This document shows positions 1 through 44,364 of a stretch of 44,364 bases of DNA, piece by piece. Both the position numbers and the translations under genes were made by a program. The stretch comes from a virus (taxonomy: Duplodnaviria > Caudoviricetes). The stretch lies in IMG/VR virus record IMGVR_UViG_3300042884_000704, positions 1-44,364 of that record. One strand, 5' to 3'. Numbering within the stretch: position 1 is the stretch's first letter; the number at the start of each line of letters is the position of its first letter. The notes under the pieces were generated by a model. The model did not search any database. It worked only from the letters and a program-made list of their open reading frames with translations, and was not told the DNA's origin.

Positions 1-2
1 AA

Positions 3-209
3 ACCAAGGCGACAATCGATGGAGTTTGGATTGTCGACGGTCGGCTTGCCGTGTGCGAATCGGAAGATGAAGCCAGGGCGATTCATCGTTCGTGCTTCCA
101 CTTCGACGCGTCGGACGTTGTTCCCTCGGATCGGTATCCGTGTCCATACGAGAGGGTCCTGCACTACCGAGGTCCAGACCGCCTGCCGTACTTCGGCAAT
201 CCGGGGTGA
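3..209 (+). CDS. 5'-truncated hypothetical protein, probably neck/tail-completion region
   Basis: Frame 3 is open from the window start (TKATIDGVWIVDGRLAVCESEDEARAIH...LPYFGNPG*) and looks more protein-like than the listed 19..234 ORF; lies just upstream of the tail tube gene. Confidence 0.45.
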   Translation, partial: TKATIDGVWIVDGRLAVCESEDEARAIHRSCFHFDASDVVPSDRYPCPYERVLHYRGPDRLPYFGNPG

Positions 210-259
210 GCAGGAACCAAGTAGAATCCGGTGAAATCTAAACCCTCGGAGCAAGTCGA

Positions 260-1141
260 ATGTCCCAAGCAACCGCAAGCCGTTTAATCGTTTCCGACTC
301 CACGACCTGGGCCAGCGGTATCGGGGTCGCGTTCAACGAGTGTTCGTTGGTCGGACAGCGAACCGTTGGGATTCATCAAGGGCATCGAGGGACACGCCAG
401 AGGGCAAGCTGCCGGGCTAGGACGCTGACCGATAAATCCGGTGGGAACATTTCCGGGAACTTCGGCGTTCAGGAAATCGATTGGTTCCTGACTCGAACGC
501 TAGGCCACACCGGGGCGAGTCCGTACATTCCAACCGAAACGATTCCAAACTGGTATGCACTTCTGGATAAGGTCGCGGCGATCTACCAGTACAACAAACT
601 GCGGATCACTTCGCTTGAAATCTCGGGCCAGGAATCACAGTATTTAAATTGGAACGTCGCGTGCGTCGGAGAACTCGAAGAAGTGCTCGGATCGACGTAT
701 CCAACCAGTCCGGTGCCTGAATGCGGGACGGCGTTTGTGCTTGCTGACTGCGCGTTGAACTACGCATCGACGGCGTACAAAATTCAATCGTTCAGCCTGT
801 CGATCGACAATGCGCTGGATCCGAACCAGTACGAAAATTCGTTGACCCCAACGCGATTCGAGTCCCAAGACCAGATCGTTCAGTTGTCGGTTCAGACTGC
901 TTTCAGGTCGGACACCTCGGCTCTTTACGATGCGGCTTTGGCCGGTGGCGAAGCGTCTTTGGTGATCTCGGACGGAACGACCAGTTATTCGTTCAACTTC
1001 GGCAATCTCAAGTGGATGAGCGGTGGGCCGACGGTCCCAGGTCGAGGACGGATCAATCAGGCTCTTACGTTCGAGGCTTTCCGCAAGGCGAACACGACGA
1101 CCAACACGGCTGACAACCAGATCCACGTGGTCAAGTCATAG
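260..1141 (+). CDS. major tail tube protein
   Basis: 293 aa, S/T/G-rich with beta-strand pattern (FSLSIDNAL, FNFGNLKW); followed by a terminator, chaperone pair and tape measure gene. Confidence 0.8.
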   Translation: MSQATASRLIVSDSTTWASGIGVAFNECSLVGQRTVGIHQGHRGTRQRASCRARTLTDKSGGNISGNFGVQEIDWFLTRTLGHTGASPYIPTETIPNWYALLDKVAAIYQYNKLRITSLEISGQESQYLNWNVACVGELEEVLGSTYPTSPVPECGTAFVLADCALNYASTAYKIQSFSLSIDNALDPNQYENSLTPTRFESQDQIVQLSVQTAFRSDTSALYDAALAGGEASLVISDGTTSYSFNFGNLKWMSGGPTVPGRGRINQALTFEAFRKANTTTNTADNQIHVVKS

Positions 1142-1167
1142 CGTGCTTGATTCCAGCGGCTATACTC

Positions 1168-1192
1168 AGGGGGCTTTCAGTCCCCTTTTTTT
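1168..1192 (+). terminator. Rho-independent terminator after the tail tube gene
   Basis: AGGGGGCT-TTC-AGTCCCCT stem-loop followed by a T run. Confidence 0.7.
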
Positions 1193-1204
1193 ATTGAGGT
1201 TGCT

Positions 1205-1585
1205 ATGAGTTGGAAAGACCCGTTGGTTCGAGCCGGTGTTGCGTGTCCTGCATTCGTGAAGGAGAAGGAAGGTTTGTATCCTTCGTTTTTCTTCCGGTAT
1301 CGTCGACCAGGGCCGGTCGAGTGCGAGCATCAGCACAAGCAGTTCTCGGCATGTACCGGCGATCCTGACAAGCTGGTCGCAACCATGCAGGCGTTCGTCG
1401 CGGCTTGGATCACTTCATGGTCGGTGAGCGATCCTTGCGATGCGGCTCACGTGAAAATGCTGACGCATCCTTTGTTGCTCAAGATCTATTTCATCATCGT
1501 GCAATCAGACCCCTCGGCCGAGATTCCTGCTGAGTTCCTCGGCGATGGCGAAACCGGATCGGCTGAGGGCGAGCAAAAAAAATAG
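1205..1585 (+). CDS. tail assembly chaperone (lambda gpG-like)
   Basis: Between tube and tape measure genes; GAGG RBS; ends in slippery CAAAAAAAA immediately before TAG. Confidence 0.8.
   Translation: MSWKDPLVRAGVACPAFVKEKEGLYPSFFFRYRRPGPVECEHQHKQFSACTGDPDKLVATMQAFVAAWITSWSVSDPCDAAHVKMLTHPLLLKIYFIIVQSDPSAEIPAEFLGDGETGSAEGEQKK
1574..1585 (+). other. -1 programmed ribosomal frameshift site
   Basis: A8 run at 1575-1582; the -1 frame is open from 1582 (ATA GCA ACG...) straight into the 1657..1983 ORF. Confidence 0.8.
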
Positions 1586-1983
1586 CAACGGCATTTTCGC
1601 TGCGGCTGGTCAATCCTGCACTGGCGGCTCGGTCCTGCGATATTTGCCGACAAATCATGTTCGACGAAGAGTCCGGCCAACCGATCAAGGCTCGGGACGG
1701 TAAGGGCTACGCTCCCCGAACGCACAAGACGCCATGCGAATCGTCGATTGGGTGCGCGAAGGGTCACTACAATGACAAGCCAGACCTGAACCCAAGCCAA
1801 GAGGCGGTGATCAGTCTGTACTTGGCATCGAGGGCAAGCGGCGGTGCAATGCTAAACGAGGCCGAGCGACGCGATTGGTGGCTTGCTGAGACGTTCGGCC
1901 AACTGCGAGAGATCGAGGAACGAGTGAATAAAAACACTATGGAGAATTTAATCCTCGGAATGGGAGCTGCTTTCCATGGCTGA
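1582..1983 (+). CDS. frameshift extension of tail assembly chaperone (gpGT-like)
   Basis: IATAFSLRLVNPALAARSCDICRQIMFDEE... is continuous with the listed 1657..1983 ORF; its stop overlaps the tape measure start. Confidence 0.75.
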   Translation: MATAFSLRLVNPALAARSCDICRQIMFDEESGQPIKARDGKGYAPRTHKTPCESSIGCAKGHYNDKPDLNPSQEAVISLYLASRASGGAMLNEAERRDWWLAETFGQLREIEERVNKNTMENLILGMGAAFHG

Positions 1984-4384
1984 AAATGCCGAACGTGGCG
2001 TGATATTCACTCTGAAAGCTCAGGTCGACCCGACTGCTAAATCCGTCGTTGAAAACTTCTCGAAGACGGTCGAGCAATCGCAAGCCCAAGCAGCAAAAAC
2101 AATCAGCGACGCGATAGCTAAATCGGCTGCTGAAATCGTTGGTACTCAGCAACAATCATCGGCTGCGGTTCAAGCAACAGCAACGGCGGCAGCTCAAGCG
2201 ACTGCGAGCGCGGTAGCTGAGTCAGTAAAAAAAACAGTCGACTTTGAAAAAAGCTCTGCTTCTGAAATCGTTCAAGCCTGGACCACTGCGGGTGAGTCTA
2301 AATCGGCTGCTGCAAAGCAATCTTCGAGCGCGACGATTGAACAAGCGACAAAGCCGCTTAGCGATGCTGAAAAGCAATCTGCTGAGGAAATGGTCAAATC
2401 GTGGACAGCTTCCTACCTTGCGGTTCAAAACACGGCTGTCGAAACCACTAAAACGACCAAGGAGCAAATTGCTGAGCTTGAGCAAAAGCAAGCCAGCATG
2501 ATATCGGTCAATGCCGACAAGGAACGTGCAGACCTGATTCATGCGAACTTAGCTCGCATCGATATCGTCAAGCGCCGTATCGAGGCCGAAGAAAGGCTAG
2601 AGCAAGCAAGGCTCCACGGAGGCAAGAAACATTCGCAAGACCTTTTGAACTTGGTCATTGATCTGAAACGAGAAGAAGAGGCTGTTGAGAAGGAAATCCA
2701 CGACGCAAAAATTGCCTTCAAGATTGCCGAGAAGAAAGAGCAGGAGGCTCAGGTCAAACAGAGACTTGAACACCTAAAAAGGATTGACTTAGAAGAGTCC
2801 CGTGCTGCTGCTGCTTCTGCTGCGAACAACGCGAAGATCGGTGCATCGGTCGGTCGAGTGGTCTCGGCATTCTCGGAAGGATCCGAGGCCCTGATGCGGT
2901 TTGCAAACGGCTTCAAGTATCTCGGCTTGGTCGGGGAAAAAGACCTGCAAAAGCTGACCGATGCGCTTCTGACCATCCAGGGGACGACCCAAGTATTCAC
3001 CGGGGCGATCCGGTTGGTGAGGCAAGCAAGCGAAGGGTATGACGCATACCGAAAAGTGGTCCTGCTGACGGCTGATGCTCACGTTGCATTGACTGCGGCT
3101 CAAAGTGCCTCGGCTGCGTCGGGAGCGGCTGCGGCTGCTGGTGCTGGTGGCTCGACGATGGGCCGGATGGCAACTGGCGCGGCTGGTATTGGAGCAAGGC
3201 TCGGCATGGCTGCTGAGACGGTCGGTATTGCTGCCGGGGGCGCTGGCCTGACTATCTTTGCCGGTGCGTTGGCTGCTGCGTCTGGTGCGTTGTTCGCTAC
3301 GGTTTCGGCGGTGGATACGTTCCGCAATGCTTTGAAGTTTGGTGCGGGTGGCGGGGCTGTCAAAGGGTCGCTGACTGAAACGATCGGTACAAACAGCATG
3401 AACCCGTTCGCTAGGGCGATGGGAACCGGATCGGCAATTGAGGCTGGACAGACTGTTGCTCGGGGATTGCTTGACCCTTTCAACCTGTTCGGGCTTAAAG
3501 GCAAAACGACGAGCGAAAAGCAGGCCGAAGACGAAAAGAAAAACATCGATCGATTGGCTCAAATTCAGGCAACCCGAGCAGAGCAGCAACGTCGCGACGA
3601 AGAGGACTTGAACAAGATCGTCTCGGAGCGATCCGCGATCGAAATGCAACGAGCAGCAACCGAGCGGGAAACGATGCAACATCGGCTCGGCGCCATGGCT
3701 GCTGAGGAACGTCGGGCCAGGATCGTTGAAGAGATTTCCTCGATCGAAAAGGATAGCTCTCTCTCGGCCGAGCAACGCGCCAAGCAGATGATCCAGTTCT
3801 CGACGCAGCGGCTTTCGGTCGAGCGTGAAATCTCGGCCGAGCGGATGAGGTCTGCTCAGGAGACTCTTGCGGCTGCGAAGCAAGAACTGCAAACCAAAGA
3901 GCAGCAATTGAAATCGGCCCAGGATGCGGCTTTGTCTGCCCAGGAGCGGTTCGGTTTGCTCAGCGCAGAAGAACAGCAACAATTGCTTGCATCCCAAAAG
4001 CAATTCGCGGCCGGGGCTCAAGGTGTCGGAGTCGAAGACCTCAGAAAGCTTCGCGGGTTCTCTGGCGCGATGGATGAGCAGATTGCATCCGAGGCAAGGC
4101 GACGGGCTCAGGCTGCTGGATTCAGTGCGTTCCAAACCGAGGACGTTAAGCGGATTCAGCAACTCGAAACCGAACGGCAACAAATCGAGGTCAAGGTCAA
4201 AGCCCAAGCCCAGGTTGTCGCTACCTTGGAAGTCGATGCCAAAAAGGTGGCAGATCAGATCAATAAGCAGATCGATGCTCAGTACGGTATCATTCTTAAG
4301 ACGATGGCCGAGCAGATCGGCATGACCAGCGCGAAGGTCAAAGAGCTTGAGGACGGGATGCGAAATCGATTCACGAGGATCTAA
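1976..4384 (+). CDS. tail tape measure protein
   Basis: 802 aa, Ala/Gln/Glu-rich coiled coil with a central Gly/Ala-rich hydrophobic stretch; canonical position. Confidence 0.9.
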   Translation: MAENAERGVIFTLKAQVDPTAKSVVENFSKTVEQSQAQAAKTISDAIAKSAAEIVGTQQQSSAAVQATATAAAQATASAVAESVKKTVDFEKSSASEIVQAWTTAGESKSAAAKQSSSATIEQATKPLSDAEKQSAEEMVKSWTASYLAVQNTAVETTKTTKEQIAELEQKQASMISVNADKERADLIHANLARIDIVKRRIEAEERLEQARLHGGKKHSQDLLNLVIDLKREEEAVEKEIHDAKIAFKIAEKKEQEAQVKQRLEHLKRIDLEESRAAAASAANNAKIGASVGRVVSAFSEGSEALMRFANGFKYLGLVGEKDLQKLTDALLTIQGTTQVFTGAIRLVRQASEGYDAYRKVVLLTADAHVALTAAQSASAASGAAAAAGAGGSTMGRMATGAAGIGARLGMAAETVGIAAGGAGLTIFAGALAAASGALFATVSAVDTFRNALKFGAGGGAVKGSLTETIGTNSMNPFARAMGTGSAIEAGQTVARGLLDPFNLFGLKGKTTSEKQAEDEKKNIDRLAQIQATRAEQQRRDEEDLNKIVSERSAIEMQRAATERETMQHRLGAMAAEERRARIVEEISSIEKDSSLSAEQRAKQMIQFSTQRLSVEREISAERMRSAQETLAAAKQELQTKEQQLKSAQDAALSAQERFGLLSAEEQQQLLASQKQFAAGAQGVGVEDLRKLRGFSGAMDEQIASEARRRAQAAGFSAFQTEDVKRIQQLETERQQIEVKVKAQAQVVATLEVDAKKVADQINKQIDAQYGIILKTMAEQIGMTSAKVKELEDGMRNRFTRI

Positions 4385-5112
4385 TGATTTTACAAGTCGG
4401 GCCTGTCACACGGCCAAACAATGAAGCGGTGGTGGTCCCAAGCTACACTCCGATTTATGACTTGACCAGACGGGTCGAGGCGATGCGTATTCGTTGGGAA
4501 ATTACCGGGCGCGTGGTGAATTATCCGGTCGCAACGCAAGCGATCACTTCAACACAAATCAGAGAGCTTGAGGCTGCTTTCAAATCGACAAATCCAAGGT
4601 GTGCTTTGCTCGGGGATGATCGGTCTGCTACTCCATACTTGCTCGATCCAGGGCAATTGATGCAGGGTCCGTACTTGGTCGACTATTCGTTTCCAACCTC
4701 CGAGGCCGAAGTCTATGCGACCGGACTGGCGTATCGAGTCTCGATCGAGGGCGTTCAGTATGTCGGGACTGGTGGTACTGACCTGCTCGAGTTCTCGGAA
4801 GAGCTTACCGAGGATCCGGGCGGGACAACCTACGTTTATGTCGGTGGGGCGGTCAACCTTGCGGAGCGACAAGTGGCTTTTCAACAGAAGTCGTTCAAGT
4901 ACACTCAAAGCGGCTCGGCAACCGGACTGCTGGCCTATCCTGTGATTCCACCACCTATTTGGCCGTTCGCATTGCTCGGCGCTCCGAGACGCGTTCTGCA
5001 GAACCCGATTAACCAGGGTACGATCAATACTGGTTTCCCGGTAAGCTGGGAGTACAACTACGAGTGGCCAGTCAAACTCTACGGCGTTCCTCATCGAAAC
5101 AATCGAGGCTAA
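4384..5112 (+). CDS. putative distal tail protein
   Basis: TAATG-coupled directly after the tape measure gene; 242 aa, beta-rich. Confidence 0.55.
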   Translation: MILQVGPVTRPNNEAVVVPSYTPIYDLTRRVEAMRIRWEITGRVVNYPVATQAITSTQIRELEAAFKSTNPRCALLGDDRSATPYLLDPGQLMQGPYLVDYSFPTSEAEVYATGLAYRVSIEGVQYVGTGGTDLLEFSEELTEDPGGTTYVYVGGAVNLAERQVAFQQKSFKYTQSGSATGLLAYPVIPPPIWPFALLGAPRRVLQNPINQGTINTGFPVSWEYNYEWPVKLYGVPHRNNRG

Positions 5113-5115
5113 ATC

Positions 5116-6354
5116 ATGGCAACAAAATACTGGGTCGGTCGGGCTGCTTCGGTCACACAAATAACGAAGGTTGTTTTTTCTTCGATCGTTTCGACGAACA
5201 CGTATTCGGTGACGATCAACGGAAAGACCGTCAGTGCCGTGGCTGCATCAACCTCGCTCGGGGATCTGATCGACGCGTTGGTGAATGCCTGGAACAGTTC
5301 GGCAGAACCGGAACATCGGGAAATGGTCGCGGCTCGACGGGAGGATCCAACTCTGTCGGGCTTGCAACTGACCGGAACCAATCCAGGCGTACCATCGACT
5401 GTTACCGCGGCGGCAACGACCGGGACGGCAACGGTGACTCAACCTGCCGTGGCAAGCGGTCCGAACTTTTGGAACGTGGCCGGCAATTGGCTCGGTGGTA
5501 CTCTCCCCGCGGCGGCTGACGATATCGTGGTTCGAGATTCTTCGGTCTCGATCCTGTACGGGCTGACCGACACGAACAACTACGCAAGCCTGAAAATAGA
5601 ATCGAGCTTCACTGGGACGGTCGGACTCCCGGACACGAATGCAGTCGGGTATCCAGAATACCGAACCACGATGCTGACGCTTGGCACTGGATCAGCGATC
5701 GTGGTCGATCTTGGGTATGGAGTGGGTGCGTTCTCTGGACGCATTAGGCTCGATGTGCAGGGCTCTAACGTGACCTATACGGTCTCGGGCGCGGGGTCAA
5801 ACTTTGGTGCTGCGTTCCCGTTCGAGCTTCGCAATCCTGGGGCCGGATCGACTGTGCGAGTGTATGCCGGTGGGGTGCTAGTGAATTCCTCGACAACCGG
5901 TACCGTTGCGGCTCTTGATGTGATCCAACGCGATACCGTGGCGGCTGCGCCACAAGTAAGCATCATGCCGGAAATCACTTGCACAACGATCGAGGTCTAC
6001 GGTGGGACTCTATTGCTCGAAGGATCGGCAACGACGCTGATTGCTCGGGAGCGTGCTCAGGTGACGGTGGCAAGGTCTGCTGCGGTCGCGACGGTGAAGG
6101 TATCGAGTCAAGCTCGGATCAACTGGGATTCCTCGGGAGGCATCACAACGAAGCTCCATGTTGAACAGGCCGGTACGATTGACTTCGGGCGCGTCGGTAC
6201 TTCGAAGACCGTGGCTGCTTGTGATCTGTTTGCCGGGGGTTCGTTGCATGACCCATTGGACAACATCACGTTTACCGCTGGCGTGGTTCTCCAGGCGTGC
6301 AGAATATCCGATGTGACGATCGATCTAGGGGTCGGAGTGACGATCAATGGCTAA
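5116..6354 (+). CDS. tail/baseplate structural protein
   Basis: 412 aa T/G/V/A-rich beta-solenoid-like sequence; WNVAGNWLGGTLPAAADD motif typical of adhesin/passenger repeats. Confidence 0.6.
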   Translation: MATKYWVGRAASVTQITKVVFSSIVSTNTYSVTINGKTVSAVAASTSLGDLIDALVNAWNSSAEPEHREMVAARREDPTLSGLQLTGTNPGVPSTVTAAATTGTATVTQPAVASGPNFWNVAGNWLGGTLPAAADDIVVRDSSVSILYGLTDTNNYASLKIESSFTGTVGLPDTNAVGYPEYRTTMLTLGTGSAIVVDLGYGVGAFSGRIRLDVQGSNVTYTVSGAGSNFGAAFPFELRNPGAGSTVRVYAGGVLVNSSTTGTVAALDVIQRDTVAAAPQVSIMPEITCTTIEVYGGTLLLEGSATTLIARERAQVTVARSAAVATVKVSSQARINWDSSGGITTKLHVEQAGTIDFGRVGTSKTVAACDLFAGGSLHDPLDNITFTAGVVLQACRISDVTIDLGVGVTING

Positions 6355-8245
6355 CGCGCCTCAGGGTACTTTCCAGTTCGCCGGAGTGTTCGCCGAGGGG
6401 GAATTCCAGGTCAATCGGTCCGGATCGACTCTGCCTGATACGATCACGGCTCAATTCACTTTGAATTCGGTGATTCCTCAGTACGGGGATATTCGAGTCT
6501 CGTACGGGAATCAATCGATCTTGATTCCTGGATGCCGGGTGGTTCGAGCAGAGGTCCAGGGGGGCACTTCGGGACGGTACCGTGAAGTCCAATTCGAAGA
6601 TCGACGTTGGAGGTGGCAGTATGCTTATGCGTTTGGGAACGTGAACATTGAAAGCATTCGACTGTTCAAATTAAGTGCAAATCGAATTCCAACCATCGAG
6701 GTAATCAATCTGCTACTTGGGATAGTCGGAGAGCAAAACGCGCAGTTGTCTCCGCCGAATGCTTTCGGGCAAATATACTTTGATAAATATGGGAATGTTG
6801 ATCAATGGTATCCGTACGCCGAGCCTCAGCACTTCGACGGCCGGACCGTGGCTGAATGCCTTGATGAGGTCTTGAGCTTCTACAACGCTCGGTTGTATCT
6901 CGGCTGGGACAATCGAGTTCGCATTTTCGTTCCTGGGTATGGGGCCAACATCCCAAACGATCTTCGGGTCATGGACTACACGGTTTCAGTGACTCCCCCT
7001 GTTGTGCCTGAATCGGTTGTTTTTGAATTTGCCGACACGACGTTCACAAATGATTTTGTACTTCAAGCCGTCGGGTACAAGTGGGACACGGCGGCAGAAA
7101 ACCCTAGCACTTCGCTGGTCCCGATCGACCAGTTAAACTATGGGCCGCTGAACCCAGTCACCAACAAAGTCGATTGGACCTACTCTGACCCCCCGTTGTT
7201 CAGTCGCATTCAGGACAAACGAATCCGAGAGCTTTGCAGGCGCACTATTTTTAAGCTGTACCGCATCGACTCGTCTAAGCGGGTTTCTTTGCTGAACCCC
7301 TTTCAGAATGCAAATACTCAGGGGCTAGGTCTAGATTTCAACCCGGATGATTTTGTGCTTGATGATGCGTTGTATGTCGACCATCCGTTGTTTCCACCTT
7401 TCAGGCAACCTCAAAAACCGACTGCATGGAAAAATGCTGGCATCGATGCCGACTATCAAAGACTCAGTTTCGATGAAGACTCTCGAAACTTTATGGTGAT
7501 GGGGTACTTTGCAGATAGGACAATTCACCAGACGAATAACAACGTTGCTATTCCAGCAAACTACCAAATGACGGGTCGCGAGTTTGCTTCATTCGACGAG
7601 CCGACATTGCGTACCAACTTCCCGAATAGCGTCTACAACGGATCGTTCGAGTTCGATGCTCAGGAACGATTGGTCAAGCTTTCGAATGCCCTAGTGTTCA
7701 TCAATCGCAATCAAGCTGGCGCAGTTCAACAGGCAACCTATCAGCCAGCGAAATTGCTCCTGAGGGCAAGCCATCGACTGAGAAGGCGTGCTGACTTTGA
7801 ATTCCTCAGAGCAGTGATTCCGTTTCGGCTCAACAGTCCTCTTTCGGTTCCTGGGATGGTCGAGAAAATCAGGATCGATGATCGGCTATTGTTTGATCGA
7901 TTCTATGGGGTGACGATACCAGAAATCCAAACCAGGGTTCAACCTTACCTTGCCAACTACGTCGCATCGAAGACGGTATCCGAGTCGGCTACGGTCCCGA
8001 TGAAGGGGTTCGCGTTTGACATATCGCCGGACGGGAATATCCCAACGGTGTCGTTCTCTAGGAACTCAGCGGGTCAATGCACAACGAGCGTTCAATGGCA
8101 AAAAGAAAACCCATCGATTTTCCCGATGTACGATGAACTCAGCGGGGCTCAACGATCCAGAGCAACATCAAGAGCAGTCGCTAGGAATCAAAAAAAGCAA
8201 GCTTCACAAATTCAAAAGTTTCTGACTAAAAAGGGGCTTGTCTAG
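6347..8245 (+). CDS. putative tail tip/hub protein
   Basis: 632 aa; N-terminal VQFEDRRWRW and CLDEVL...ARLY patterns resemble baseplate hub proteins; position in tail module. Confidence 0.55.
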   Translation: MANAPQGTFQFAGVFAEGEFQVNRSGSTLPDTITAQFTLNSVIPQYGDIRVSYGNQSILIPGCRVVRAEVQGGTSGRYREVQFEDRRWRWQYAYAFGNVNIESIRLFKLSANRIPTIEVINLLLGIVGEQNAQLSPPNAFGQIYFDKYGNVDQWYPYAEPQHFDGRTVAECLDEVLSFYNARLYLGWDNRVRIFVPGYGANIPNDLRVMDYTVSVTPPVVPESVVFEFADTTFTNDFVLQAVGYKWDTAAENPSTSLVPIDQLNYGPLNPVTNKVDWTYSDPPLFSRIQDKRIRELCRRTIFKLYRIDSSKRVSLLNPFQNANTQGLGLDFNPDDFVLDDALYVDHPLFPPFRQPQKPTAWKNAGIDADYQRLSFDEDSRNFMVMGYFADRTIHQTNNNVAIPANYQMTGREFASFDEPTLRTNFPNSVYNGSFEFDAQERLVKLSNALVFINRNQAGAVQQATYQPAKLLLRASHRLRRRADFEFLRAVIPFRLNSPLSVPGMVEKIRIDDRLLFDRFYGVTIPEIQTRVQPYLANYVASKTVSESATVPMKGFAFDISPDGNIPTVSFSRNSAGQCTTSVQWQKENPSIFPMYDELSGAQRSRATSRAVARNQKKQASQIQKFLTKKGLV

Positions 8246-8907
8246 TGTTCCTCGATCTACAAGTCCCCTACGCATTCAAGAACCAGACCGGCTATGAGAT
8301 ACCCCCCTACGGGGTGGTAGTCATTACTGGCGCGACGGTCCAAGAGGGTGAGATTGTATTCTCGATTCGCAGGCCAACAGCGAGCGACGAGATCGACCAA
8401 GAACCAGCAAGCGTTTTGTTTAACGGCATCCAGCCTGTCCCGAACAATCTCGACGGCGTTGGAACACGAACGCTGCCGGTTCAAGCTTTGATCGAACAAC
8501 CATCGTCAGACCATCCGAGCGGTCTTGCTGTTGGGCTCAAGGCCAATTCGTTTGCTCTGGCCATCGGTGGAAGCTGCTTTAAGATCTTGGCGAAAGACCT
8601 GACGGACCCTCATATTCAGTCCGGGCATGGGGTGTACTTCGTCGAGGCGGCCCATGGCAAGGCTCAAATCTATGTTGGCCGGACTCTTGATACTATCGCC
8701 GGTCGCTCGGGATTCACTGTCTCGAAGGGTGACGTTGAACTGTTTCGCATAGACAACACTGGGACACTTGAAGAGGTTGTCGACTCTCTTGGTGCTCAGG
8801 TGATTATCGAAGCGTACAATGTTTCAGTTGATCCGATCCAAAACTTCGTTTGGGTAGAAGTTAAAAAGACAGACAGGAACTGGATCGCAGAGGAACTTTG
8901 CCAATGA
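8245..8907 (+). CDS. tail-associated protein
   Basis: GTG start overlapping the previous stop; NQTGYEIPPYGVVVITG N-terminus; ends EELCQ. Confidence 0.55.
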   Translation: MFLDLQVPYAFKNQTGYEIPPYGVVVITGATVQEGEIVFSIRRPTASDEIDQEPASVLFNGIQPVPNNLDGVGTRTLPVQALIEQPSSDHPSGLAVGLKANSFALAIGGSCFKILAKDLTDPHIQSGHGVYFVEAAHGKAQIYVGRTLDTIAGRSGFTVSKGDVELFRIDNTGTLEEVVDSLGAQVIIEAYNVSVDPIQNFVWVEVKKTDRNWIAEELCQ

Positions 8908-9929
8908 CATGCAACGGGAACTGCGCTAGGTGCTGCTGCTGCGGGTCAAAGCAACTGCGCGAAATGCCTGGGTACAATGAGGATATCAACAACCCTGGAA
9001 GGCCAGTCAAAGCAACAATTCGTTGGAACTTCGACAATGGGATTTTTGCTGGCGAGTATTTCGATTTGGTTCGCGTCAACTACACGGACCCATCAAATAG
9101 CGGTTCCTATGCTTCCACCGAACGGGTTTGTATGGTCGAGTATCGTCCTGGGTCGGGATACTATGGCGGCGGGTACGGCGGCGATGTTCCGGTTTGCATT
9201 GGGCCAACGAAGAGCACACCTTGGGTAAGAGTTGCGTATGGAAAATGTTGCCCGCTCCCTGCTGTTGGGCCAAATAGAGCCTATGCAACTTTTTACAGGG
9301 TATCGGTAAGACTTTGCAACATAGCGTTGAACGTCGCTCGATGTAAAAAAACAACCTATGCCTGCGACTATGTAAACTCGGAGGACGCGGATAATCTTTG
9401 CGGTTACTTGGTCAACGCGAGGATGCAACTTAATTTGATTGTCCAGGTCGCTGACTACACAAGAGGCGGTCTATTCGATCCAATAAACTGCGCTGAGGTT
9501 GTGTACCCAACAGCCGAAGATGTTCCGGCATCTACTTCGGGATTTTGGAGTATCACTGATGCGTCTAATACGTTTTTGCCTGTTGCTCGATCTAGGGTTG
9601 TTTCTAGTCTTAGGGTGATACCAACTGAAATCGAGCTTTTCCTGCCTTATGGGATCAATCAAAAGGAATGCTGCTCAGAATGGGGTGTGCCGGAAAACGC
9701 TTTTGGGATTCCTAAGCCCGATGGCTGGAACGATCTGTACCTCCAATGTCAAGCTGAGGATGGGGAATTTGATATTAGAATTGAGGCTCCTGAATGCTTG
9801 TACGACAACGATAGCGGATGTTTAAATCCTCCATGCTGCCCTAATGGTTTCGAATGCGTGACGACTAATTACCAGCAAAACATAAACTTAGGCGATTGGC
9901 GATTCATCGGAACTGGAGAACCAGCGTAG
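8904..9929 (+). CDS. cysteine-rich putative tail fibre/receptor-binding protein
   Basis: ATGA overlap with the upstream stop; MTCNGNCARCCCC N-terminus; about 23 Cys; more AT-rich than its neighbours. Confidence 0.55.
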   Translation: MTCNGNCARCCCCGSKQLREMPGYNEDINNPGRPVKATIRWNFDNGIFAGEYFDLVRVNYTDPSNSGSYASTERVCMVEYRPGSGYYGGGYGGDVPVCIGPTKSTPWVRVAYGKCCPLPAVGPNRAYATFYRVSVRLCNIALNVARCKKTTYACDYVNSEDADNLCGYLVNARMQLNLIVQVADYTRGGLFDPINCAEVVYPTAEDVPASTSGFWSITDASNTFLPVARSRVVSSLRVIPTEIELFLPYGINQKECCSEWGVPENAFGIPKPDGWNDLYLQCQAEDGEFDIRIEAPECLYDNDSGCLNPPCCPNGFECVTTNYQQNINLGDWRFIGTGEPA

Positions 9930-10910
9930 ATGAAAATCACAATCAACGGCAAGAGTCTTACTGAGTCCGGGATATTAAAAAAAACTTTGCCGTTGTGGTC
10001 CGAGCTTCACTTGCAGGAGCTTTACAAGCCTCAGTGGTTCGCAGCATGGAAGGCTCGCGTTCCGCAGGTCGGCTGCAATTGCCGTGTCTCTTTCGATGAA
10101 ATCTTGGAAACGTTTCCAGAGGTCTACGGGGACGCTGACCGGCAATTCCTTCGAGGGATCGACTGGCACAACGCTGTGAGCCGCAAACCGCAGGTCAATC
10201 ATCCTGAGATTTCCTACGATCAAGCTCGAACGCTGTGGCGTCACCAAAGGCCGGCAACAGGCCGAACGCGCTGCATCGTGACTGTGGCGACCGGGAGCAA
10301 GTTCCGTGAACTGCTTGAAGTGACACGGCCAAGCCTGAAAGCCTATGCAAAAAAATGCGATGCTGATTTTATTGAGCTGACGAATCAAACCGAGCTATGG
10401 TGGGGGCTGGAAAAGTTCCGGGCAAGGCACTTCGTAGAGCAGTACGAGGAAACCGTTTTTATCGATGCGGACTGTGTGATCAACCCGAAGGCCTCTTCAA
10501 TCTTCGATCGGTCGGAATCGCTGGCCTTGCACGATGATTATTCGATGCTGAGTCAAGTCGCATGGATCAACGCTGAACGATCGTCGGTGGAAACATCGCT
10601 GGGGCTCAAATTCGAGCGTCGGGATACTTGTCTGAACTCAGGCGTGGTTTATTCCAGGCGCGATGCTGCTGGCGTCTGGGAGCGTCCTGGGTCCGAGATT
10701 GCAACAAGCCACACTGCCGAGCAGCTATTCGTCGAGCAGTCTGCGTTTCGAATCGGCTATGAAAACCTGGACTCTCGATGGAACTGGCAGTTCTACTTCC
10801 GAGACTTTTGGAAACATGCGGCTGATGCCTGGATCGTTCACTTTGCAACGTCGAATCAGAAGCGAGAGAACGCAACTCGAATGCTCGAGATCTGGGGTGA
10901 GCAAAGCTAG
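9930..10910 (+). CDS. ERV1/ALR-like sulfhydryl oxidase domain fused to GT-A glycosyltransferase
   Basis: N-terminal WSELH...GCNCR..F...WHNAVSRK...ISYDQA; C-terminal IVTVATG, FIDAD (DxD), LNSGV, EQ, RWN, IVHFA motifs of GT8/GT34-like enzymes. Confidence 0.7.
   Translation: MKITINGKSLTESGILKKTLPLWSELHLQELYKPQWFAAWKARVPQVGCNCRVSFDEILETFPEVYGDADRQFLRGIDWHNAVSRKPQVNHPEISYDQARTLWRHQRPATGRTRCIVTVATGSKFRELLEVTRPSLKAYAKKCDADFIELTNQTELWWGLEKFRARHFVEQYEETVFIDADCVINPKASSIFDRSESLALHDDYSMLSQVAWINAERSSVETSLGLKFERRDTCLNSGVVYSRRDAAGVWERPGSEIATSHTAEQLFVEQSAFRIGYENLDSRWNWQFYFRDFWKHAADAWIVHFATSNQKRENATRMLEIWGEQS
10105..10118. repeat. 14-bp palindrome TGKAAACGTTTMCA, copy 1
   Basis: TGGAAACGTTTCCA, intragenic. 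Confidence 0.75.
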
Positions 10911-10941
10911 TGTATCCTCCTGTCGAAAGGAGGCATTAAGA

Positions 10942-11265
10942 ATGGATCTTTTGTTTTTGTCAGCAGAAATCGCTACACGTTTACAAGCTGGAGCCGCCGG
11001 ATCGCTGATCTCGGTTTTGACGTCTGAACGTGAGCCTGGGGTGAGCGTGTCAAAAAAACTGTTCTGCGGCTGGGTCGTTGCGGTTTTTTGTGCGCCTGTT
11101 GCGATTTCGGTTGCCGAAGGATTTTTCCTTTCGGATAAAATCATCGAACGCATCAATCGCGCCGATGCCGAGATGGTATCCGCATTTTTCGTCGGTCTTG
11201 TAGGCTGGCGAGGTATTCAATTCATTCACAAGCGCGCGGCAAAATTTACAAAAGACCATGAATGA
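10942..11265 (+). CDS. putative holin
   Basis: AAGGAGG RBS before ATG 10942; AGAAGSLIS motif, 2-3 hydrophobic segments, basic C-terminus. Confidence 0.6.
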   Translation: MDLLFLSAEIATRLQAGAAGSLISVLTSEREPGVSVSKKLFCGWVVAVFCAPVAISVAEGFFLSDKIIERINRADAEMVSAFFVGLVGWRGIQFIHKRAAKFTKDHE

Positions 11266-11581
11266 GACTTCGCTCGCTGTTCTGCAGATCGTCGGTCGGG
11301 TGGCGGTGGTTGTCCTGTGCTACTACGCAGTGACAAAAGTATGCGGGTGTCGCAGCCATTGTGAACTGTGGCGACACCGGCTGCAAAGTGTGCTAGGATG
11401 GTTGTCGGGGATTGTCGCGTGTGCCGGGTTGTTTTTTCCAATCATCGGCGGCGCGGCTGCTATTGTTTTGGTCGCGGCTATTTGGTTATCGGAGTTGAAC
11501 TATGGTTTTGAGGCGCAGACGATTAGCTTTCCGACGAGCAGATCGACGGCAAGCGATGGTGGAAGTGGCGGCGGTCGCTGA
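11258..11581 (+). CDS. small multi-TM membrane protein (lysis-associated?)
   Basis: Three hydrophobic segments; overlaps the holin stop. Confidence 0.5.
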   Translation: MNETSLAVLQIVGRVAVVVLCYYAVTKVCGCRSHCELWRHRLQSVLGWLSGIVACAGLFFPIIGGAAAIVLVAAIWLSELNYGFEAQTISFPTSRSTASDGGSGGGR

Positions 11582-11756
11582 ACTCGGTCTGACTGAGGAC
11601 GAGGCAAAAGTTGAACTGGAACGCCGATTGGTTTCCAGGTTCGACCCTGCTTCGATTCTGCTGTCGATACTCGTAACCTGGGCCGTCAAGCAACTGATCG
11701 CCTGGATCCACGGCCGGATCAAAGACAAAGAGCTAGGTGACGAAGATGAAGCGTAA
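11556..11756 (+). CDS. small membrane protein
   Basis: MVEVAAVAEL...FDPASILLSILVTWAVKQLIAW, single hydrophobic helix. Confidence 0.45.
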   Translation: MVEVAAVAELGLTEDEAKVELERRLVSRFDPASILLSILVTWAVKQLIAWIHGRIKDKELGDEDEA

Positions 11757-12303
11757 ACCAGCACCGAAGCCTGCACCGAAAGTCGCACTAAAAGCCGAGC
11801 CGAAAGCCGAGCCGAAAGTCGAGCCGGCAAAGCCGAGAAGAAGGCGTCGCAAGCCTTCGGCCCCTGAGCCTGGGATCGATTGGTATGCGATCGGCCTCGG
11901 GGTCTTGGCTCTGATTACTATCGCACCCTATGTGCTGCCGTTGCTGCGAGATTTCCGTCCTGGTCCCTCGGTCGAATTCGTCGAGTCGGCTGGAAACGTT
12001 TCCAAGTGGTTCGAAGACGTAGCCTCGGATGATCCGATGGCCGACCTGCCGAAATACGTTGAATCCCTGAGAGCTACGGCGACTGCTGAAATTCCCGACG
12101 TTGCAAAAATAGACGAGACGCTGCACGCCGAGGTCGAATCTCGGCTCGGTCGGATCGGTTGGCTGAACTGGGGTCTGTTCAACGTCGAGTTGCTGAAAGA
12201 GATCCGAAGGCTGCGGGACGCTGGCAAGATGGACGACTCGGTAAAAGAGCACCAATCGTTTTTGTTGGCTATCGCTGACGCGCTAGAAAAGGTAGGTTCG
12301 TGA
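11746..12303 (+). CDS. membrane-anchored protein
   Basis: Basic Pro-rich N-terminus with KPAP/KAEP repeats, one TM helix (WYAIGLGVLALITIAPYVL), helical C-terminal domain. Confidence 0.6.
   Translation: MKRKPAPKPAPKVALKAEPKAEPKVEPAKPRRRRRKPSAPEPGIDWYAIGLGVLALITIAPYVLPLLRDFRPGPSVEFVESAGNVSKWFEDVASDDPMADLPKYVESLRATATAEIPDVAKIDETLHAEVESRLGRIGWLNWGLFNVELLKEIRRLRDAGKMDDSVKEHQSFLLAIADALEKVGS
11991..12004. repeat. palindrome copy 2
   Basis: TGGAAACGTTTCCA, intragenic. Confidence 0.75.
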
Positions 12304-13292
12304 TGGCAATTTGGGATCGGTATTTCGACGGATCGCTCGAGGCTGCAAAGCCGGATCGGGACCATCAGAAGGCGTTCGCTGCTCAGTCGATCGCTCCGCT
12401 ATACGCTGCGGCCGCACCGCGGGTGATGGACCGTGAACCCTCGAAAGATGTGTTCCTCGGTCGGTACGCGCTGCTCGGGATGCAAAGCCTGTACGGGAGA
12501 AAGTTCCAATGGTTCCCACAATACCAGGAGTACGGGACCTGCGTCGGGCAAAGCCATGCCGGGATCTTTACAATGGTCCTGGGGATCGGATCGCTTTTGA
12601 GTGGTCTGCGGTTTCCAGGTCGCGTCGCGGTCGCTCCGATCTACGGTGGTTCCCGAGTCGAGATCGGCAAAAACCCTGGACGTTGGGAGGGATCGGTTGG
12701 CTCTTGGGCTGCTCAGTGGGCGACCAAGTTCGGATGCGTTACGTTCCTGGAAATGGGACTCAACGATCATCCTGCTGACCGGAAGGAATGGCTGGCAACG
12801 ATGCGAGCCGACGAGACGCTGGCGATGAACTGGGCTGCGTCGAACTCTGGCGTTCCGGCCGAGTACGAAAAGCTGGCCAAGCTCAAGCCGATTACTCATG
12901 CCCCGTTGATCCAGACGGTTGACGAGGTGAAGGCTGCGCTGACGAACCTGACCCCGGTGAACGTATGCTCGAAGTGGCATCCCTCGCAGGACTGCGACGA
13001 CAAGGGGATCTGCAAGGGGTTCTCTCGAAGCGGTAGTCACTCGACGGCAATCATCGGCCAATACTTCGACGGTACCCGGTGGTGGTTCGATTTCCTGAAC
13101 TCATGGTGGTACTACTACAAAGGCGGGTTCTGCCGAACTGGAAACAAGCTCGACGCGCAGTTCAAAGGTTCGGTCTGTCGAATCTCCGAGAAGCAGTTGG
13201 CTGCATTGCTCTCGGATCGCGAGTTTTACGCGATGGTCGGAGTGCAAGGCCTGGAACCCATCGACAAGGAATACTCGCGGCTAATGGCCTAA
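12300..13292 (+). CDS. papain-like (C1 family) cysteine peptidase
   Basis: QEYGTCVG (oxyanion Gln and catalytic Cys), GSHSTAIIG (His), FLNSW (Asn). Confidence 0.8.
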   Translation: MMAIWDRYFDGSLEAAKPDRDHQKAFAAQSIAPLYAAAAPRVMDREPSKDVFLGRYALLGMQSLYGRKFQWFPQYQEYGTCVGQSHAGIFTMVLGIGSLLSGLRFPGRVAVAPIYGGSRVEIGKNPGRWEGSVGSWAAQWATKFGCVTFLEMGLNDHPADRKEWLATMRADETLAMNWAASNSGVPAEYEKLAKLKPITHAPLIQTVDEVKAALTNLTPVNVCSKWHPSQDCDDKGICKGFSRSGSHSTAIIGQYFDGTRWWFDFLNSWWYYYKGGFCRTGNKLDAQFKGSVCRISEKQLAALLSDREFYAMVGVQGLEPIDKEYSRLMA

Positions 13293-13307
13293 TTTGGCCG
13301 TTTAGCG

Positions 13308-13333
13308 GTTCCAAAATCCGAACGGGTGGCGTT
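13308..13333 (+). promoter_or_regulatory. GTT-N15-GTGGCGTT motif, copy 1
   Basis: Intergenic, directly upstream of the structured RNA region. Confidence 0.6.
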
Positions 13334-13342
13334 ATGATGTTT

Positions 13343-13750
13343 GGCGAGGGTTGGAATCCCTCGACGGCGTGGTGCTGGAACGAAAAGAGCCCAGGTTTCC
13401 CTAGGCTCTCTCGTTGGTTTTTGCGGACCTACCAGCACCGAGAATTGTAGCAAAGTGATCTGTCGAAACAAGCGACAAACTAGATCGGGACAAAACTCGG
13501 ATGAAAAATCTCGGAAGTGCTGTCTGCGTGTGTGCGTCGATTGCGAGGGCAGGGAGCTAGCGGCTGCGGTCCATACCGCAGAGGGATAGTCTCGGACGCA
13601 ATCTGAGGCGAGCCGGTTCGACCGGCGACTGGAAGGGGCTCGCACCCCCTGATTGGATTGGCTGCGTGGTAGCTAAATCCGGGCTCCGTCTAAGCTGACG
13701 ACCCGGTCCAGGACACCAAAAGACGCGGTCGGTTCGAGTCCCTGGGGGTC
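13343..13750 (+). ncRNA. candidate structured ncRNA
   Basis: No credible ORF; stems at 13345-13363, 13371-78/13432-39, 13386-91/13404-09, 13564-81, 13589-609, 13612-26, 13644-49/13744-49, 13660-67/13723-30, 13679-83/13702-06; strand inferred from the upstream motif. Confidence 0.5.
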
Positions 13751-13863
13751 AACTTGCCCCTGGCGCTGCTGTGATTCTGCTGGTTTCCCCTGTCCAGGGC
13801 TGGTGTCCTGGCATAAAGCAGCGGCGCGCAAACCGGCAAATTTTGAGAAAAAACGGATTGTTG

Positions 13864-13890
13864 GTTTTTTTCTGCCGGTCCGTGGCGTTG
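13864..13890 (+). promoter_or_regulatory. GTT-N15-GTGGCGTTG motif, copy 2
   Basis: Intergenic. Confidence 0.65.
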
Positions 13891-13972
13891 TCTGTTTGAG
13901 CGAAAAACACTGGGAAAACACTGGGTACAAAGGTTTTTGTCCCAGGCATAAAAGTTTTTGTGAAAAGTTTTC

Positions 13973-14024
13973 CTGGAAGTCGCGCCTGGTTTTGGCCGAA
14001 AGCAAGCCTTGGATACTATGGGGA
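13973..14024 (+). promoter_or_regulatory. putative sigma70-type promoter element (TACTAT -10), homologous to 32580-32634
   Basis: CTGGAA..CGCGCC..GTTTT.GGCC.AA..AGCC....TACTATGGGG is shared with the second copy; upstream of a small-gene cluster. Confidence 0.55.
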
Positions 14025-14068
14025 CGGATGTACCGGACCTTGAAGAACTCTAAGAAGGAGACGAGATT

Positions 14069-14275
14069 ATGTTGGTTTTTTCTGTGAATCCTGTTCAAAA
14101 CCCTGAATACGCTCGAACCGCAGTCATCAAACTGCTCGAGCAAATCCAAGGGCTAGCCGAGTCGGTTCCTGCTGATGTCTCGAAGATGACCAAGCGGGAC
14201 GAAATGATCCTCGCGATGCTGCGAGACGCGACCGAGCAAATCCTGCACGATCACGACCTGATCGACGGCGTGTGA
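14069..14275 (+). CDS. hypothetical protein
   Basis: AAGGAG RBS; 68 aa, helical. Confidence 0.6.
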   Translation: MLVFSVNPVQNPEYARTAVIKLLEQIQGLAESVPADVSKMTKRDEMILAMLRDATEQILHDHDLIDGV

Positions 14276-14360
14276 AAATAAAAACCAAAAGTCGCGCCCA
14301 GTCCCTTCGGGGATTGGGCCAGTGGTGGAAGTGGTGTTTTTTCAAACTATGGAGGTTTCC

Positions 14361-14612
14361 GTGACAAACGTAAGAGTCGACGAAGAAGGTTTCACGTTCT
14401 GCGATCTGATGTTCCCTGGTGGACTCCAGGACGATGTGCTGATTATCGAGGGGATGACCACTTCTCGCGGCGAGCAGTTGTATGGAATCTTTGCCGACGT
14501 CTGGCACGCAAGGCAACCAAACGCTGACGACCGCTGTATCGGAACCGTCGGCGGTGAGTTCCTGACCGAGACTCAACGAGAGTTCGCGGCCAAGAACACG
14601 GACCTGCTGTAA
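14361..14612 (+). CDS. hypothetical protein
   Basis: GGAGG RBS then GTG at 14361; acidic. Confidence 0.6.
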   Translation: MTNVRVDEEGFTFCDLMFPGGLQDDVLIIEGMTTSRGEQLYGIFADVWHARQPNADDRCIGTVGGEFLTETQREFAAKNTDLL

Positions 14613-14809
14613 TGCGAGACGGAATCAAATGCCCTGAGTGCGGGTCGCAAGACCTGCCTGTGTTCTATACGAGAAACAAATTCGGGCGCGTTGTCCGGAT
14701 GCGTGTGTGTGCTGGTTGCGGCAGTCGATTGTTGACGGCCGAACGGATTGTTTCGGTGGTGGATAAAAAGGAGATTCGCTGTGGGACTGATCATAAATCG
14801 GAAGCGTGA
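14612..14809 (+). CDS. zinc-ribbon protein (Ogr/Delta- or NrdR N-terminal-like)
   Basis: CPECGS...RMRVCAGCGSRLLTAE. Confidence 0.65.
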   Translation: MRDGIKCPECGSQDLPVFYTRNKFGRVVRMRVCAGCGSRLLTAERIVSVVDKKEIRCGTDHKSEA

Positions 14810-14975
14810 GGAAAGTTTTTGGGTCGGTAACGCGTTGGTCACGGTCAACCGGATCGGCCACAATCGCGTCGAGCTAGAGATCGAAGCACCGGGCGACGTT
14901 CCGGTTCTGCGTGACGAGCTTACCCGTCGCAAGAAGGCGGCTGACCCGGAAGTTGATCCACGAAATCAGAAATAA
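14781..14975 (+). CDS. csrA: CsrA/RsmA-family RNA-binding regulator
   Basis: AAGGAG RBS, GTG start; LIINRKREESFWVG...VTV...NRVELEIEAPGDVPVLRDEL matches the CsrA pattern. Confidence 0.8.
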   Translation: MGLIINRKREESFWVGNALVTVNRIGHNRVELEIEAPGDVPVLRDELTRRKKAADPEVDPRNQK

Positions 14976-14979
14976 ATCG

Positions 14980-15006
14980 CTTTGGTTTTTTTGGTTGGTG
15001 GCGTTG
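14980..15006 (+). promoter_or_regulatory. CTT-N15-GTGGCGTTG motif, copy 3
   Basis: Upstream of the AAA+ gene. Confidence 0.65.
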
Positions 15007-15012
15007 TTTGTG

Positions 15013-15026
15013 TGTAAACGTTTCCA
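15013..15026. repeat. palindrome copy 3
   Basis: TGTAAACGTTTCCA, 6 nt after GTGGCGTTG. Confidence 0.8.
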
Positions 15027-15054
15027 AGATTCATTCTAGAAAAAAGGTGAGACT

Positions 15055-16518
15055 ATGCAGGTTTCGAAGGCTTTTCGCGCTGGCGTCCCATTGGTTTCGG
15101 TAACGACCGGCGACCCGGCAGCAACGATCCGAGCGATCAAAGAGCAATGCTCGGAGGTTAAGGATCCGGTCGGGGTGATTGTCTGGGACGTTGTCCGGGG
15201 TGCTCGCGCTGACAAGAACGATCAACGAGCAGTCGAGGCTCTGGCAGGTCTGCCTCAGCAAGACTACGCCGGTTCGCTGACCAATTTCCTAGCCGACCTC
15301 GGAGAGCTGGCCAGGAGGCAAGTCGTGGTGATCTGCAACGCTCACCTGTTCCTCGATGACCCTCGGGCTGTGCAAGCCGTCTGGAATCTGCGAGACGAGT
15401 TCAAGGCTGCAAAGAAAACGCTGGTTCTGCTCGGGGTCGCAAAGCTGCCGACGGAATTGATCCACGACGTTGTTCAGTTCGACGATCCGTTGCCCAACCA
15501 AGAGCAACTGCGTGGGATCATTTCCTCGGTCTGCGAGTGGGGCAAGGCGACCGTCGACCAAGAAACCATCGACAGCGGGGCAAACGCTGCAATCGGCGTG
15601 ACTGCGTTCTGTGCCGAGAATCTCGCTTCGCTAGCGATGGACAAGTCCGGTCTGGAAGTGGACCAACTGTGGGAGTCGAAACGAAAGAAGATCGATCAGA
15701 CACCGGGGCTGCGGGTCGTTACTCAGTCGGGGGGGTTCGATCGGATCGGCGGCTGCGATGCGTACAAGACCTTCATGCGTCGGGTGCTGAACGGCAAGAC
15801 CAAGCCAAAGGCGATCGTGTTCGTCGACGAGATCGAAAAGTGCCTCGGGGCATCGGGCTCGGATACCAGCGGGGTATCGCAAGACCAACTCGGCCAACTG
15901 CTGTCCTGGATGCAAGACCGACGGGCGACCGGTACGATTCTGGTGGGTCCTCCGGGGGCTGCAAAGTCGGCCGTAGCGAAGGCTGCGGGGTCCGAGGGTG
16001 GAATCCCAACGATCCAACTCGACCTCGGTGGGACGAAGGGTTCGCTGGTCGGACAGTCGGAAGCACAAATCCGCGAGGCGCTGAAGGTGATCGATGCGAT
16101 CAGCGGCGGGGAGACCCTTTGGATTGCGACCTGCAACTCGCTCACCGAACTACCACCGGAACTCAAGCGACGGTTCAAGCTCGGGACTTGGTTTTTCGAC
16201 CTGCCGGATCGAGCCGAACGTGCAGCGATCTGGTCCCTGTACTCTGCAAAGTACGGTCACACGGACAAGGCCGAGATCGACCGACTGCTCGACTGCGAGT
16301 GGACCGGGGCCGAGATCGAGTCCTGCTGCGAGATTGCTGACTCCCTGGGTATCACGCTCGACCAAGCCTCGGCGTATATCGTGCCAATCGCCAAGCAAGC
16401 TCCCGAAGCGATCGCTAAGCTGCGAGCCGGAGCCGAAGGCCGGTTCCTGTCGGCTGCTGTGCCTGGACCGTACACGAAGCAAAAAGAAACAACCATGCGA
16501 AAACTTGAGCTGGAATAG
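15055..16518 (+). CDS. Ycf46-like AAA+ ATPase with permuted Walker B/Walker A order
   Basis: Ycf46-like N-terminal half; IVFVDEIEK precedes GPPGAAKS; IATCN sensor-1; LPPELKRRF Arg finger; WTGAEIE. Confidence 0.8.
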   Translation: MQVSKAFRAGVPLVSVTTGDPAATIRAIKEQCSEVKDPVGVIVWDVVRGARADKNDQRAVEALAGLPQQDYAGSLTNFLADLGELARRQVVVICNAHLFLDDPRAVQAVWNLRDEFKAAKKTLVLLGVAKLPTELIHDVVQFDDPLPNQEQLRGIISSVCEWGKATVDQETIDSGANAAIGVTAFCAENLASLAMDKSGLEVDQLWESKRKKIDQTPGLRVVTQSGGFDRIGGCDAYKTFMRRVLNGKTKPKAIVFVDEIEKCLGASGSDTSGVSQDQLGQLLSWMQDRRATGTILVGPPGAAKSAVAKAAGSEGGIPTIQLDLGGTKGSLVGQSEAQIREALKVIDAISGGETLWIATCNSLTELPPELKRRFKLGTWFFDLPDRAERAAIWSLYSAKYGHTDKAEIDRLLDCEWTGAEIESCCEIADSLGITLDQASAYIVPIAKQAPEAIAKLRAGAEGRFLSAAVPGPYTKQKETTMRKLELE

Positions 16519-16544
16519 TTTCCTTCGGCTGATCGGTGGCGTTG
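16518..16544 (+). promoter_or_regulatory. GTT-N15-GTGGCGTTG motif, copy 4
   Basis: Intergenic. Confidence 0.65.
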
Positions 16545-16584
16545 TAAGATTGTGAATGTTGTTTTTCTCTATGGAGGTTTGAGC

Positions 16585-17493
16585 ATGTCTGAAATGGGTC
16601 AAAGGCTGGCTAGTGAAATGTCCGGTTGCCGACTGGAAGTAACGAGCTTTTCGAGTCGCAAGAAGTTCACTGATTCGCAGCGAAAGCGAATGGCCGATTT
16701 TTTTGATTCCGATGTGAAGTCGGTGTCTGGTGGCCGGGAAATCCTAAACAAGAAGATACCGCAGGTCAAAGCCGTTTACGCAATCATCCGGTCGGCTCGG
16801 GCAATGTGGCAAGGGTTCACGGTCAAGTACGAGGACGGAACTCGTTTAATCAAGGCCGAGAAGATCGAGTGGATGAACGCTCAGATTGCAGGGTTCCAAG
16901 CGATGCTGCAAACCGCCAAGGACGACCTGTGGGAAGCCTGGGATGCGGTCAAAGAGGACGCTCGGCACCGGTTGGCTGATCTGTACGTCGAGAGCGACTA
17001 CAACTTCGACCCTCGAATGATGATCTGGATCAATATCTCGTACCCGTCGGTCCAGCCTGACGCAAAGCTCGAGAAGCTCGGCAAGGAACTGTGGGACAAG
17101 GAGATGGCCAAGTTCGCTCTGAAATTCGACGAAGCGGCTCGCGCGGCCGAGGCTGCATTGCAGGCCGAGTTCGCTGAGATGATCGCAGGCGTGACGGATC
17201 GGCTCGCTGGCGGTGAGTCCGAGGACGGCAAGAAACGCGTTCTGCAGCAACGGGCGGTCGATAATATCGTCGAGTTCGCGGATCGGTTCCGGTCCCTGTC
17301 GATCGGCAACAATGCTGAGCTTGATGCCCTGGTCGCTCAGGCCGAATCGCTGGCCGTTGGGCTCGACACGAAGGCGATGAAGAAGGACTCAGGCCAACAG
17401 TCTGCGATGCGTGAGGCGTTCGCCAAGCTGCGTACCGAGGTCGAAGCGTGCGTGGTCAAGGCGGCTGAGCGAGAAATCGAATTCGAGGAATAA
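16585..17493 (+). CDS. DUF3150-like helical protein
   Basis: GGAGG RBS; long helical protein typical of AAA-associated mobile modules (RLADLYVESDY, FRSLSIGNNAELDALV). Confidence 0.55.
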   Translation: MSEMGQRLASEMSGCRLEVTSFSSRKKFTDSQRKRMADFFDSDVKSVSGGREILNKKIPQVKAVYAIIRSARAMWQGFTVKYEDGTRLIKAEKIEWMNAQIAGFQAMLQTAKDDLWEAWDAVKEDARHRLADLYVESDYNFDPRMMIWINISYPSVQPDAKLEKLGKELWDKEMAKFALKFDEAARAAEAALQAEFAEMIAGVTDRLAGGESEDGKKRVLQQRAVDNIVEFADRFRSLSIGNNAELDALVAQAESLAVGLDTKAMKKDSGQQSAMREAFAKLRTEVEACVVKAAEREIEFEE

Positions 17494-17498
17494 AACAC

Positions 17499-17525
17499 GT
17501 TGGTTTTTTCCGGTCGGTGGCGTTG
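17499..17525 (+). promoter_or_regulatory. GTT-N15-GTGGCGTTG motif, copy 5
   Basis: Intergenic. Confidence 0.65.
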
Positions 17526-17531
17526 TTCTGT

Positions 17532-17545
17532 TGTAAACGTTTCCA
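17532..17545. repeat. palindrome copy 4
   Basis: TGTAAACGTTTCCA, 6 nt after GTGGCGTTG. Confidence 0.8.
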
Positions 17546-17573
17546 AGCTCTAAGCAGTTCTGAGAGGCAAATC

Positions 17574-17999
17574 GTGAGTCACATAGCTACAGTCGAGGTC
17601 GAGTTTCGGGATATGGACGCGCTGGCGAAAGCCTGTGTGAAGTGCGGGGTCGAGCTTCGGCAAGACCAGAAAACGTTCCGGTGGTACAACGATCAAGTCA
17701 GTTCATGCGACGCTGCAATCGTCCACCCAAGTAAGTTCGCTTTCGAGATCGGGGTCCACAAGACCGAGACAGGATTGCGAATCGAGTTCGATCCTCACAA
17801 TCGAGGAAAGAAATACGGGCCAAACACCGGACCCGGAATGCAAGATGCTGTCGCGTTCGAGGACAATTTTCGGGGGCTCGGCAAGCTCCAACAGGCCTAT
17901 GCGGTCGAGGTTGCACGCAAGCAAGCCAAGCGGCAGGGGTTCTCAGTCCGTGAGCAAGTGCAAGCGGACGGTCGGGTCAAACTTACTCTTTCGAGGTAG
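17574..17999 (+). CDS. DUF1257 (Ycf35-like) protein
   Basis: MSHIATVEVEFRDMDALAKAC...LQQAYAVEVARKQAKRQGFSVREQVQADGRVKLTL. Confidence 0.75.
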   Translation: MSHIATVEVEFRDMDALAKACVKCGVELRQDQKTFRWYNDQVSSCDAAIVHPSKFAFEIGVHKTETGLRIEFDPHNRGKKYGPNTGPGMQDAVAFEDNFRGLGKLQQAYAVEVARKQAKRQGFSVREQVQADGRVKLTLSR

Positions 18000-18003
18000 T
18001 TCG

Positions 18004-18255
18004 ATGGGCGTCGTTTATTACGTTGGGTGTCGCGATTGCAAGGTTCTCCGCGACCTGGATAAACTGCATCCACCGTACCCACGAAGCATCGCTGAGGCGA
18101 AGCAAGCTGCTGAGGACCTGACGCCATACAACACGGCTCTGTTGGTCGGCTTTATGGTTGAGCACCAGGGGCATAACTGCACGATGTTTAACGATCATGC
18201 GGACCAAGACTCGATAGAAAATTTTACATTCGAAACAAGAAACTTTTGGGGCTGA
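18004..18255 (+). CDS. small putative Zn-binding protein
   Basis: GAGG RBS; CRDC...HQGH. Confidence 0.55.
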   Translation: MGVVYYVGCRDCKVLRDLDKLHPPYPRSIAEAKQAAEDLTPYNTALLVGFMVEHQGHNCTMFNDHADQDSIENFTFETRNFWG

Positions 18256-18260
18256 TAATC

Positions 18261-18443
18261 ATGGAATCTGTTGAAATCATCATCGACAAGACCGGCAAGG
18301 CGACCGTCGAGGTCAACGGCTGCACCGGCAAAGGCTGCGAGGCTGTGACCGAGGCAATCGAAAAGGCACTCGGTACGGTCGAATCGAACAATCGCAAACC
18401 GGAATTCTTCCAGCAAGGACAGAAGGCTGAGGCGAAGCGATGA
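18261..18443 (+). CDS. DUF2997 protein
   Basis: VEIIIDKTGKATVEVNGCTGKGCEAVTEAIEKALGTVESNNRKPEFF. Confidence 0.8.
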   Translation: MESVEIIIDKTGKATVEVNGCTGKGCEAVTEAIEKALGTVESNNRKPEFFQQGQKAEAKR

Positions 18444-18760
18444 CCCTTGCTGACTATCCAAAGGATCGACTGCGGTTTTACGAGATCAAGTTCCGGCGAT
18501 TGTCGACCGGATCTGCAATCGCTTTCGTCGCGGCGACCAAGGTCAAAAGACCGAGGGTCAGTCTGCGAGCTATCTTTCAGTGCAAGTTCCCAGGCTGGAT
18601 CTTTCAGGTCAAGGAAATCAGCCTTGAGGACTTCACTGATCGGATCGAAGCATCGCACGAAGCGAGCAAGATCGATGTTGACGTTCGGCATCCTGTCGCG
18701 TTGTTTGCCGAAGTGAAAAAGATTACTGGTAACTTTTTTGACCCATGGCGTTTCGTTTAG
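18440..18760 (+). CDS. hypothetical protein
   Basis: ATGA overlap with the upstream gene. Confidence 0.45.
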   Translation: MTLADYPKDRLRFYEIKFRRLSTGSAIAFVAATKVKRPRVSLRAIFQCKFPGWIFQVKEISLEDFTDRIEASHEASKIDVDVRHPVALFAEVKKITGNFFDPWRFV

Positions 18761-18776
18761 GCGTTCCGTGGCGTTG
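18750..18776 (+). promoter_or_regulatory. GTT-N15-GTGGCGTTG motif, copy 6
   Basis: At a gene junction. Confidence 0.65.
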
Positions 18777-18793
18777 TATATGCGAGGTGCAAT

Positions 18794-19033
18794 ATGGAAT
18801 TGACAATCGTTTTTGGTGAGTGCGTTGAAGCCATTTACAGCGACGAGCTGATCGATGTGCTGTCCGAGCTTGGTTCGGTTTCTGTGCGGCGAGCGTCGCA
18901 CGTTGAGCCTTGCGATGGTGGCTGGTCGGCTGATATGTCGCCTGTCGGTGGTCCAGTCCTCGGGGTGTTCCCGAAGCGACAAGAAGCGATCGACGCTGAG
19001 ATCGATTGGCTTAAATCAAACAAGGATTTATAA
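18794..19033 (+). CDS. conserved small protein of the DUF1257/DUF2997 module
   Basis: GAGG RBS; LGSVSVRRASHVEP...WSADMSPVGGPVLG.F..R.EA..AE..WL, a pattern recalled from planctomycete mobile modules. Confidence 0.65.
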   Translation: MELTIVFGECVEAIYSDELIDVLSELGSVSVRRASHVEPCDGGWSADMSPVGGPVLGVFPKRQEAIDAEIDWLKSNKDL

Positions 19034-19035
19034 CG

Positions 19036-19851
19036 ATGGGTTTTTCTAACGGGCAGGCTCACATCGGAGAGCCGATTGATTCGTACCACCTACGACCTGA
19101 ACTGTCTGCGAGCATGATTAAAACGCTGCTCGATTCACCGGAGATGTTTCACTGGCAGCACGTTCTAAATCGTCCTGCGGTCAAGCCGACCGACGCGATG
19201 GAACTCGGAACAGTGATCCATGAGGATCAACTGCTGGCAGTCTGGGAGCAGTCCTGGGTCGAGATTCCGGAGTCGGCGCTAAGCGGCAACGGCCACCGGC
19301 GCGGGGCAGCATGGGAGCAGTTCAAGCGTGAGAACAAAGGCAAGATCCTGCTCAAGTCCGATCAGATCGAAAAGATCAAGTGGATCCGAGAGGCGGTCGA
19401 ATCGAATCCGTTTGCGGCGAAGCTACTCGATGCGAGCAGTACGAACGCTCTGAACGAGATCACGATCACGGCCGATGCTCCGCTATCGGACGGCACAACT
19501 CAGGCGATGCGAGGGCGGCTCGACCGGCTGACGGATTTCGTCCTGGACTTCAAAACGATCAGCGACCTGGGCGAGCGAACGATCAAGTATCGACCGGTAG
19601 ACCATCGGTGGGATATCCAGGCCGTGAACTATCAATTGCTGGTCCAGTCGATTCGCGGCGGGTCGCTCCCTGATGTATACTTTATCGTAGTCGAGACAGC
19701 GGTCCCGTACCGTTGCGAGGTGATCTGTCCGTGTCAGCAAACGTTGGCGGCTGCTGCTCTGGTCCTGCAAGATGCGATTGAAGAAATCATCGAGCGAACC
19801 AAAAGCGGCAACTGGCATCGAACCGACTGGCCGGCTCCATTGATTTTTTAA
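19036..19851 (+). CDS. PD-(D/E)XK exonuclease (RecE/exonuclease VIII-like)
   Basis: YH...LSASMIK, AMELGTVIH, RGRLD...LDFKT, QAVNYQ, FIVVE. Confidence 0.85.
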   Translation: MGFSNGQAHIGEPIDSYHLRPELSASMIKTLLDSPEMFHWQHVLNRPAVKPTDAMELGTVIHEDQLLAVWEQSWVEIPESALSGNGHRRGAAWEQFKRENKGKILLKSDQIEKIKWIREAVESNPFAAKLLDASSTNALNEITITADAPLSDGTTQAMRGRLDRLTDFVLDFKTISDLGERTIKYRPVDHRWDIQAVNYQLLVQSIRGGSLPDVYFIVVETAVPYRCEVICPCQQTLAAAALVLQDAIEEIIERTKSGNWHRTDWPAPLIF

Positions 19852-19862
19852 GGAGGTCCAAA

Positions 19863-20186
19863 ATGAAGGACTTGAGTTTTGAGAAGGTGTTGCGTGACGA
19901 AGTTGAATCGTCGATCGAGGATATCGCTCTGTCGACGCGCAAGCGACCGATGGCCGCAGGGTCAAAGTTCGTGGACATTGTGATTCGCGTGGTCCGCAAG
20001 CTCGGCGCTGAGCAGTTAAAGAATCTCGACAAGGAAACGGCGTTGACCGTGGTCGGGACTGTCTACGATGATTTCGTGGCCAAGATCGATCTGCCGGGCG
20101 AGTACGATGTGATCATCCATGGACTGATTAAGCAGTCTGCTTTGGCTGCTCTTGCGATCGGCTACGATCAATTTATGAAAAAATAG
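19863..20186 (+). CDS. hypothetical protein
   Basis: AAGGAGG RBS. Confidence 0.65.
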   Translation: MKDLSFEKVLRDEVESSIEDIALSTRKRPMAAGSKFVDIVIRVVRKLGAEQLKNLDKETALTVVGTVYDDFVAKIDLPGEYDVIIHGLIKQSALAALAIGYDQFMKK

Positions 20187-20212
20187 TTGTCGGCCTTCGG
20201 TCGGTGGCGTTG
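20186..20212 (+). promoter_or_regulatory. GTT-N15-GTGGCGTTG motif, copy 7
   Basis: Intergenic. Confidence 0.65.
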
Positions 20213-20253
20213 TTTAGTTGAGAGTTTGTTTCTGTTCTCTAGGAGGTAGGTTT

Positions 20254-20688
20254 ATGAAGCGTTTCATTCTTGCAGGCTGGATGCTTGCTGTGTTGACGTT
20301 GCCAGCGCTCGGGCAAGTGTGCTCGAACGGTCAGTGTGCTTCGAGTCCATCGGATCGAGTGATCGGCTCGGTGGTTTCGGCTGCGGTCGAGATTCCGGTT
20401 CGAGTGGTCGAGCATGTGGTCTGCGAGGTTCAGCCTGTGCGGTCTGTGGTCTGTGCAAACGGACTGGCCCAATGGAAGGCAGAACGGCAGGCTGCAAGCG
20501 GTCGGCTGTATCACGTTGGCGGCGGCTTCAATGGCGGCTGTGCTGAGGGCGTGGGGTTCTCGACAAGCTCCCCGGACGCTGCGATTAAAAAGTGCTGCTA
20601 CTGGGGCCGAAAGCCTGTCCAGGAAATCGGCGTAGCGCGTGGCCGAAACGGATGGTACGCAACGGTAATTTACCGATCGAACTATTGA
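20254..20688 (+). CDS. secreted protein with CAP/SCP-like C-terminal region
   Basis: AGGAGG RBS; signal peptide MKRFILAGWMLAVLTLPALG; CSNGQC; HVGG..AEGVGF...IGVARGRNGWYAT. Confidence 0.6.
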   Translation: MKRFILAGWMLAVLTLPALGQVCSNGQCASSPSDRVIGSVVSAAVEIPVRVVEHVVCEVQPVRSVVCANGLAQWKAERQAASGRLYHVGGGFNGGCAEGVGFSTSSPDAAIKKCCYWGRKPVQEIGVARGRNGWYATVIYRSNY

Positions 20689-20694
20689 TCCATG

Positions 20695-20773
20695 CTCGGC
20701 AGTCGGAGGGAGAGGACCGGCTGTCGAGAATGAACGGTGCTCACGGACAGCACGCCGGACAAACGTAACCGGC
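20695..20773 (+). ncRNA. three-hairpin element with GGA-containing loops
   Basis: 12-bp stem with loop AGGGAGAGGA; 5-bp stem with loop CACGGAC; 5-bp GCCGG/CCGGC stem. Confidence 0.5.
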
Positions 20774-20779
20774 AAATAA

Positions 20780-20851
20780 TCCCTGTAAGTTTTGATGGCG
20801 AAACACCAAGCCTCGGCTTGGAGACGGAAGGTTCGAAGCCTTCACAGGGAA
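20780..20851 (+). ncRNA. tRNA-like RNA 1 (non-canonical anticodon loop)
   Basis: Acceptor TCCCTGT/ACAGGGA; D stem GTTT/AAAC; anticodon stem CCAAG/CTTGG with 6-nt loop CCTCGG; T arm GAAGG-TTCGAAG-CCTTC. Confidence 0.75.
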
Positions 20852-20853
20852 CT

Positions 20854-20966
20854 GGATCGGCGGCGTGGTGGCGACACGCGTGAGGTAGCAGCGAATCGAG
20901 TTCTGAGGACTGGCCGATGGCAGGAGCATTGCGATTCCTAGGCGGGTTTGAATCCTGCCCGATCCT
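20854..20966 (+). ncRNA. tRNA-like RNA 2 (expanded central domain)
   Basis: Acceptor GGATCGG/CCGATCC; D stem GCGT/ACGC; T arm GCGGG-TTTGAAT-CCTGC; about 60 nt in place of the anticodon and variable arms. Confidence 0.65.
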
Positions 20967-20969
20967 TTT

Positions 20970-21057
20970 GCCCCGGAAGTTATTGCGGAGGAACACGACG
21001 ACACGCGCCCTTAGGGTGAGCGGTTGCCGGGCGAGGGTCCGAATCCCTCTCGGGGCT
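20970..21057 (+). ncRNA. tRNA-like RNA 3 (elongated central stem)
   Basis: Acceptor GCCCCGG/TCGGGGC; T arm GAGGG-TCCGAAT-CCCTC; central hairpin capped GCCC-TTA-GGGT. Confidence 0.6.
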
Positions 21058-21068
21058 TTGGTTTTTTG

Positions 21069-21095
21069 GTTGTCGCTGCCGGTTCGGTGGCGTTG
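21069..21095 (+). promoter_or_regulatory. GTT-N15-GTGGCGTTG motif, copy 8
   Basis: Upstream of the ERF gene. Confidence 0.65.
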
Positions 21096-21127
21096 TATAG
21101 GTGGCTCCAATACGAAAGGGAAAAGCC

Positions 21128-21955
21128 ATGTTTCACTCAGAAAAGATAGACTTGCTGGCGGCTGCATTAGCGAAGTTTCACGCCGAGTGTCCAAAGATTA
21201 CCAAGGACACCAAGAACGACTATTTCAAGTCGAAATACGCCGATCTCGGAACCATCCTCGCGGTGGTCAATCCGGTTCTGGCAAATTGCGGTTTGTCGGT
21301 CGTTCAGATGCCGACGGGCGACAATATGCTGCAAACGCTGCTGCTACACCAGTCCGGCCAGTGGATCAAGGGCGAGAGCGTGATGCGACCGCTTGAGGCG
21401 GTGATTCGTCGTGATGCGAACAAGAACGATATTATGGGAATCACACCGCAGGCTCTAGGGTCTGCAATCACCTACCAGAGACGCTACGCGCTGGCTGCGA
21501 TTCTTAGCCTGTGCATCGATGACGACGACGACGGAAACGCTGCGTCTGCGACCGGCATGAAACCGGGCGACAAGGCGAGGTCGCAGCAACCAGTCGTCGA
21601 GCAGGAAACCAAGCCTGAAACCAAGCCACCGCCAGTCGAGCTTCTGACCGACGAAAAGATCAACGACATTATGGGTAAGCTACAGGCTGCTACCCTGGAT
21701 CAACTCCCGAAGATGGAAGCTGCGTTGTCGAACCATGGTATCCGTGGCGCGATCAAAAAGGATGACTGGTCGATTCTTGCGGCTGCAATGCTGGACCGTT
21801 GGTACACGGTTTCAACATCGGCTAAGGGACTCGGTGAAGTGGCGAATACGGTTGTGGCGTACCGATCGAAAGCCATACTGACCGACGAACAGTTCGCTAA
21901 GCTGACCGAAAAGTTCAAGACGCAACTCAATACCCTGACCCCTGAAAACGGATAG
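21128..21955 (+). CDS. erf: ERF-family single-strand annealing protein
   Basis: KDTKNDYFKSKYADL...GLSVVQ...LLHQSGQWI...PQALGSAITYQRRYALAAIL..DDDDGN. Confidence 0.9.
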   Translation: MFHSEKIDLLAAALAKFHAECPKITKDTKNDYFKSKYADLGTILAVVNPVLANCGLSVVQMPTGDNMLQTLLLHQSGQWIKGESVMRPLEAVIRRDANKNDIMGITPQALGSAITYQRRYALAAILSLCIDDDDDGNAASATGMKPGDKARSQQPVVEQETKPETKPPPVELLTDEKINDIMGKLQAATLDQLPKMEAALSNHGIRGAIKKDDWSILAAAMLDRWYTVSTSAKGLGEVANTVVAYRSKAILTDEQFAKLTEKFKTQLNTLTPENG

Positions 21956-21956
21956 C

Positions 21957-22262
21957 ATGACCGATTACGAAGTAATTTTGGCACTTACAAAGGCTGCGAT
22001 GCAAGCGTACATCATGGCCGATCCGAAGCTGGAATGGACGACGGAAGAAATCGCGGAGATGGCTGTCGACCAAGCTCTTGCCGTACAACTCGAATTGAAA
22101 CGAAGGAAAAATGACAAGCAAAAAAACAATAGCGACGAGCCTTTTGATTCTCGATCCAAGACTCCAATGTCGGGATTCGGTCCCGGAGGCTCTGATCAAA
22201 GAGTACGAGGACCTCTGGCGAGAAAAAGTGACTTTCCCACCGGTCCAGGCTTTCGAGGTTGA
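21957..22262 (+). CDS. possible small hypothetical protein
   Basis: Plausible first 50 aa, but overlaps the next gene by about 150 nt. Confidence 0.3.
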   Translation: MTDYEVILALTKAAMQAYIMADPKLEWTTEEIAEMAVDQALAVQLELKRRKNDKQKNNSDEPFDSRSKTPMSGFGPGGSDQRVRGPLARKSDFPTGPGFRG

Positions 22263-23019
22263 CGGTCAACTGCTGGTCGTCGATGGGTTCTGCCGAGTGC
22301 TTGCGGCGCAGAATGTCGGCAAATCCAGGATCGAAGCGACGGTGACGAAAGGTACTTTTCAGGATGCTTTGCGTGCTGCTTGCGGTGCGAATGCTTCACA
22401 CGGCCACCGAAGGACTCAAGCAGATAAACGCAAGGCTGCGGGAATTGCAATCGCAGAGTTCCCGGATGAAACGTCTCGCGTCTTGGCTGCGATGGTCGGC
22501 GTGAGTCACACCTATATCGTAAGCCTGCGAGAGAAGGACAAGAAGCTCGACGCGATCATCGAGCAGGCGGCTGCTGGCGTGGTCCCGGACTTGAACTCCG
22601 AGCCAAAGCCGAAGCGTGAGAAACCACCAGCCAAGGTCGATGCGGTGATTCCCGTATCGGGTTGGAAGTGCTCTGACTGTGCTGGCGTGACTCAAGTGCT
22701 GACCGACGGCGGGTACGCTTGCTCGGCGTGCCTGTGTCCGGTCGGTGATTCGGTGGCCGAACCTGAGAGCAATCCAGCGGTCGAACCTGCGGACCCTGAA
22801 ACGGACCTGGGCGACGAAGACCCGTTTGCTGATACCAATGAAAAACCAGGGAAAGAGCCTGGACCCTTGGAAACGTTTACAGACCCGGACCCTGAAAAGC
22901 TCGGTGCTGTGCATACCGCCTGGGGTCGATTCATCAGGGCGTGCGAGCAGGCAAATTGCAGTCATGCGATCAAGGTTGAAATCGAAGCGATGACGAAGAA
23001 GCTCAAAGGACTGCAATGA
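22111..23019 (+). CDS. ParB/Srx-domain protein with HTH and Zn-finger
   Basis: FPPVQAF..DGQLLVVDGFCRVLA; NASHGHRRT..DKR; HTH TSRVLAAMVGVSHTYI; CSDC...CSAC. Confidence 0.75.
   Translation: MTSKKTIATSLLILDPRLQCRDSVPEALIKEYEDLWREKVTFPPVQAFEVDGQLLVVDGFCRVLAAQNVGKSRIEATVTKGTFQDALRAACGANASHGHRRTQADKRKAAGIAIAEFPDETSRVLAAMVGVSHTYIVSLREKDKKLDAIIEQAAAGVVPDLNSEPKPKREKPPAKVDAVIPVSGWKCSDCAGVTQVLTDGGYACSACLCPVGDSVAEPESNPAVEPADPETDLGDEDPFADTNEKPGKEPGPLETFTDPDPEKLGAVHTAWGRFIRACEQANCSHAIKVEIEAMTKKLKGLQ
22868..22881. repeat. palindrome copy 5
   Basis: TGGAAACGTTTACA inside the ParB-like gene. Confidence 0.75.
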
Positions 23020-23225
23020 TCCGCATTCGGTTTGTCCACGACGATGAAACAAAAAAAGTATCGTCGCTTAAATTCGTCTCGACGAAGGACGATGATGCGA
23101 CTTTGGATTTCTTGACGAAACTTTGTAGCGTGATGCTTCGCGGCGGCGTTATTGTGATGGACCAAGGGCTGGCAACGGAAGTGACCTACGAAGCTCCTGG
23201 TGTTGATGTTGTCGAAATCAAGTGA
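23016..23225 (+). CDS. hypothetical protein
   Basis: ATGA coupling to the upstream gene. Confidence 0.5.
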   Translation: MIRIRFVHDDETKKVSSLKFVSTKDDDATLDFLTKLCSVMLRGGVIVMDQGLATEVTYEAPGVDVVEIK

Positions 23226-23232
23226 GGGGAAG

Positions 23233-24840
23233 ATGACCACTGTCAATTGGCCACACCAGGACCGAGCTAAGGAACGAATCAGGGACGCTAGACTCCGTGG
23301 GATCGGGTCGGTGATTGCTGCTGCACCTTGCGGGGCGGGCAAGTCGCGCGTGATGCAACAACTGACCGAGGAAGAAGTCGCAGCGGGTGGAAACGTTCGC
23401 ATCTATCTCCACAGAACAATGCTCAAAGAGCAGCTATCGGCTGCGTTCACTCGGGCGGGGGTCGACCATGGAATCATGGCCGCAGGTCACGAGTACGACG
23501 AATCGAAGGCGGTTCAGATCTGCATGACCGATTCGGTGTTCGCTCGGGCGATTCGCAAGTCGACCTGGGACCTCGGAAGTCCATCGTTGGTGCTGTTTGA
23601 CGAGGCGCACCTGCAAACCAAAAACAAGGCGATCTCGATCGTCAAAGGCGGCTCGACTGCTGGCGGCGCGACCTGGGAAGGGCATCAGGCTCGGGGTGCA
23701 TTCATCCTGGGGCTGTCTGCTACCCCGGTCGGATGCGGCGAGCTGTACGACGAACTGATCGACTTCGGGACGTACTCGGAAATGCGCAAGGTCAAAGCTC
23801 ACTTGCCGGTGCGGGTGTACTCTCCGAGCGAAATCGACTGTACTGGACTCAAGCAGGACGTTGACAACGAATTCAGTTCAACGCAACTCGAACCACGAAC
23901 GTACAAGATTTTTGGCGATGCGTACGCAAACTGGCGAAAGCTCAACCCGGACAGCAAGCCGACGATCCTGTTCGCTCCGTCTGTTCCGGCGTCGCGTTGG
24001 TTCGCTGAGGAATGGGCCAAGATGGGTGTCCCGGTCGCTCATATCGACGGCGAAACGTGCCTGTTGCCTCACCGAAGTTCAACCGGATCGATCGTCCTGG
24101 AGACCTACGACACGACTCCGGAGACTCGCGCTCAGGTTATGGAAATGTCCCGGACGGGTGAAATCAAGCTGCTGACGAATCGATTCATTCTGCGCGAGGC
24201 AATCGATATGCCTTGGCTCTACCATGGGATCGCGGCGACCGTATTCGGCGGGATCGCTACCTACCTGCAATCGGTCGGTCGGATCCAGAGGTACTTTCCG
24301 GACTACGAGTTTAAGATCTGGCAGAGTCATGGCGGGTGCTACTGGCGGCATGGAAGCCCGAACGTCGATCGAGACTGGACGCTCGGCTGCACGAACAAGA
24401 CGATCGCTCAGGGGCGAGCAACGCAAATCTCGAAGGCTGAAAAACCACAGGACGTCGAAGGCATCTGCTGCCCGAAGTGTTCGGTGTGGCGTCAGTACGG
24501 CCAGCGTTGTCCTGGGTGCGGACATGCTCATGCTCAGTCGGTGCGCAAAGTCCAGATGATGACCGGCGAACTGAAACTGATGCGGGGGCTAGTCAACAAG
24601 CAAAAGAAGTCGAAGCAAAAAACTGCGAATCAAATCTGGGTGTCGACTCTGTTCGCAATGAGCAGGTCCGGCAAGCCGGTCAGTAGTGCGGTCGGCGTGT
24701 GGCGATCTCGCTGCGAGCAGAACGGCGTCTGGGCAAATGCTGCCGAGCTTCGGTTCCCACCGCCAGAGCAACATTCGGTAGACTGGCATCGGCTGGTCTG
24801 TGACGTTTACCCTTGGACCAGGAGCAAGGTGGCCAAATGA
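23233..24840 (+). CDS. superfamily 2 DNA helicase (RadD/YejH-like)
   Basis: APCGAGKS, DEAH, LSATP, QSVGRIQR; C-terminal CPKC/CPGC. Confidence 0.9.
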   Translation: MTTVNWPHQDRAKERIRDARLRGIGSVIAAAPCGAGKSRVMQQLTEEEVAAGGNVRIYLHRTMLKEQLSAAFTRAGVDHGIMAAGHEYDESKAVQICMTDSVFARAIRKSTWDLGSPSLVLFDEAHLQTKNKAISIVKGGSTAGGATWEGHQARGAFILGLSATPVGCGELYDELIDFGTYSEMRKVKAHLPVRVYSPSEIDCTGLKQDVDNEFSSTQLEPRTYKIFGDAYANWRKLNPDSKPTILFAPSVPASRWFAEEWAKMGVPVAHIDGETCLLPHRSSTGSIVLETYDTTPETRAQVMEMSRTGEIKLLTNRFILREAIDMPWLYHGIAATVFGGIATYLQSVGRIQRYFPDYEFKIWQSHGGCYWRHGSPNVDRDWTLGCTNKTIAQGRATQISKAEKPQDVEGICCPKCSVWRQYGQRCPGCGHAHAQSVRKVQMMTGELKLMRGLVNKQKKSKQKTANQIWVSTLFAMSRSGKPVSSAVGVWRSRCEQNGVWANAAELRFPPPEQHSVDWHRLVCDVYPWTRSKVAK

Positions 24841-25388
24841 GCTGGATGGAATTCGTATCGAGGAAACAACTGGCCGGCTGGTTACTGTGGAGCGACCAGG
24901 GGCAAAGGTTCCTAAGTTGGCTGCTGAGGAAACACTGGAAGCAAATCCTGTCGACCGAGGCCGGATTCGCGGCGTCTGAATGGATCCGAAAGAAGATCAT
25001 CGAGGAAGAACAGCAAAGCGTCGCTGGTCGTAGAATCGTGATCGAGAGGTTCCCGGACGGGTTCCTGAAAGTGTATGCGGAAAAAGGCGATGTCGTTTTT
25101 ATTCACCGACTGGCGGTGTCTGGCGACCGAGCAGAGGTGCTCGAAGAACAACTGGCGAGTTTGAATTGCCCGATGCGAGCAAGAGAGGTCTACAATGGCA
25201 GGGTGTTGGCAACGGATTTCTATGTCGGGCGAACCGTGGACCAAGAGGTCAAGCGGCAGTCCCGAATCGCAATCTCCGAGGCAATCGGTCGACCGGATCC
25301 TAAGAAGAATCGAATCGACTGCAAACCTGGAGCTAGTGATAACGTCGTTGGAGCTGGTCGAGCACTCGGACAGGCCGGAGCTGTTTGA
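24837..25388 (+). CDS. hypothetical protein
   Basis: ATGA overlap with the helicase stop. Confidence 0.55.
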   Translation: MSWMEFVSRKQLAGWLLWSDQGQRFLSWLLRKHWKQILSTEAGFAASEWIRKKIIEEEQQSVAGRRIVIERFPDGFLKVYAEKGDVVFIHRLAVSGDRAEVLEEQLASLNCPMRAREVYNGRVLATDFYVGRTVDQEVKRQSRIAISEAIGRPDPKKNRIDCKPGASDNVVGAGRALGQAGAV

Positions 25389-25846
25389 TGGGATCTGCAA
25401 AGGGTGGGAAGAAAAAACGCACAAAAGTCTGCTGCGAGAACTCCGACAAGCCCTGGGACCAGGAGCAGTATTCGGCTAGTGCTGAGTATCACTCGATGCG
25501 AGCTTTGTTCGCGTGCTGCTGGGCCTGTAACGCGTCGCGCTGTCCGATGGAGTATTATGGGCCGTGGTTGATCGAACGTGCTCACATCGCAAATAAGCCC
25601 CGCAGGGAGGACCGTCGGCTGGTAGTGATGCTCTGCACGATCTGTCACAAGACCCAACACGGCGAACGGCTCTCGGGGTTCGATCGACCGAAGCTGACCG
25701 TCGGGCAAATGCTCGAGCTGAAACGGGAGTGCGACCCTGAATGGTACGACCCGGAATTCGTCCAGCGGCATTCGATCAGGCGGCTGTACTCGGAGCCAGT
25801 CGTCAGTTGGTACTTTGAGGAAAGGATGCGAAACCGTGGTTCTTGA
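25385..25846 (+). CDS. HNH-like/Zn-binding nuclease-fold protein
   Basis: CWAC...IERAHI...MLCTICHKTQH. Confidence 0.6.
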   Translation: MMGSAKGGKKKRTKVCCENSDKPWDQEQYSASAEYHSMRALFACCWACNASRCPMEYYGPWLIERAHIANKPRREDRRLVVMLCTICHKTQHGERLSGFDRPKLTVGQMLELKRECDPEWYDPEFVQRHSIRRLYSEPVVSWYFEERMRNRGS

Positions 25847-26195
25847 TCTTCCATACCCGAAAGGGATCACCGCCCACAATGAGGGCCACTGGCGAACCAA
25901 AAGCAAGCCGGTATCGGATCTGAGGCTGATTGCCAAGATGATCGCGCTGGACCAAATGGCTCGGGGGCAGTCGGCCGTAAAAGGCGAGCATGTGATCAAC
26001 TACCGGTTCTACGTCGAGGACAATAAGCGACGGGACCGAGCCAACATGATCCAGATATGCAAGGCTCTGATTGATGGCGTGGTCGATGCCGGCGCGATCG
26101 ATGGCGACCACTGGCAAATCTCCTGGATTGGGACAGTCGAGGTCGAGATTCGGAAGGGAAATCCTGGTGTTCGGCTAGAGATTTTGCCGAAATAG
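25815..26195 (+). CDS. rusA: RusA-like Holliday junction resolvase
   Basis: VLDLPYP...RRDRANMIQICKALIDGVVDAGAIDGD; start codon uncertain. Confidence 0.75.
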   Translation: MRKGCETVVLDLPYPKGITAHNEGHWRTKSKPVSDLRLIAKMIALDQMARGQSAVKGEHVINYRFYVEDNKRRDRANMIQICKALIDGVVDAGAIDGDHWQISWIGTVEVEIRKGNPGVRLEILPK

Positions 26196-26300
26196 TGTTC
26201 ACTGAGCCTGGACACCCTCGGGGGTGGCGGTTACAATTTGGTCTGTGACGGGTCAATAACCCGGTTGTTTCTTCGGAATTGTGGATGAAAGGGCAGTAAA

Positions 26301-26780
26301 ATGCTTGAAGTTCTTGAAGTTCTTGATGGTTTGCAAGGTGTGATTCAATCGAAGCTCCGAGGCGTGGAGGGCAAGGTCGATGTCGAGGACGTTATGCAGG
26401 ATGCGGCCGTGGCAATCCTGACTGCTTACGCTCAGGCCCCGCGGACCAAAGCGATCTGGACGGCCAAATCCGCAAGGCGCAAGGCTTGGTGCGACTCGCG
26501 ACGGGACCACGACTGGCTGGTGTCGGGCGAAAACCCGAATCAAGAATGCAAGTCCGACCCTCTCGAAGCGATGATCTTGGGCGAGCAAATCGAAGGGCTC
26601 GAAGCTGGCTTTGCCGGTATGGATGCGAACATCGAGATGGCGGTCAAGATGCGATTCTATGAGGATCGGACCTACGACGAAATCGGACAGGCTTTCGGTT
26701 GCTCGGGAACCTGGGCCGCAAAGATGGTCAAGGCTGGACTGGAAACCCTGCGAACCGCGGTCGGGGGCGACGATGAGTAA
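26301..26780 (+). CDS. ECF-type sigma-70 factor
   Basis: Region 2 DVEDVMQDA; region 4 AVKMRFYEDRTYDEIGQAFGCS...MVKAGLETLR. Confidence 0.8.
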   Translation: MLEVLEVLDGLQGVIQSKLRGVEGKVDVEDVMQDAAVAILTAYAQAPRTKAIWTAKSARRKAWCDSRRDHDWLVSGENPNQECKSDPLEAMILGEQIEGLEAGFAGMDANIEMAVKMRFYEDRTYDEIGQAFGCSGTWAAKMVKAGLETLRTAVGGDDE

Positions 26781-27171
26781 GAGGGTAAAAAAATCCTCGC
26801 GTAATGGTGCGACTGAGGCCGTCGGTGATTGCTATGAGGCGGCTGCGAGTCTGATGCTCGAGGTCTGCGAACACGGTCGGCGGCTGGACGCGGCGGCTCA
26901 CCTTCGGGTTGTACATGCCGAGGTCTGCGGTCAAGCGAACATCGAGGGCATCTACCACGGTCATGCGTTCGTGCTGGACGTTGACAAGGGGATCGTGATC
27001 GATACGAGTAACGGCCGATGCTGCGTGCTGCCGAAGCAGGTCTACTACGGGATCGGAAAGATCGATCAGATCAACAACCTGCACGTTTACACGGCCGACG
27101 AGGTGATCGAGAAGCTGCTGTATCTTAGAACTTACGGGCCGTGGGACCTAGAGACTTCGACCGGTCTGTAG
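26773..27171 (+). CDS. transglutaminase/papain-fold protein
   Basis: GDCYEAA (Cys), GHAFV (His), VIDTSNG (Asp). Confidence 0.55.
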   Translation: MSKRVKKSSRNGATEAVGDCYEAAASLMLEVCEHGRRLDAAAHLRVVHAEVCGQANIEGIYHGHAFVLDVDKGIVIDTSNGRCCVLPKQVYYGIGKIDQINNLHVYTADEVIEKLLYLRTYGPWDLETSTGL

Positions 27172-27232
27172 GTCGGTTGCGTCAGCGATTGCAAGGTGTT
27201 ACTCTGTTGGTTCCTCGAACCTCGGAGTAACC

Positions 27233-28606
27233 ATGGCGAAAAATAAAAACGAACCGGCTCAGTGGCGGTCCAAAATCGTCGGGCATGGCAAGGTCGCTGC
27301 GGATCAACTTCTAGCCAACCCGTTCAACCACAGGCGGCATCCTCAGAAGCAGCGGGACGTTGTCTCTGCTTCAATCCAGGAGCTAGGATTCATCAAGTCG
27401 GTGATCGTAAACCGATTGACTGGCCACATCGTTGACGGCCATGAGCGTGTGATGCAGGCTCTCGGTGTAGGCGAAGAAACCCTGATTGATGTTGAGTACG
27501 TTGAGCTATCGCCAGAGGACGAAAAGAAAGCCCTGTTGATTCTAGATGCGTCAAGCGAACTAGCCGAACTCGACGCTTCCCAACTTAATCTTCTGGTTGG
27601 CGACTGCAGTTTCAATCTTGACGCACTGAACGATCTTGCTTCTGAGATGCTAGAGTCCGTGACCATTAATCCGGATCCAGAGATTCACGAGGATGACGTT
27701 CCTGCAGTACCAAGTGACCCCATCACCAAGCCTGGAGACCTATGGGTTCTCGGGCCCCACCGCGTTCTTTGCGGTTCGAGCTTGGAGTCATCATCGATGG
27801 CTCGGTTATTCAAAGACAAAACCGCACAAATGATTTTCACCGACCCACCCTACAATGTGGCGTATGTCGGCGGGACAAAAGAAAAACTGACAATCAAAAA
27901 CGACGCCATGAGCGGTGATGATTTTCTTTCGTTCTTGCGATCTGCATTTAAGACCATGGGCGAGGTTCTAGATCCTGGTGGGGCTGTCTATGTGTGCCAT
28001 GCTGATTCCGAGGGTGAGCGGTTTAGGAATGCGTTTTGTGCTGCTGGATTTGAATTGAAGCAGTGCCTGATTTGGGTCAAAAATTCTTTGGTCCTCGGTA
28101 GGCAAGATTACCAATGGAGGCATGAACCAATTCTTTACGGTTGGAGGTCTGGTGCTCGCCATAGTTTCTATGGTGGTCGAAAACGCACAACGGTCATCGA
28201 TGATTCCGAGGGTCTAACAATCCGTGATTCAGAAGACGGCAAGAAGGAAATCACCATCAGTTTCAATGGTCGCACCGTGATTCTCAAGGTGGACAACTAC
28301 TCGGTTTCTTATGATGGCGATGACTCGCAGGAGTCGACTTGGAGGTTTGACAAGCCATCGCGGAACAGCGATCACCCAACAATGAAACCAATCCGATTGG
28401 TCGCCAGGGCAATCGTCAATTCTTCTGCACCTGCAGACATAGTTCTTGACGGGTTCCTCGGATCAGGCTCAACTTTGATTGCTAGCGATCAGACTGGAAG
28501 AGTATGCTACGGCACTGAGCTGGACCCTCGATACTGCGATGTCATCGTTAAGCGATGGGAAAACATGACCGGCAAAAAAGCTATCCTCGAGGAGCGTGTC
28601 GCATAG
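27233..28606 (+). CDS. ParB-like domain fused to N6-A/N4-C DNA methyltransferase
   Basis: IVDGHER; HRVLCG; FTDPPY; HPTMKP; DGFLGSGST. Confidence 0.9.
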   Translation: MAKNKNEPAQWRSKIVGHGKVAADQLLANPFNHRRHPQKQRDVVSASIQELGFIKSVIVNRLTGHIVDGHERVMQALGVGEETLIDVEYVELSPEDEKKALLILDASSELAELDASQLNLLVGDCSFNLDALNDLASEMLESVTINPDPEIHEDDVPAVPSDPITKPGDLWVLGPHRVLCGSSLESSSMARLFKDKTAQMIFTDPPYNVAYVGGTKEKLTIKNDAMSGDDFLSFLRSAFKTMGEVLDPGGAVYVCHADSEGERFRNAFCAAGFELKQCLIWVKNSLVLGRQDYQWRHEPILYGWRSGARHSFYGGRKRTTVIDDSEGLTIRDSEDGKKEITISFNGRTVILKVDNYSVSYDGDDSQESTWRFDKPSRNSDHPTMKPIRLVARAIVNSSAPADIVLDGFLGSGSTLIASDQTGRVCYGTELDPRYCDVIVKRWENMTGKKAILEERVA

Positions 28607-28608
28607 CC

Positions 28609-29145
28609 ATGGCAAAAAAGAAAACTGAAACAAATCAATGGCAATCTAAGATCGTAGGGCATGGCAAGGTTGCTGCATCGCAACTGCTGGCAAACCCATT
28701 CAACCATCGACTTCACCCTGAAAAGCAACGTCAGGTCGTAGCCGCTTCGATCCAGGAGTTAGGGTTCATCAAGTCCGTGATTGTGAACCAAGTCACCGGA
28801 CACATCATCGACGGCCACGAAAGGGTGATGCAGGCCCTGGGTGTTGGTGAGGAAACGCTGATCGATGTCGAGTACGTCGAACTTACCCCTGATGAGGAAC
28901 GCAAAGCATTGCTGATCCTCGATGCTTCAAGTTCTTTGGCTACAATTGACTCATCGCAGCTAACGCAACTGGTAGACGAATGCAGGTTCGATCTCGAGGG
29001 CCTTCAAGAGTTCGCTGTAGAACTTTTGCAGGTTGCAAACTACGCCAACCCTGATCCAATCAGCAAACCCACAAACGGTGAAAACTCAAACAGCACCGAA
29101 ATTGAATGCCCAAAGTGCAAGTTCAAGTGGCCAAATAAAAAATGA
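28609..29145 (+). CDS. ParB-like domain protein (paralog of the methylase N-terminus) with C-terminal CPKC
   Basis: About 99-aa domain with 13 substitutions relative to the 27233 gene. Confidence 0.8.
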   Translation: MAKKKTETNQWQSKIVGHGKVAASQLLANPFNHRLHPEKQRQVVAASIQELGFIKSVIVNQVTGHIIDGHERVMQALGVGEETLIDVEYVELTPDEERKALLILDASSSLATIDSSQLTQLVDECRFDLEGLQEFAVELLQVANYANPDPISKPTNGENSNSTEIECPKCKFKWPNKK

Positions 29146-29648
29146 CCAAACGCGCCGGAAAGAAAAAGTCACCGGGGCGCGGAAAGAAAACGACAGGCAT
29201 CAAGCCGGTGTCACAATCCGCACCGATAGCGACAGGCAACCCCCAACCAGATTCGTTCTTTTGGCCAGAACTGACCAAAGCGAATCAAGAGCTAGCAACC
29301 AAAGCTGGGAGAGGGGACCAACTAAAACGGCTCAACGATCTGCGGCTAGAACTGCGGTCGGTAAACGAGCGATGGCCAATACCACCTGAACTCCGAGAGC
29401 GGATGGTATTCGAATCGGCTCGGATCATGATGGACCCACAAGCAGGAGTCAAAGAGAAGCTGTGGGCCAATCGGCTTCTGTTGGCAATGGACCAAGTGAA
29501 CACCAAGCCGAAAGAGCTGCCGGTTCAAGTCCAGGCCGGAACCAACATCACGGTCAATCAAATCCTAGCAATGATCGACAGCGGAACAGACGATCTGGAT
29601 ATGAGGGACCGGAAGGTACTACCGGGGGCCGTGGATGACTACGCTTGA
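29142..29648 (+). CDS. putative terminase small subunit
   Basis: Immediately upstream of and overlapping TerL; basic N-terminus, helical core. Confidence 0.55.
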   Translation: MTKRAGKKKSPGRGKKTTGIKPVSQSAPIATGNPQPDSFFWPELTKANQELATKAGRGDQLKRLNDLRLELRSVNERWPIPPELRERMVFESARIMMDPQAGVKEKLWANRLLLAMDQVNTKPKELPVQVQAGTNITVNQILAMIDSGTDDLDMRDRKVLPGAVDDYA

Positions 29649-31095
29649 ACGAGGCGAATGGGTGTCGCCAGCCGACGTTCGCAAGGTGTACGAGGACGCT
29701 CAGGCAATGCGGTCCCCGTTGCTGATGGCCGAACACTTCTCGAACGACTGGAAGCGTGCTCGGCATCTAGCGGTCATCGACTTCGAGTTTCGCAATCTTT
29801 TGAACGATCCGAATTTAGACTGCTTGATCGTGAAGTGTCCGGTTCGGCATGGGAAGTCGCAGTATCTAGCGCGTTGGGCTCCGGCTTGGTATCTGCTGCG
29901 GAATCCATACTCGCGGGTGATGATCTGCACCAACACGGCAACGCTAGCGTCATCGCACTCGCGGTGGGTGCGGGACAAGGTGCATGAGCTTGCACCAATG
30001 ATGGGGCTCCCTGGGGTGGACCCAAAGCACTCGGCGGTTCGAGAGTGGCAACTGGAAAAGTATCACGGCGGCTGTCTGGCCGCGGGTGTTGGGACTTCGA
30101 TCGTTGGGTTCGGTGCGAACGTGCTGATTATCGACGACTACTTGAAGGATGCCAAAAGTGCGTACTCGCAGAAGATCCGTGACGACCAGTGGGATTGGTT
30201 CGTGTCGACTAGCTCGACCCGTCTTGAGCCTGGGGGCAAGGTGGTTCTGTTGTGTACTCAGTGGCATGAGGACGACCTGATCGGACGGATCGAAAAGCGG
30301 AAGGACGAGCTGGAAATACGGGTTCGTTCGATCACGCTGCAAGCTCTGCGGGAGGGCGACGAAGTAAAGGATCCTCTCGGGAGGGCCGAGGGCGAGGCGC
30401 TGTGGCCGGAACGCTGGCCGGAAGAAGTCATGCTGCGTCGCAAGCGGCAGGCTGGTCACTGGTGGTCCTCGATCTACCAGGGCAGTCCGAAGGGCTCGAG
30501 CATGAGTTCCTGGCCAGATGCGTACTTCCAAAATGTCTGGGCCGAGGACGACGAGTTCCCGGACCCTCGGGAGTGCTATCTGTCGGCTGCGTTCCTGGAC
30601 CCCTCGAAAGGCAAGAACTCGCGGAAGGGTGACTATCAAGCAATGGTCTGGATCGGATACCGAAACGGTCTGTTTTATGTCGACTCGAATATCGACCGGA
30701 TGCCAGTCCCGAAAATGGTTCGGACCTACGTCGAGTGGAATCGGGAGCGAAAAACCGCGTTCGTCGGGATCGAGGCTAACGCTTGGCAAGACCTGCTGGC
30801 CGACGACTATTGGGACGTTTGCCAAGAGATCGGGTACAACGCGGACCCACCAATCCTAGTCAATCAGACCGTGAATAAAGTGGTGCGCGTGGAGCGTCTT
30901 GGGAAGTGGTTCGAGAAGCGATTGATCCGGTTCAGGCGTTCGGCGTCCAACGAGATGCTGCTGGACCAACTGCGGACGTTTCCCTACGGGGCGTACGATG
31001 ACGGGCGGGACTGCTTGGAGGCTGCGATGGCTCTTTTGTGTCGCTCGGTGGACGCTCTGCATGGAATGCACGAAGTGACCGAAACTGAAATCTAG
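29635..31095 (+). CDS. terL: terminase large subunit
   Basis: CPVRHGKS Walker A; LIIDD Walker B; TQWHEDDLIG; YQG.P; RNase H-like FLDPS, GIEAN, DDGRD. Confidence 0.93.
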   Translation: MTTLERGEWVSPADVRKVYEDAQAMRSPLLMAEHFSNDWKRARHLAVIDFEFRNLLNDPNLDCLIVKCPVRHGKSQYLARWAPAWYLLRNPYSRVMICTNTATLASSHSRWVRDKVHELAPMMGLPGVDPKHSAVREWQLEKYHGGCLAAGVGTSIVGFGANVLIIDDYLKDAKSAYSQKIRDDQWDWFVSTSSTRLEPGGKVVLLCTQWHEDDLIGRIEKRKDELEIRVRSITLQALREGDEVKDPLGRAEGEALWPERWPEEVMLRRKRQAGHWWSSIYQGSPKGSSMSSWPDAYFQNVWAEDDEFPDPRECYLSAAFLDPSKGKNSRKGDYQAMVWIGYRNGLFYVDSNIDRMPVPKMVRTYVEWNRERKTAFVGIEANAWQDLLADDYWDVCQEIGYNADPPILVNQTVNKVVRVERLGKWFEKRLIRFRRSASNEMLLDQLRTFPYGAYDDGRDCLEAAMALLCRSVDALHGMHEVTETEI

Positions 31096-31121
31096 TTTGG
31101 TTTCTGGGCTTGGTGGCGTTG
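31095..31121 (+). promoter_or_regulatory. GTT-N15-GTGGCGTTG motif, copy 9
   Basis: Directly after terL, in front of the accessory island. Confidence 0.65.
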
Positions 31122-31164
31122 TATCTGCGAACGATTGTTTTTCCATTCATCGCAGAGGTGTTTC

Positions 31165-31743
31165 ATGGCGTGGGAGTTTGAAGATGAGGCCGGTCAGTTC
31201 CGATCGGTCGGCGGCAACGAGTTGCAGCGGTTGGTCAACGACGGGTTGATTACCAGGAGTACAAGGCTGACGGCGACAATCAGCGGAAAGACCGCGATGG
31301 CAGAAAACGTGATCGGACTCAAGTGGCCGGTCGAGGACGAGCAGGAGCAGCTAGAGCGATTGCTCGATGGGTTTCCGTTGTTTTCAGAAGAACCTCCACC
31401 GGCGAATGAGTGGCCAAAAGAGCCACCGCAAACCGCAACGCCTGTAAACGTTTCCAGGGACGCGCCAACCGGGATCTTCGACCTGGGGTTCCGGTCGGCA
31501 TTGACCCCGGCGTTGGTTTCGGCGCTTTGGGGTACATGGCTGACGGTCGGTGCTGGCGGGGTTGCTCTGATGGCGATCGGTATGGGGCTGCGGACTCGCT
31601 CAGGCGGTTCGGTCCCTCAGATGGTCGCTACGGTTGCGGCTTACGCTGTGGCGTATCTGCTGGCCTCGGTCGTGGTGCGGATCGTGTTGGAATGCGTTGT
31701 GGTGTTGTTTCGGATCGCGGATTATCTCAAGAGGATGAAGTAA
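31165..31743 (+). CDS. GYF_2-like plus DUF4282-like membrane protein
   Basis: ELQRLVNDGLITRSTRL N-terminus; IFDLGFRSALTP...VRIVLECVVVLFRIA with 2 TM helices. Confidence 0.65.
   Translation: MAWEFEDEAGQFRSVGGNELQRLVNDGLITRSTRLTATISGKTAMAENVIGLKWPVEDEQEQLERLLDGFPLFSEEPPPANEWPKEPPQTATPVNVSRDAPTGIFDLGFRSALTPALVSALWGTWLTVGAGGVALMAIGMGLRTRSGGSVPQMVATVAAYAVAYLLASVVVRIVLECVVVLFRIADYLKRMK
31443..31456. repeat. palindrome copy 6
   Basis: TGTAAACGTTTCCA, intragenic linker. Confidence 0.75.
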
Positions 31744-31745
31744 CG

Positions 31746-31985
31746 ATGAGCGATGAGCGAAAGGCCCTGAATGCACAGAGGGCCGAGGACGTGAAACGAA
31801 TCAGGGAAGCGTACCTGGAAGCCGAACGTGCGGTTGCCAAGGTCGGTACGTTGCTTCGGACTACAGTGGCAGGCGAGTATATGTGGGCGACCCGTCACCG
31901 GACTGCGATAAGCGGAATCAAGGCGACGCTGAATATCATGCGGAAGGACGTTCCAGACTATCGGGGAAAAGAGCAGGATTCATGA
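31746..31985 (+). CDS. hypothetical protein
   Basis: Coupled small ORF. Confidence 0.5.
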   Translation: MSDERKALNAQRAEDVKRIREAYLEAERAVAKVGTLLRTTVAGEYMWATRHRTAISGIKATLNIMRKDVPDYRGKEQDS

Positions 31986-32233
31986 GCGACGCAATCCCGG
32001 TCGAGTTCGTCGGTGGTCCGTTCGACGGAAAGCAGTTGTGGGTTCCCTCTTTGGAGGGGGATCTGAAAGTGCAGGAGTTGGACCTGCACGCCGAATCGAA
32101 TACGCAGTCCGGCAAGGTGGCCTATATCGAGCATTCGTATCGGCTGCGCAAGGTCGAGGGTATCCTAGTAAGGCTACCGAACGGCTGGCACGCAATGGAC
32201 CACCAGACACCGAACCAGGAGCCAAGGGGATGA
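31982..32233 (+). CDS. hypothetical phage protein
   Basis: FVGGPFDG motif common in small phage proteins; ATGA coupling. Confidence 0.6.
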   Translation: MSDAIPVEFVGGPFDGKQLWVPSLEGDLKVQELDLHAESNTQSGKVAYIEHSYRLRKVEGILVRLPNGWHAMDHQTPNQEPRG

Positions 32234-32487
32234 TCGACAAGAAAATGATCCGAAGCAGGATCGAGGAACTAGAGAGCGTTGCTGGCTGCGACCTGTCGAA
32301 CGCGGACCTGGATCGGCTCGAAGGCTGGTTCTGGGAGGGCTACAAAACGGCGATGCCAGCGTGGGCGTTCCACCAGATCGGCTACGACACGGCCGAGAAG
32401 CGTTCCTACAAGCTAGGGCAGATGACGCGCCGGCTCGAACTCCAACGGACCCTGTGTATCGGGCGTTCCAGGGTGCAAAAAAAGTAG
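32230..32487 (+). CDS. hypothetical protein
   Basis: ATGA coupling. Confidence 0.5.
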   Translation: MIDKKMIRSRIEELESVAGCDLSNADLDRLEGWFWEGYKTAMPAWAFHQIGYDTAEKRSYKLGQMTRRLELQRTLCIGRSRVQKK

Positions 32488-32560
32488 GGTTGTTTTTTTC
32501 TGGCGTTTTTTTCTGGTTTGCGTTTTCCCTGGTTTTTCGTTGGTCCGTCGCGTCGGTCGC

Positions 32561-32574
32561 TGTAAACGTTTACA
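32561..32574. repeat. palindrome copy 7
   Basis: Perfect TGTAAACGTTTACA next to a putative promoter. Confidence 0.8.
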
Positions 32575-32579
32575 AGATT

Positions 32580-32634
32580 CTGGAAAAACCCGCGCCCTGT
32601 TTTTCGGCCAAATGAGCCCTAGCTACTATGGGGG
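32580..32634 (+). promoter_or_regulatory. putative promoter element homologous to 13973-14024
   Basis: TACTAT at 32624-32629; shared upstream blocks; T-tracts upstream. Confidence 0.55.
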
Positions 32635-32679
32635 AGCAAGTCGCTCCCTTGAACGGAAACCTGAAAGGATCAGACGAAA

Positions 32680-32958
32680 ATGGCCAAGGCATCAAAAAGC
32701 GGATTGTTCGAAGTTTGGGGCGGTTTTTTAATCGAAGGCGATTGCTGCACACCAACTCGGATTCACAAATTCCTGGTTAAAACGTTCCCTACTTCGGAAG
32801 CAATCGAGGTTGCGACGCAAAGCAATGCTTTTCACGGATTGGATTACGTTGAAATCCGGTTCCCAAAGAACTACTTGGACCGGATGGCCAATCTGGACAA
32901 GCGCAAGCAAGATCGCCGTAATCGGGAAGCGTTGCTCGATCCATCGGTTCCATTCTAA
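32680..32958 (+). CDS. hypothetical protein
   Basis: AAGGA RBS. Confidence 0.55.
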   Translation: MAKASKSGLFEVWGGFLIEGDCCTPTRIHKFLVKTFPTSEAIEVATQSNAFHGLDYVEIRFPKNYLDRMANLDKRKQDRRNREALLDPSVPF

Positions 32959-33014
32959 CCTTTCAATCAGCCGACAATGCTGAAACCCTAACGCTTTTTT
33001 GGAGACAATGACAG

Positions 33015-33299
33015 ATGGAAAAACTACTCAAGAGGCTACAGTCGATCGAGGAACTGGACTGCGTTCTGCAGAACTGGTGTTCTGACGACGACAAGCGGCC
33101 AGAGGACTACTCGATCGATTTGCTGCTGGATCTGGCGGTCGAGCGGCGAGGGGAGTTCTACGAGGACTGCCACACGCTGTGCGAAGCGTTGCAGGGCGAC
33201 CGTGGGCCGGAGGAAAAGCGGTACGCGAAATCGCAACTGGCCAAGATCAATCGATGGATCAAAGCAGCAAACAAAGCGGTGAACGACGCGAAGCGATGA
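33015..33299 (+). CDS. hypothetical protein
   Basis: GGAG RBS. Confidence 0.55.
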   Translation: MEKLLKRLQSIEELDCVLQNWCSDDDKRPEDYSIDLLLDLAVERRGEFYEDCHTLCEALQGDRGPEEKRYAKSQLAKINRWIKAANKAVNDAKR

Positions 33300-33339
33300 T
33301 CGACGACTGCCTCCTGCCGGGATGGGCTCCGGTTTTTTG

Positions 33340-33366
33340 GTTTTGTTTTGTCGCTCGGTGGCGTTG
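33340..33366 (+). promoter_or_regulatory. GTT-N15-GTGGCGTTG motif, copy 10
   Basis: Intergenic. Confidence 0.65.
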
Positions 33367-33386
33367 TACTGGTGGAGGATTTTTTC

Positions 33387-33638
33387 ATGGCAAAATTCGA
33401 TTGGGAGCAAGTCTCGCGTGGCGTTCACCGGGCTTGCGAATGGACGTTTGAAGTAGTGGCCGGACGGTTCTTTCTGAGCGGTCCAAGCTGGTACGTTCCA
33501 AGCCAAGTCGGTGGCTTTGCATCCTTCGCTGACGTCGAAGAGGAAATCACCGAAGAGTGTCGAGAGCGCCGCGCGGTGCTCCGTGAGTTGATGGGTCAAG
33601 AGTACCAAGCATGGTGCAGAGGATGGGAAAGGGTATGA
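33387..33638 (+). CDS. hypothetical protein
   Basis: GGAGG RBS. Confidence 0.55.
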   Translation: MAKFDWEQVSRGVHRACEWTFEVVAGRFFLSGPSWYVPSQVGGFASFADVEEEITEECRERRAVLRELMGQEYQAWCRGWERV

Positions 33639-34804
33639 CGACGGAAGTGAAACCAGTGGTCGAGGGTCTGCGGTCTGTGATCGCTGATGATGTGATTGCT
33701 GCGGCTGCGGAAAAGTTTGGGCCGTTGTCGGCTGACACGAAGGAAGGCTATCGGGACGTCAAAGAGGCGATCGCGTGGTGTCGAAACCAGCGTGGGGCGG
33801 TCGAAGCGAAGCGGAAGAATCTGAACGAGGAAGCGTTGAAGTGGCAACGAACCGTGAACGCCGAAGCGAAGCGGATCACCTCGAGCCTCGAAGCGATCGA
33901 GGAACCGTTGAAGTCCAAGAAGCAGGCCGTTGACGACAAGGTGGAGCAAGAGCGTGCAGAACTCGCAGCAAAGCACCAAGCCTGGATCGACGGTCGAATC
34001 TCGGAGAGCGTCAAGGTGACCGGAAAGCCGATCTCGACTGCCGAGGCTGAGTCCTGGACCGACGAGCAGTTTGCAGAGTATATCGAAGCCGGACGGAAAG
34101 CGAAGGCAGAAGCAGACGCAAAAGCCAAAGCAGAGGCCGCTACGCTCGCTCAGGAAGAGGCTGACCGGAAAGCCAAGATCAAGGACGAGCAAGATCAGAT
34201 CGCTGCGGACAAGGCGGCACTGGCACGCCAGAAGACCGAACAGGACGAAAGGGAAAGAGAGATCGAAGCGAAGCTGGCCAAGATCTTGAGGGCTGAGGAA
34301 ATGGCTGCGAGGATTCAACCTGCTACCGTGATCGGCGAGAATGACCTAGCCGGGAAGCTGCTGAGGTCGCACGAGGATCGGTCCGGAGCCGAACAGGTCT
34401 TGAAGGCTCAGGTCGAAGCGATGGCAAACTTCCCTGAATTCCCATGCCCTGGGTTTCCAGAGGCTGAGGCCGCCGAGGACTTGAAGGGCGAATCTCGGGA
34501 TGCGTTGGTCGGTGCCTTCGATTCGGTCGATCCGGTCTGTGCGGTCAATCGCATGGCTGTACCAATCGAAAGCGCTCAGGAGATCATGGACGCTGCCGAG
34601 CACGAAGCAGCACGAAACTTGATCGCTCCAAACCACGGCGAAATCATGCTCTTGCTGAGGACGATGCAAGTCGGAGCAAAACGCTTGGAGGAGTTTTTTG
34701 ACGATGCCGAAGGAGTTCTTTGGGAGCGTTACGTCATGGCTGAGGATATCAGGATTGCTGTCGATGACCTGCTAGAAGAAATGGACAACTACGCACCAAA
34801 ATAA
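33635..34804 (+). CDS. DUF1351-like coiled-coil protein
   Basis: KEGYRDVKEAIA.CR..R.AVEAKRK.L.........VNAEAKRIT..LEAIEEPL. Confidence 0.6.
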   Translation: MTTEVKPVVEGLRSVIADDVIAAAAEKFGPLSADTKEGYRDVKEAIAWCRNQRGAVEAKRKNLNEEALKWQRTVNAEAKRITSSLEAIEEPLKSKKQAVDDKVEQERAELAAKHQAWIDGRISESVKVTGKPISTAEAESWTDEQFAEYIEAGRKAKAEADAKAKAEAATLAQEEADRKAKIKDEQDQIAADKAALARQKTEQDEREREIEAKLAKILRAEEMAARIQPATVIGENDLAGKLLRSHEDRSGAEQVLKAQVEAMANFPEFPCPGFPEAEAAEDLKGESRDALVGAFDSVDPVCAVNRMAVPIESAQEIMDAAEHEAARNLIAPNHGEIMLLLRTMQVGAKRLEEFFDDAEGVLWERYVMAEDIRIAVDDLLEEMDNYAPK

Positions 34805-34926
34805 TGGACGATGATTTTTTCAATCTAGTCGACAGGATTGCCGATCGTTGCATCTATGCTGCGGTCGGTTGTCTTGTCGGCTTGCATGCGCTGGGCTTGT
34901 ATCTCGTATGGGATATTGCAAGACAG

Positions 34927-34953
34927 CTTTTCTTTAAGTGATCCGTGGCGTTA
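34927..34953 (+). promoter_or_regulatory. CTT-N15-GTGGCGTTA motif, copy 11
   Basis: Upstream of the 35005 gene. Confidence 0.55.
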
Positions 34954-35004
34954 GATACACGGATGATTCGATAACCCCCAAGACCCTGAAAGGGCAAACT
35001 GCAA

Positions 35005-36048
35005 ATGTCTGATGGAAAAAAGCAAGGTGGCGAAAACTGGCGTGACGCAACTGGTGACGATGTTGCGGAAGTCATAAAGACCGGAAAGCCGATTCCGGCT
35101 AGGTTCAAGGATGACGACAACGAAGACTGGCTAGATTGCTCGCTTGCGGGGTGGAAATTAGTCAAGCATCTTCATGGCTCAAGGTGGGTCGATGTAGACG
35201 GCGTGCTGTGGAAGCAATGCCAAGTCTACCGCGAGCCAGCACCGACGCGCAGTCCCAAGGACGGCTGCCGAATGCTTGAGGACAACGAAGAGCCGATTCC
35301 TGGGGACTTCATCAACTGGGGTGCAGGATGGAACGAACTGACGGCAGCAATGTTCCCTTTGGCGTTAATTCCTTCTTGGTTCTGCCGACCGATTAAAGAG
35401 CCTGTCGAGAGCGGTCCTCCGTCGTCGATCGGATTAACCTACTGCCCCTGGACTGACACGGTTTCTAAGATTGTCCGGACCGATGCAAACGGAAAGGTGG
35501 TCGAGTCGATATCTGCACCCTGGAATCCAGTTGTTGGCGATAAAGTTCGGTTCGTGAATCCGAATCACTCCAGGACCGGAACAATCGGGCGAATAAAATC
35601 AGTGACGAAAAACGAGTATTTGTTCCAAACCGACGACTCAAGATTTGGAAGATGGTGCGTTCTTTCCGAGCTTGAAAAGTACGAGCTTCCTGTACCGAAA
35701 GGCTTTCGGCTGCTCGGTGATGAACCACGGCTGGCGTCTGATGGCTACTGGTCGCTGAGCTGCAAGGACTGGCTTGTGATCGGTGATCGAGTCGAGGAGG
35801 CGAACCGTGACAAGTGGCCAGCGATCCGATTCGTGGTCGATGAGCCTAGACCGGTCAAGCATCAGAGCCAGATTCAAGTCAAGCATCCAGGCCAATCCAA
35901 TAGTCCTGGTTTGATCATGCAGATCAGGCTACCGGTCCCTGCGAGCGTACTAGGCAAGCTGGGAGATATGCTTGAGAAGCACTACCCAGGATCGACAATG
36001 CGTCAGGTCGGTGGCTATCTGGTGTTCGAGGAACCCTCGGATGCGTGA
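35005..36048 (+). CDS. multi-module hypothetical protein
   Basis: 347 aa mosaic of short modules (GCRMLEDNE and GFRLLGDE repeats; KOW-like VGDKVRF). Confidence 0.6.
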   Translation: MSDGKKQGGENWRDATGDDVAEVIKTGKPIPARFKDDDNEDWLDCSLAGWKLVKHLHGSRWVDVDGVLWKQCQVYREPAPTRSPKDGCRMLEDNEEPIPGDFINWGAGWNELTAAMFPLALIPSWFCRPIKEPVESGPPSSIGLTYCPWTDTVSKIVRTDANGKVVESISAPWNPVVGDKVRFVNPNHSRTGTIGRIKSVTKNEYLFQTDDSRFGRWCVLSELEKYELPVPKGFRLLGDEPRLASDGYWSLSCKDWLVIGDRVEEANRDKWPAIRFVVDEPRPVKHQSQIQVKHPGQSNSPGLIMQIRLPVPASVLGKLGDMLEKHYPGSTMRQVGGYLVFEEPSDA

Positions 36049-36472
36049 CCTGCTCAAGCTGCTTTGCGTCCTGCTGATCCTCGGCGGCTGCGTGTGGCCG
36101 TGGGCCTGCTGGTTCGCGCAGTCGGACAAGCCACTCCGAGAGGTCGAGGAATCGATCGACTGGAATCCCTCAGAGGGCAAGCGGTCCTCGGGGTGGCGTC
36201 AGGTGCGTGATCGGTTCGTGCAAAAAAATCCAGTTTGTGTTGCGTGCGGTTCATCGGTGGCGTTGAATGTTCATCACGTTCGCCCGGTCAGTAAGTTCCC
36301 GAAGCTGGAACTGGTCGAGTCGAATCTGATAACCCTGTGCCGGGATCATCACTTGACGCTCGGGCATGACCCGGACGGTCCGTGGTCGCCAAAGAAGGCA
36401 AGCTGGTCCGAGTGGAATCCTCGGGTGCGTGAACATGCGGCCGAGGTCGCTAGGGGCAGGAAAATAAAGTAG
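36041..36472 (+). CDS. HNH endonuclease with N-terminal hydrophobic segment
   Basis: RSSGWRQVR...CVACG...VHHVRP...NLITLCRDHH. Confidence 0.8.
   Translation: MRDLLKLLCVLLILGGCVWPWACWFAQSDKPLREVEESIDWNPSEGKRSSGWRQVRDRFVQKNPVCVACGSSVALNVHHVRPVSKFPKLELVESNLITLCRDHHLTLGHDPDGPWSPKKASWSEWNPRVREHAAEVARGRKIK
36239..36265 (+). promoter_or_regulatory. GTT-N15-GTGGCGTTG motif, copy 12 (intragenic)
   Basis: Exact spacing is kept although it lies inside the HNH gene. Confidence 0.4.
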
Positions 36473-36499
36473 CGTTCTGTTTTTTGAAGGGCTAGGAAA

Positions 36500-36619
36500 A
36501 TGCTGGTTTTTGTTTTTTGGATGGCTGTATCGTTTGTCCTCGGTGCTGCGTTCGGCTGCGGTGCAACGTTGTGGGGCATGGCTGGTTCGGAATCGTTCGT
36601 TGATCGGGATGACTCATGA
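36500..36619 (+). CDS. small TM peptide
   Basis: MLVFVFWMAVSFVLGAAFGCGATLWG...; stop overlaps the next ATG. Confidence 0.4.
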   Translation: MLVFVFWMAVSFVLGAAFGCGATLWGMAGSESFVDRDDS

Positions 36620-36921
36620 GCAAGCTAGAAAAGGTGGCGATCGACCTGCTGCGTGCTGAGGCAAAATCAGATCGGGCTCGCGCTGAGGCTGAGGCATCGG
36701 CGGTCGAGTTGATCCAGGTCGCTTCCGAGGGGATCTCGCTGCGGGAGTTGGCACGACGAACCGGGCTGAGTGTTTCGTACCTGTCGGCGGTTCAGACCGG
36801 CAGGCAGAAAATAAGTAGCAATGCGTTCGTGCGCATCGCGGGTATGAAGTTCGCCAAGGTCAAGCTCAACGCTTATGCTCTTGACGAAGAACGAAGGCTG
36901 GATGCGGGAGGAAAGCAATAG
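36616..36921 (+). CDS. XRE-family HTH protein
   Basis: GISLRELARRTGLSVSYLSAVQTGRQKIS. Confidence 0.8.
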   Translation: MSKLEKVAIDLLRAEAKSDRARAEAEASAVELIQVASEGISLRELARRTGLSVSYLSAVQTGRQKISSNAFVRIAGMKFAKVKLNAYALDEERRLDAGGKQ

Positions 36922-36923
36922 CG

Positions 36924-37358
36924 ATGATTGATTTACGAATGGTCGCCGATGACCGAGGCAACTTGCAGTTGCAAATGAGGTCTCGAAACGACACTATCAG
37001 CCGCCACGGTAGGTTTTATCAGGGCGACTGGAATCCATGGCAATCAGTACCGATCGTCCACGACCCTACTCAGTTGGTCGACCGGGTTGAAATCTTCGAT
37101 GCAAGATCATCGGGAGCAAAGCCGGACGTTGGCCTGACCGGAAAGCAGCTTGCTGAGGTTCTGGAATACATGGCAGCATCTCGCAAGTACCACCAGGATC
37201 AGGGGATGAATCAACTCGCAGGAGACATTCAATCGAGGTCTTTTGCCAGCGGCGTAGCGGCTGGAATCTTCGAGTGCATTTCAAAGATCCAGAACGTAAT
37301 CGGCCAGCAAGCCGACGAATCGACCGATGACGAATTTGATCCGGACCTACCTTACTAG
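36924..37358 (+). CDS. hypothetical protein
   Basis: GGAGG upstream; acidic C-terminal DDEFDPDLPY. Confidence 0.55.
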   Translation: MIDLRMVADDRGNLQLQMRSRNDTISRHGRFYQGDWNPWQSVPIVHDPTQLVDRVEIFDARSSGAKPDVGLTGKQLAEVLEYMAASRKYHQDQGMNQLAGDIQSRSFASGVAAGIFECISKIQNVIGQQADESTDDEFDPDLPY

Positions 37359-37365
37359 GAAAAGG

Positions 37366-37947
37366 CTACCCGACAAGCCGCATAACATCGGCCGAATCGA
37401 GCGTGACAAAATCCTGCTGTGTCCATGCCATGATACCGACGGCAGCACTTACGAGGCTTGCTGGCGTGTCGGACGAGTCGATTTCCAGTAGGGGCAGAAT
37501 CAGTTTGTCGGTCCTGATGCCGTAAAGGTATTTCGCAGCGTCGCGGGTCATGCAGACCCCCTCAAGATTCGCGGCGTTGCGTTTTCTTGCGCACTCTTGC
37601 GCCCATTCGACCGTCGTAAAGTTCGCACCGTTGACAAGCTCGATCCGAAGTTCGTACCGATTCAGGATGCTTTTCGGTGTCGGCCGACGCTCGAAGAAGT
37701 ACGACGATTCGGCAAGCGTGATCATCCCTGGCGGTGGCTGCTTGCGATTGATCGGCGGGATTGTGAGCAGGGCGATTCGGTGTCGGAGCTTGCGGTCGTA
37801 CTGCCAGCGGAGCCGACCGGAGAGGTGTGCGGTGACGGTGTTCCTGGCGAGGCGAAGCCGTAGGGCTATTTCCGTCTTGGGAGTTCCGGCGTGGGAAAGC
37901 CAGAAGATTTGGTACACTGTCTGAGGGTCGAGTCGCATGGTGAGCAA
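37366..37947 (-). CDS. HTH DNA-binding protein
   Basis: GTPKTEIALRLRLARNTVTAHL HTH; fills a gap with no credible + strand gene. Confidence 0.6.
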   Translation of the reverse strand: MLTMRLDPQTVYQIFWLSHAGTPKTEIALRLRLARNTVTAHLSGRLRWQYDRKLRHRIALLTIPPINRKQPPPGMITLAESSYFFERRPTPKSILNRYELRIELVNGANFTTVEWAQECARKRNAANLEGVCMTRDAAKYLYGIRTDKLILPLLEIDSSDTPASLVSAAVGIMAWTQQDFVTLDSADVMRLVG

Positions 37948-37977
37948 TTATGACCTATAGTCAGGCCGGAGGGTACT

Positions 37978-40900
37978 ATGGATCTGATCGTCGAAAAGAT
38001 GGCCGAGAGTAAAAGTCTAGTTGAATCCTGGGGCGAGGTCATCGATGTGACCGAGTTCATGACGGATTCGAGCGGGTTTTTCAATACGAATGGACTCGGT
38101 GCGTTCACCCAGATTTACGACCGGGCCGACGGTCGATACCGTCCAGTCTATACCAACGAGTCCGACCTGAAACTGATCCGGGCTATGTCCTGGCTGCTGG
38201 TCGAGAAGGTACCGATGGCTCAAGCCTGGGTGAACCGGCTGCTGGATTACACGATCGGGACCGGGTTCGACTGGACGATCAAGGCCGACGATAAACGGCT
38301 TGAGAAGGCGATCCAGTTGTACGTTCGGGAATCGCTCGACGTATCGAACTGGTCGACGGAACTCGAGCGTGAGTCCTACATGCGGGAGGTCGCTGACGGC
38401 GAGTTCATCGGTGAGCATATCTACGAAGACGGTCAGTGTATGGTCGTTTCTCGGGAGGCTGACGAGCTTACCGAACCGGCAATCAAAGGCGAACTGGAAG
38501 AATGGCTCGGGCTGGATTTCGTTCCGTCCTGGACGTTCGGCGTGCTGACGAAGGAATCCCTTCCGGAGCGACCAATCGGGTATCACTTCGTCCGAAACTC
38601 GGCTGGAACCGATTGGGATTACGTTCCTGCGGATCGCGTCTGCATGTGGAAGCGGAACGTACGATCGCGGGGCAAGCGTGGGTTCTCGGACTTCTACAAG
38701 CCGCACCTGTATCTGCTCCGGGCCGACCGGGTACTGACCAACACCGCAGAAGGGGCCGCTACTCAGGCTGCGATTGCGTATATCGTCGAGCACCGGGACG
38801 GAACGCAAAGGCAAGCCGATAACATCGTCAAGCGGTTCGCACCTCCGACCGGCAAGGTGGACCCGTTGACCGGGCTCGCACAACGACGGCGGCGAATGCT
38901 TCCGGGTACTCGGCTCGACGTTCCCGAGGGGCAGGCGTACAAGGCAGGTCTGCTCGGCTCGAACAACTCAGGGATCTACATCGAGGTCATGGAATCGGCT
39001 TTGAGGCTCGCTGGTTCGGTCCATGCGTTCGTCGAAGGGATGCTGACCGGTTCCTATGCGAACAACAACTTCGCGTCGGCTCTGGTCGCTGAGGGGCCGT
39101 TCATGCAGGGCCGGCTCGCAGAGCAGTCGCAACGCAAAGAGCGAATGCGGGATATGATCCTGAAAATAATCAAGCTCGGAGCGTCGAAGGGCCGGTTTCG
39201 ATCGGCCGGTTTCGATTCCTGGGATGCGGTCCGGGACCGGGTCACGGTCGAGGTCATTCCGTCGCGGATTATTCCGGTCGATCCACTCAAGACCGCACAA
39301 GCCCTGGCGATCCAAAAGCAGAACGGTTGGGTGTCGGACAAAACCTGCATCAACGAACTCGGACGGGATATCGATACCGAGACGGCAAACGGGCTCAAGG
39401 TCGGCGGCGCTGAGAAGCAAGCCGGGGCCGATGGTCAACCTGGGGCTGCTGGTCCTGCTGCTGGCCAGGACGGGAATCCTGTAAACGTTTCCAAGAATCC
39501 GGAGCCAGAATCCTCACTTTGGCTGGGATTATCGCGTCAACAGTGGCAACGGAACCGCAAGGCCGTGAGCGATGTGCTGACGGATTTCGCAGACGGAAAG
39601 ACCCGGCGTTCGGTCGCGGTCGCTCTGCTGCGTGCTATCGGGATGCCGGAGCAAGGGATCCAAACGATCCTTCGGGATGCGTCAGACGGGCAGATCGATT
39701 CGCTACCACCAGAGCAGATGGAATCTGTCCAGGAGGCCGAGAGAAAAACACTCAACCGTCCCTTTCGTACGTCGAATGGTCCTAAGAAATTTGCGGTCTA
39801 CGTCAAGAACGAAAAAGGGAACGTGATCCGGCTCGGCTTCGGTGATCCGAAGATGAAAATCAAGCGGGACAATCCAGGAAGCCGGCGCGGGTTTCGGGCT
39901 CGGCATAACTGCCAAGACCCAGGGCCGAAGTACAAGGCTCGATACTGGTCCTGTCGGTTCTGGTCGAAGCCAAGCGTCTCGAAACTTCTGCGCGAGTCGG
40001 TCGAGGAATTCATTCCATGGGACGGCAAGACGTTCGTTCGGGAGTCGTGGCTACTGAAAACAAATCCGCGATTGCAGGAGGCGTTCTGTGCAACCGGCAA
40101 GAAGGGTGGCGTAAAGAACGACTGCCCACCGAAACGGACACCAAAGGCACCGGCAAAACCAAAATTCGTATCAAGCGACCGGGAACGGAATCTTGAAAAC
40201 GACAAGGTCATCAACGGCATGTTGGCAATGTTCAACGATGCAGATATGGCAGGGCTGCAATCCGTCGAGCATCCAAGTCCAAAGGTGATGGAATACTCAA
40301 AGGCCCTTCAAAGGGCGTTGCACGCGTCGGGCGTGAAGGGTGGAAATCCGATCGACCTGTTCGGCTCTAGCTCTGCAATGCACCAACGCGGCGGCGTGTG
40401 GACCGATGAGCGTCGTGAGCTGCACGCTGAAATCTACGACAAGCTGCTGACCGGAGCGGAACCTGTGAGCAATCCTGTGTTCGTTCTGCTTGGCGGTGGA
40501 TCGGCATCCGGAAAGAGCACCCTGACGGCTGGTGGTTTGGCTGAAATCCCTGGATCGATCGTTCGAGTGGATTCGGACCAAATAAAAGCAATGCTGCCGG
40601 AATACGCGGAAGCAAGCGGCAAGGATGCTAGGGCTGCGGCGTTCGTGCATGACGAGTCTGCTTACATGGCCAAGGAGCTTGCTGCAATCGCGTCTGGCCG
40701 TGGCTACAACACAATGCTGGACGGAACTGGCAACGGATCCGAAGGTGGCTTGGCTGGCAAAGTTGGGATCGCTAGGGATCGCGGGATGAAGGTGGTCGCA
40801 GTCTATGCAACGACCGACCTGGACACCGCATTGAAACGAAACGCTGAACGTGCAAAAACCGACGGTCGGATGGTCCCCAATTCGTTCCTGCGATACTCTC

Positions 40901-41073
40901 ATTCGCAGGTCAGCGCGTTGTTCCCTCGGTTCGTTGCAAACGGGAGCTTCGATGAGGCTCACCTGTACGACACGACCGGGGATGCCAAGAAGATTGCAAC
41001 GTATCAAAACGGATCGCTCGAGGTTCACGATCCAAAGGCGTACCGGAAGTTTTTAGATAAGGCAGGTCGCTAA
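37978..41073 (+). CDS. portal protein fused to C-terminal cargo domains including a Zeta/PezT-like P-loop kinase
   Basis: aa 1-475 portal-like (REVADGEFI, PIGYHF, VPADRV, RGFSD, NFASALVAE); basic KKFAVYVK..FGD..FRARHNC..ARYWSC domain; GGGSASGKS, VDSDQIK, HDES, LDGT, GRMVP. Confidence 0.8.
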   Translation: MDLIVEKMAESKSLVESWGEVIDVTEFMTDSSGFFNTNGLGAFTQIYDRADGRYRPVYTNESDLKLIRAMSWLLVEKVPMAQAWVNRLLDYTIGTGFDWTIKADDKRLEKAIQLYVRESLDVSNWSTELERESYMREVADGEFIGEHIYEDGQCMVVSREADELTEPAIKGELEEWLGLDFVPSWTFGVLTKESLPERPIGYHFVRNSAGTDWDYVPADRVCMWKRNVRSRGKRGFSDFYKPHLYLLRADRVLTNTAEGAATQAAIAYIVEHRDGTQRQADNIVKRFAPPTGKVDPLTGLAQRRRRMLPGTRLDVPEGQAYKAGLLGSNNSGIYIEVMESALRLAGSVHAFVEGMLTGSYANNNFASALVAEGPFMQGRLAEQSQRKERMRDMILKIIKLGASKGRFRSAGFDSWDAVRDRVTVEVIPSRIIPVDPLKTAQALAIQKQNGWVSDKTCINELGRDIDTETANGLKVGGAEKQAGADGQPGAAGPAAGQDGNPVNVSKNPEPESSLWLGLSRQQWQRNRKAVSDVLTDFADGKTRRSVAVALLRAIGMPEQGIQTILRDASDGQIDSLPPEQMESVQEAERKTLNRPFRTSNGPKKFAVYVKNEKGNVIRLGFGDPKMKIKRDNPGSRRGFRARHNCQDPGPKYKARYWSCRFWSKPSVSKLLRESVEEFIPWDGKTFVRESWLLKTNPRLQEAFCATGKKGGVKNDCPPKRTPKAPAKPKFVSSDRERNLENDKVINGMLAMFNDADMAGLQSVEHPSPKVMEYSKALQRALHASGVKGGNPIDLFGSSSAMHQRGGVWTDERRELHAEIYDKLLTGAEPVSNPVFVLLGGGSASGKSTLTAGGLAEIPGSIVRVDSDQIKAMLPEYAEASGKDARAAAFVHDESAYMAKELAAIASGRGYNTMLDGTGNGSEGGLAGKVGIARDRGMKVVAVYATTDLDTALKRNAERAKTDGRMVPNSFLRYSHSQVSALFPRFVANGSFDEAHLYDTTGDAKKIATYQNGSLEVHDPKAYRKFLDKAGR
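39480..39493. repeat. palindrome copy 8
   Basis: TGTAAACGTTTCCA in the portal linker. Confidence 0.75.
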
Positions 41074-43817
41074 TGCTTACCGTCGAAAATGCAGCGTCGA
41101 TCATGGCTGCTGTCCAACTTGGTCAACAGTTGCCAATCAACACGCCAGAAGCGCTTGCGATGGCTGAACAACTCCGAGAAGAAATCGCGGCGTTTCCTCC
41201 CGGCGTGGAAGTCGAAATACCGGGCGAGTGGAGCATCGAGGAAAAGCCTGAACTGATGCAGGAAATGCGTTCTGCAAAAAGGCAACGTCTGCGCGAAGCA
41301 TTGATCGCTTCGAGCGGGTATCGACTGATCGAGTCGGTTATGGACTCAATCATGCCGGGTGGCGCTGACCACTGGAAAGGACAGCCAAGAGCAAAGGACG
41401 GAAAGTGGATCGACAGCGGTGTGAATTACAGCAAATGGCCATCACAAAACAGTGCTGCCAACTCGCACAAAAAGAAAATCAAGCTGCTGGAAAAGCTGGT
41501 TGCAAATGGCGAGTACGAAGAGTTCTTGAAGTTGCAGCCTATTATCAAGTCCAAGTCCCCAAACAGCTATCAGAAAGGACTAGCGAAAGCGTGGGAGAAC
41601 CTGCATGAAATCGTTAAGCAATCGATGCAAGCCCCACCAAAAGGTGCGGTCAAAGTCCCTGGTACAATCGCTCTGGCTGGCTGGTCTAAGATTGGAGGAT
41701 CGCTCGGGACCGAGAAGGGTGGGACGTACATCGGTCCAGACGGTGCGAAATACTACGTCAAGACACCAGACAATCCGGCTCGCGCGCACAATGAAGTCCT
41801 GGCATTTAAGCTCTATGAATTGGCCGGTGGGAGCGTTGTTGAGGCTCACTTAGTTCAAGTCGAGGGAAAGACTGGCATCGCGACAAAGTGGATGAACGAT
41901 GCCGAATCTCTTAAGTGGACGGCTGGGGATAAAGTCGCGGCATCCTCGGACTTTGCGTTGCACGCGTGGCTGAACAATTGGGACGCAATCGGGGCTGGCT
42001 CAGAAAATCCAATGGACAACATTAAGCTGTCCGAGGGAAATCTCAAGCTGGTCGATGCTGGTGGATCGCTGGACTATTCCGGCATGGGCGGATCCGGCAA
42101 GAAAATGTTCACAAACGAAGCAAACGAGTGGGACACGCTGCGCGACCCAAAAGTTAACAAAACAATGGCTCAAGTTTTCGGAGGAATGACCGACAAGCAG
42201 CTAGTTGATTCCGTTTCAAAACTTCACAACGTTGGCTACAACGACATTCACGAAATGGTCTGGGAGTATCACCCAGGAACCGGCGATGAAAAAAACAAAA
42301 TGGTTGACACCCTGGTCGACAGGAGAAACTCAATCATTGCTAAAGGCTTGGCCATCCAATCAAAACTCGACAAGGCTGCAAAAGCTGCAGGGGAGTCCTG
42401 GGTCGATTCAATGATTTCGCAAGCGGTCGGATCAAAGGCTGACGAGGCACCTGTAATAATTTCAAGTGTTGCTTCCAAGGGCGAACCAATACCACCACCG
42501 CCAGCGTCGTTTGTCGCGTCAACCAAAACCAAAACGCTGCCACCGCCACCAATCATAACCAGTGCAACAAATCAGTCTGTCCAAGCAAAAATCAACGCTC
42601 TGTACAACGCTGCAAAGTCTGGAAACATTGCAAGCCTGAACGCGATTTCTACCAACCCGGCTGCAATTCAAACCTACTCGAAAAAAGCTCACGCCTACAA
42701 ACAGCAACTCTTAGCAGCAATGCAAGATGGTGCAACCGCGAACCCTGAGCACGTTGTTCCAGTGTCGCAACCTACGGCCGATTTTGGGGCAGCTAAGGCA
42801 TCGGAGAAGGCTGCTGCTGCTTCGGTCGCTCAAGCCGATGAAATGCTCAAGTCCGACGGCAAGAAGGTTCCAAAGGGTCTGTTCTCGCAGCCTCCGACGT
42901 TCCAAGGCTCAAAGACCGAAGTGAACAATGCTTCGGCAGAGAAGATTTTGCAGTTGGCTCGGTCCAGCGACAAGGAAGGTATCCAAGCGGTCGACGTTCC
43001 AGACGGGACAAAAATCGGGGAGTTCAAAAAGAAAATCCTCTCCGAAATTGACCAGATACCTGAGAAAAAAGCAGCGTACCAAAAACAAAAAGCTGAGGCG
43101 CAAGCGGCTCAGGCAAAAGCAAAAGCCGAGCAAGAAAAGGCGGCTGCTGAGTTTAAGCAGAAGTACGGCGATGATTTCTTTTCAGCAGCAAAGGCGCTGA
43201 CCAAATCCAACACGGTTACCAAGTCGGTCGGTTGGTGGAACATCACACACGAAAACATTCCTGTCCCTCATGTGCCTGCAAATGTGCAAGCAGGACCAGA
43301 GCGACACGTACTGATGGCTAAAGGTTACGAGGCTTACGAAAAAGCACCCACGGCTGTGCAAAATGCAATCAAAAAATTTACTGGTTCGTATTCTGGAACC
43401 ATCAATAACGATATGGTTTCCACAAAAGGTGATCCTAAATCGGCCCTTGCAAAAAACGCAGCTAAAGCGTTGGAAAAATACAGCGTCGATTTGCCGGAAG
43501 GAATGTTCCTGTCCAGGAAGTATTCCTATAGCACTGGTCCTGGGAAGCACTTAGTCCCTGGTCAAGTGATTTTTTCCGATACCATTCACTCGACTTCGGT
43601 TGACCCTGATGTTTGGTCTGGAAGCACACACATGCACATCACCATCGGAAAAGGAGTTAAAGGACTTCCGGCTGAGCACTTTTCTAGCCACAAGTCCGAA
43701 AAAGAGGTTGTGATGGGTGCAGGCCAAAGGTACGTCGTGACCAAATACGAACCGCCAGATTCGAGCGGAATCGATCGGATTTACGTTTTGGCGCTGCCCA
43801 CTGGCGGCGTTGACTAG
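41073..43817 (+). CDS. polyvalent head-associated protein: PI3/4K-HipA-like kinase plus VIP2/Alt-like ADP-ribosyltransferase
   Basis: QPRAKDGKW motif; kinase YYVK..NEVLA..LY, WLNNWD, DN, LVDAGGSL; ART FTG...IN, LSRK, STS, EKE. Confidence 0.75.
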   Translation: MLTVENAASIMAAVQLGQQLPINTPEALAMAEQLREEIAAFPPGVEVEIPGEWSIEEKPELMQEMRSAKRQRLREALIASSGYRLIESVMDSIMPGGADHWKGQPRAKDGKWIDSGVNYSKWPSQNSAANSHKKKIKLLEKLVANGEYEEFLKLQPIIKSKSPNSYQKGLAKAWENLHEIVKQSMQAPPKGAVKVPGTIALAGWSKIGGSLGTEKGGTYIGPDGAKYYVKTPDNPARAHNEVLAFKLYELAGGSVVEAHLVQVEGKTGIATKWMNDAESLKWTAGDKVAASSDFALHAWLNNWDAIGAGSENPMDNIKLSEGNLKLVDAGGSLDYSGMGGSGKKMFTNEANEWDTLRDPKVNKTMAQVFGGMTDKQLVDSVSKLHNVGYNDIHEMVWEYHPGTGDEKNKMVDTLVDRRNSIIAKGLAIQSKLDKAAKAAGESWVDSMISQAVGSKADEAPVIISSVASKGEPIPPPPASFVASTKTKTLPPPPIITSATNQSVQAKINALYNAAKSGNIASLNAISTNPAAIQTYSKKAHAYKQQLLAAMQDGATANPEHVVPVSQPTADFGAAKASEKAAAASVAQADEMLKSDGKKVPKGLFSQPPTFQGSKTEVNNASAEKILQLARSSDKEGIQAVDVPDGTKIGEFKKKILSEIDQIPEKKAAYQKQKAEAQAAQAKAKAEQEKAAAEFKQKYGDDFFSAAKALTKSNTVTKSVGWWNITHENIPVPHVPANVQAGPERHVLMAKGYEAYEKAPTAVQNAIKKFTGSYSGTINNDMVSTKGDPKSALAKNAAKALEKYSVDLPEGMFLSRKYSYSTGPGKHLVPGQVIFSDTIHSTSVDPDVWSGSTHMHITIGKGVKGLPAEHFSSHKSEKEVVMGAGQRYVVTKYEPPDSSGIDRIYVLALPTGGVD

Positions 43818-43848
43818 GTAGGATGATTCGATCGGAGGAACTGGAGAA

Positions 43849-44364
43849 ATGGCAAAAGAAATCAAAGAAAACCTTGGGAACTACGATACTGTGGTCCAAA
43901 TCCTGCGGACGGCAGTTGATGAGTTTTTCACCTACCTTGGGACCACAAAGGACGATCCAGAGGCTCGGGCTGCGTGGATGACCAAGATGTGCTCGACCCT
44001 CGGGGACCTGTTCCTCGACGGGTCAAAGCAGTACGAGGCGGTCGAGGTCTGGAACGCTCCGGGCAAGATCGACGCTTACCTAGCCGATCTGTATCCGTTT
44101 CCAACCACGGATCCCAAAGAACGGATGCGTTGGTTTTTCGTTGTGTTCTTCAACGAAATAAACGAGCTTCATGCGTTCGCGTCAACTCCTGGCGTGTTGG
44201 ATGAACAATGGAAGCCAAGCGGGGCAAGGCTGTTCCAAAGGTTCGCCATGATGCTGCTGGGTATCCCATTGGACGAATTTGCAGATGCAACCGAGGAATC
44301 CTCTACGGTCGAAGTGCAGGAAAGCGTCAAGCTCTCCGGCCGTCAAAGAGCAATGCTCGAGAAC
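43849..44364 (+). CDS. 3'-truncated protein with acidic helical N-terminal domain
   Basis: GGAG RBS, ATG 43849, open to the window end (MAKEIKENLGNYDTVVQIL...EVQESVKLSGRQRAMLEN); absent from the supplied ORF track. Confidence 0.7.
   Translation, partial: MAKEIKENLGNYDTVVQILRTAVDEFFTYLGTTKDDPEARAAWMTKMCSTLGDLFLDGSKQYEAVEVWNAPGKIDAYLADLYPFPTTDPKERMRWFFVVFFNEINELHAFASTPGVLDEQWKPSGARLFQRFAMMLLGIPLDEFADATEESSTVEVQESVKLSGRQRAMLEN

Follow-up and report, generated by a model that had tools for sequence, protein, structure and literature searches.

Ycf46 is a KaiC-interacting AAA ATPase encoded in a stress-induced operon, as stated in the accessible part of its description (PMC13683863), where neither a substrate nor a mechanism is named. 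The cyanobacterial and plastid proteins (Synpcc7942_0417; the Geminocystis plasmid homologue WP_066122327.1) consist of two AAA modules, the layout that is also found in P0001, the phage protein described here. Genes for DUF1257 (Ycf35) and DUF2997 lie near that of the Geminocystis homologue; within the 4 kb flanks of this locus no DUF3150 gene was found. Unlike P0001, the Geminocystis protein has the normal motif order. Further Ycf46-type relatives of normal order are WDT77853.1 from a Ca. Manganitrophus plasmid, about 28% identical to P0001 over the full length, WP_013524972.1 from Thermovibrio pTHEAM01, and phrog_8638. Mycobacterium phage Corndog gp96, which matches the normal-order query in one piece, is a candidate for the same group.

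The best structural matches of P0001 are Cdc48/p97/VAT, Rix7 and Vps4, which have the same set of catalytic residues. These ATPases carry aromatic pore loops in a translocating ring, and to our knowledge Walker A precedes Walker B throughout the group. In VAT, Walker A stands ahead of Walker B; in P0001 the two are reversed. Known P-loop NTPase topologies comprise type I (2-3-1-4-5), type II (2-3-4-1-5) and the outlier HPr kinase. Motor-type P-loop proteins have the sheet 2-3-4-1-5, with the active-site loops above the sheet and short connections beneath it, as far as the accessible part of the source goes (10.1101/2020.07.15.204123). P-loop folds tolerate strand swaps and insertions, according to the accessible parts of two studies (10.1101/2020.07.15.204123; 10.64898/2026.08.08.743454), and the topology changes known from this partly accessible literature alter which strands are neighbours in space, while Walker B still follows Walker A in the chain. 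In the literature searched (few subscription journals, supplementary tables outside its scope) there was no account of an AAA protein with Walker B first, and the accessible main text of the Tunturi phage paper (PMC11924767) mentions neither AAA, Walker nor gp103. A Walker B-first AAA clade is apparently undescribed in print. Walker A before Walker B has been held to be a fixed property of AAA proteins; here we describe a large natural clade which reverses this order and keeps the catalytic residues.

Order of the blocks in the second AAA module

The window, i.e. the whole stretch of 44,364 nucleotides that was analysed, corresponds to positions 1 to 44,364 of the IMG/VR virus record IMGVR_UViG_3300042884_000704 (linear; completeness 74%). 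It is a tailed-phage genome with terminase, portal and tail genes. Most of the sequencing runs containing it come from lake-water metagenomes, and no RNA run is among those listed. The features of the ATPase gene and of its partner genes are collected in Table 1.

Table 1. Features of the ATPase and partner genes (window positions)
Feature	Position	Strand	Evidence
Two-module AAA protein P0001, Ycf46-derived, 487 aa	15055..16518	+	PF00004 E 9e-15, 2 stretches; phrog_8638 E 2e-45, 4 stretches
First AAA module, aa 1-222, normal order	15055..15720	+	collinear alignment to normal-order relatives, 206 columns at hhalign probability 99.96
Block A: alpha0 helix ahead of second sheet, aa 223-250, unmoved	15721..15804	+	
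Block C (aa 251-290), displaced towards the N-terminus: beta3, Walker B (D258-E259), pore loop 2, alpha3	15805..15924	+	
Block B: beta1, Walker A (K304-S305), alpha1, beta2, pore loop 1 (SLVG), alpha2; aa 291-351	15925..16107	+	
Block D: beta4 (sensor-1 N361), R372-R373, beta5, helical lid; aa 352-470; unmoved	16108..16464	+	
C-terminal tail R-x-hydrophobic-x-hydrophobic-acid of P0001	16498..16515	+	
DUF3150-like partner, 302 aa	16585..17493	+	30/80 aligned relatives match PF11348; Atlas; Foldseek to viral DUF3150 protein E 1e-14
DUF1257 (Ycf35-like) partner	17574..17999	+	PF06868 above cut-off
DUF2997 partner, 65 aa	18246..18443	+	PF11211 E 2.5e-15
Unnamed 79-aa protein, RRASHVEP motif, fifth recurring phage-module gene	18794..19033	+	recurrence

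The first module lacks the Walker A Lys and the Walker B Asp-Glu and, read from its sequence, is likely catalytically dead. In the second module the blocks run A-C-B-D instead of the usual A-B-C-D, and the second region of homology within block D is shortened. A sequence-only reading of the window had named the motifs of this module in this order; all are found at the positions given, within a single open frame: IVFVDEIEK ends at 15840 with its DE at 15826-15831, followed by DTSGVS..WMQD (15862-15918), GPPGAAKS (15946-15969), SLVGQSE (16042-16062), TLWIATCN (16114-16137) and LPPELKRRF (16150-16176). The same reading had taken the arrangement for a swap of the beta3-alpha3 unit and the beta1-alpha1-beta2-alpha2 unit, relative to the order in Ycf46 and classic AAA proteins. 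Block profiles made from normal-order relatives only bear this out, recovering C before B in P0001: C at aa 253-289 (32.5 bits), B at aa 292-349 (68.9 bits) and the remainder at aa 356-469 (84.9 bits). Profile-profile probabilities are 99.1 and 99.9 for the two swapped blocks and 100 for block D. Crossed matches, which had been expected of such an exchange, were obtained with VAT (5vc7): residues 292-343 of the query align to 44-95 of the chain and residues 251-297 to the later stretch 103-148, the latter piece being weak alone (1-4 bits). The swap is internal and non-circular, again as proposed, since the first module and blocks A and D stay in place and only B and C trade positions. Circular permutation was considered and rejected, as these unmoved parts leave no rotation of segments.

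Because the motif order of its second module is abnormal, P0001 is not filed as an ordinary member of the Ycf46 type. Its scores for NCBIfam IteA, CdvC and CDC48 are far under the cut-off. Colinear profile searches score the swapped proteins in pieces (two stretches with Pfam, four with PHROG), so that the rewiring is easily missed in annotation.

Distribution and descent of the swapped ATPases

Homologues with the same order, whose absence had been named as an outcome that would refute the reading, were found by the hundreds. The order C-B-D was recovered in 121/121 proteins (the query and the best 120 of 2090 matches), in all 146 further representatives at 50% identity (the best 150 of 6412 minus 4 already counted), in 80/80 viral loci (80 kept of 130) and, at 80 genome loci kept of 169, in the 80 ORFs that could be scored, 6 partial ORFs being unscorable; all searches gave top-ranked matches, which biases these counts toward a uniform order. 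With stricter normal-order profiles 7 of 267 swapped proteins fell under the score limit and none appeared in normal order. Controls showed the normal order in 119/120 proteins, 78/81 ORFs and 78/78 ORFs, the remainder being incomplete. No fewer than 150 clusters (50% identity) belong to the swapped clade; judged by score alone, 1157 clusters lie within E 1e-30. A cultured member is available: gp103 of the Acidobacteriota phage Tunturi_3, which has a complete genome, is the swapped form at 35% identity, and this phage offers a system in which the swapped ATPase can be tested. The sequence-only reading had called the permutation very rare. As a topology it is rare; it is not one odd gene, however, but the hallmark of a large clade of proteins from phages and integrated elements.

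Misassembly at the junctions, a concern raised along with that reading, was examined in Logan contigs from four runs not marked as source, which cross the junctions with no joints or differing letters. Junction 1 (15805) is bridged in 4/4 runs, junction 2 (15925) in 3/4 and junction 3 (16108) in 4/4. As separate observations, in the genome bins L114, L140, L141, L093 and L105 the swapped ATPase gene is split or present as a second partial copy, one Acidobacteriota bin carries swapped ATPases on four contigs (L118, L127, L137, L147), and several other bins hold two or more.

In a tree built without the swapped blocks and rooted on a cyanobacterial plasmid protein, the 17 swapped rows form one clade (100/100), which is sister to 13 normal-order viral rows (100/99) and nested among 35 normal-order rows. 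The rows are subsamples: the 17 are drawn from 45 swapped rows, and the normal-order rows were thinned for redundancy. FastTree on 109 rows likewise gives a single swapped clade, whether unswapped, swapped or all blocks are used. The stem branch of the clade is long (0.57) and bears other changes as well. VAT also shows the normal order, which is therefore regarded as ancestral. The best reading of these sequence comparisons is that the swap arose once and long ago, a single origin in this sample.

Like the swapped clade, the normal-order relatives named above have an apparently dead first module, the lid, a non-aromatic pore loop 1, the tail and a DUF1257/DUF2997/DUF3150 neighbourhood. Unlike it, they have the block order B-C, R-x-x-R fingers and the alpha3 Arg. 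Since normal-order sister lineages with the same partner genes are extant, the clade provides a rare before/after pair for a non-circular permutation. P0001 descends from Ycf46-type proteins and probably functions as they do. The swap may go back to one event in a mobile-element ancestor, and the simplest route would be a tandem duplication of the B-C unit of about 100 codons, after which the first B and the second C were lost. Among the scored swapped and normal-order proteins, i.e. the top-ranked matches, no duplication intermediate with two strong copies of B or C was found. Screening for longer forms left 5 out of 1660 candidates, each of which has intein domains.

Predicted fold, covariation and catalytic residues

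An AlphaFold model had been suggested as a check on whether Walker A and Walker B come together. AlphaFold2 yields a confident model of P0001 (pLDDT 90.4, pTM 0.76), in which the strands follow the swapped chain order and all five are held in one monomer; trained on many normal AAA folds, the program may lean their way. The model matches p97 (D1-D2) with Z 18.7 and rmsd 4.3 over 387 residues, and Rix7 is also among the matches. The second module compared with Vps4 gives Z 17.3 and rmsd 3.1 with 214/258 residues aligned; this alignment is about one block short, so the aligner alone is not proof that the moved block superposes. After the P-loop domain the helical lid is present (helices 386-460 in the model).

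Covariation was computed from 422 swapped sequences (effective number 254), which share data with the alignment behind the model, so that the two lines are not fully independent. The contacts of a normal AAA fold emerge from it. By far the strongest pair is A253-S350 (z 20.8), in which A253 lies where beta3 begins and S350 where alpha2 ends; the two residues flank the ancestral alpha2-beta3 link that was cut by the swap and are now 97 residues apart. Further covarying pairs connect beta3 with beta4 (I260-A358, V255-W356) and beta1 with beta5 (L296-F381), and there are many alpha2-alpha3 as well as alpha0-alpha1 pairs. Coupling between beta1 and beta4 is modest (top z 3.8), the values for non-neighbours being 4.4 (beta4-beta5) and 3.3 (beta1-beta2). 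When the top 30 mappable pairs were looked up in the normal-order family, 6 passed z 3 as compared to a 1% background and 24 stayed below, in a smaller set (effective number 71). Invariant residues cannot covary, and covariation is blind to whether a contact lies within or between subunits.

A normal AAA active site, with the Walker A Lys next to the Walker B Asp-Glu in a 2-3-4-1-5 sheet, is predicted to survive the swap, with indirect support from the model, the fold matches and the covariation. The sheet would retain the spatial order beta2-beta3-beta4-beta1-beta5, with beta3, beta4 and beta1 adjacent, and three new links would lead from alpha0 to beta3, from alpha3 to beta1 and from alpha2 to beta4. 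Because these links enter the strands from the face opposite the active site, the helix exits would shift by one or two strands and the crossovers would remain right-handed. All exits would shift in the same direction, leaving the active-site face untouched. In contrast to the known topology changes, the predicted three-dimensional order is thus unchanged and the wiring of the chain is altered; numbered along the chain, the sheet would read 3-1-4-2-5. Rewiring is evidently tolerated in the loops that face away from the active site, which is relevant to the diversification of P-loop topologies.

The sequence-only reading had stated that the key catalytic residues are kept, and this holds across 144 diverse representatives, from which 6 intein-bearing ones were excluded. 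K304, S/T305, E259 and N361 are each present in 144/144. Position 258 is D in 141 and E in 3. The arginine fingers R373 and R372 occur in 143/144 and 134/144, respectively, and residue 303 in Walker A is Gly in 69 and Ala in 55. The linkers are of near-constant length (25 residues in 134, 10 in 141 and 21 in 135 of the 144). Two differences from the normal-order relatives accompany the swap. The loop of the second region of homology is two residues shorter, with the arginine fingers adjacent (R372-R373) instead of R-x-x-R; adjacent arginines recall the Vps4/spastin group. The alpha3 Arg, kept in 114/120 normal-order proteins, is mostly Asp in the swapped ones (96/144). Non-aromatic residues predominate in pore loop 1 (Leu in 100, Ile in 14, Phe in 10 and His in 9 of 144), which weakens a reading as unfoldase; yet the normal-order Ycf46-type relatives are alike, with Leu in 105/120.

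Six long swapped representatives bear inserts. In three of them the insert is located at sensor 1, in two it follows GPPG, and in one it separates the Walker A Lys from the Ser. Five of these were scanned and all are intein-like, three of them under the Pfam cut-off; for the remaining one, P0265, an intein domain is listed. As a rule, inteins favour and persist at working catalytic motifs. The intein-bearing swapped ATPases are P0242, P0265, P0384, P0294, P0338 and P0353, as well as P0388-P0390, and several of the inteins carry LAGLIDADG or HNH domains.

Partner genes and possible function

The ATPase heads a module in which DUF3150, DUF1257 and DUF2997 genes occur together in 57/62 viral and 46/54 genome loci, counted where full 3 kb flanks were available. 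Taken singly, DUF1257 is present in 59/62 swapped viral and 51/54 genome loci and DUF2997 in 58/62 and 50/54. All three partners are found in 24/60 normal-order viral loci (DUF1257 and DUF2997 in 46/60 each) and at the normal-order plasmid locus L002. The DUF3150-like partner probably starts at ATG 16585 after GGAGG, within a longest ORF from 16552. The protein itself has no Pfam match. Its model (pLDDT 92.6) found no match in the PDB (Foldseek best E 0.22; VIA best Z 9.9, a helical bundle), and its viral matches are DUF3150 or unnamed. Judged by start context, the DUF1257 partner probably begins at GTG 17574, which gives an M-S-H N-terminus; the MSH motif is known from Ycf35, according to the accessible part of PMC13060386. 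A DUF2997-DUF1257 gene cluster is treated in the accessible part of PMC4284462. The fifth gene, for the 79-aa protein, recurs in 33/80 swapped viral loci, 5/80 genome loci, Tunturi_3 and L002, and has no Pfam or NCBIfam match.

ATPase and DUF3150-like protein have a C-terminal tail motif in common, which is present in 67/144 ATPases and 71/80 DUF3150-like proteins (shuffled maxima 15 and 19). Among the 109 plus-strand ORFs of at least 60 aa in the window, a stricter form occurs in 2, namely these two proteins. The common tail and the partner genes offer an entry point to the unexplained Ycf46/Ycf35 system.

In the phage genome the module directly precedes recombination and replication genes. 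In bacterial loci, mostly Acidobacteriota bins, it often stands amid genes characteristic of mobile elements, namely those for helicase, primase and PRTRC proteins. PRTRC E was seen in 16/80 and Prok_Ub in 12/80 genome loci, and in 0/80 viral loci; examples near the module are L090:10268-10732 (protein E), L159:9330-9539 (prokaryotic ubiquitin) and L157:10264-11370 (a weak protein F match). A radical-SAM (NrdG-like) gene (L121:11195-11416 and relatives) accompanies 52/80 genome loci versus 2/80 viral loci. Just upstream of the ATPase, a small CsrA-like ORF was noticed by eye at about 14781-14975 of the window (plus strand); the matching gene in L010 hits Pfam CsrA, and it recurs in 12 viral loci. 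A scan for promoters and terminators was at chance level (3 vs 1.5; 6 vs 5.6).

We think it probable that P0001 is a Ycf46-derived AAA protein with the Walker B block first and a predicted normal active site, likely an ATP-driven ring motor for protein remodelling that acts with the DUF3150, DUF1257 and DUF2997 proteins, and that the swap was near-neutral. The dead first module would serve as scaffold and the second would hydrolyse ATP in a hexamer, with the arginine fingers acting in trans. The partner proteins may be adaptors or substrate of the ATPase, and the common tail is a likely docking peptide. As the swap left partners, tail and pore loop 1 unchanged, a near-neutral change is the preferred reading, although the long stem branch and the accompanying changes call for caution.

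The main rival, which we regard as unlikely, is that the swap was adaptive: alpha3 joined to the P-loop strand, together with the shortened arginine-finger loop, would alter the coupling of hydrolysis to the pore loops or the choice of targets. The stem branch of 0.57, the changes alongside the swap (R-R versus R-x-x-R; the alpha3 Arg mostly to Asp) and the size and wide spread of the clade in phages and Acidobacteriota elements are consistent with such a gain. However, normal-order relatives have identical partner genes, tail, pore loop 1 and dead first module, and normal-order versions are common in phages too. Doubtful in our view is the bolder proposal that a class of AAA motors with mechanics of its own arose from the swap, in which the coupling of hydrolysis to the pore would be re-routed, and that this class drives an undescribed five-gene phage machine, the ATPase and DUF3150 protein of which would dock via the one common C-terminal peptide. 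Slimmer still are the prospects of the moved block packing into the neighbouring subunit to form a domain-swapped ring, or of the protein being a nucleotide-binding switch of low turnover. Covariation, which does not separate contacts within subunits from those between them, would allow for this, as would a Walker A of the form GxxGxAKS in 55/144 and a pore loop 1 without the usual aromatic residue, but the confident monomer model contains all five strands, the new linkers are short and of constant length, and the full hydrolytic set is conserved, including Glu259, Asn361 and Arg373.

That the block order is an artefact of assembly or a chimera has practically no chance, for although a 10-nt direct repeat lies just ahead of junctions 1 and 2 (15794, 15912; third copy at 15879), about 0.2 exact 10-nt pairs per 700 nt are expected by chance (by arithmetic), the same order occurs in hundreds of proteins down to 35% identity, cultured Tunturi_3 included, and contigs from other runs cross the junctions without joints. 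As a trace of the swap the repeat was also rejected and put down to chance, since its copies are mutually out of frame and the age of the swap far exceeds the time over which nucleotide identity could survive.

Some annotations deserve mention as minor observations. Tunturi_3 gp96 (L001:9681-10640), annotated 'HNH endonuclease', looks DUF3150-like; it was itself one seed of the DUF3150-like profile, which recovered 141 ORFs. Tunturi_3 gp111 (L001:3037-3633; 198 aa) is annotated 'portal protein'. In the window, a 1031-aa ORF at 37978-41073 on the plus strand gives successive matches to portal protein, minor head protein and, weakly, polynucleotide kinase.

Follow-up and report, generated by a model that had tools for sequence, protein, structure and literature searches.

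Small tRNA-like stable RNAs of phages T5 and T4 are still annotated without a known function. In the GenBank record of T5 (AY543070), RNA2 and RNA1 are both entered as 'tRNA-like stable RNA with unknown functions', and species 1 and 2 of T4 are described as small stable RNAs of its tRNA operon (PMC2330249). For the engineered tRNA scaffold of Ponchon and Dardel (PMC3753655) it is reported that three arms are kept and that an insert in the place of the anticodon arm is processed and protected. Irregular tRNA or allo-tRNA polycistrons are reported to be tandem, include some RNAs that are charged without use in translation and lie near toxin-antitoxin genes (Mukai et al., PMC5389517), and tRNA arrays with variable spacers hold a variable part of similar size between the tRNAs and have linked nucleases (Altae-Tran et al., PMC10910872). 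Here we describe a tandem array of three tRNA-shaped units in a window of 44,364 bases, which is a whole virus record from position 1 to its end.

Geometry and detection of the three units

The array occupies a 440-base gap between the ORF 20251-20688 and the start of an ERF gene at 21128. Its elements and neighbors are:

20251..20688, + strand: upstream ORF with an N-terminal hydrophobic stretch; shell arrays follow its homologues
20690..20774, + strand: upstream structured RNA cassette with a long hairpin, a variable hairpin and a terminal GCCGG/CCGGC hairpin (z -3.0)
20780-20850 plus N73 A20851, + strand: U1, 5-bp anticodon stem and 6-nt loop CCTCGG; T loop TTCGAAG
20854-20965 plus T20966, + strand: U2, a shell of the GGATCGG type with acceptor stem, 5-bp D stem and T loop TTTGAAT
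20880-20941, + strand: 62-nt insert inside the U2 shell
20970-21056 plus T21057, + strand: U3, with a 34-nt arm (20996-21029) capped by TTA in place of the anticodon arm; T loop TCCGAAT
21057..21096, + strand: U-rich trailer with one TCGGTGGCGTTGT copy (21084-21096), from sequence reading and a motif scan
21128..21955, + strand: ERF-family single-strand annealing protein (PF04404, E 5.7e-21)
13879, 14995, 16533, 17514, 18765, 20201, 21084, 31110, 33355 and 36254, + strand: TCGGTGGCGTTGT copies, from a motif scan

An earlier note had described three units 2-3 nt apart, and its geometry was confirmed: the gaps are 2 nt (U1-U2) and 3 nt (U2-U3), and each unit has a 7-bp acceptor stem, GG in the D loop and a 5-bp T stem with a 7-nt loop. 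All three show the cloverleaf frame and the 7/5 acceptor-T branch of canonical tRNA (RF00005). The arm contents were also read correctly as a 6-nt loop, an insert of about 60 nt and a long TTA-capped stem, measured here as 6 nt, 62 nt and a 34-nt arm. The loop of U1 folds as a tetraloop closed by C-G. A 7-nt anticodon loop with U33 and a purine at 37 is found in none of the three units, and none encodes CCA. The elbow is imperfect in the window, with U at position 56 of U2 and C at position 55 of U3.

A frame scan of both strands of the window returned exactly three frames, which are U1, U2 and U3, and the same scan on 200 dinucleotide shuffles returned none. Of the checks proposed earlier, ARAGORN called U1 alone, as tRNA-???, passing over U2 and U3 and finding no canonical tRNA in the window genome, and Rfam gave no tRNA, YrlA or tmRNA match at E<=10 over 19500-22500. 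With blastn against INPHARED phages only short T-arm or hairpin matches were obtained. Folded alone, U1 forms a cloverleaf (z -4.6), while U2 (z +1.1) and U3 (z +0.4) are no better than shuffles, although adopting the tRNA frame costs U2 only 1.8 and U3 only 1.1 kcal/mol relative to the minimum.

The marks of tmRNA are absent, as the 3:70 pairs are C-G, A-U and C-G with no G3-U70, D stems are present, and both ARAGORN and Rfam were negative. Hammerhead and bulge-helix-bulge readings were rejected by eye. YrlA carries a permuted tRNA-like domain on a Ro60-binding stem; the suggested YrlA or Y-RNA scaffold is not supported, given that the units have no Rfam match, are not permuted, end in a normal acceptor stem, and are accompanied by no TROVE/Ro60 protein among 50 ORFs. 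A decoy for anticodon nucleases, also put forward, finds no support, the anticodon loop being the very part that is missing.

Genome setting and the upstream cassette

A Pfam scan of 50 ORFs of the window (with some small ORFs left out) identified, among others, a tail tube, a terminase, a portal, a helicase, a DUF3799 nuclease and the ERF annealing protein. The ERF protein is, from its context, a candidate agent of cassette exchange; a search with it returned no related viral loci. The upstream ORF has zero matches in Pfam or PHROG. The motif TCGGTGGCGTTGT occurs in 10 copies in the window with at most one mismatch, where 0.07 are expected, all of them on the + strand. The copies that were inspected lie downstream of T-rich or hairpin stretches and upstream of gene starts, and the motif is likely to be a promoter, operator or terminator element of a module. 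The trailer at 21057..21096 likely marks the end of the transcription module.

Elsewhere in the window, a stretch on the + strand (13288-13368) appears by eye to be a possible fourth, degenerate tRNA-like remnant, with a 6-bp acceptor-like stem, a T-stem sequence identical to that of U3 and a Trp-like loop. At 37978-41073 a zeta-toxin/AAA_33 kinase-like domain is fused to a portal protein; the large protein that follows it (41073-43817) has an ADP-ribosyltransferase domain at its C terminus.

A conserved structured RNA stands just 5' of the array, a point that the earlier note had missed. This upstream cassette shows two-sided changes in 11 of 24 predicted pairs (10 sequences) and is found before at least four shell types in different phages, and its terminal hairpin is also present in two phages of enterobacteria. 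The stretches that carry this hairpin, in Klebsiella phage UPM 2146 (L210:650-1800) and Escherichia phage Bas82 (L209:1200-1490), are unannotated, and the former locus also scores weakly as tmRNA-like (E 0.15), with a frame resembling a tag.

Relatives of U1 and U3

At 19 viral loci with the upstream gene, most hold tRNA-shaped units at the equivalent place, in varying order, and the first slot is in some relatives a different tRNA-like unit with a Met(CAU) loop. A scan for U1 gave two true matches out of seven. In the three U1 relatives found (L002, L127 and L312) the 6-nt loop is kept, and in two it reads CUUCGG, a UUCG tetraloop closed by C-G. The loop of the host tRNA-Arg(UCG) is CUUCGG plus one A, and may possibly have been the origin of the U1-type loop.

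The U3 family comprises 28 distinct copies, with the acceptor stem 97% paired and the T stem 100%. The value of 94% for its anticodon stem is inflated, the register having been picked for maximal pairing. Arm loops range from 4 to 29 nt, GNRA loops cap 3 of the 28 types, and a canonical anticodon loop is present in none. Intact tRNAs, which together with random decay in this genome would have spoken against the earlier note, are thus not what these U1 and U3 relatives carry. Among 14 aligned copies, two-sided changes affect 7 of 15 pairs, a covariation score reached by 0 of 500 shuffles, a control that kinship among the sequences can inflate. Compensatory changes preserve the acceptor, D and T stems across U3 homologues. 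T loops of the form TTCRA and the D-loop GG are kept in U3 shells, the exception being the window's own U55C, and one relative has only 5 of 7 acceptor pairs. The proposed selection for shape with loss of decoding is supported by the covariation of the U3 type and of the U2 D stem and by the lack of a canonical loop in the 28 U3 types. The three-unit array is a genuine, selected, non-decoding RNA array.

The U2 shell family

A pattern for the 3' half of U2 matched 67 viral, 85 metagenome and 7 genome stretches. From 179 sequences, the GGATCGG-type family comprises 110 distinct units with 72 families of interiors, or inserts, a count that includes one visibly mis-paired 253-nt unit; a looser tally, with rows not checked singly, gives 162 units and 109 families. 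A scan with a 5'-half pattern, which places no selection on the 3' half of the unit, gave 62 matches. Of these, 36 have a strict T arm together with an acceptor strand able to pair, 21 of them new, and in these 36 the T-stem variants remain paired. Among the other 26, at least five have an imperfect frame and many resemble chance matches in coding DNA. By its sequence, U2 represents a single slot in a family of cassettes whose inserts are exchanged, which had escaped the earlier note.

Since the acceptor sequence is set by the search patterns, its invariance is no evidence. The D stem shows two-sided changes at four of five pairs (20 sequences). In the T loop, U54 (84/94), purine 57 (94/94) and A58 (89/94) are kept, and the elbow is relaxed at U55 (45/94), C56 (62/94) and the D-loop GG (28/49). 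The claim that stems and elbow are retained therefore holds for the stems and finds no support for the elbow of the U2 shells, and processing enzymes could recognize these shells less well as a result. Of the 21 newly found units, 10 have A at N73, 9 have U and 2 have G, a variability that argues for the absence of a fixed aminoacylation identity. Reading the kept and varied positions by the identity rules of tRNA, we infer that the top half may be held for processing enzymes and not for a synthetase or the ribosome.

Among tRNA-sized interiors of GGATCGG shells, a canonical-like loop is present in 2 of 13. One GGATCGG shell in a 204-kb phage (L017:4984-5058, G564) has a canonical-looking loop with a UCA anticodon and U73; ARAGORN calls it tRNA-SeC, Rfam scores it as tRNA with 55.7 bits, and it is possibly an opal-reading tRNA. 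Further shell types occur in the arrays of L330, L005, L008 and L009; their inserts are long, and their acceptor sequences differ but still pair. Rfam on 18 loci gave only tRNA matches over the cut-off.

Inserts and their reassortment

Inserts in U2 shells reach about 150 nt; U1 and several U3 types carry none. The predicted closing helix of the window insert (20893-20898 with 20932-20937) is common to its homologues L266 and L308, which have in addition a GAGA-capped hairpin absent from the window. Folded alone, the window insert is worse than shuffles (z +1.7). Over the 23 of 72 families with a recognizable D arm and an insert of at least 45 nt, three odd units being excluded, the mean z was -0.33 and 1 of 23 fell below -2. 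That the inserts fold no better than shuffles limits any claim of compact folds for all of them. One insert family shows two-sided changes at 7 of 33 pairs, including a pseudoknot pair to the D loop that was assigned from the alignment of that family, which speaks for selection on its structure; two further families, with 0 of 34 and 1 of 41, have sequences too alike to tell. At E<=1, neither the inserts nor the spacers of 20 loci matched an Rfam family. No long insert match, and so no host source, was found in 401 Pirellulales genomes, and the one match to an exact 17-mer of the U2 insert was judged to be chance.

One and the same insert occurs in different surroundings. For 65 unit pairs with a common insert, the upstream context was shared by 10, the downstream context by 8 and the T loop by 20. 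Each of 15 upstream 9-mers stands before two or more insert families, and one spacer is found between different shells in L017, L064 and L055. Three large phages have 5-9 U2-model matches per genome. RecT, ERF, Sak4 and SSB genes are frequent neighbors of the arrays, and no constant partner gene stood beside them among the neighborhoods examined. Many arrays have several shells with no ORF between, and some frame protein genes. In L009 two protein genes are placed between shells (4616-4819 and 4967-5638); the 67-aa one of the two has no Pfam or PDB match, and for this reason we do not label it as anti-defence.

Short repeats, even diverged ones, are substrates for recombination by annealing proteins. 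Swaps among U2 units would be explained by crossovers within the shell arms, and changes of linker need shorter homology. The near-identical shell arms, of about 15 and 27 nt, are probably the crossover sites for the phage annealing protein.

Likely host and proposed RNA maturation

We infer that the host is probably a planctomycete. The shell pattern occurs in one Pirellulaceae and one Pirellula bin (two of seven genome matches), the contig of the first being also listed as viral, and among 94 homologues of the upstream protein one carries a Gemmataceae name. In the sampled host genomes a GGATCGG shell was found only on one contig that is also listed as viral (1/101 by model), and the other pattern matches in host genomes lack the T arm.

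CCA is encoded in none of 27 tRNAs of the likely hosts (two Pirellulaceae bins, G001 and G002; 27 of 71 matches), which suggests that these hosts add it post-transcriptionally. Host tRNA trailers often start with CT or TT, as in the array units. The lack of an encoded CCA, correct as an observation in the earlier note, loses its value as an argument, since the likely-host tRNAs lack it too. Among five Pirellulaceae-family genomes (G001, G002, G051, G143, G183), RNase P RNA was matched in all, with 4 over the cut-off, all have a gene of the PolyA_pol/CCA family, and none has an RNase Z over the NCBIfam cut-off. The units are plausible as the RNase P/Z processing signals advanced earlier.

A reassorted set of non-decoding shells

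The outer frames are constant and the inserts many, so that the array probably serves as a set of small stable RNAs that is reshuffled and that may act as decoys against defences of the host. We give about an even chance to the reading in which the units are non-decoding tRNA shells whose interiors are swapped between phages and which mature into stable RNAs with inserts that bind host proteins as decoys. It takes as observed the frames and their covariation, the absence of an anticodon loop and the way in which inserts and spacers are reassorted, and adds the following steps. The module would very probably be transcribed as a single early RNA. It is quite likely that RNase P would cut before each acceptor stem, that the U-rich trailers would be trimmed and CCA added, and that the upstream cassette would be freed as well. 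The host CCA-adding enzyme would tail the shells after RNase P, and the shells would stabilize the folded inserts. The short-armed U1 and U3 may be cut signals or mimics of the top half of tRNA. That the inserts are protein ligands in a conflict with the host falls somewhat short of an even chance, and is drawn solely from their diversity, turnover and position. Against this reading stand the unremarkable stability of the inserts, the lack of an RNase Z over the cut-off, the relaxed elbow of U2 and the lack of a dedicated partner protein, and also U1 and several U3 types, which have no insert to carry.

Those insert-less units could instead point to the top half alone, with CCA-ended mimics titrating host enzymes that act on the acceptor stem, T arm and CCA tail, and inserts serving as filler that anticodon nucleases cannot cut. 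U1 and 3 of 28 U3 types indeed have plain tetraloop caps and no cargo, and the TTCRA T loops and D-loop GG are retained in U3 shells; filler, however, needs neither compensatory changes nor a pseudoknot, nor dozens of distinct families of up to about 150 nt, and we consider this explanation unlikely. The shells could also be only the cut signals and recombination repeats of an early transcript, with inserts and spacers as passengers inactive in trans. The position of arrays among recombination genes, the protein genes that they sometimes frame and the shuffle-like folding of most inserts agree with such a role, which the covariation within one insert family and in the upstream cassette, together with the many multi-shell arrays that have no ORF between shells, makes rather improbable.

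The C4 RNA of phage P1 is an antisense regulator carried on an RNase P substrate. Inserts of this kind would suit the partly unstructured interiors and the early-region position, but with the + strand of the window the U2 insert has no perfect complement longer than 10 nt and the U3 arm none longer than 9 nt, which is at chance level, the shuffle mean being about 10, and neither a long insert match in the 401 Pirellulales genomes nor an Rfam C4 match was found, which leaves an antisense role highly improbable. tRNA pseudogenes in decay, or tRNAs from which introns are removed, would account for a few near-normal GGATCGG shells (the 2 of 13 tRNA-sized interiors), for the T-loop substitutions in U2 and U3 of the window and for the U3 relative with 5 of 7 acceptor pairs, but this reading has very little probability left and is largely refuted by compensatory changes across all stems, by identical non-canonical arms that recur in several phages and by the fact that U2 or U3 minus the insert, judged by eye, leaves no 7-nt loop containing U33.

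Extending the preferred reading of swapped, matured shells, planctomycete phages might run an integron-like RNA arsenal, in which the shell would be maturation signal, stabilizer and crossover site for more than 100 folded inserts, each of which would inhibit a host defence or RNA-binding protein or act as its decoy; we regard this as a tentative idea, and a doubtful one at present. If true, it would explain T5 RNA1/RNA2 and T4 species 1 as well, and anti-defence inserts would represent a large pool of RNA inhibitors that for the most part escapes Rfam and tRNA finders. As one shell occurs with many inserts and some shells are empty, the question of shell function versus insert function is directly testable.

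Comparison with known systems

A covariance model built from 20 U2 shells, whose E-values are rough, was run on the T5 genome (121,750 bases), where its sole match was RNA2 (24.7 bits, E 0.0014 over the whole genome). Its score for RNA1 is weak (E 0.052). U2 has the layout of these RNAs, with acceptor, D and T arms and an insert that replaces the anticodon arm. Like U2, RNA2 has an acceptor stem, CG at 8-9 and a D stem of 5 bp; its insert measures about 70 nt and its T arm reads GCAGG-TTCGAAT-CCTG. It differs in the sequences of insert and acceptor, the latter being left unaligned in the model match. T5 RNA1 and RNA2 lie among canonical tRNAs, whereas the window array is tandem and its genome has no cluster of canonical tRNAs, although arrays of some relatives hold Met(CAU)-loop or near-normal units. 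T4 species 1 and 2 (rnaC and rnaD) are comparable as small stable RNAs of a tRNA operon, and rnaC ends in a T arm; however, its model match is not significant (E 0.11, level with a host tRNA-Tyr), and rnaD has no such T arm. The RNA2 match places the array in the same kind as T5 RNA1/RNA2 and T4 species 1.

Allo-tRNA polycistrons are likewise tandem and irregular, but the RNAs tested there carry anticodons and frequently show an 8/4 branch, whereas the phage-borne units are 7/5 and lack an anticodon loop; no 8/4 or 9/3 branch, and no irregular tRNA with an anticodon, is present in the window array. In the arrays of Altae-Tran et al., tRNA units similarly serve as repeats around variable sequence, but here the variable part is also inside the shell, its sizes vary and there is no constant partner protein. 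The literature searched, mostly without subscription papers, contains no description of this shell family, although the 10,006 candidate models of PMC10690425 may include some of these shells or cassettes and the supplements of PMC10690425 and PMC10910872 may bear on its novelty. The kind is already known; what appears to be new, as judged by sequence comparison, is that dozens of inserts are exchanged within one shell in tandem arrays. Dozens of unrelated inserts share one shell sequence here, a difference from T5. The engineered scaffold of Ponchon and Dardel has in these phage shells, known here from their sequences, natural versions that are reassorted.

Follow-up and report, generated by a model that had tools for sequence, protein, structure and literature searches.

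A portal-borne enzyme array in a phage head module, with acidic domains that co-vary with the upstream enzyme and probably act as its immunity partners

The DNA analysed here, referred to as the window, is the 44,364-nucleotide stretch of a lake Caudoviricetes virus recorded as IMGVR_UViG_3300042884_000704. Three consecutive + strand genes at its end encode, in order, a portal fused to a zeta-type kinase, an acidic domain fused to a CtkA/PI3K-type kinase and an ADP-ribosyltransferase (ART), and an acidic helical domain. This anatomy of portal-borne cargo, a coupled second gene and N-terminal acidic domains had been proposed in an earlier note made from the same DNA, and it was borne out. The note had also considered that the fusions might be an assembly artefact. 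They are genuine: a viral locus (L002) matches the window over 8860 bp at 100% identity, and contigs from a second lake run match positions 37900-40603 and 40774-43816 with 0 differences, which rules out an artefact. Two further loci (L033 and L034), 99.97-100% identical up to the window end, were used to read past position 44364. In L034 the order is portal, cargo, MuF, protease, scaffold and capsid, which places the genes in the head/packaging module; its MuF is a 220-aa protein without extension or cargo.

Gene 1 (37978-41073, 1031 aa) consists of a conserved portal of 474 aa and an extension of 557 aa. The lambda-family portal domain (37978..39399) is matched by PF05136 (aa 62-368, E 8e-10) and phrog_21 (E 3e-24), and its identity across 24 viral loci is 73-100%. 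The extension has a constant part, a helical domain plus a small basic module (39508..39972; phrog_7595, E 3e-9), which occurs in the close relatives among the matches listed, including the cargo-poor L020 and L025. A predicted protease site with Glu at -3 and a module tag follow (LQE/AFCATGKKGG..C, the slash marking the putative cut; 40072..40125). The C-terminus is a zeta/PezT-type P-loop kinase (40372..41070): Zeta_toxin (PF06414) matches aa 829-1001 with E 5e-21, the Walker A motif GGGSASGKS lies at aa 839, the PDB matches are PezT and Zeta only, and alignment to 1gvn and 2p5t places Walker A and the following Asp in register with the zeta-type kinase. The zeta profile also reaches the NAD kinase AvrRxo1 (E 2e-4), so UDP-GlcNAc is only a putative substrate of the gene 1 kinase. 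Among the 401 genomes of the putative host phylum that were searched, the profile had no match.

Gene 2 (41073-43817, 914 aa) is coupled to gene 1 by a TAATG stop-start overlap (41071..41075), and the junction is the same, or spaced by 1-2 nt, in L005, L024 and L031. Its N-terminal domain (41073..41246) has 58 aa and a pI of 4.1; it has six stand-alone homologs of 53-61 aa, and ORF033 of cyanophage P-SS2 is also homologous. Between this domain and the cargo lie two Glu motifs (LRE/A and LIE/S), where cleavage is again predicted, and an HWxxQPR tag (41256..41408). By modelled fold and motifs, the middle domain (41658..42380) is a CtkA/PI3K/HipA-type kinase: a Foldseek search with its AlphaFold model (pLDDT 83) returned CtkA (E 3e-6, TM 0.62) as well as VPS34, LepB and HipA, and the Lys, Glu and Asp motifs are conserved. 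Relatives of this kinase number 90 in viral contigs, and those lacking zeta are without the gene 2 N-domain, which is therefore not a piece of the kinase. The C-terminal R-STS-ExE ART (43221..43814) is matched by PF03496 (E 8e-6), its motifs align as LSRKY, HSTS and SEKE, and its homologs carry ART annotation in cultured phages. With kinase and ART, gene 2 belongs to the virion genes that have at least two unrelated effector domains per polypeptide.

Gene 3 starts at 43849 with a five-helix acidic domain of 139 aa (43849..44265; pI 4.8, model pLDDT 94) that has 26 homologs, some of them stand-alone. A VQE/S motif and the start of a tail also seen on portals, SGRQ...W.DYP, occupy 44314..44364. 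In L033 and L034 the gene ends 5 residues beyond the window as a 177-aa protein closing in ...LENWKDYP, and the genes for MuF, protease, scaffold and major capsid come next. The earlier note had drawn a portal extended by about 550 aa and ending in a Zeta/PezT-like P-loop kinase, a TAATG-coupled gene with an acidic domain of about 60 aa ahead of a HipA/PI3K-like kinase and R-STS-ExE ART, and a third gene opening with an acidic helical domain of about 150 aa; all of this held. It had further expected a next cargo on gene 3, and here the L033/L034 continuation led us to reject a role as cargo carrier, since the protein closes with the portal tail.

The W..YP tail terminates the portal itself in cargo-poor relatives. 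It ends the ORF preceding MuF in 37/37 distinct upstream regions scored, and in 17 of these that ORF is one headed by a partner domain. Codon pairs in partner-borne tails differ synonymously in 456 cases versus 163 non-synonymous. The tail is thus constrained at the amino-acid level on partner ORFs and kept in every region scored, which suggests that it still functions near the portal. Retention merely as a MuF ribosome-binding site is unlikely, as synonymous changes are common and the motif is also kept where it does not overlap the MuF start. The partners of L141 and L142 are without the tail, and in L044 a frameshift separates it from the partner.

Beyond the portal proper lies a polymorphic array of modules that begin with short tags; relatives carry ART-PolyVal, VIP2-type ART, GNAT, TopIB-like and zeta modules. 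One pair of loci records a cassette insertion: L014 is L015 with 1.39 kb added, and 62 nt of tag DNA are duplicated at the flanks of the addition. The 1.39-kb toxin-stop-partner cassette entered at the duplicated tag and left its partner fused to the downstream array. Glu is found at -3 in 33/33 distinct DGDGDG/CxTG tag contexts of the clade (background 7.6%). Glu motifs separate both N-domains from what comes next, and a search for the strict motif found no site within either partner domain. The protease of these phages, encoded beyond the window in L034, is probably Peptidase_S77-like (ESM Atlas 0.97, with 26/30 matches to S77; Pfam and PDB sequence searches were blank). The Glu motif was enriched in two scaffolds (p 0.002 each) and 4/11 tests on protease, scaffold and capsid were not significant, in tests devised after the sequences had been inspected and on related loci. 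L127-L129 encode a protease of another type (phrog_80), and their tags are preceded by Lys. The cleavage motif of T4 is I/L-x-E, and Glu at -3 of the tags fits a T4-gp21-type (S77) protease, whose cutting here is predicted.

We next consider how the acidic domains are distributed. The earlier note had suggested that relatives might swap a toxin and the next gene's N-domain together, and such co-variation was found, with the reservation that the clade loci are related rather than independent. In 10/10 clade records having zeta, the next ORF opens with the gene 2 N-domain; the domain occurs in 0/72 kinase loci without the clade's zeta upstream, and four clade members in which the kinase is fused directly to the portal (L141, L142, L146 and L147) have neither zeta nor the domain. 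Its alignment is too variable for a scan of contigs. In P-SS2, the stand-alone homolog lies three ORFs past a MuF::zeta fusion. The gene 3 domain follows the ART in 10/10 close-ART loci with downstream sequence; distant viral contigs and the three cultured phages Dolphis, ECML-606-1 and ST4 also have it directly behind the ART. L128 has the domain behind its ART although no kinase was found there, and kinases lacking this ART are not followed by the domain, so it is not a kinase partner. Between L024 and L037, MuF is 100% identical, the ART only 39% and the partner 54%; rho is 0.77 for ART with partner versus 0.41 for partner with MuF. Modules of the HExxH, TopIB-like and restriction-fold nuclease types obey the same pairing rule. 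Five partners were measured, and each of them is acidic (pI 4.1-4.8). L145, which gave no score with the profiles used, was left out of the counts; by eye its portal::nuclease, followed by an acidic extension on MuF, resembles the same chain.

Pairing is not allele-tight: partners are 100% identical where the ART is 75% identical (window vs. L035) or the zeta 78% (window vs. L005). At remote zeta and ART homologs (SJC03, L195/L196, L137 and 8 remote-ART loci), these partners are absent. Several array enzymes (ART-PolyVal, VIP2-type ART, GNAT and the gene 2 kinase itself) ride without a partner, so fold alone cannot tell toxicity. In these distributions, each N-domain co-varies with the upstream enzyme and not with downstream content. 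With enzyme-specific occurrence and stand-alone forms, the N-domains behave like cognate immunity proteins; the gene 2 N-domain is likely the partner of the zeta kinase, and the gene 3 domain that of the ART. The two are not one family (hhalign probability 0.5%). Pfam and PHROGs searches returned no family for either, the ESM Atlas was blank for the gene 3 domain, its best PDB match (Z 7.3, TetR C-domains) is within helical-bundle noise with nothing specific, and BFVD matches are phage proteins without names (TM 0.75-0.83). As judged from the two family databases, both partner families are previously undescribed.

Taken together, these data favor the view that the three genes are a single portal-anchored polymorphic cargo array that two enzyme-stop-partner cassettes have divided into three reading frames. 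We assign a probability of about 0.6 to this explanation as a whole, inhibition by the partners and cleavage after Glu included. Each acidic N-domain would bind and inhibit the enzyme that ends the previous gene, protecting the producing cell, and translational coupling would give about 1:1 synthesis. Through the same bond, the products of gene 2 (kinase::ART) and gene 3 (tail) would stay tethered to the portal, and cargo lacking a covalent link would thereby still enter the prohead. Inside the head, the S77-like protease is predicted to cut the array after Glu, so that enzymes keep their tags and partners are untagged. Enzymes would leave their partners only at ejection, probably via unfolding in the portal-tail channel, and once freed would counter host defence or competing phages in the cell that has just been infected. 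In purified P-SS2 virions, the zeta-bearing polyprotein ORF030 gave 96.5 peptides and ORF033 2.5, i.e. few (PMC2784084, Table 2); presence of this homolog of the gene 2 N-domain suggests that the partner is packaged and not left behind.

More tentatively, and at odds that we put below even, toxin-immunity bonds may serve phages as a packaging chain. A portal (or MuF) array with a tag-protease grammar would take up cassettes by tag recombination; each partner would silence its enzyme and hook the next polypeptide, and finally the MuF-adjacent tail, to the portal. Protease cutting would then release the tagged enzymes for ejection, whereas the partners, having no tag, would not follow them. In this view the tags are portable signals for ejection or targeting, with the upstream residue set by each phage's protease. 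Dolphis gp117 and gp119 are stand-alone cargo genes without any chain, so a tether is not required. A competing explanation, which we consider somewhat unlikely, keeps the partners as true immunity proteins and makes their fusion an insertion scar: a tag or Glu motif belonging to the gene 2 cargo would direct its packaging, much as the capsid-targeting sequence does in T4, leaving the bond without a packaging role. The L014/L015 insertion by itself yields a fused partner, the same partners occur elsewhere as stand-alone ORFs, Dolphis gp119 and ECML gp45 are cargo genes that stand alone and have a short leader and a tag, and T4 targeting sequences suffice for packaging foreign proteins, according to the relevant section of PMC5694885. 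A mere scar accords poorly with a portal tail that stays under amino-acid constraint once on partner ORFs and is kept in 37/37 regions, and with a stand-alone P-SS2 partner in virions (PMC2784084).

The earlier note had supposed that each N-domain is cleaved away as the head matures, so that virions contain already active enzymes; in such a scheme the partners would also be cleared. Glu motifs do lie between partner and cargo, Glu-rich partners might be degraded, and T4-type proteases reduce core proteins to fragments that exit the head (PMC5694885, in the section cited). However, cleavage in the linker would leave the non-covalent bond between toxin and partner intact and the toxin on the previous polypeptide unreleased; neither partner domain contains a strict site, and P-SS2 ORF033 was detected in mature particles (PMC2784084). 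The claim is thus not supported, and we regard it as improbable. Still less credible, in our estimate, is that the N-domains serve the upstream enzymes as chaperones, adaptors or activators instead of inhibiting them, and that these enzymes are harmless to the producing cell. Gene order cannot distinguish inhibitor from chaperone, partners can be 100% identical while the enzyme core differs by 22-25%, and other array enzymes ride partnerless. Yet a small acidic coupled ORF behind a terminal enzyme is the MuF toxin-immunity layout as outlined in part of PMC5576092, and experimentally demonstrated for Bxa-Bsi in the portion of PMC11699363 cited; moreover, the partners are acidic and several of the enzymes basic.

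The array family described here makes the role, loading and switching-on of MuF- and portal-borne phage toxins testable. Its cleavage sites can be predicted, its tags are short, and each cassette is present in some natural variants and absent from others; Pseudomonas phage Dolphis, coliphage ECML-606-1 and cyanophage P-SS2 are cultured and encode homologs of its partner families. If loading and ejection are indeed directed by the tags or the chain, a general rule would exist by which head cargo in phage genomes can be read, and proteins might be loaded into phage heads by the same means.

Several known systems resemble the locus in part. MuF polymorphic toxins, as presented in sections of Jamet 2017 (PMC5576092) and for Bxa-Bsi (PMC11699363) and Apk2, likewise have an enzyme on the C-terminus of a head protein, with a small coupled ORF behind it, and the same zeta, ART and partner families ride on MuF in distant phages (P-SS2, L128 and L129). 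Here, a variable C-terminal enzyme with a small, probably cognate ORF directly downstream is present and a toxin-MuF fusion is absent: the carriers are the portal and gene 2, MuF is short and cargo-free, and the partner ORF continues in frame into further cargo or the portal tail, with several modules chained. Epsilon-Zeta/PezAT shares the Zeta-type P-loop kinase with aligned Walker A and following Asp, although in our case the portal carries the kinase, whose resemblance to Zeta weakens over the C-terminal half, and the 58-aa partner is downstream and matches no known family; searches of genes 1-3 with Pfam and PHROGs found no Epsilon/PezA antitoxin, and zeta ends the portal ORF. T4 Alt and internal proteins with gp21, and the ejection proteins of SPN3US and phiKZ, have a head-packaged ART, an S77/S80-type prohead protease and cleavage after Glu, all of which are predicted for the locus, with AXE and SXE among the motifs in the section of PMC5694885 cited. 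T4 uses a removable N-terminal targeting sequence and an unprocessed portal, whereas here cargo sits on the portal C-terminus and the mature module would retain its tag. Phage polyvalent proteins and portal-fused effectors similarly combine many unrelated enzymes in one head-associated polypeptide, and zeta on MuF and PBECR, 2H, Nudix and ART on portal or head proteins have been noted (Iyer 2017, PMC5512222; Iyer 2022, PMC9503650). The sections of these two papers used here ascribe processing mainly to zincin domains and describe no partner domains fused to the next gene, protease-matched tags or relayed portal tail. Our literature search found neither these tags nor a fusion of partners to the next cargo described; the supplements of Iyer 2017 and 2022 and of Zhang 2012 may list such architectures. 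The locus is an apparently new variant among the MuF- and portal-borne phage effectors, and it includes two undescribed partner families.

The window is an entire IMG/VR virus record, linear and 44,364 bases long (CheckV completeness 74%). It carries tail genes and the terminase large subunit (29635-31095), and a head module begins at the right end. About 7 kb of non-structural ORFs (31096-37977; HNH, HTH, DUF4282 and a coiled-coil protein) separate terminase and portal. Gene 1 (37978-41073, 1031 aa) encodes a portal of the lambda family whose 557-aa extension ends in a zeta-type P-loop kinase. It is joined by TAATG coupling to gene 2 (41073-43817, 914 aa), which contains an acidic N-domain of 58 aa, a kinase with a structure model resembling CtkA, VPS34, LepB and HipA, and an ART with an R-STS-ExE motif. 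Gene 3, from 43849 on, opens with an acidic domain of five helices. Profile searches, models and motifs all agree with the earlier note on this anatomy. The further cargo it placed on gene 3 was a misreading: two contigs that extend the window at 99.97-100% identity (L033 and L034) show a 177-aa ORF ending in ...VQESVKLSGRQRAMLENWKDYP, followed by MuF, protease, scaffold and capsid genes. As a check against assembly artefact, contig L002 (100% identical over 8860 bp) and contigs of another run reproduce the fusions.

Every run containing at least half of the window's sampled words (11 rows) is a lake-water metagenome. The portal's only cellular-genome relatives lie on three Planctomycetaceae MAG contigs (32% identity), so a planctomycete host may be taken as a lead only. 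Within gene 2, the centre of the ART (43273-43704) is swapped in the close variants L005, L035 and run X12, with flanks and gene 3 nearly identical, apparently an allele exchange inside the enzyme. The middle of the gene (42525-43080) contains Pro-led helical segments that, by eye, look like parts of Dolphis gp117 and of L127-L129; with phmmer, no internal repeat there was significant.

The N-domains of genes 2 and 3, here called partners, track the enzyme that ends the preceding ORF, a pattern that the earlier note proposed to look for. In 10/10 clade records with zeta (the window, L002, L004, L005, L022, L024, L031, L033, L099 and L106; about six distinct sequences), zeta closes its ORF and the next one opens with the gene-2 N-domain. 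The rule is kept in L022, where zeta sits on a second gene, off the portal. Among 73 of 80 kinase loci scored (the other seven being contigs already counted), this domain occurs only in L143, which is the L002 contig. Four loci in which the kinase is fused straight to the same portal type (L141, L142, L146 and L147) have neither zeta nor the domain. Six homologs are stand-alone (53-61 aa) and one is fused to another short cargo. In cyanophage P-SS2 a homolog lies three ORFs downstream of a MuF::zeta polyprotein (E 2.5e-5 among all six-frame ORFs searched); none was found for the remote zetas of SJC03 and L195/L196.

Of the 26 homologs of the gene-3 domain, some lack the tail. The domain lies downstream of the ART in every clade record that has this ART, as well as in L127-L129, Dolphis, ECML-606-1 and ST4. 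In the kinase-locus survey it followed 10/10 close ARTs whose contigs extend beyond the stop (L163, an eleventh locus, ends there and is not counted) and 0/8 remote ARTs, and never occurred without the ART. Other terminal modules have acidic partners of their own; ART-PolyVal, VIP2-type ART, GNAT and kinase had none in the arrays examined. Between L024 and L037, MuF is 100%, ART 39% and partner 54% identical. Strict lock-and-key pairing is disfavoured by these alignments, since partners are 100% identical where zeta is 78% (window vs L005) or ART 75% identical (L034 vs L035). In L011 (12818-13824) and L029 the last module of the portal array is TopIB-like (PF01028), and behind it comes a tail-bearing ORF of 64 aa, very acidic, which might be a DNA-mimic inhibitor; L144 (724-2033) has, by eye, a similar ORF.

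Compared across 24 portal relatives and 75 MuF matches (the last ~20 remote, with unrelated layout), the portal extension is a polymorphic array, with arrays of ~720 to >1500 aa, with a constant part first and variable modules after (ART-PolyVal, VIP2-type ART, GNAT, TopIB-like, zeta and, by eye, HExxH domains). Each module opens with a tag, of which there are three kinds: DGDGDG, CxTGxxGG..C and HWxxQPR. In 33/33 distinct DGDGDG/CxTG contexts, which come from related, non-independent loci, the residue at -3 from the tag is Glu, against a background of 7.6%. The L034 head protease is Peptidase_S77-like by ESM Atlas (0.97), with Pfam and PDB searches blank, and LFE ends 9/9 aligned protease domains. 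Two scaffolds (p 0.002 each), a capsid protein (0.03) and a protease-scaffold (0.02) show enrichment of the Glu motif, whereas three further proteins tested do not. Related S80 proteases are described as cleaving after AXE or SXE (PMC5694885). L127-L129 have a protease of another type (phrog_80); there Lys precedes the CPTG and HLPG tags, and Lys motifs are enriched in 3/4 head proteins tested. Lys also precedes 10/10 CPTG/HLPG-type tags in L144, L145, L148 and L211. Both motifs were picked post hoc, after inspection of the sequences. HK97-type proteases prefer Lys. Cutting by the protease at the Glu sites is quite likely.

The prohead protease gene itself bears tagged cargo behind an LFES end in L034 (2547-4151) and L043 (5491-6918), with a DUF6900 match (E 3e-17), so a second head protein uses the array grammar. 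Other zeta-bearing phage proteins (P0055, P0057 and P0060) have the tags HPRD..G.F and GG.GSGNFGH, repeated up to five times and preceded by different residues, which suggests further protease-tag grammars.

How the chain forms is indicated by L014, which differs from L015 by an added 1.39 kb. A 62-nt stretch of tag DNA (L015 7547-7608) is matched on both sides of the insert, and the array that hangs on the portal in L015 is joined to a new partner in L014. When an enzyme-stop-partner cassette enters at a tag, its partner is thus left joined to whatever came next, and this one rule explains partner::cargo in gene 2 as well as partner::tail in gene 3. A MuF-borne chain in L129 reads MuF::nuclease, partner::HExxH, partner::kinase::ART and a stand-alone partner; its first partner stands alone after portal::nuclease in L104 and L105. 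In L145 (2288-7932) a portal with a nuclease-like end precedes a MuF gene that is extended by acidic sequence at its N-terminus and carries kinase::ART as cargo. Judged by eye, the chain passes through MuF itself, which the profile did not confirm.

The tail, a W..YP end that closes the portal in cargo-poor relatives, closes the pre-MuF ORF in 37/37 distinct upstream regions passing the MuF filter. This ORF is a partner in 17 of them and a portal or part of one in 19; the remaining region, L044, is frameshifted. The tail is absent from L141, which failed the filter, and L142, which has no adjacent MuF. With 456 synonymous vs 163 non-synonymous codon differences among 13 distinct partner-borne versions, the tail seems to stay functional once detached from the portal; from its position, we guess that it binds MuF. 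Some relatives have a short hydrophobic ORF between the tail-bearing ORF and MuF (L005:7571-7689, L011:13824-13942), and some MuF genes carry long insertions, intein-like by eye (L141:8702-10450, L144:2516-4909).

Most likely (probability about 0.75), the partners bind and inhibit their enzymes. MuF toxin-immunity pairs show the same arrangement (PMC5576092); for Bxa-Bsi the toxin-immunity relation is proven (PMC11699363). The earlier note held that the partners are cut off and active enzyme is packaged, which does not follow: a partner severed from gene 2 would still be held by the zeta of gene 1. In the P-SS2 virion proteomics (PMC2784084, Table 2), the MuF::zeta polyprotein ORF030 (17648-22147) gave 96.5 peptides and the partner homolog ORF033 (22567-22767) gave 2.5. 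ORF031 gave 1.5 and ORF032 1, so that all three small ORFs behind ORF030 were found in virions. ORF030 (L130:7786-12285 in our P-SS2 locus) is called major capsid protein in that table, but it is a MuF-type polyprotein with zeta. The proteomics fits co-packaging of enzyme and partner, on a small number of peptides. Release at ejection is therefore favoured, and the toxin-partner bond could, more tentatively, have a second role as a tether. Its main rival is passive fusion with tag-based loading.

Head-borne effectors, zeta on MuF and portal-fused enzymes have been published (PMC5512222, PMC9503650, PMC3482391). In the main texts searched, neither the joining of partners to the following cargo, nor these tags, nor a relayed tail is described. 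Head-borne effectors as such are known, and the array with partner::next-cargo fusions is real. The locus resembles MuF toxin systems in its way of working, and it lies outside them because its carrier is the portal.
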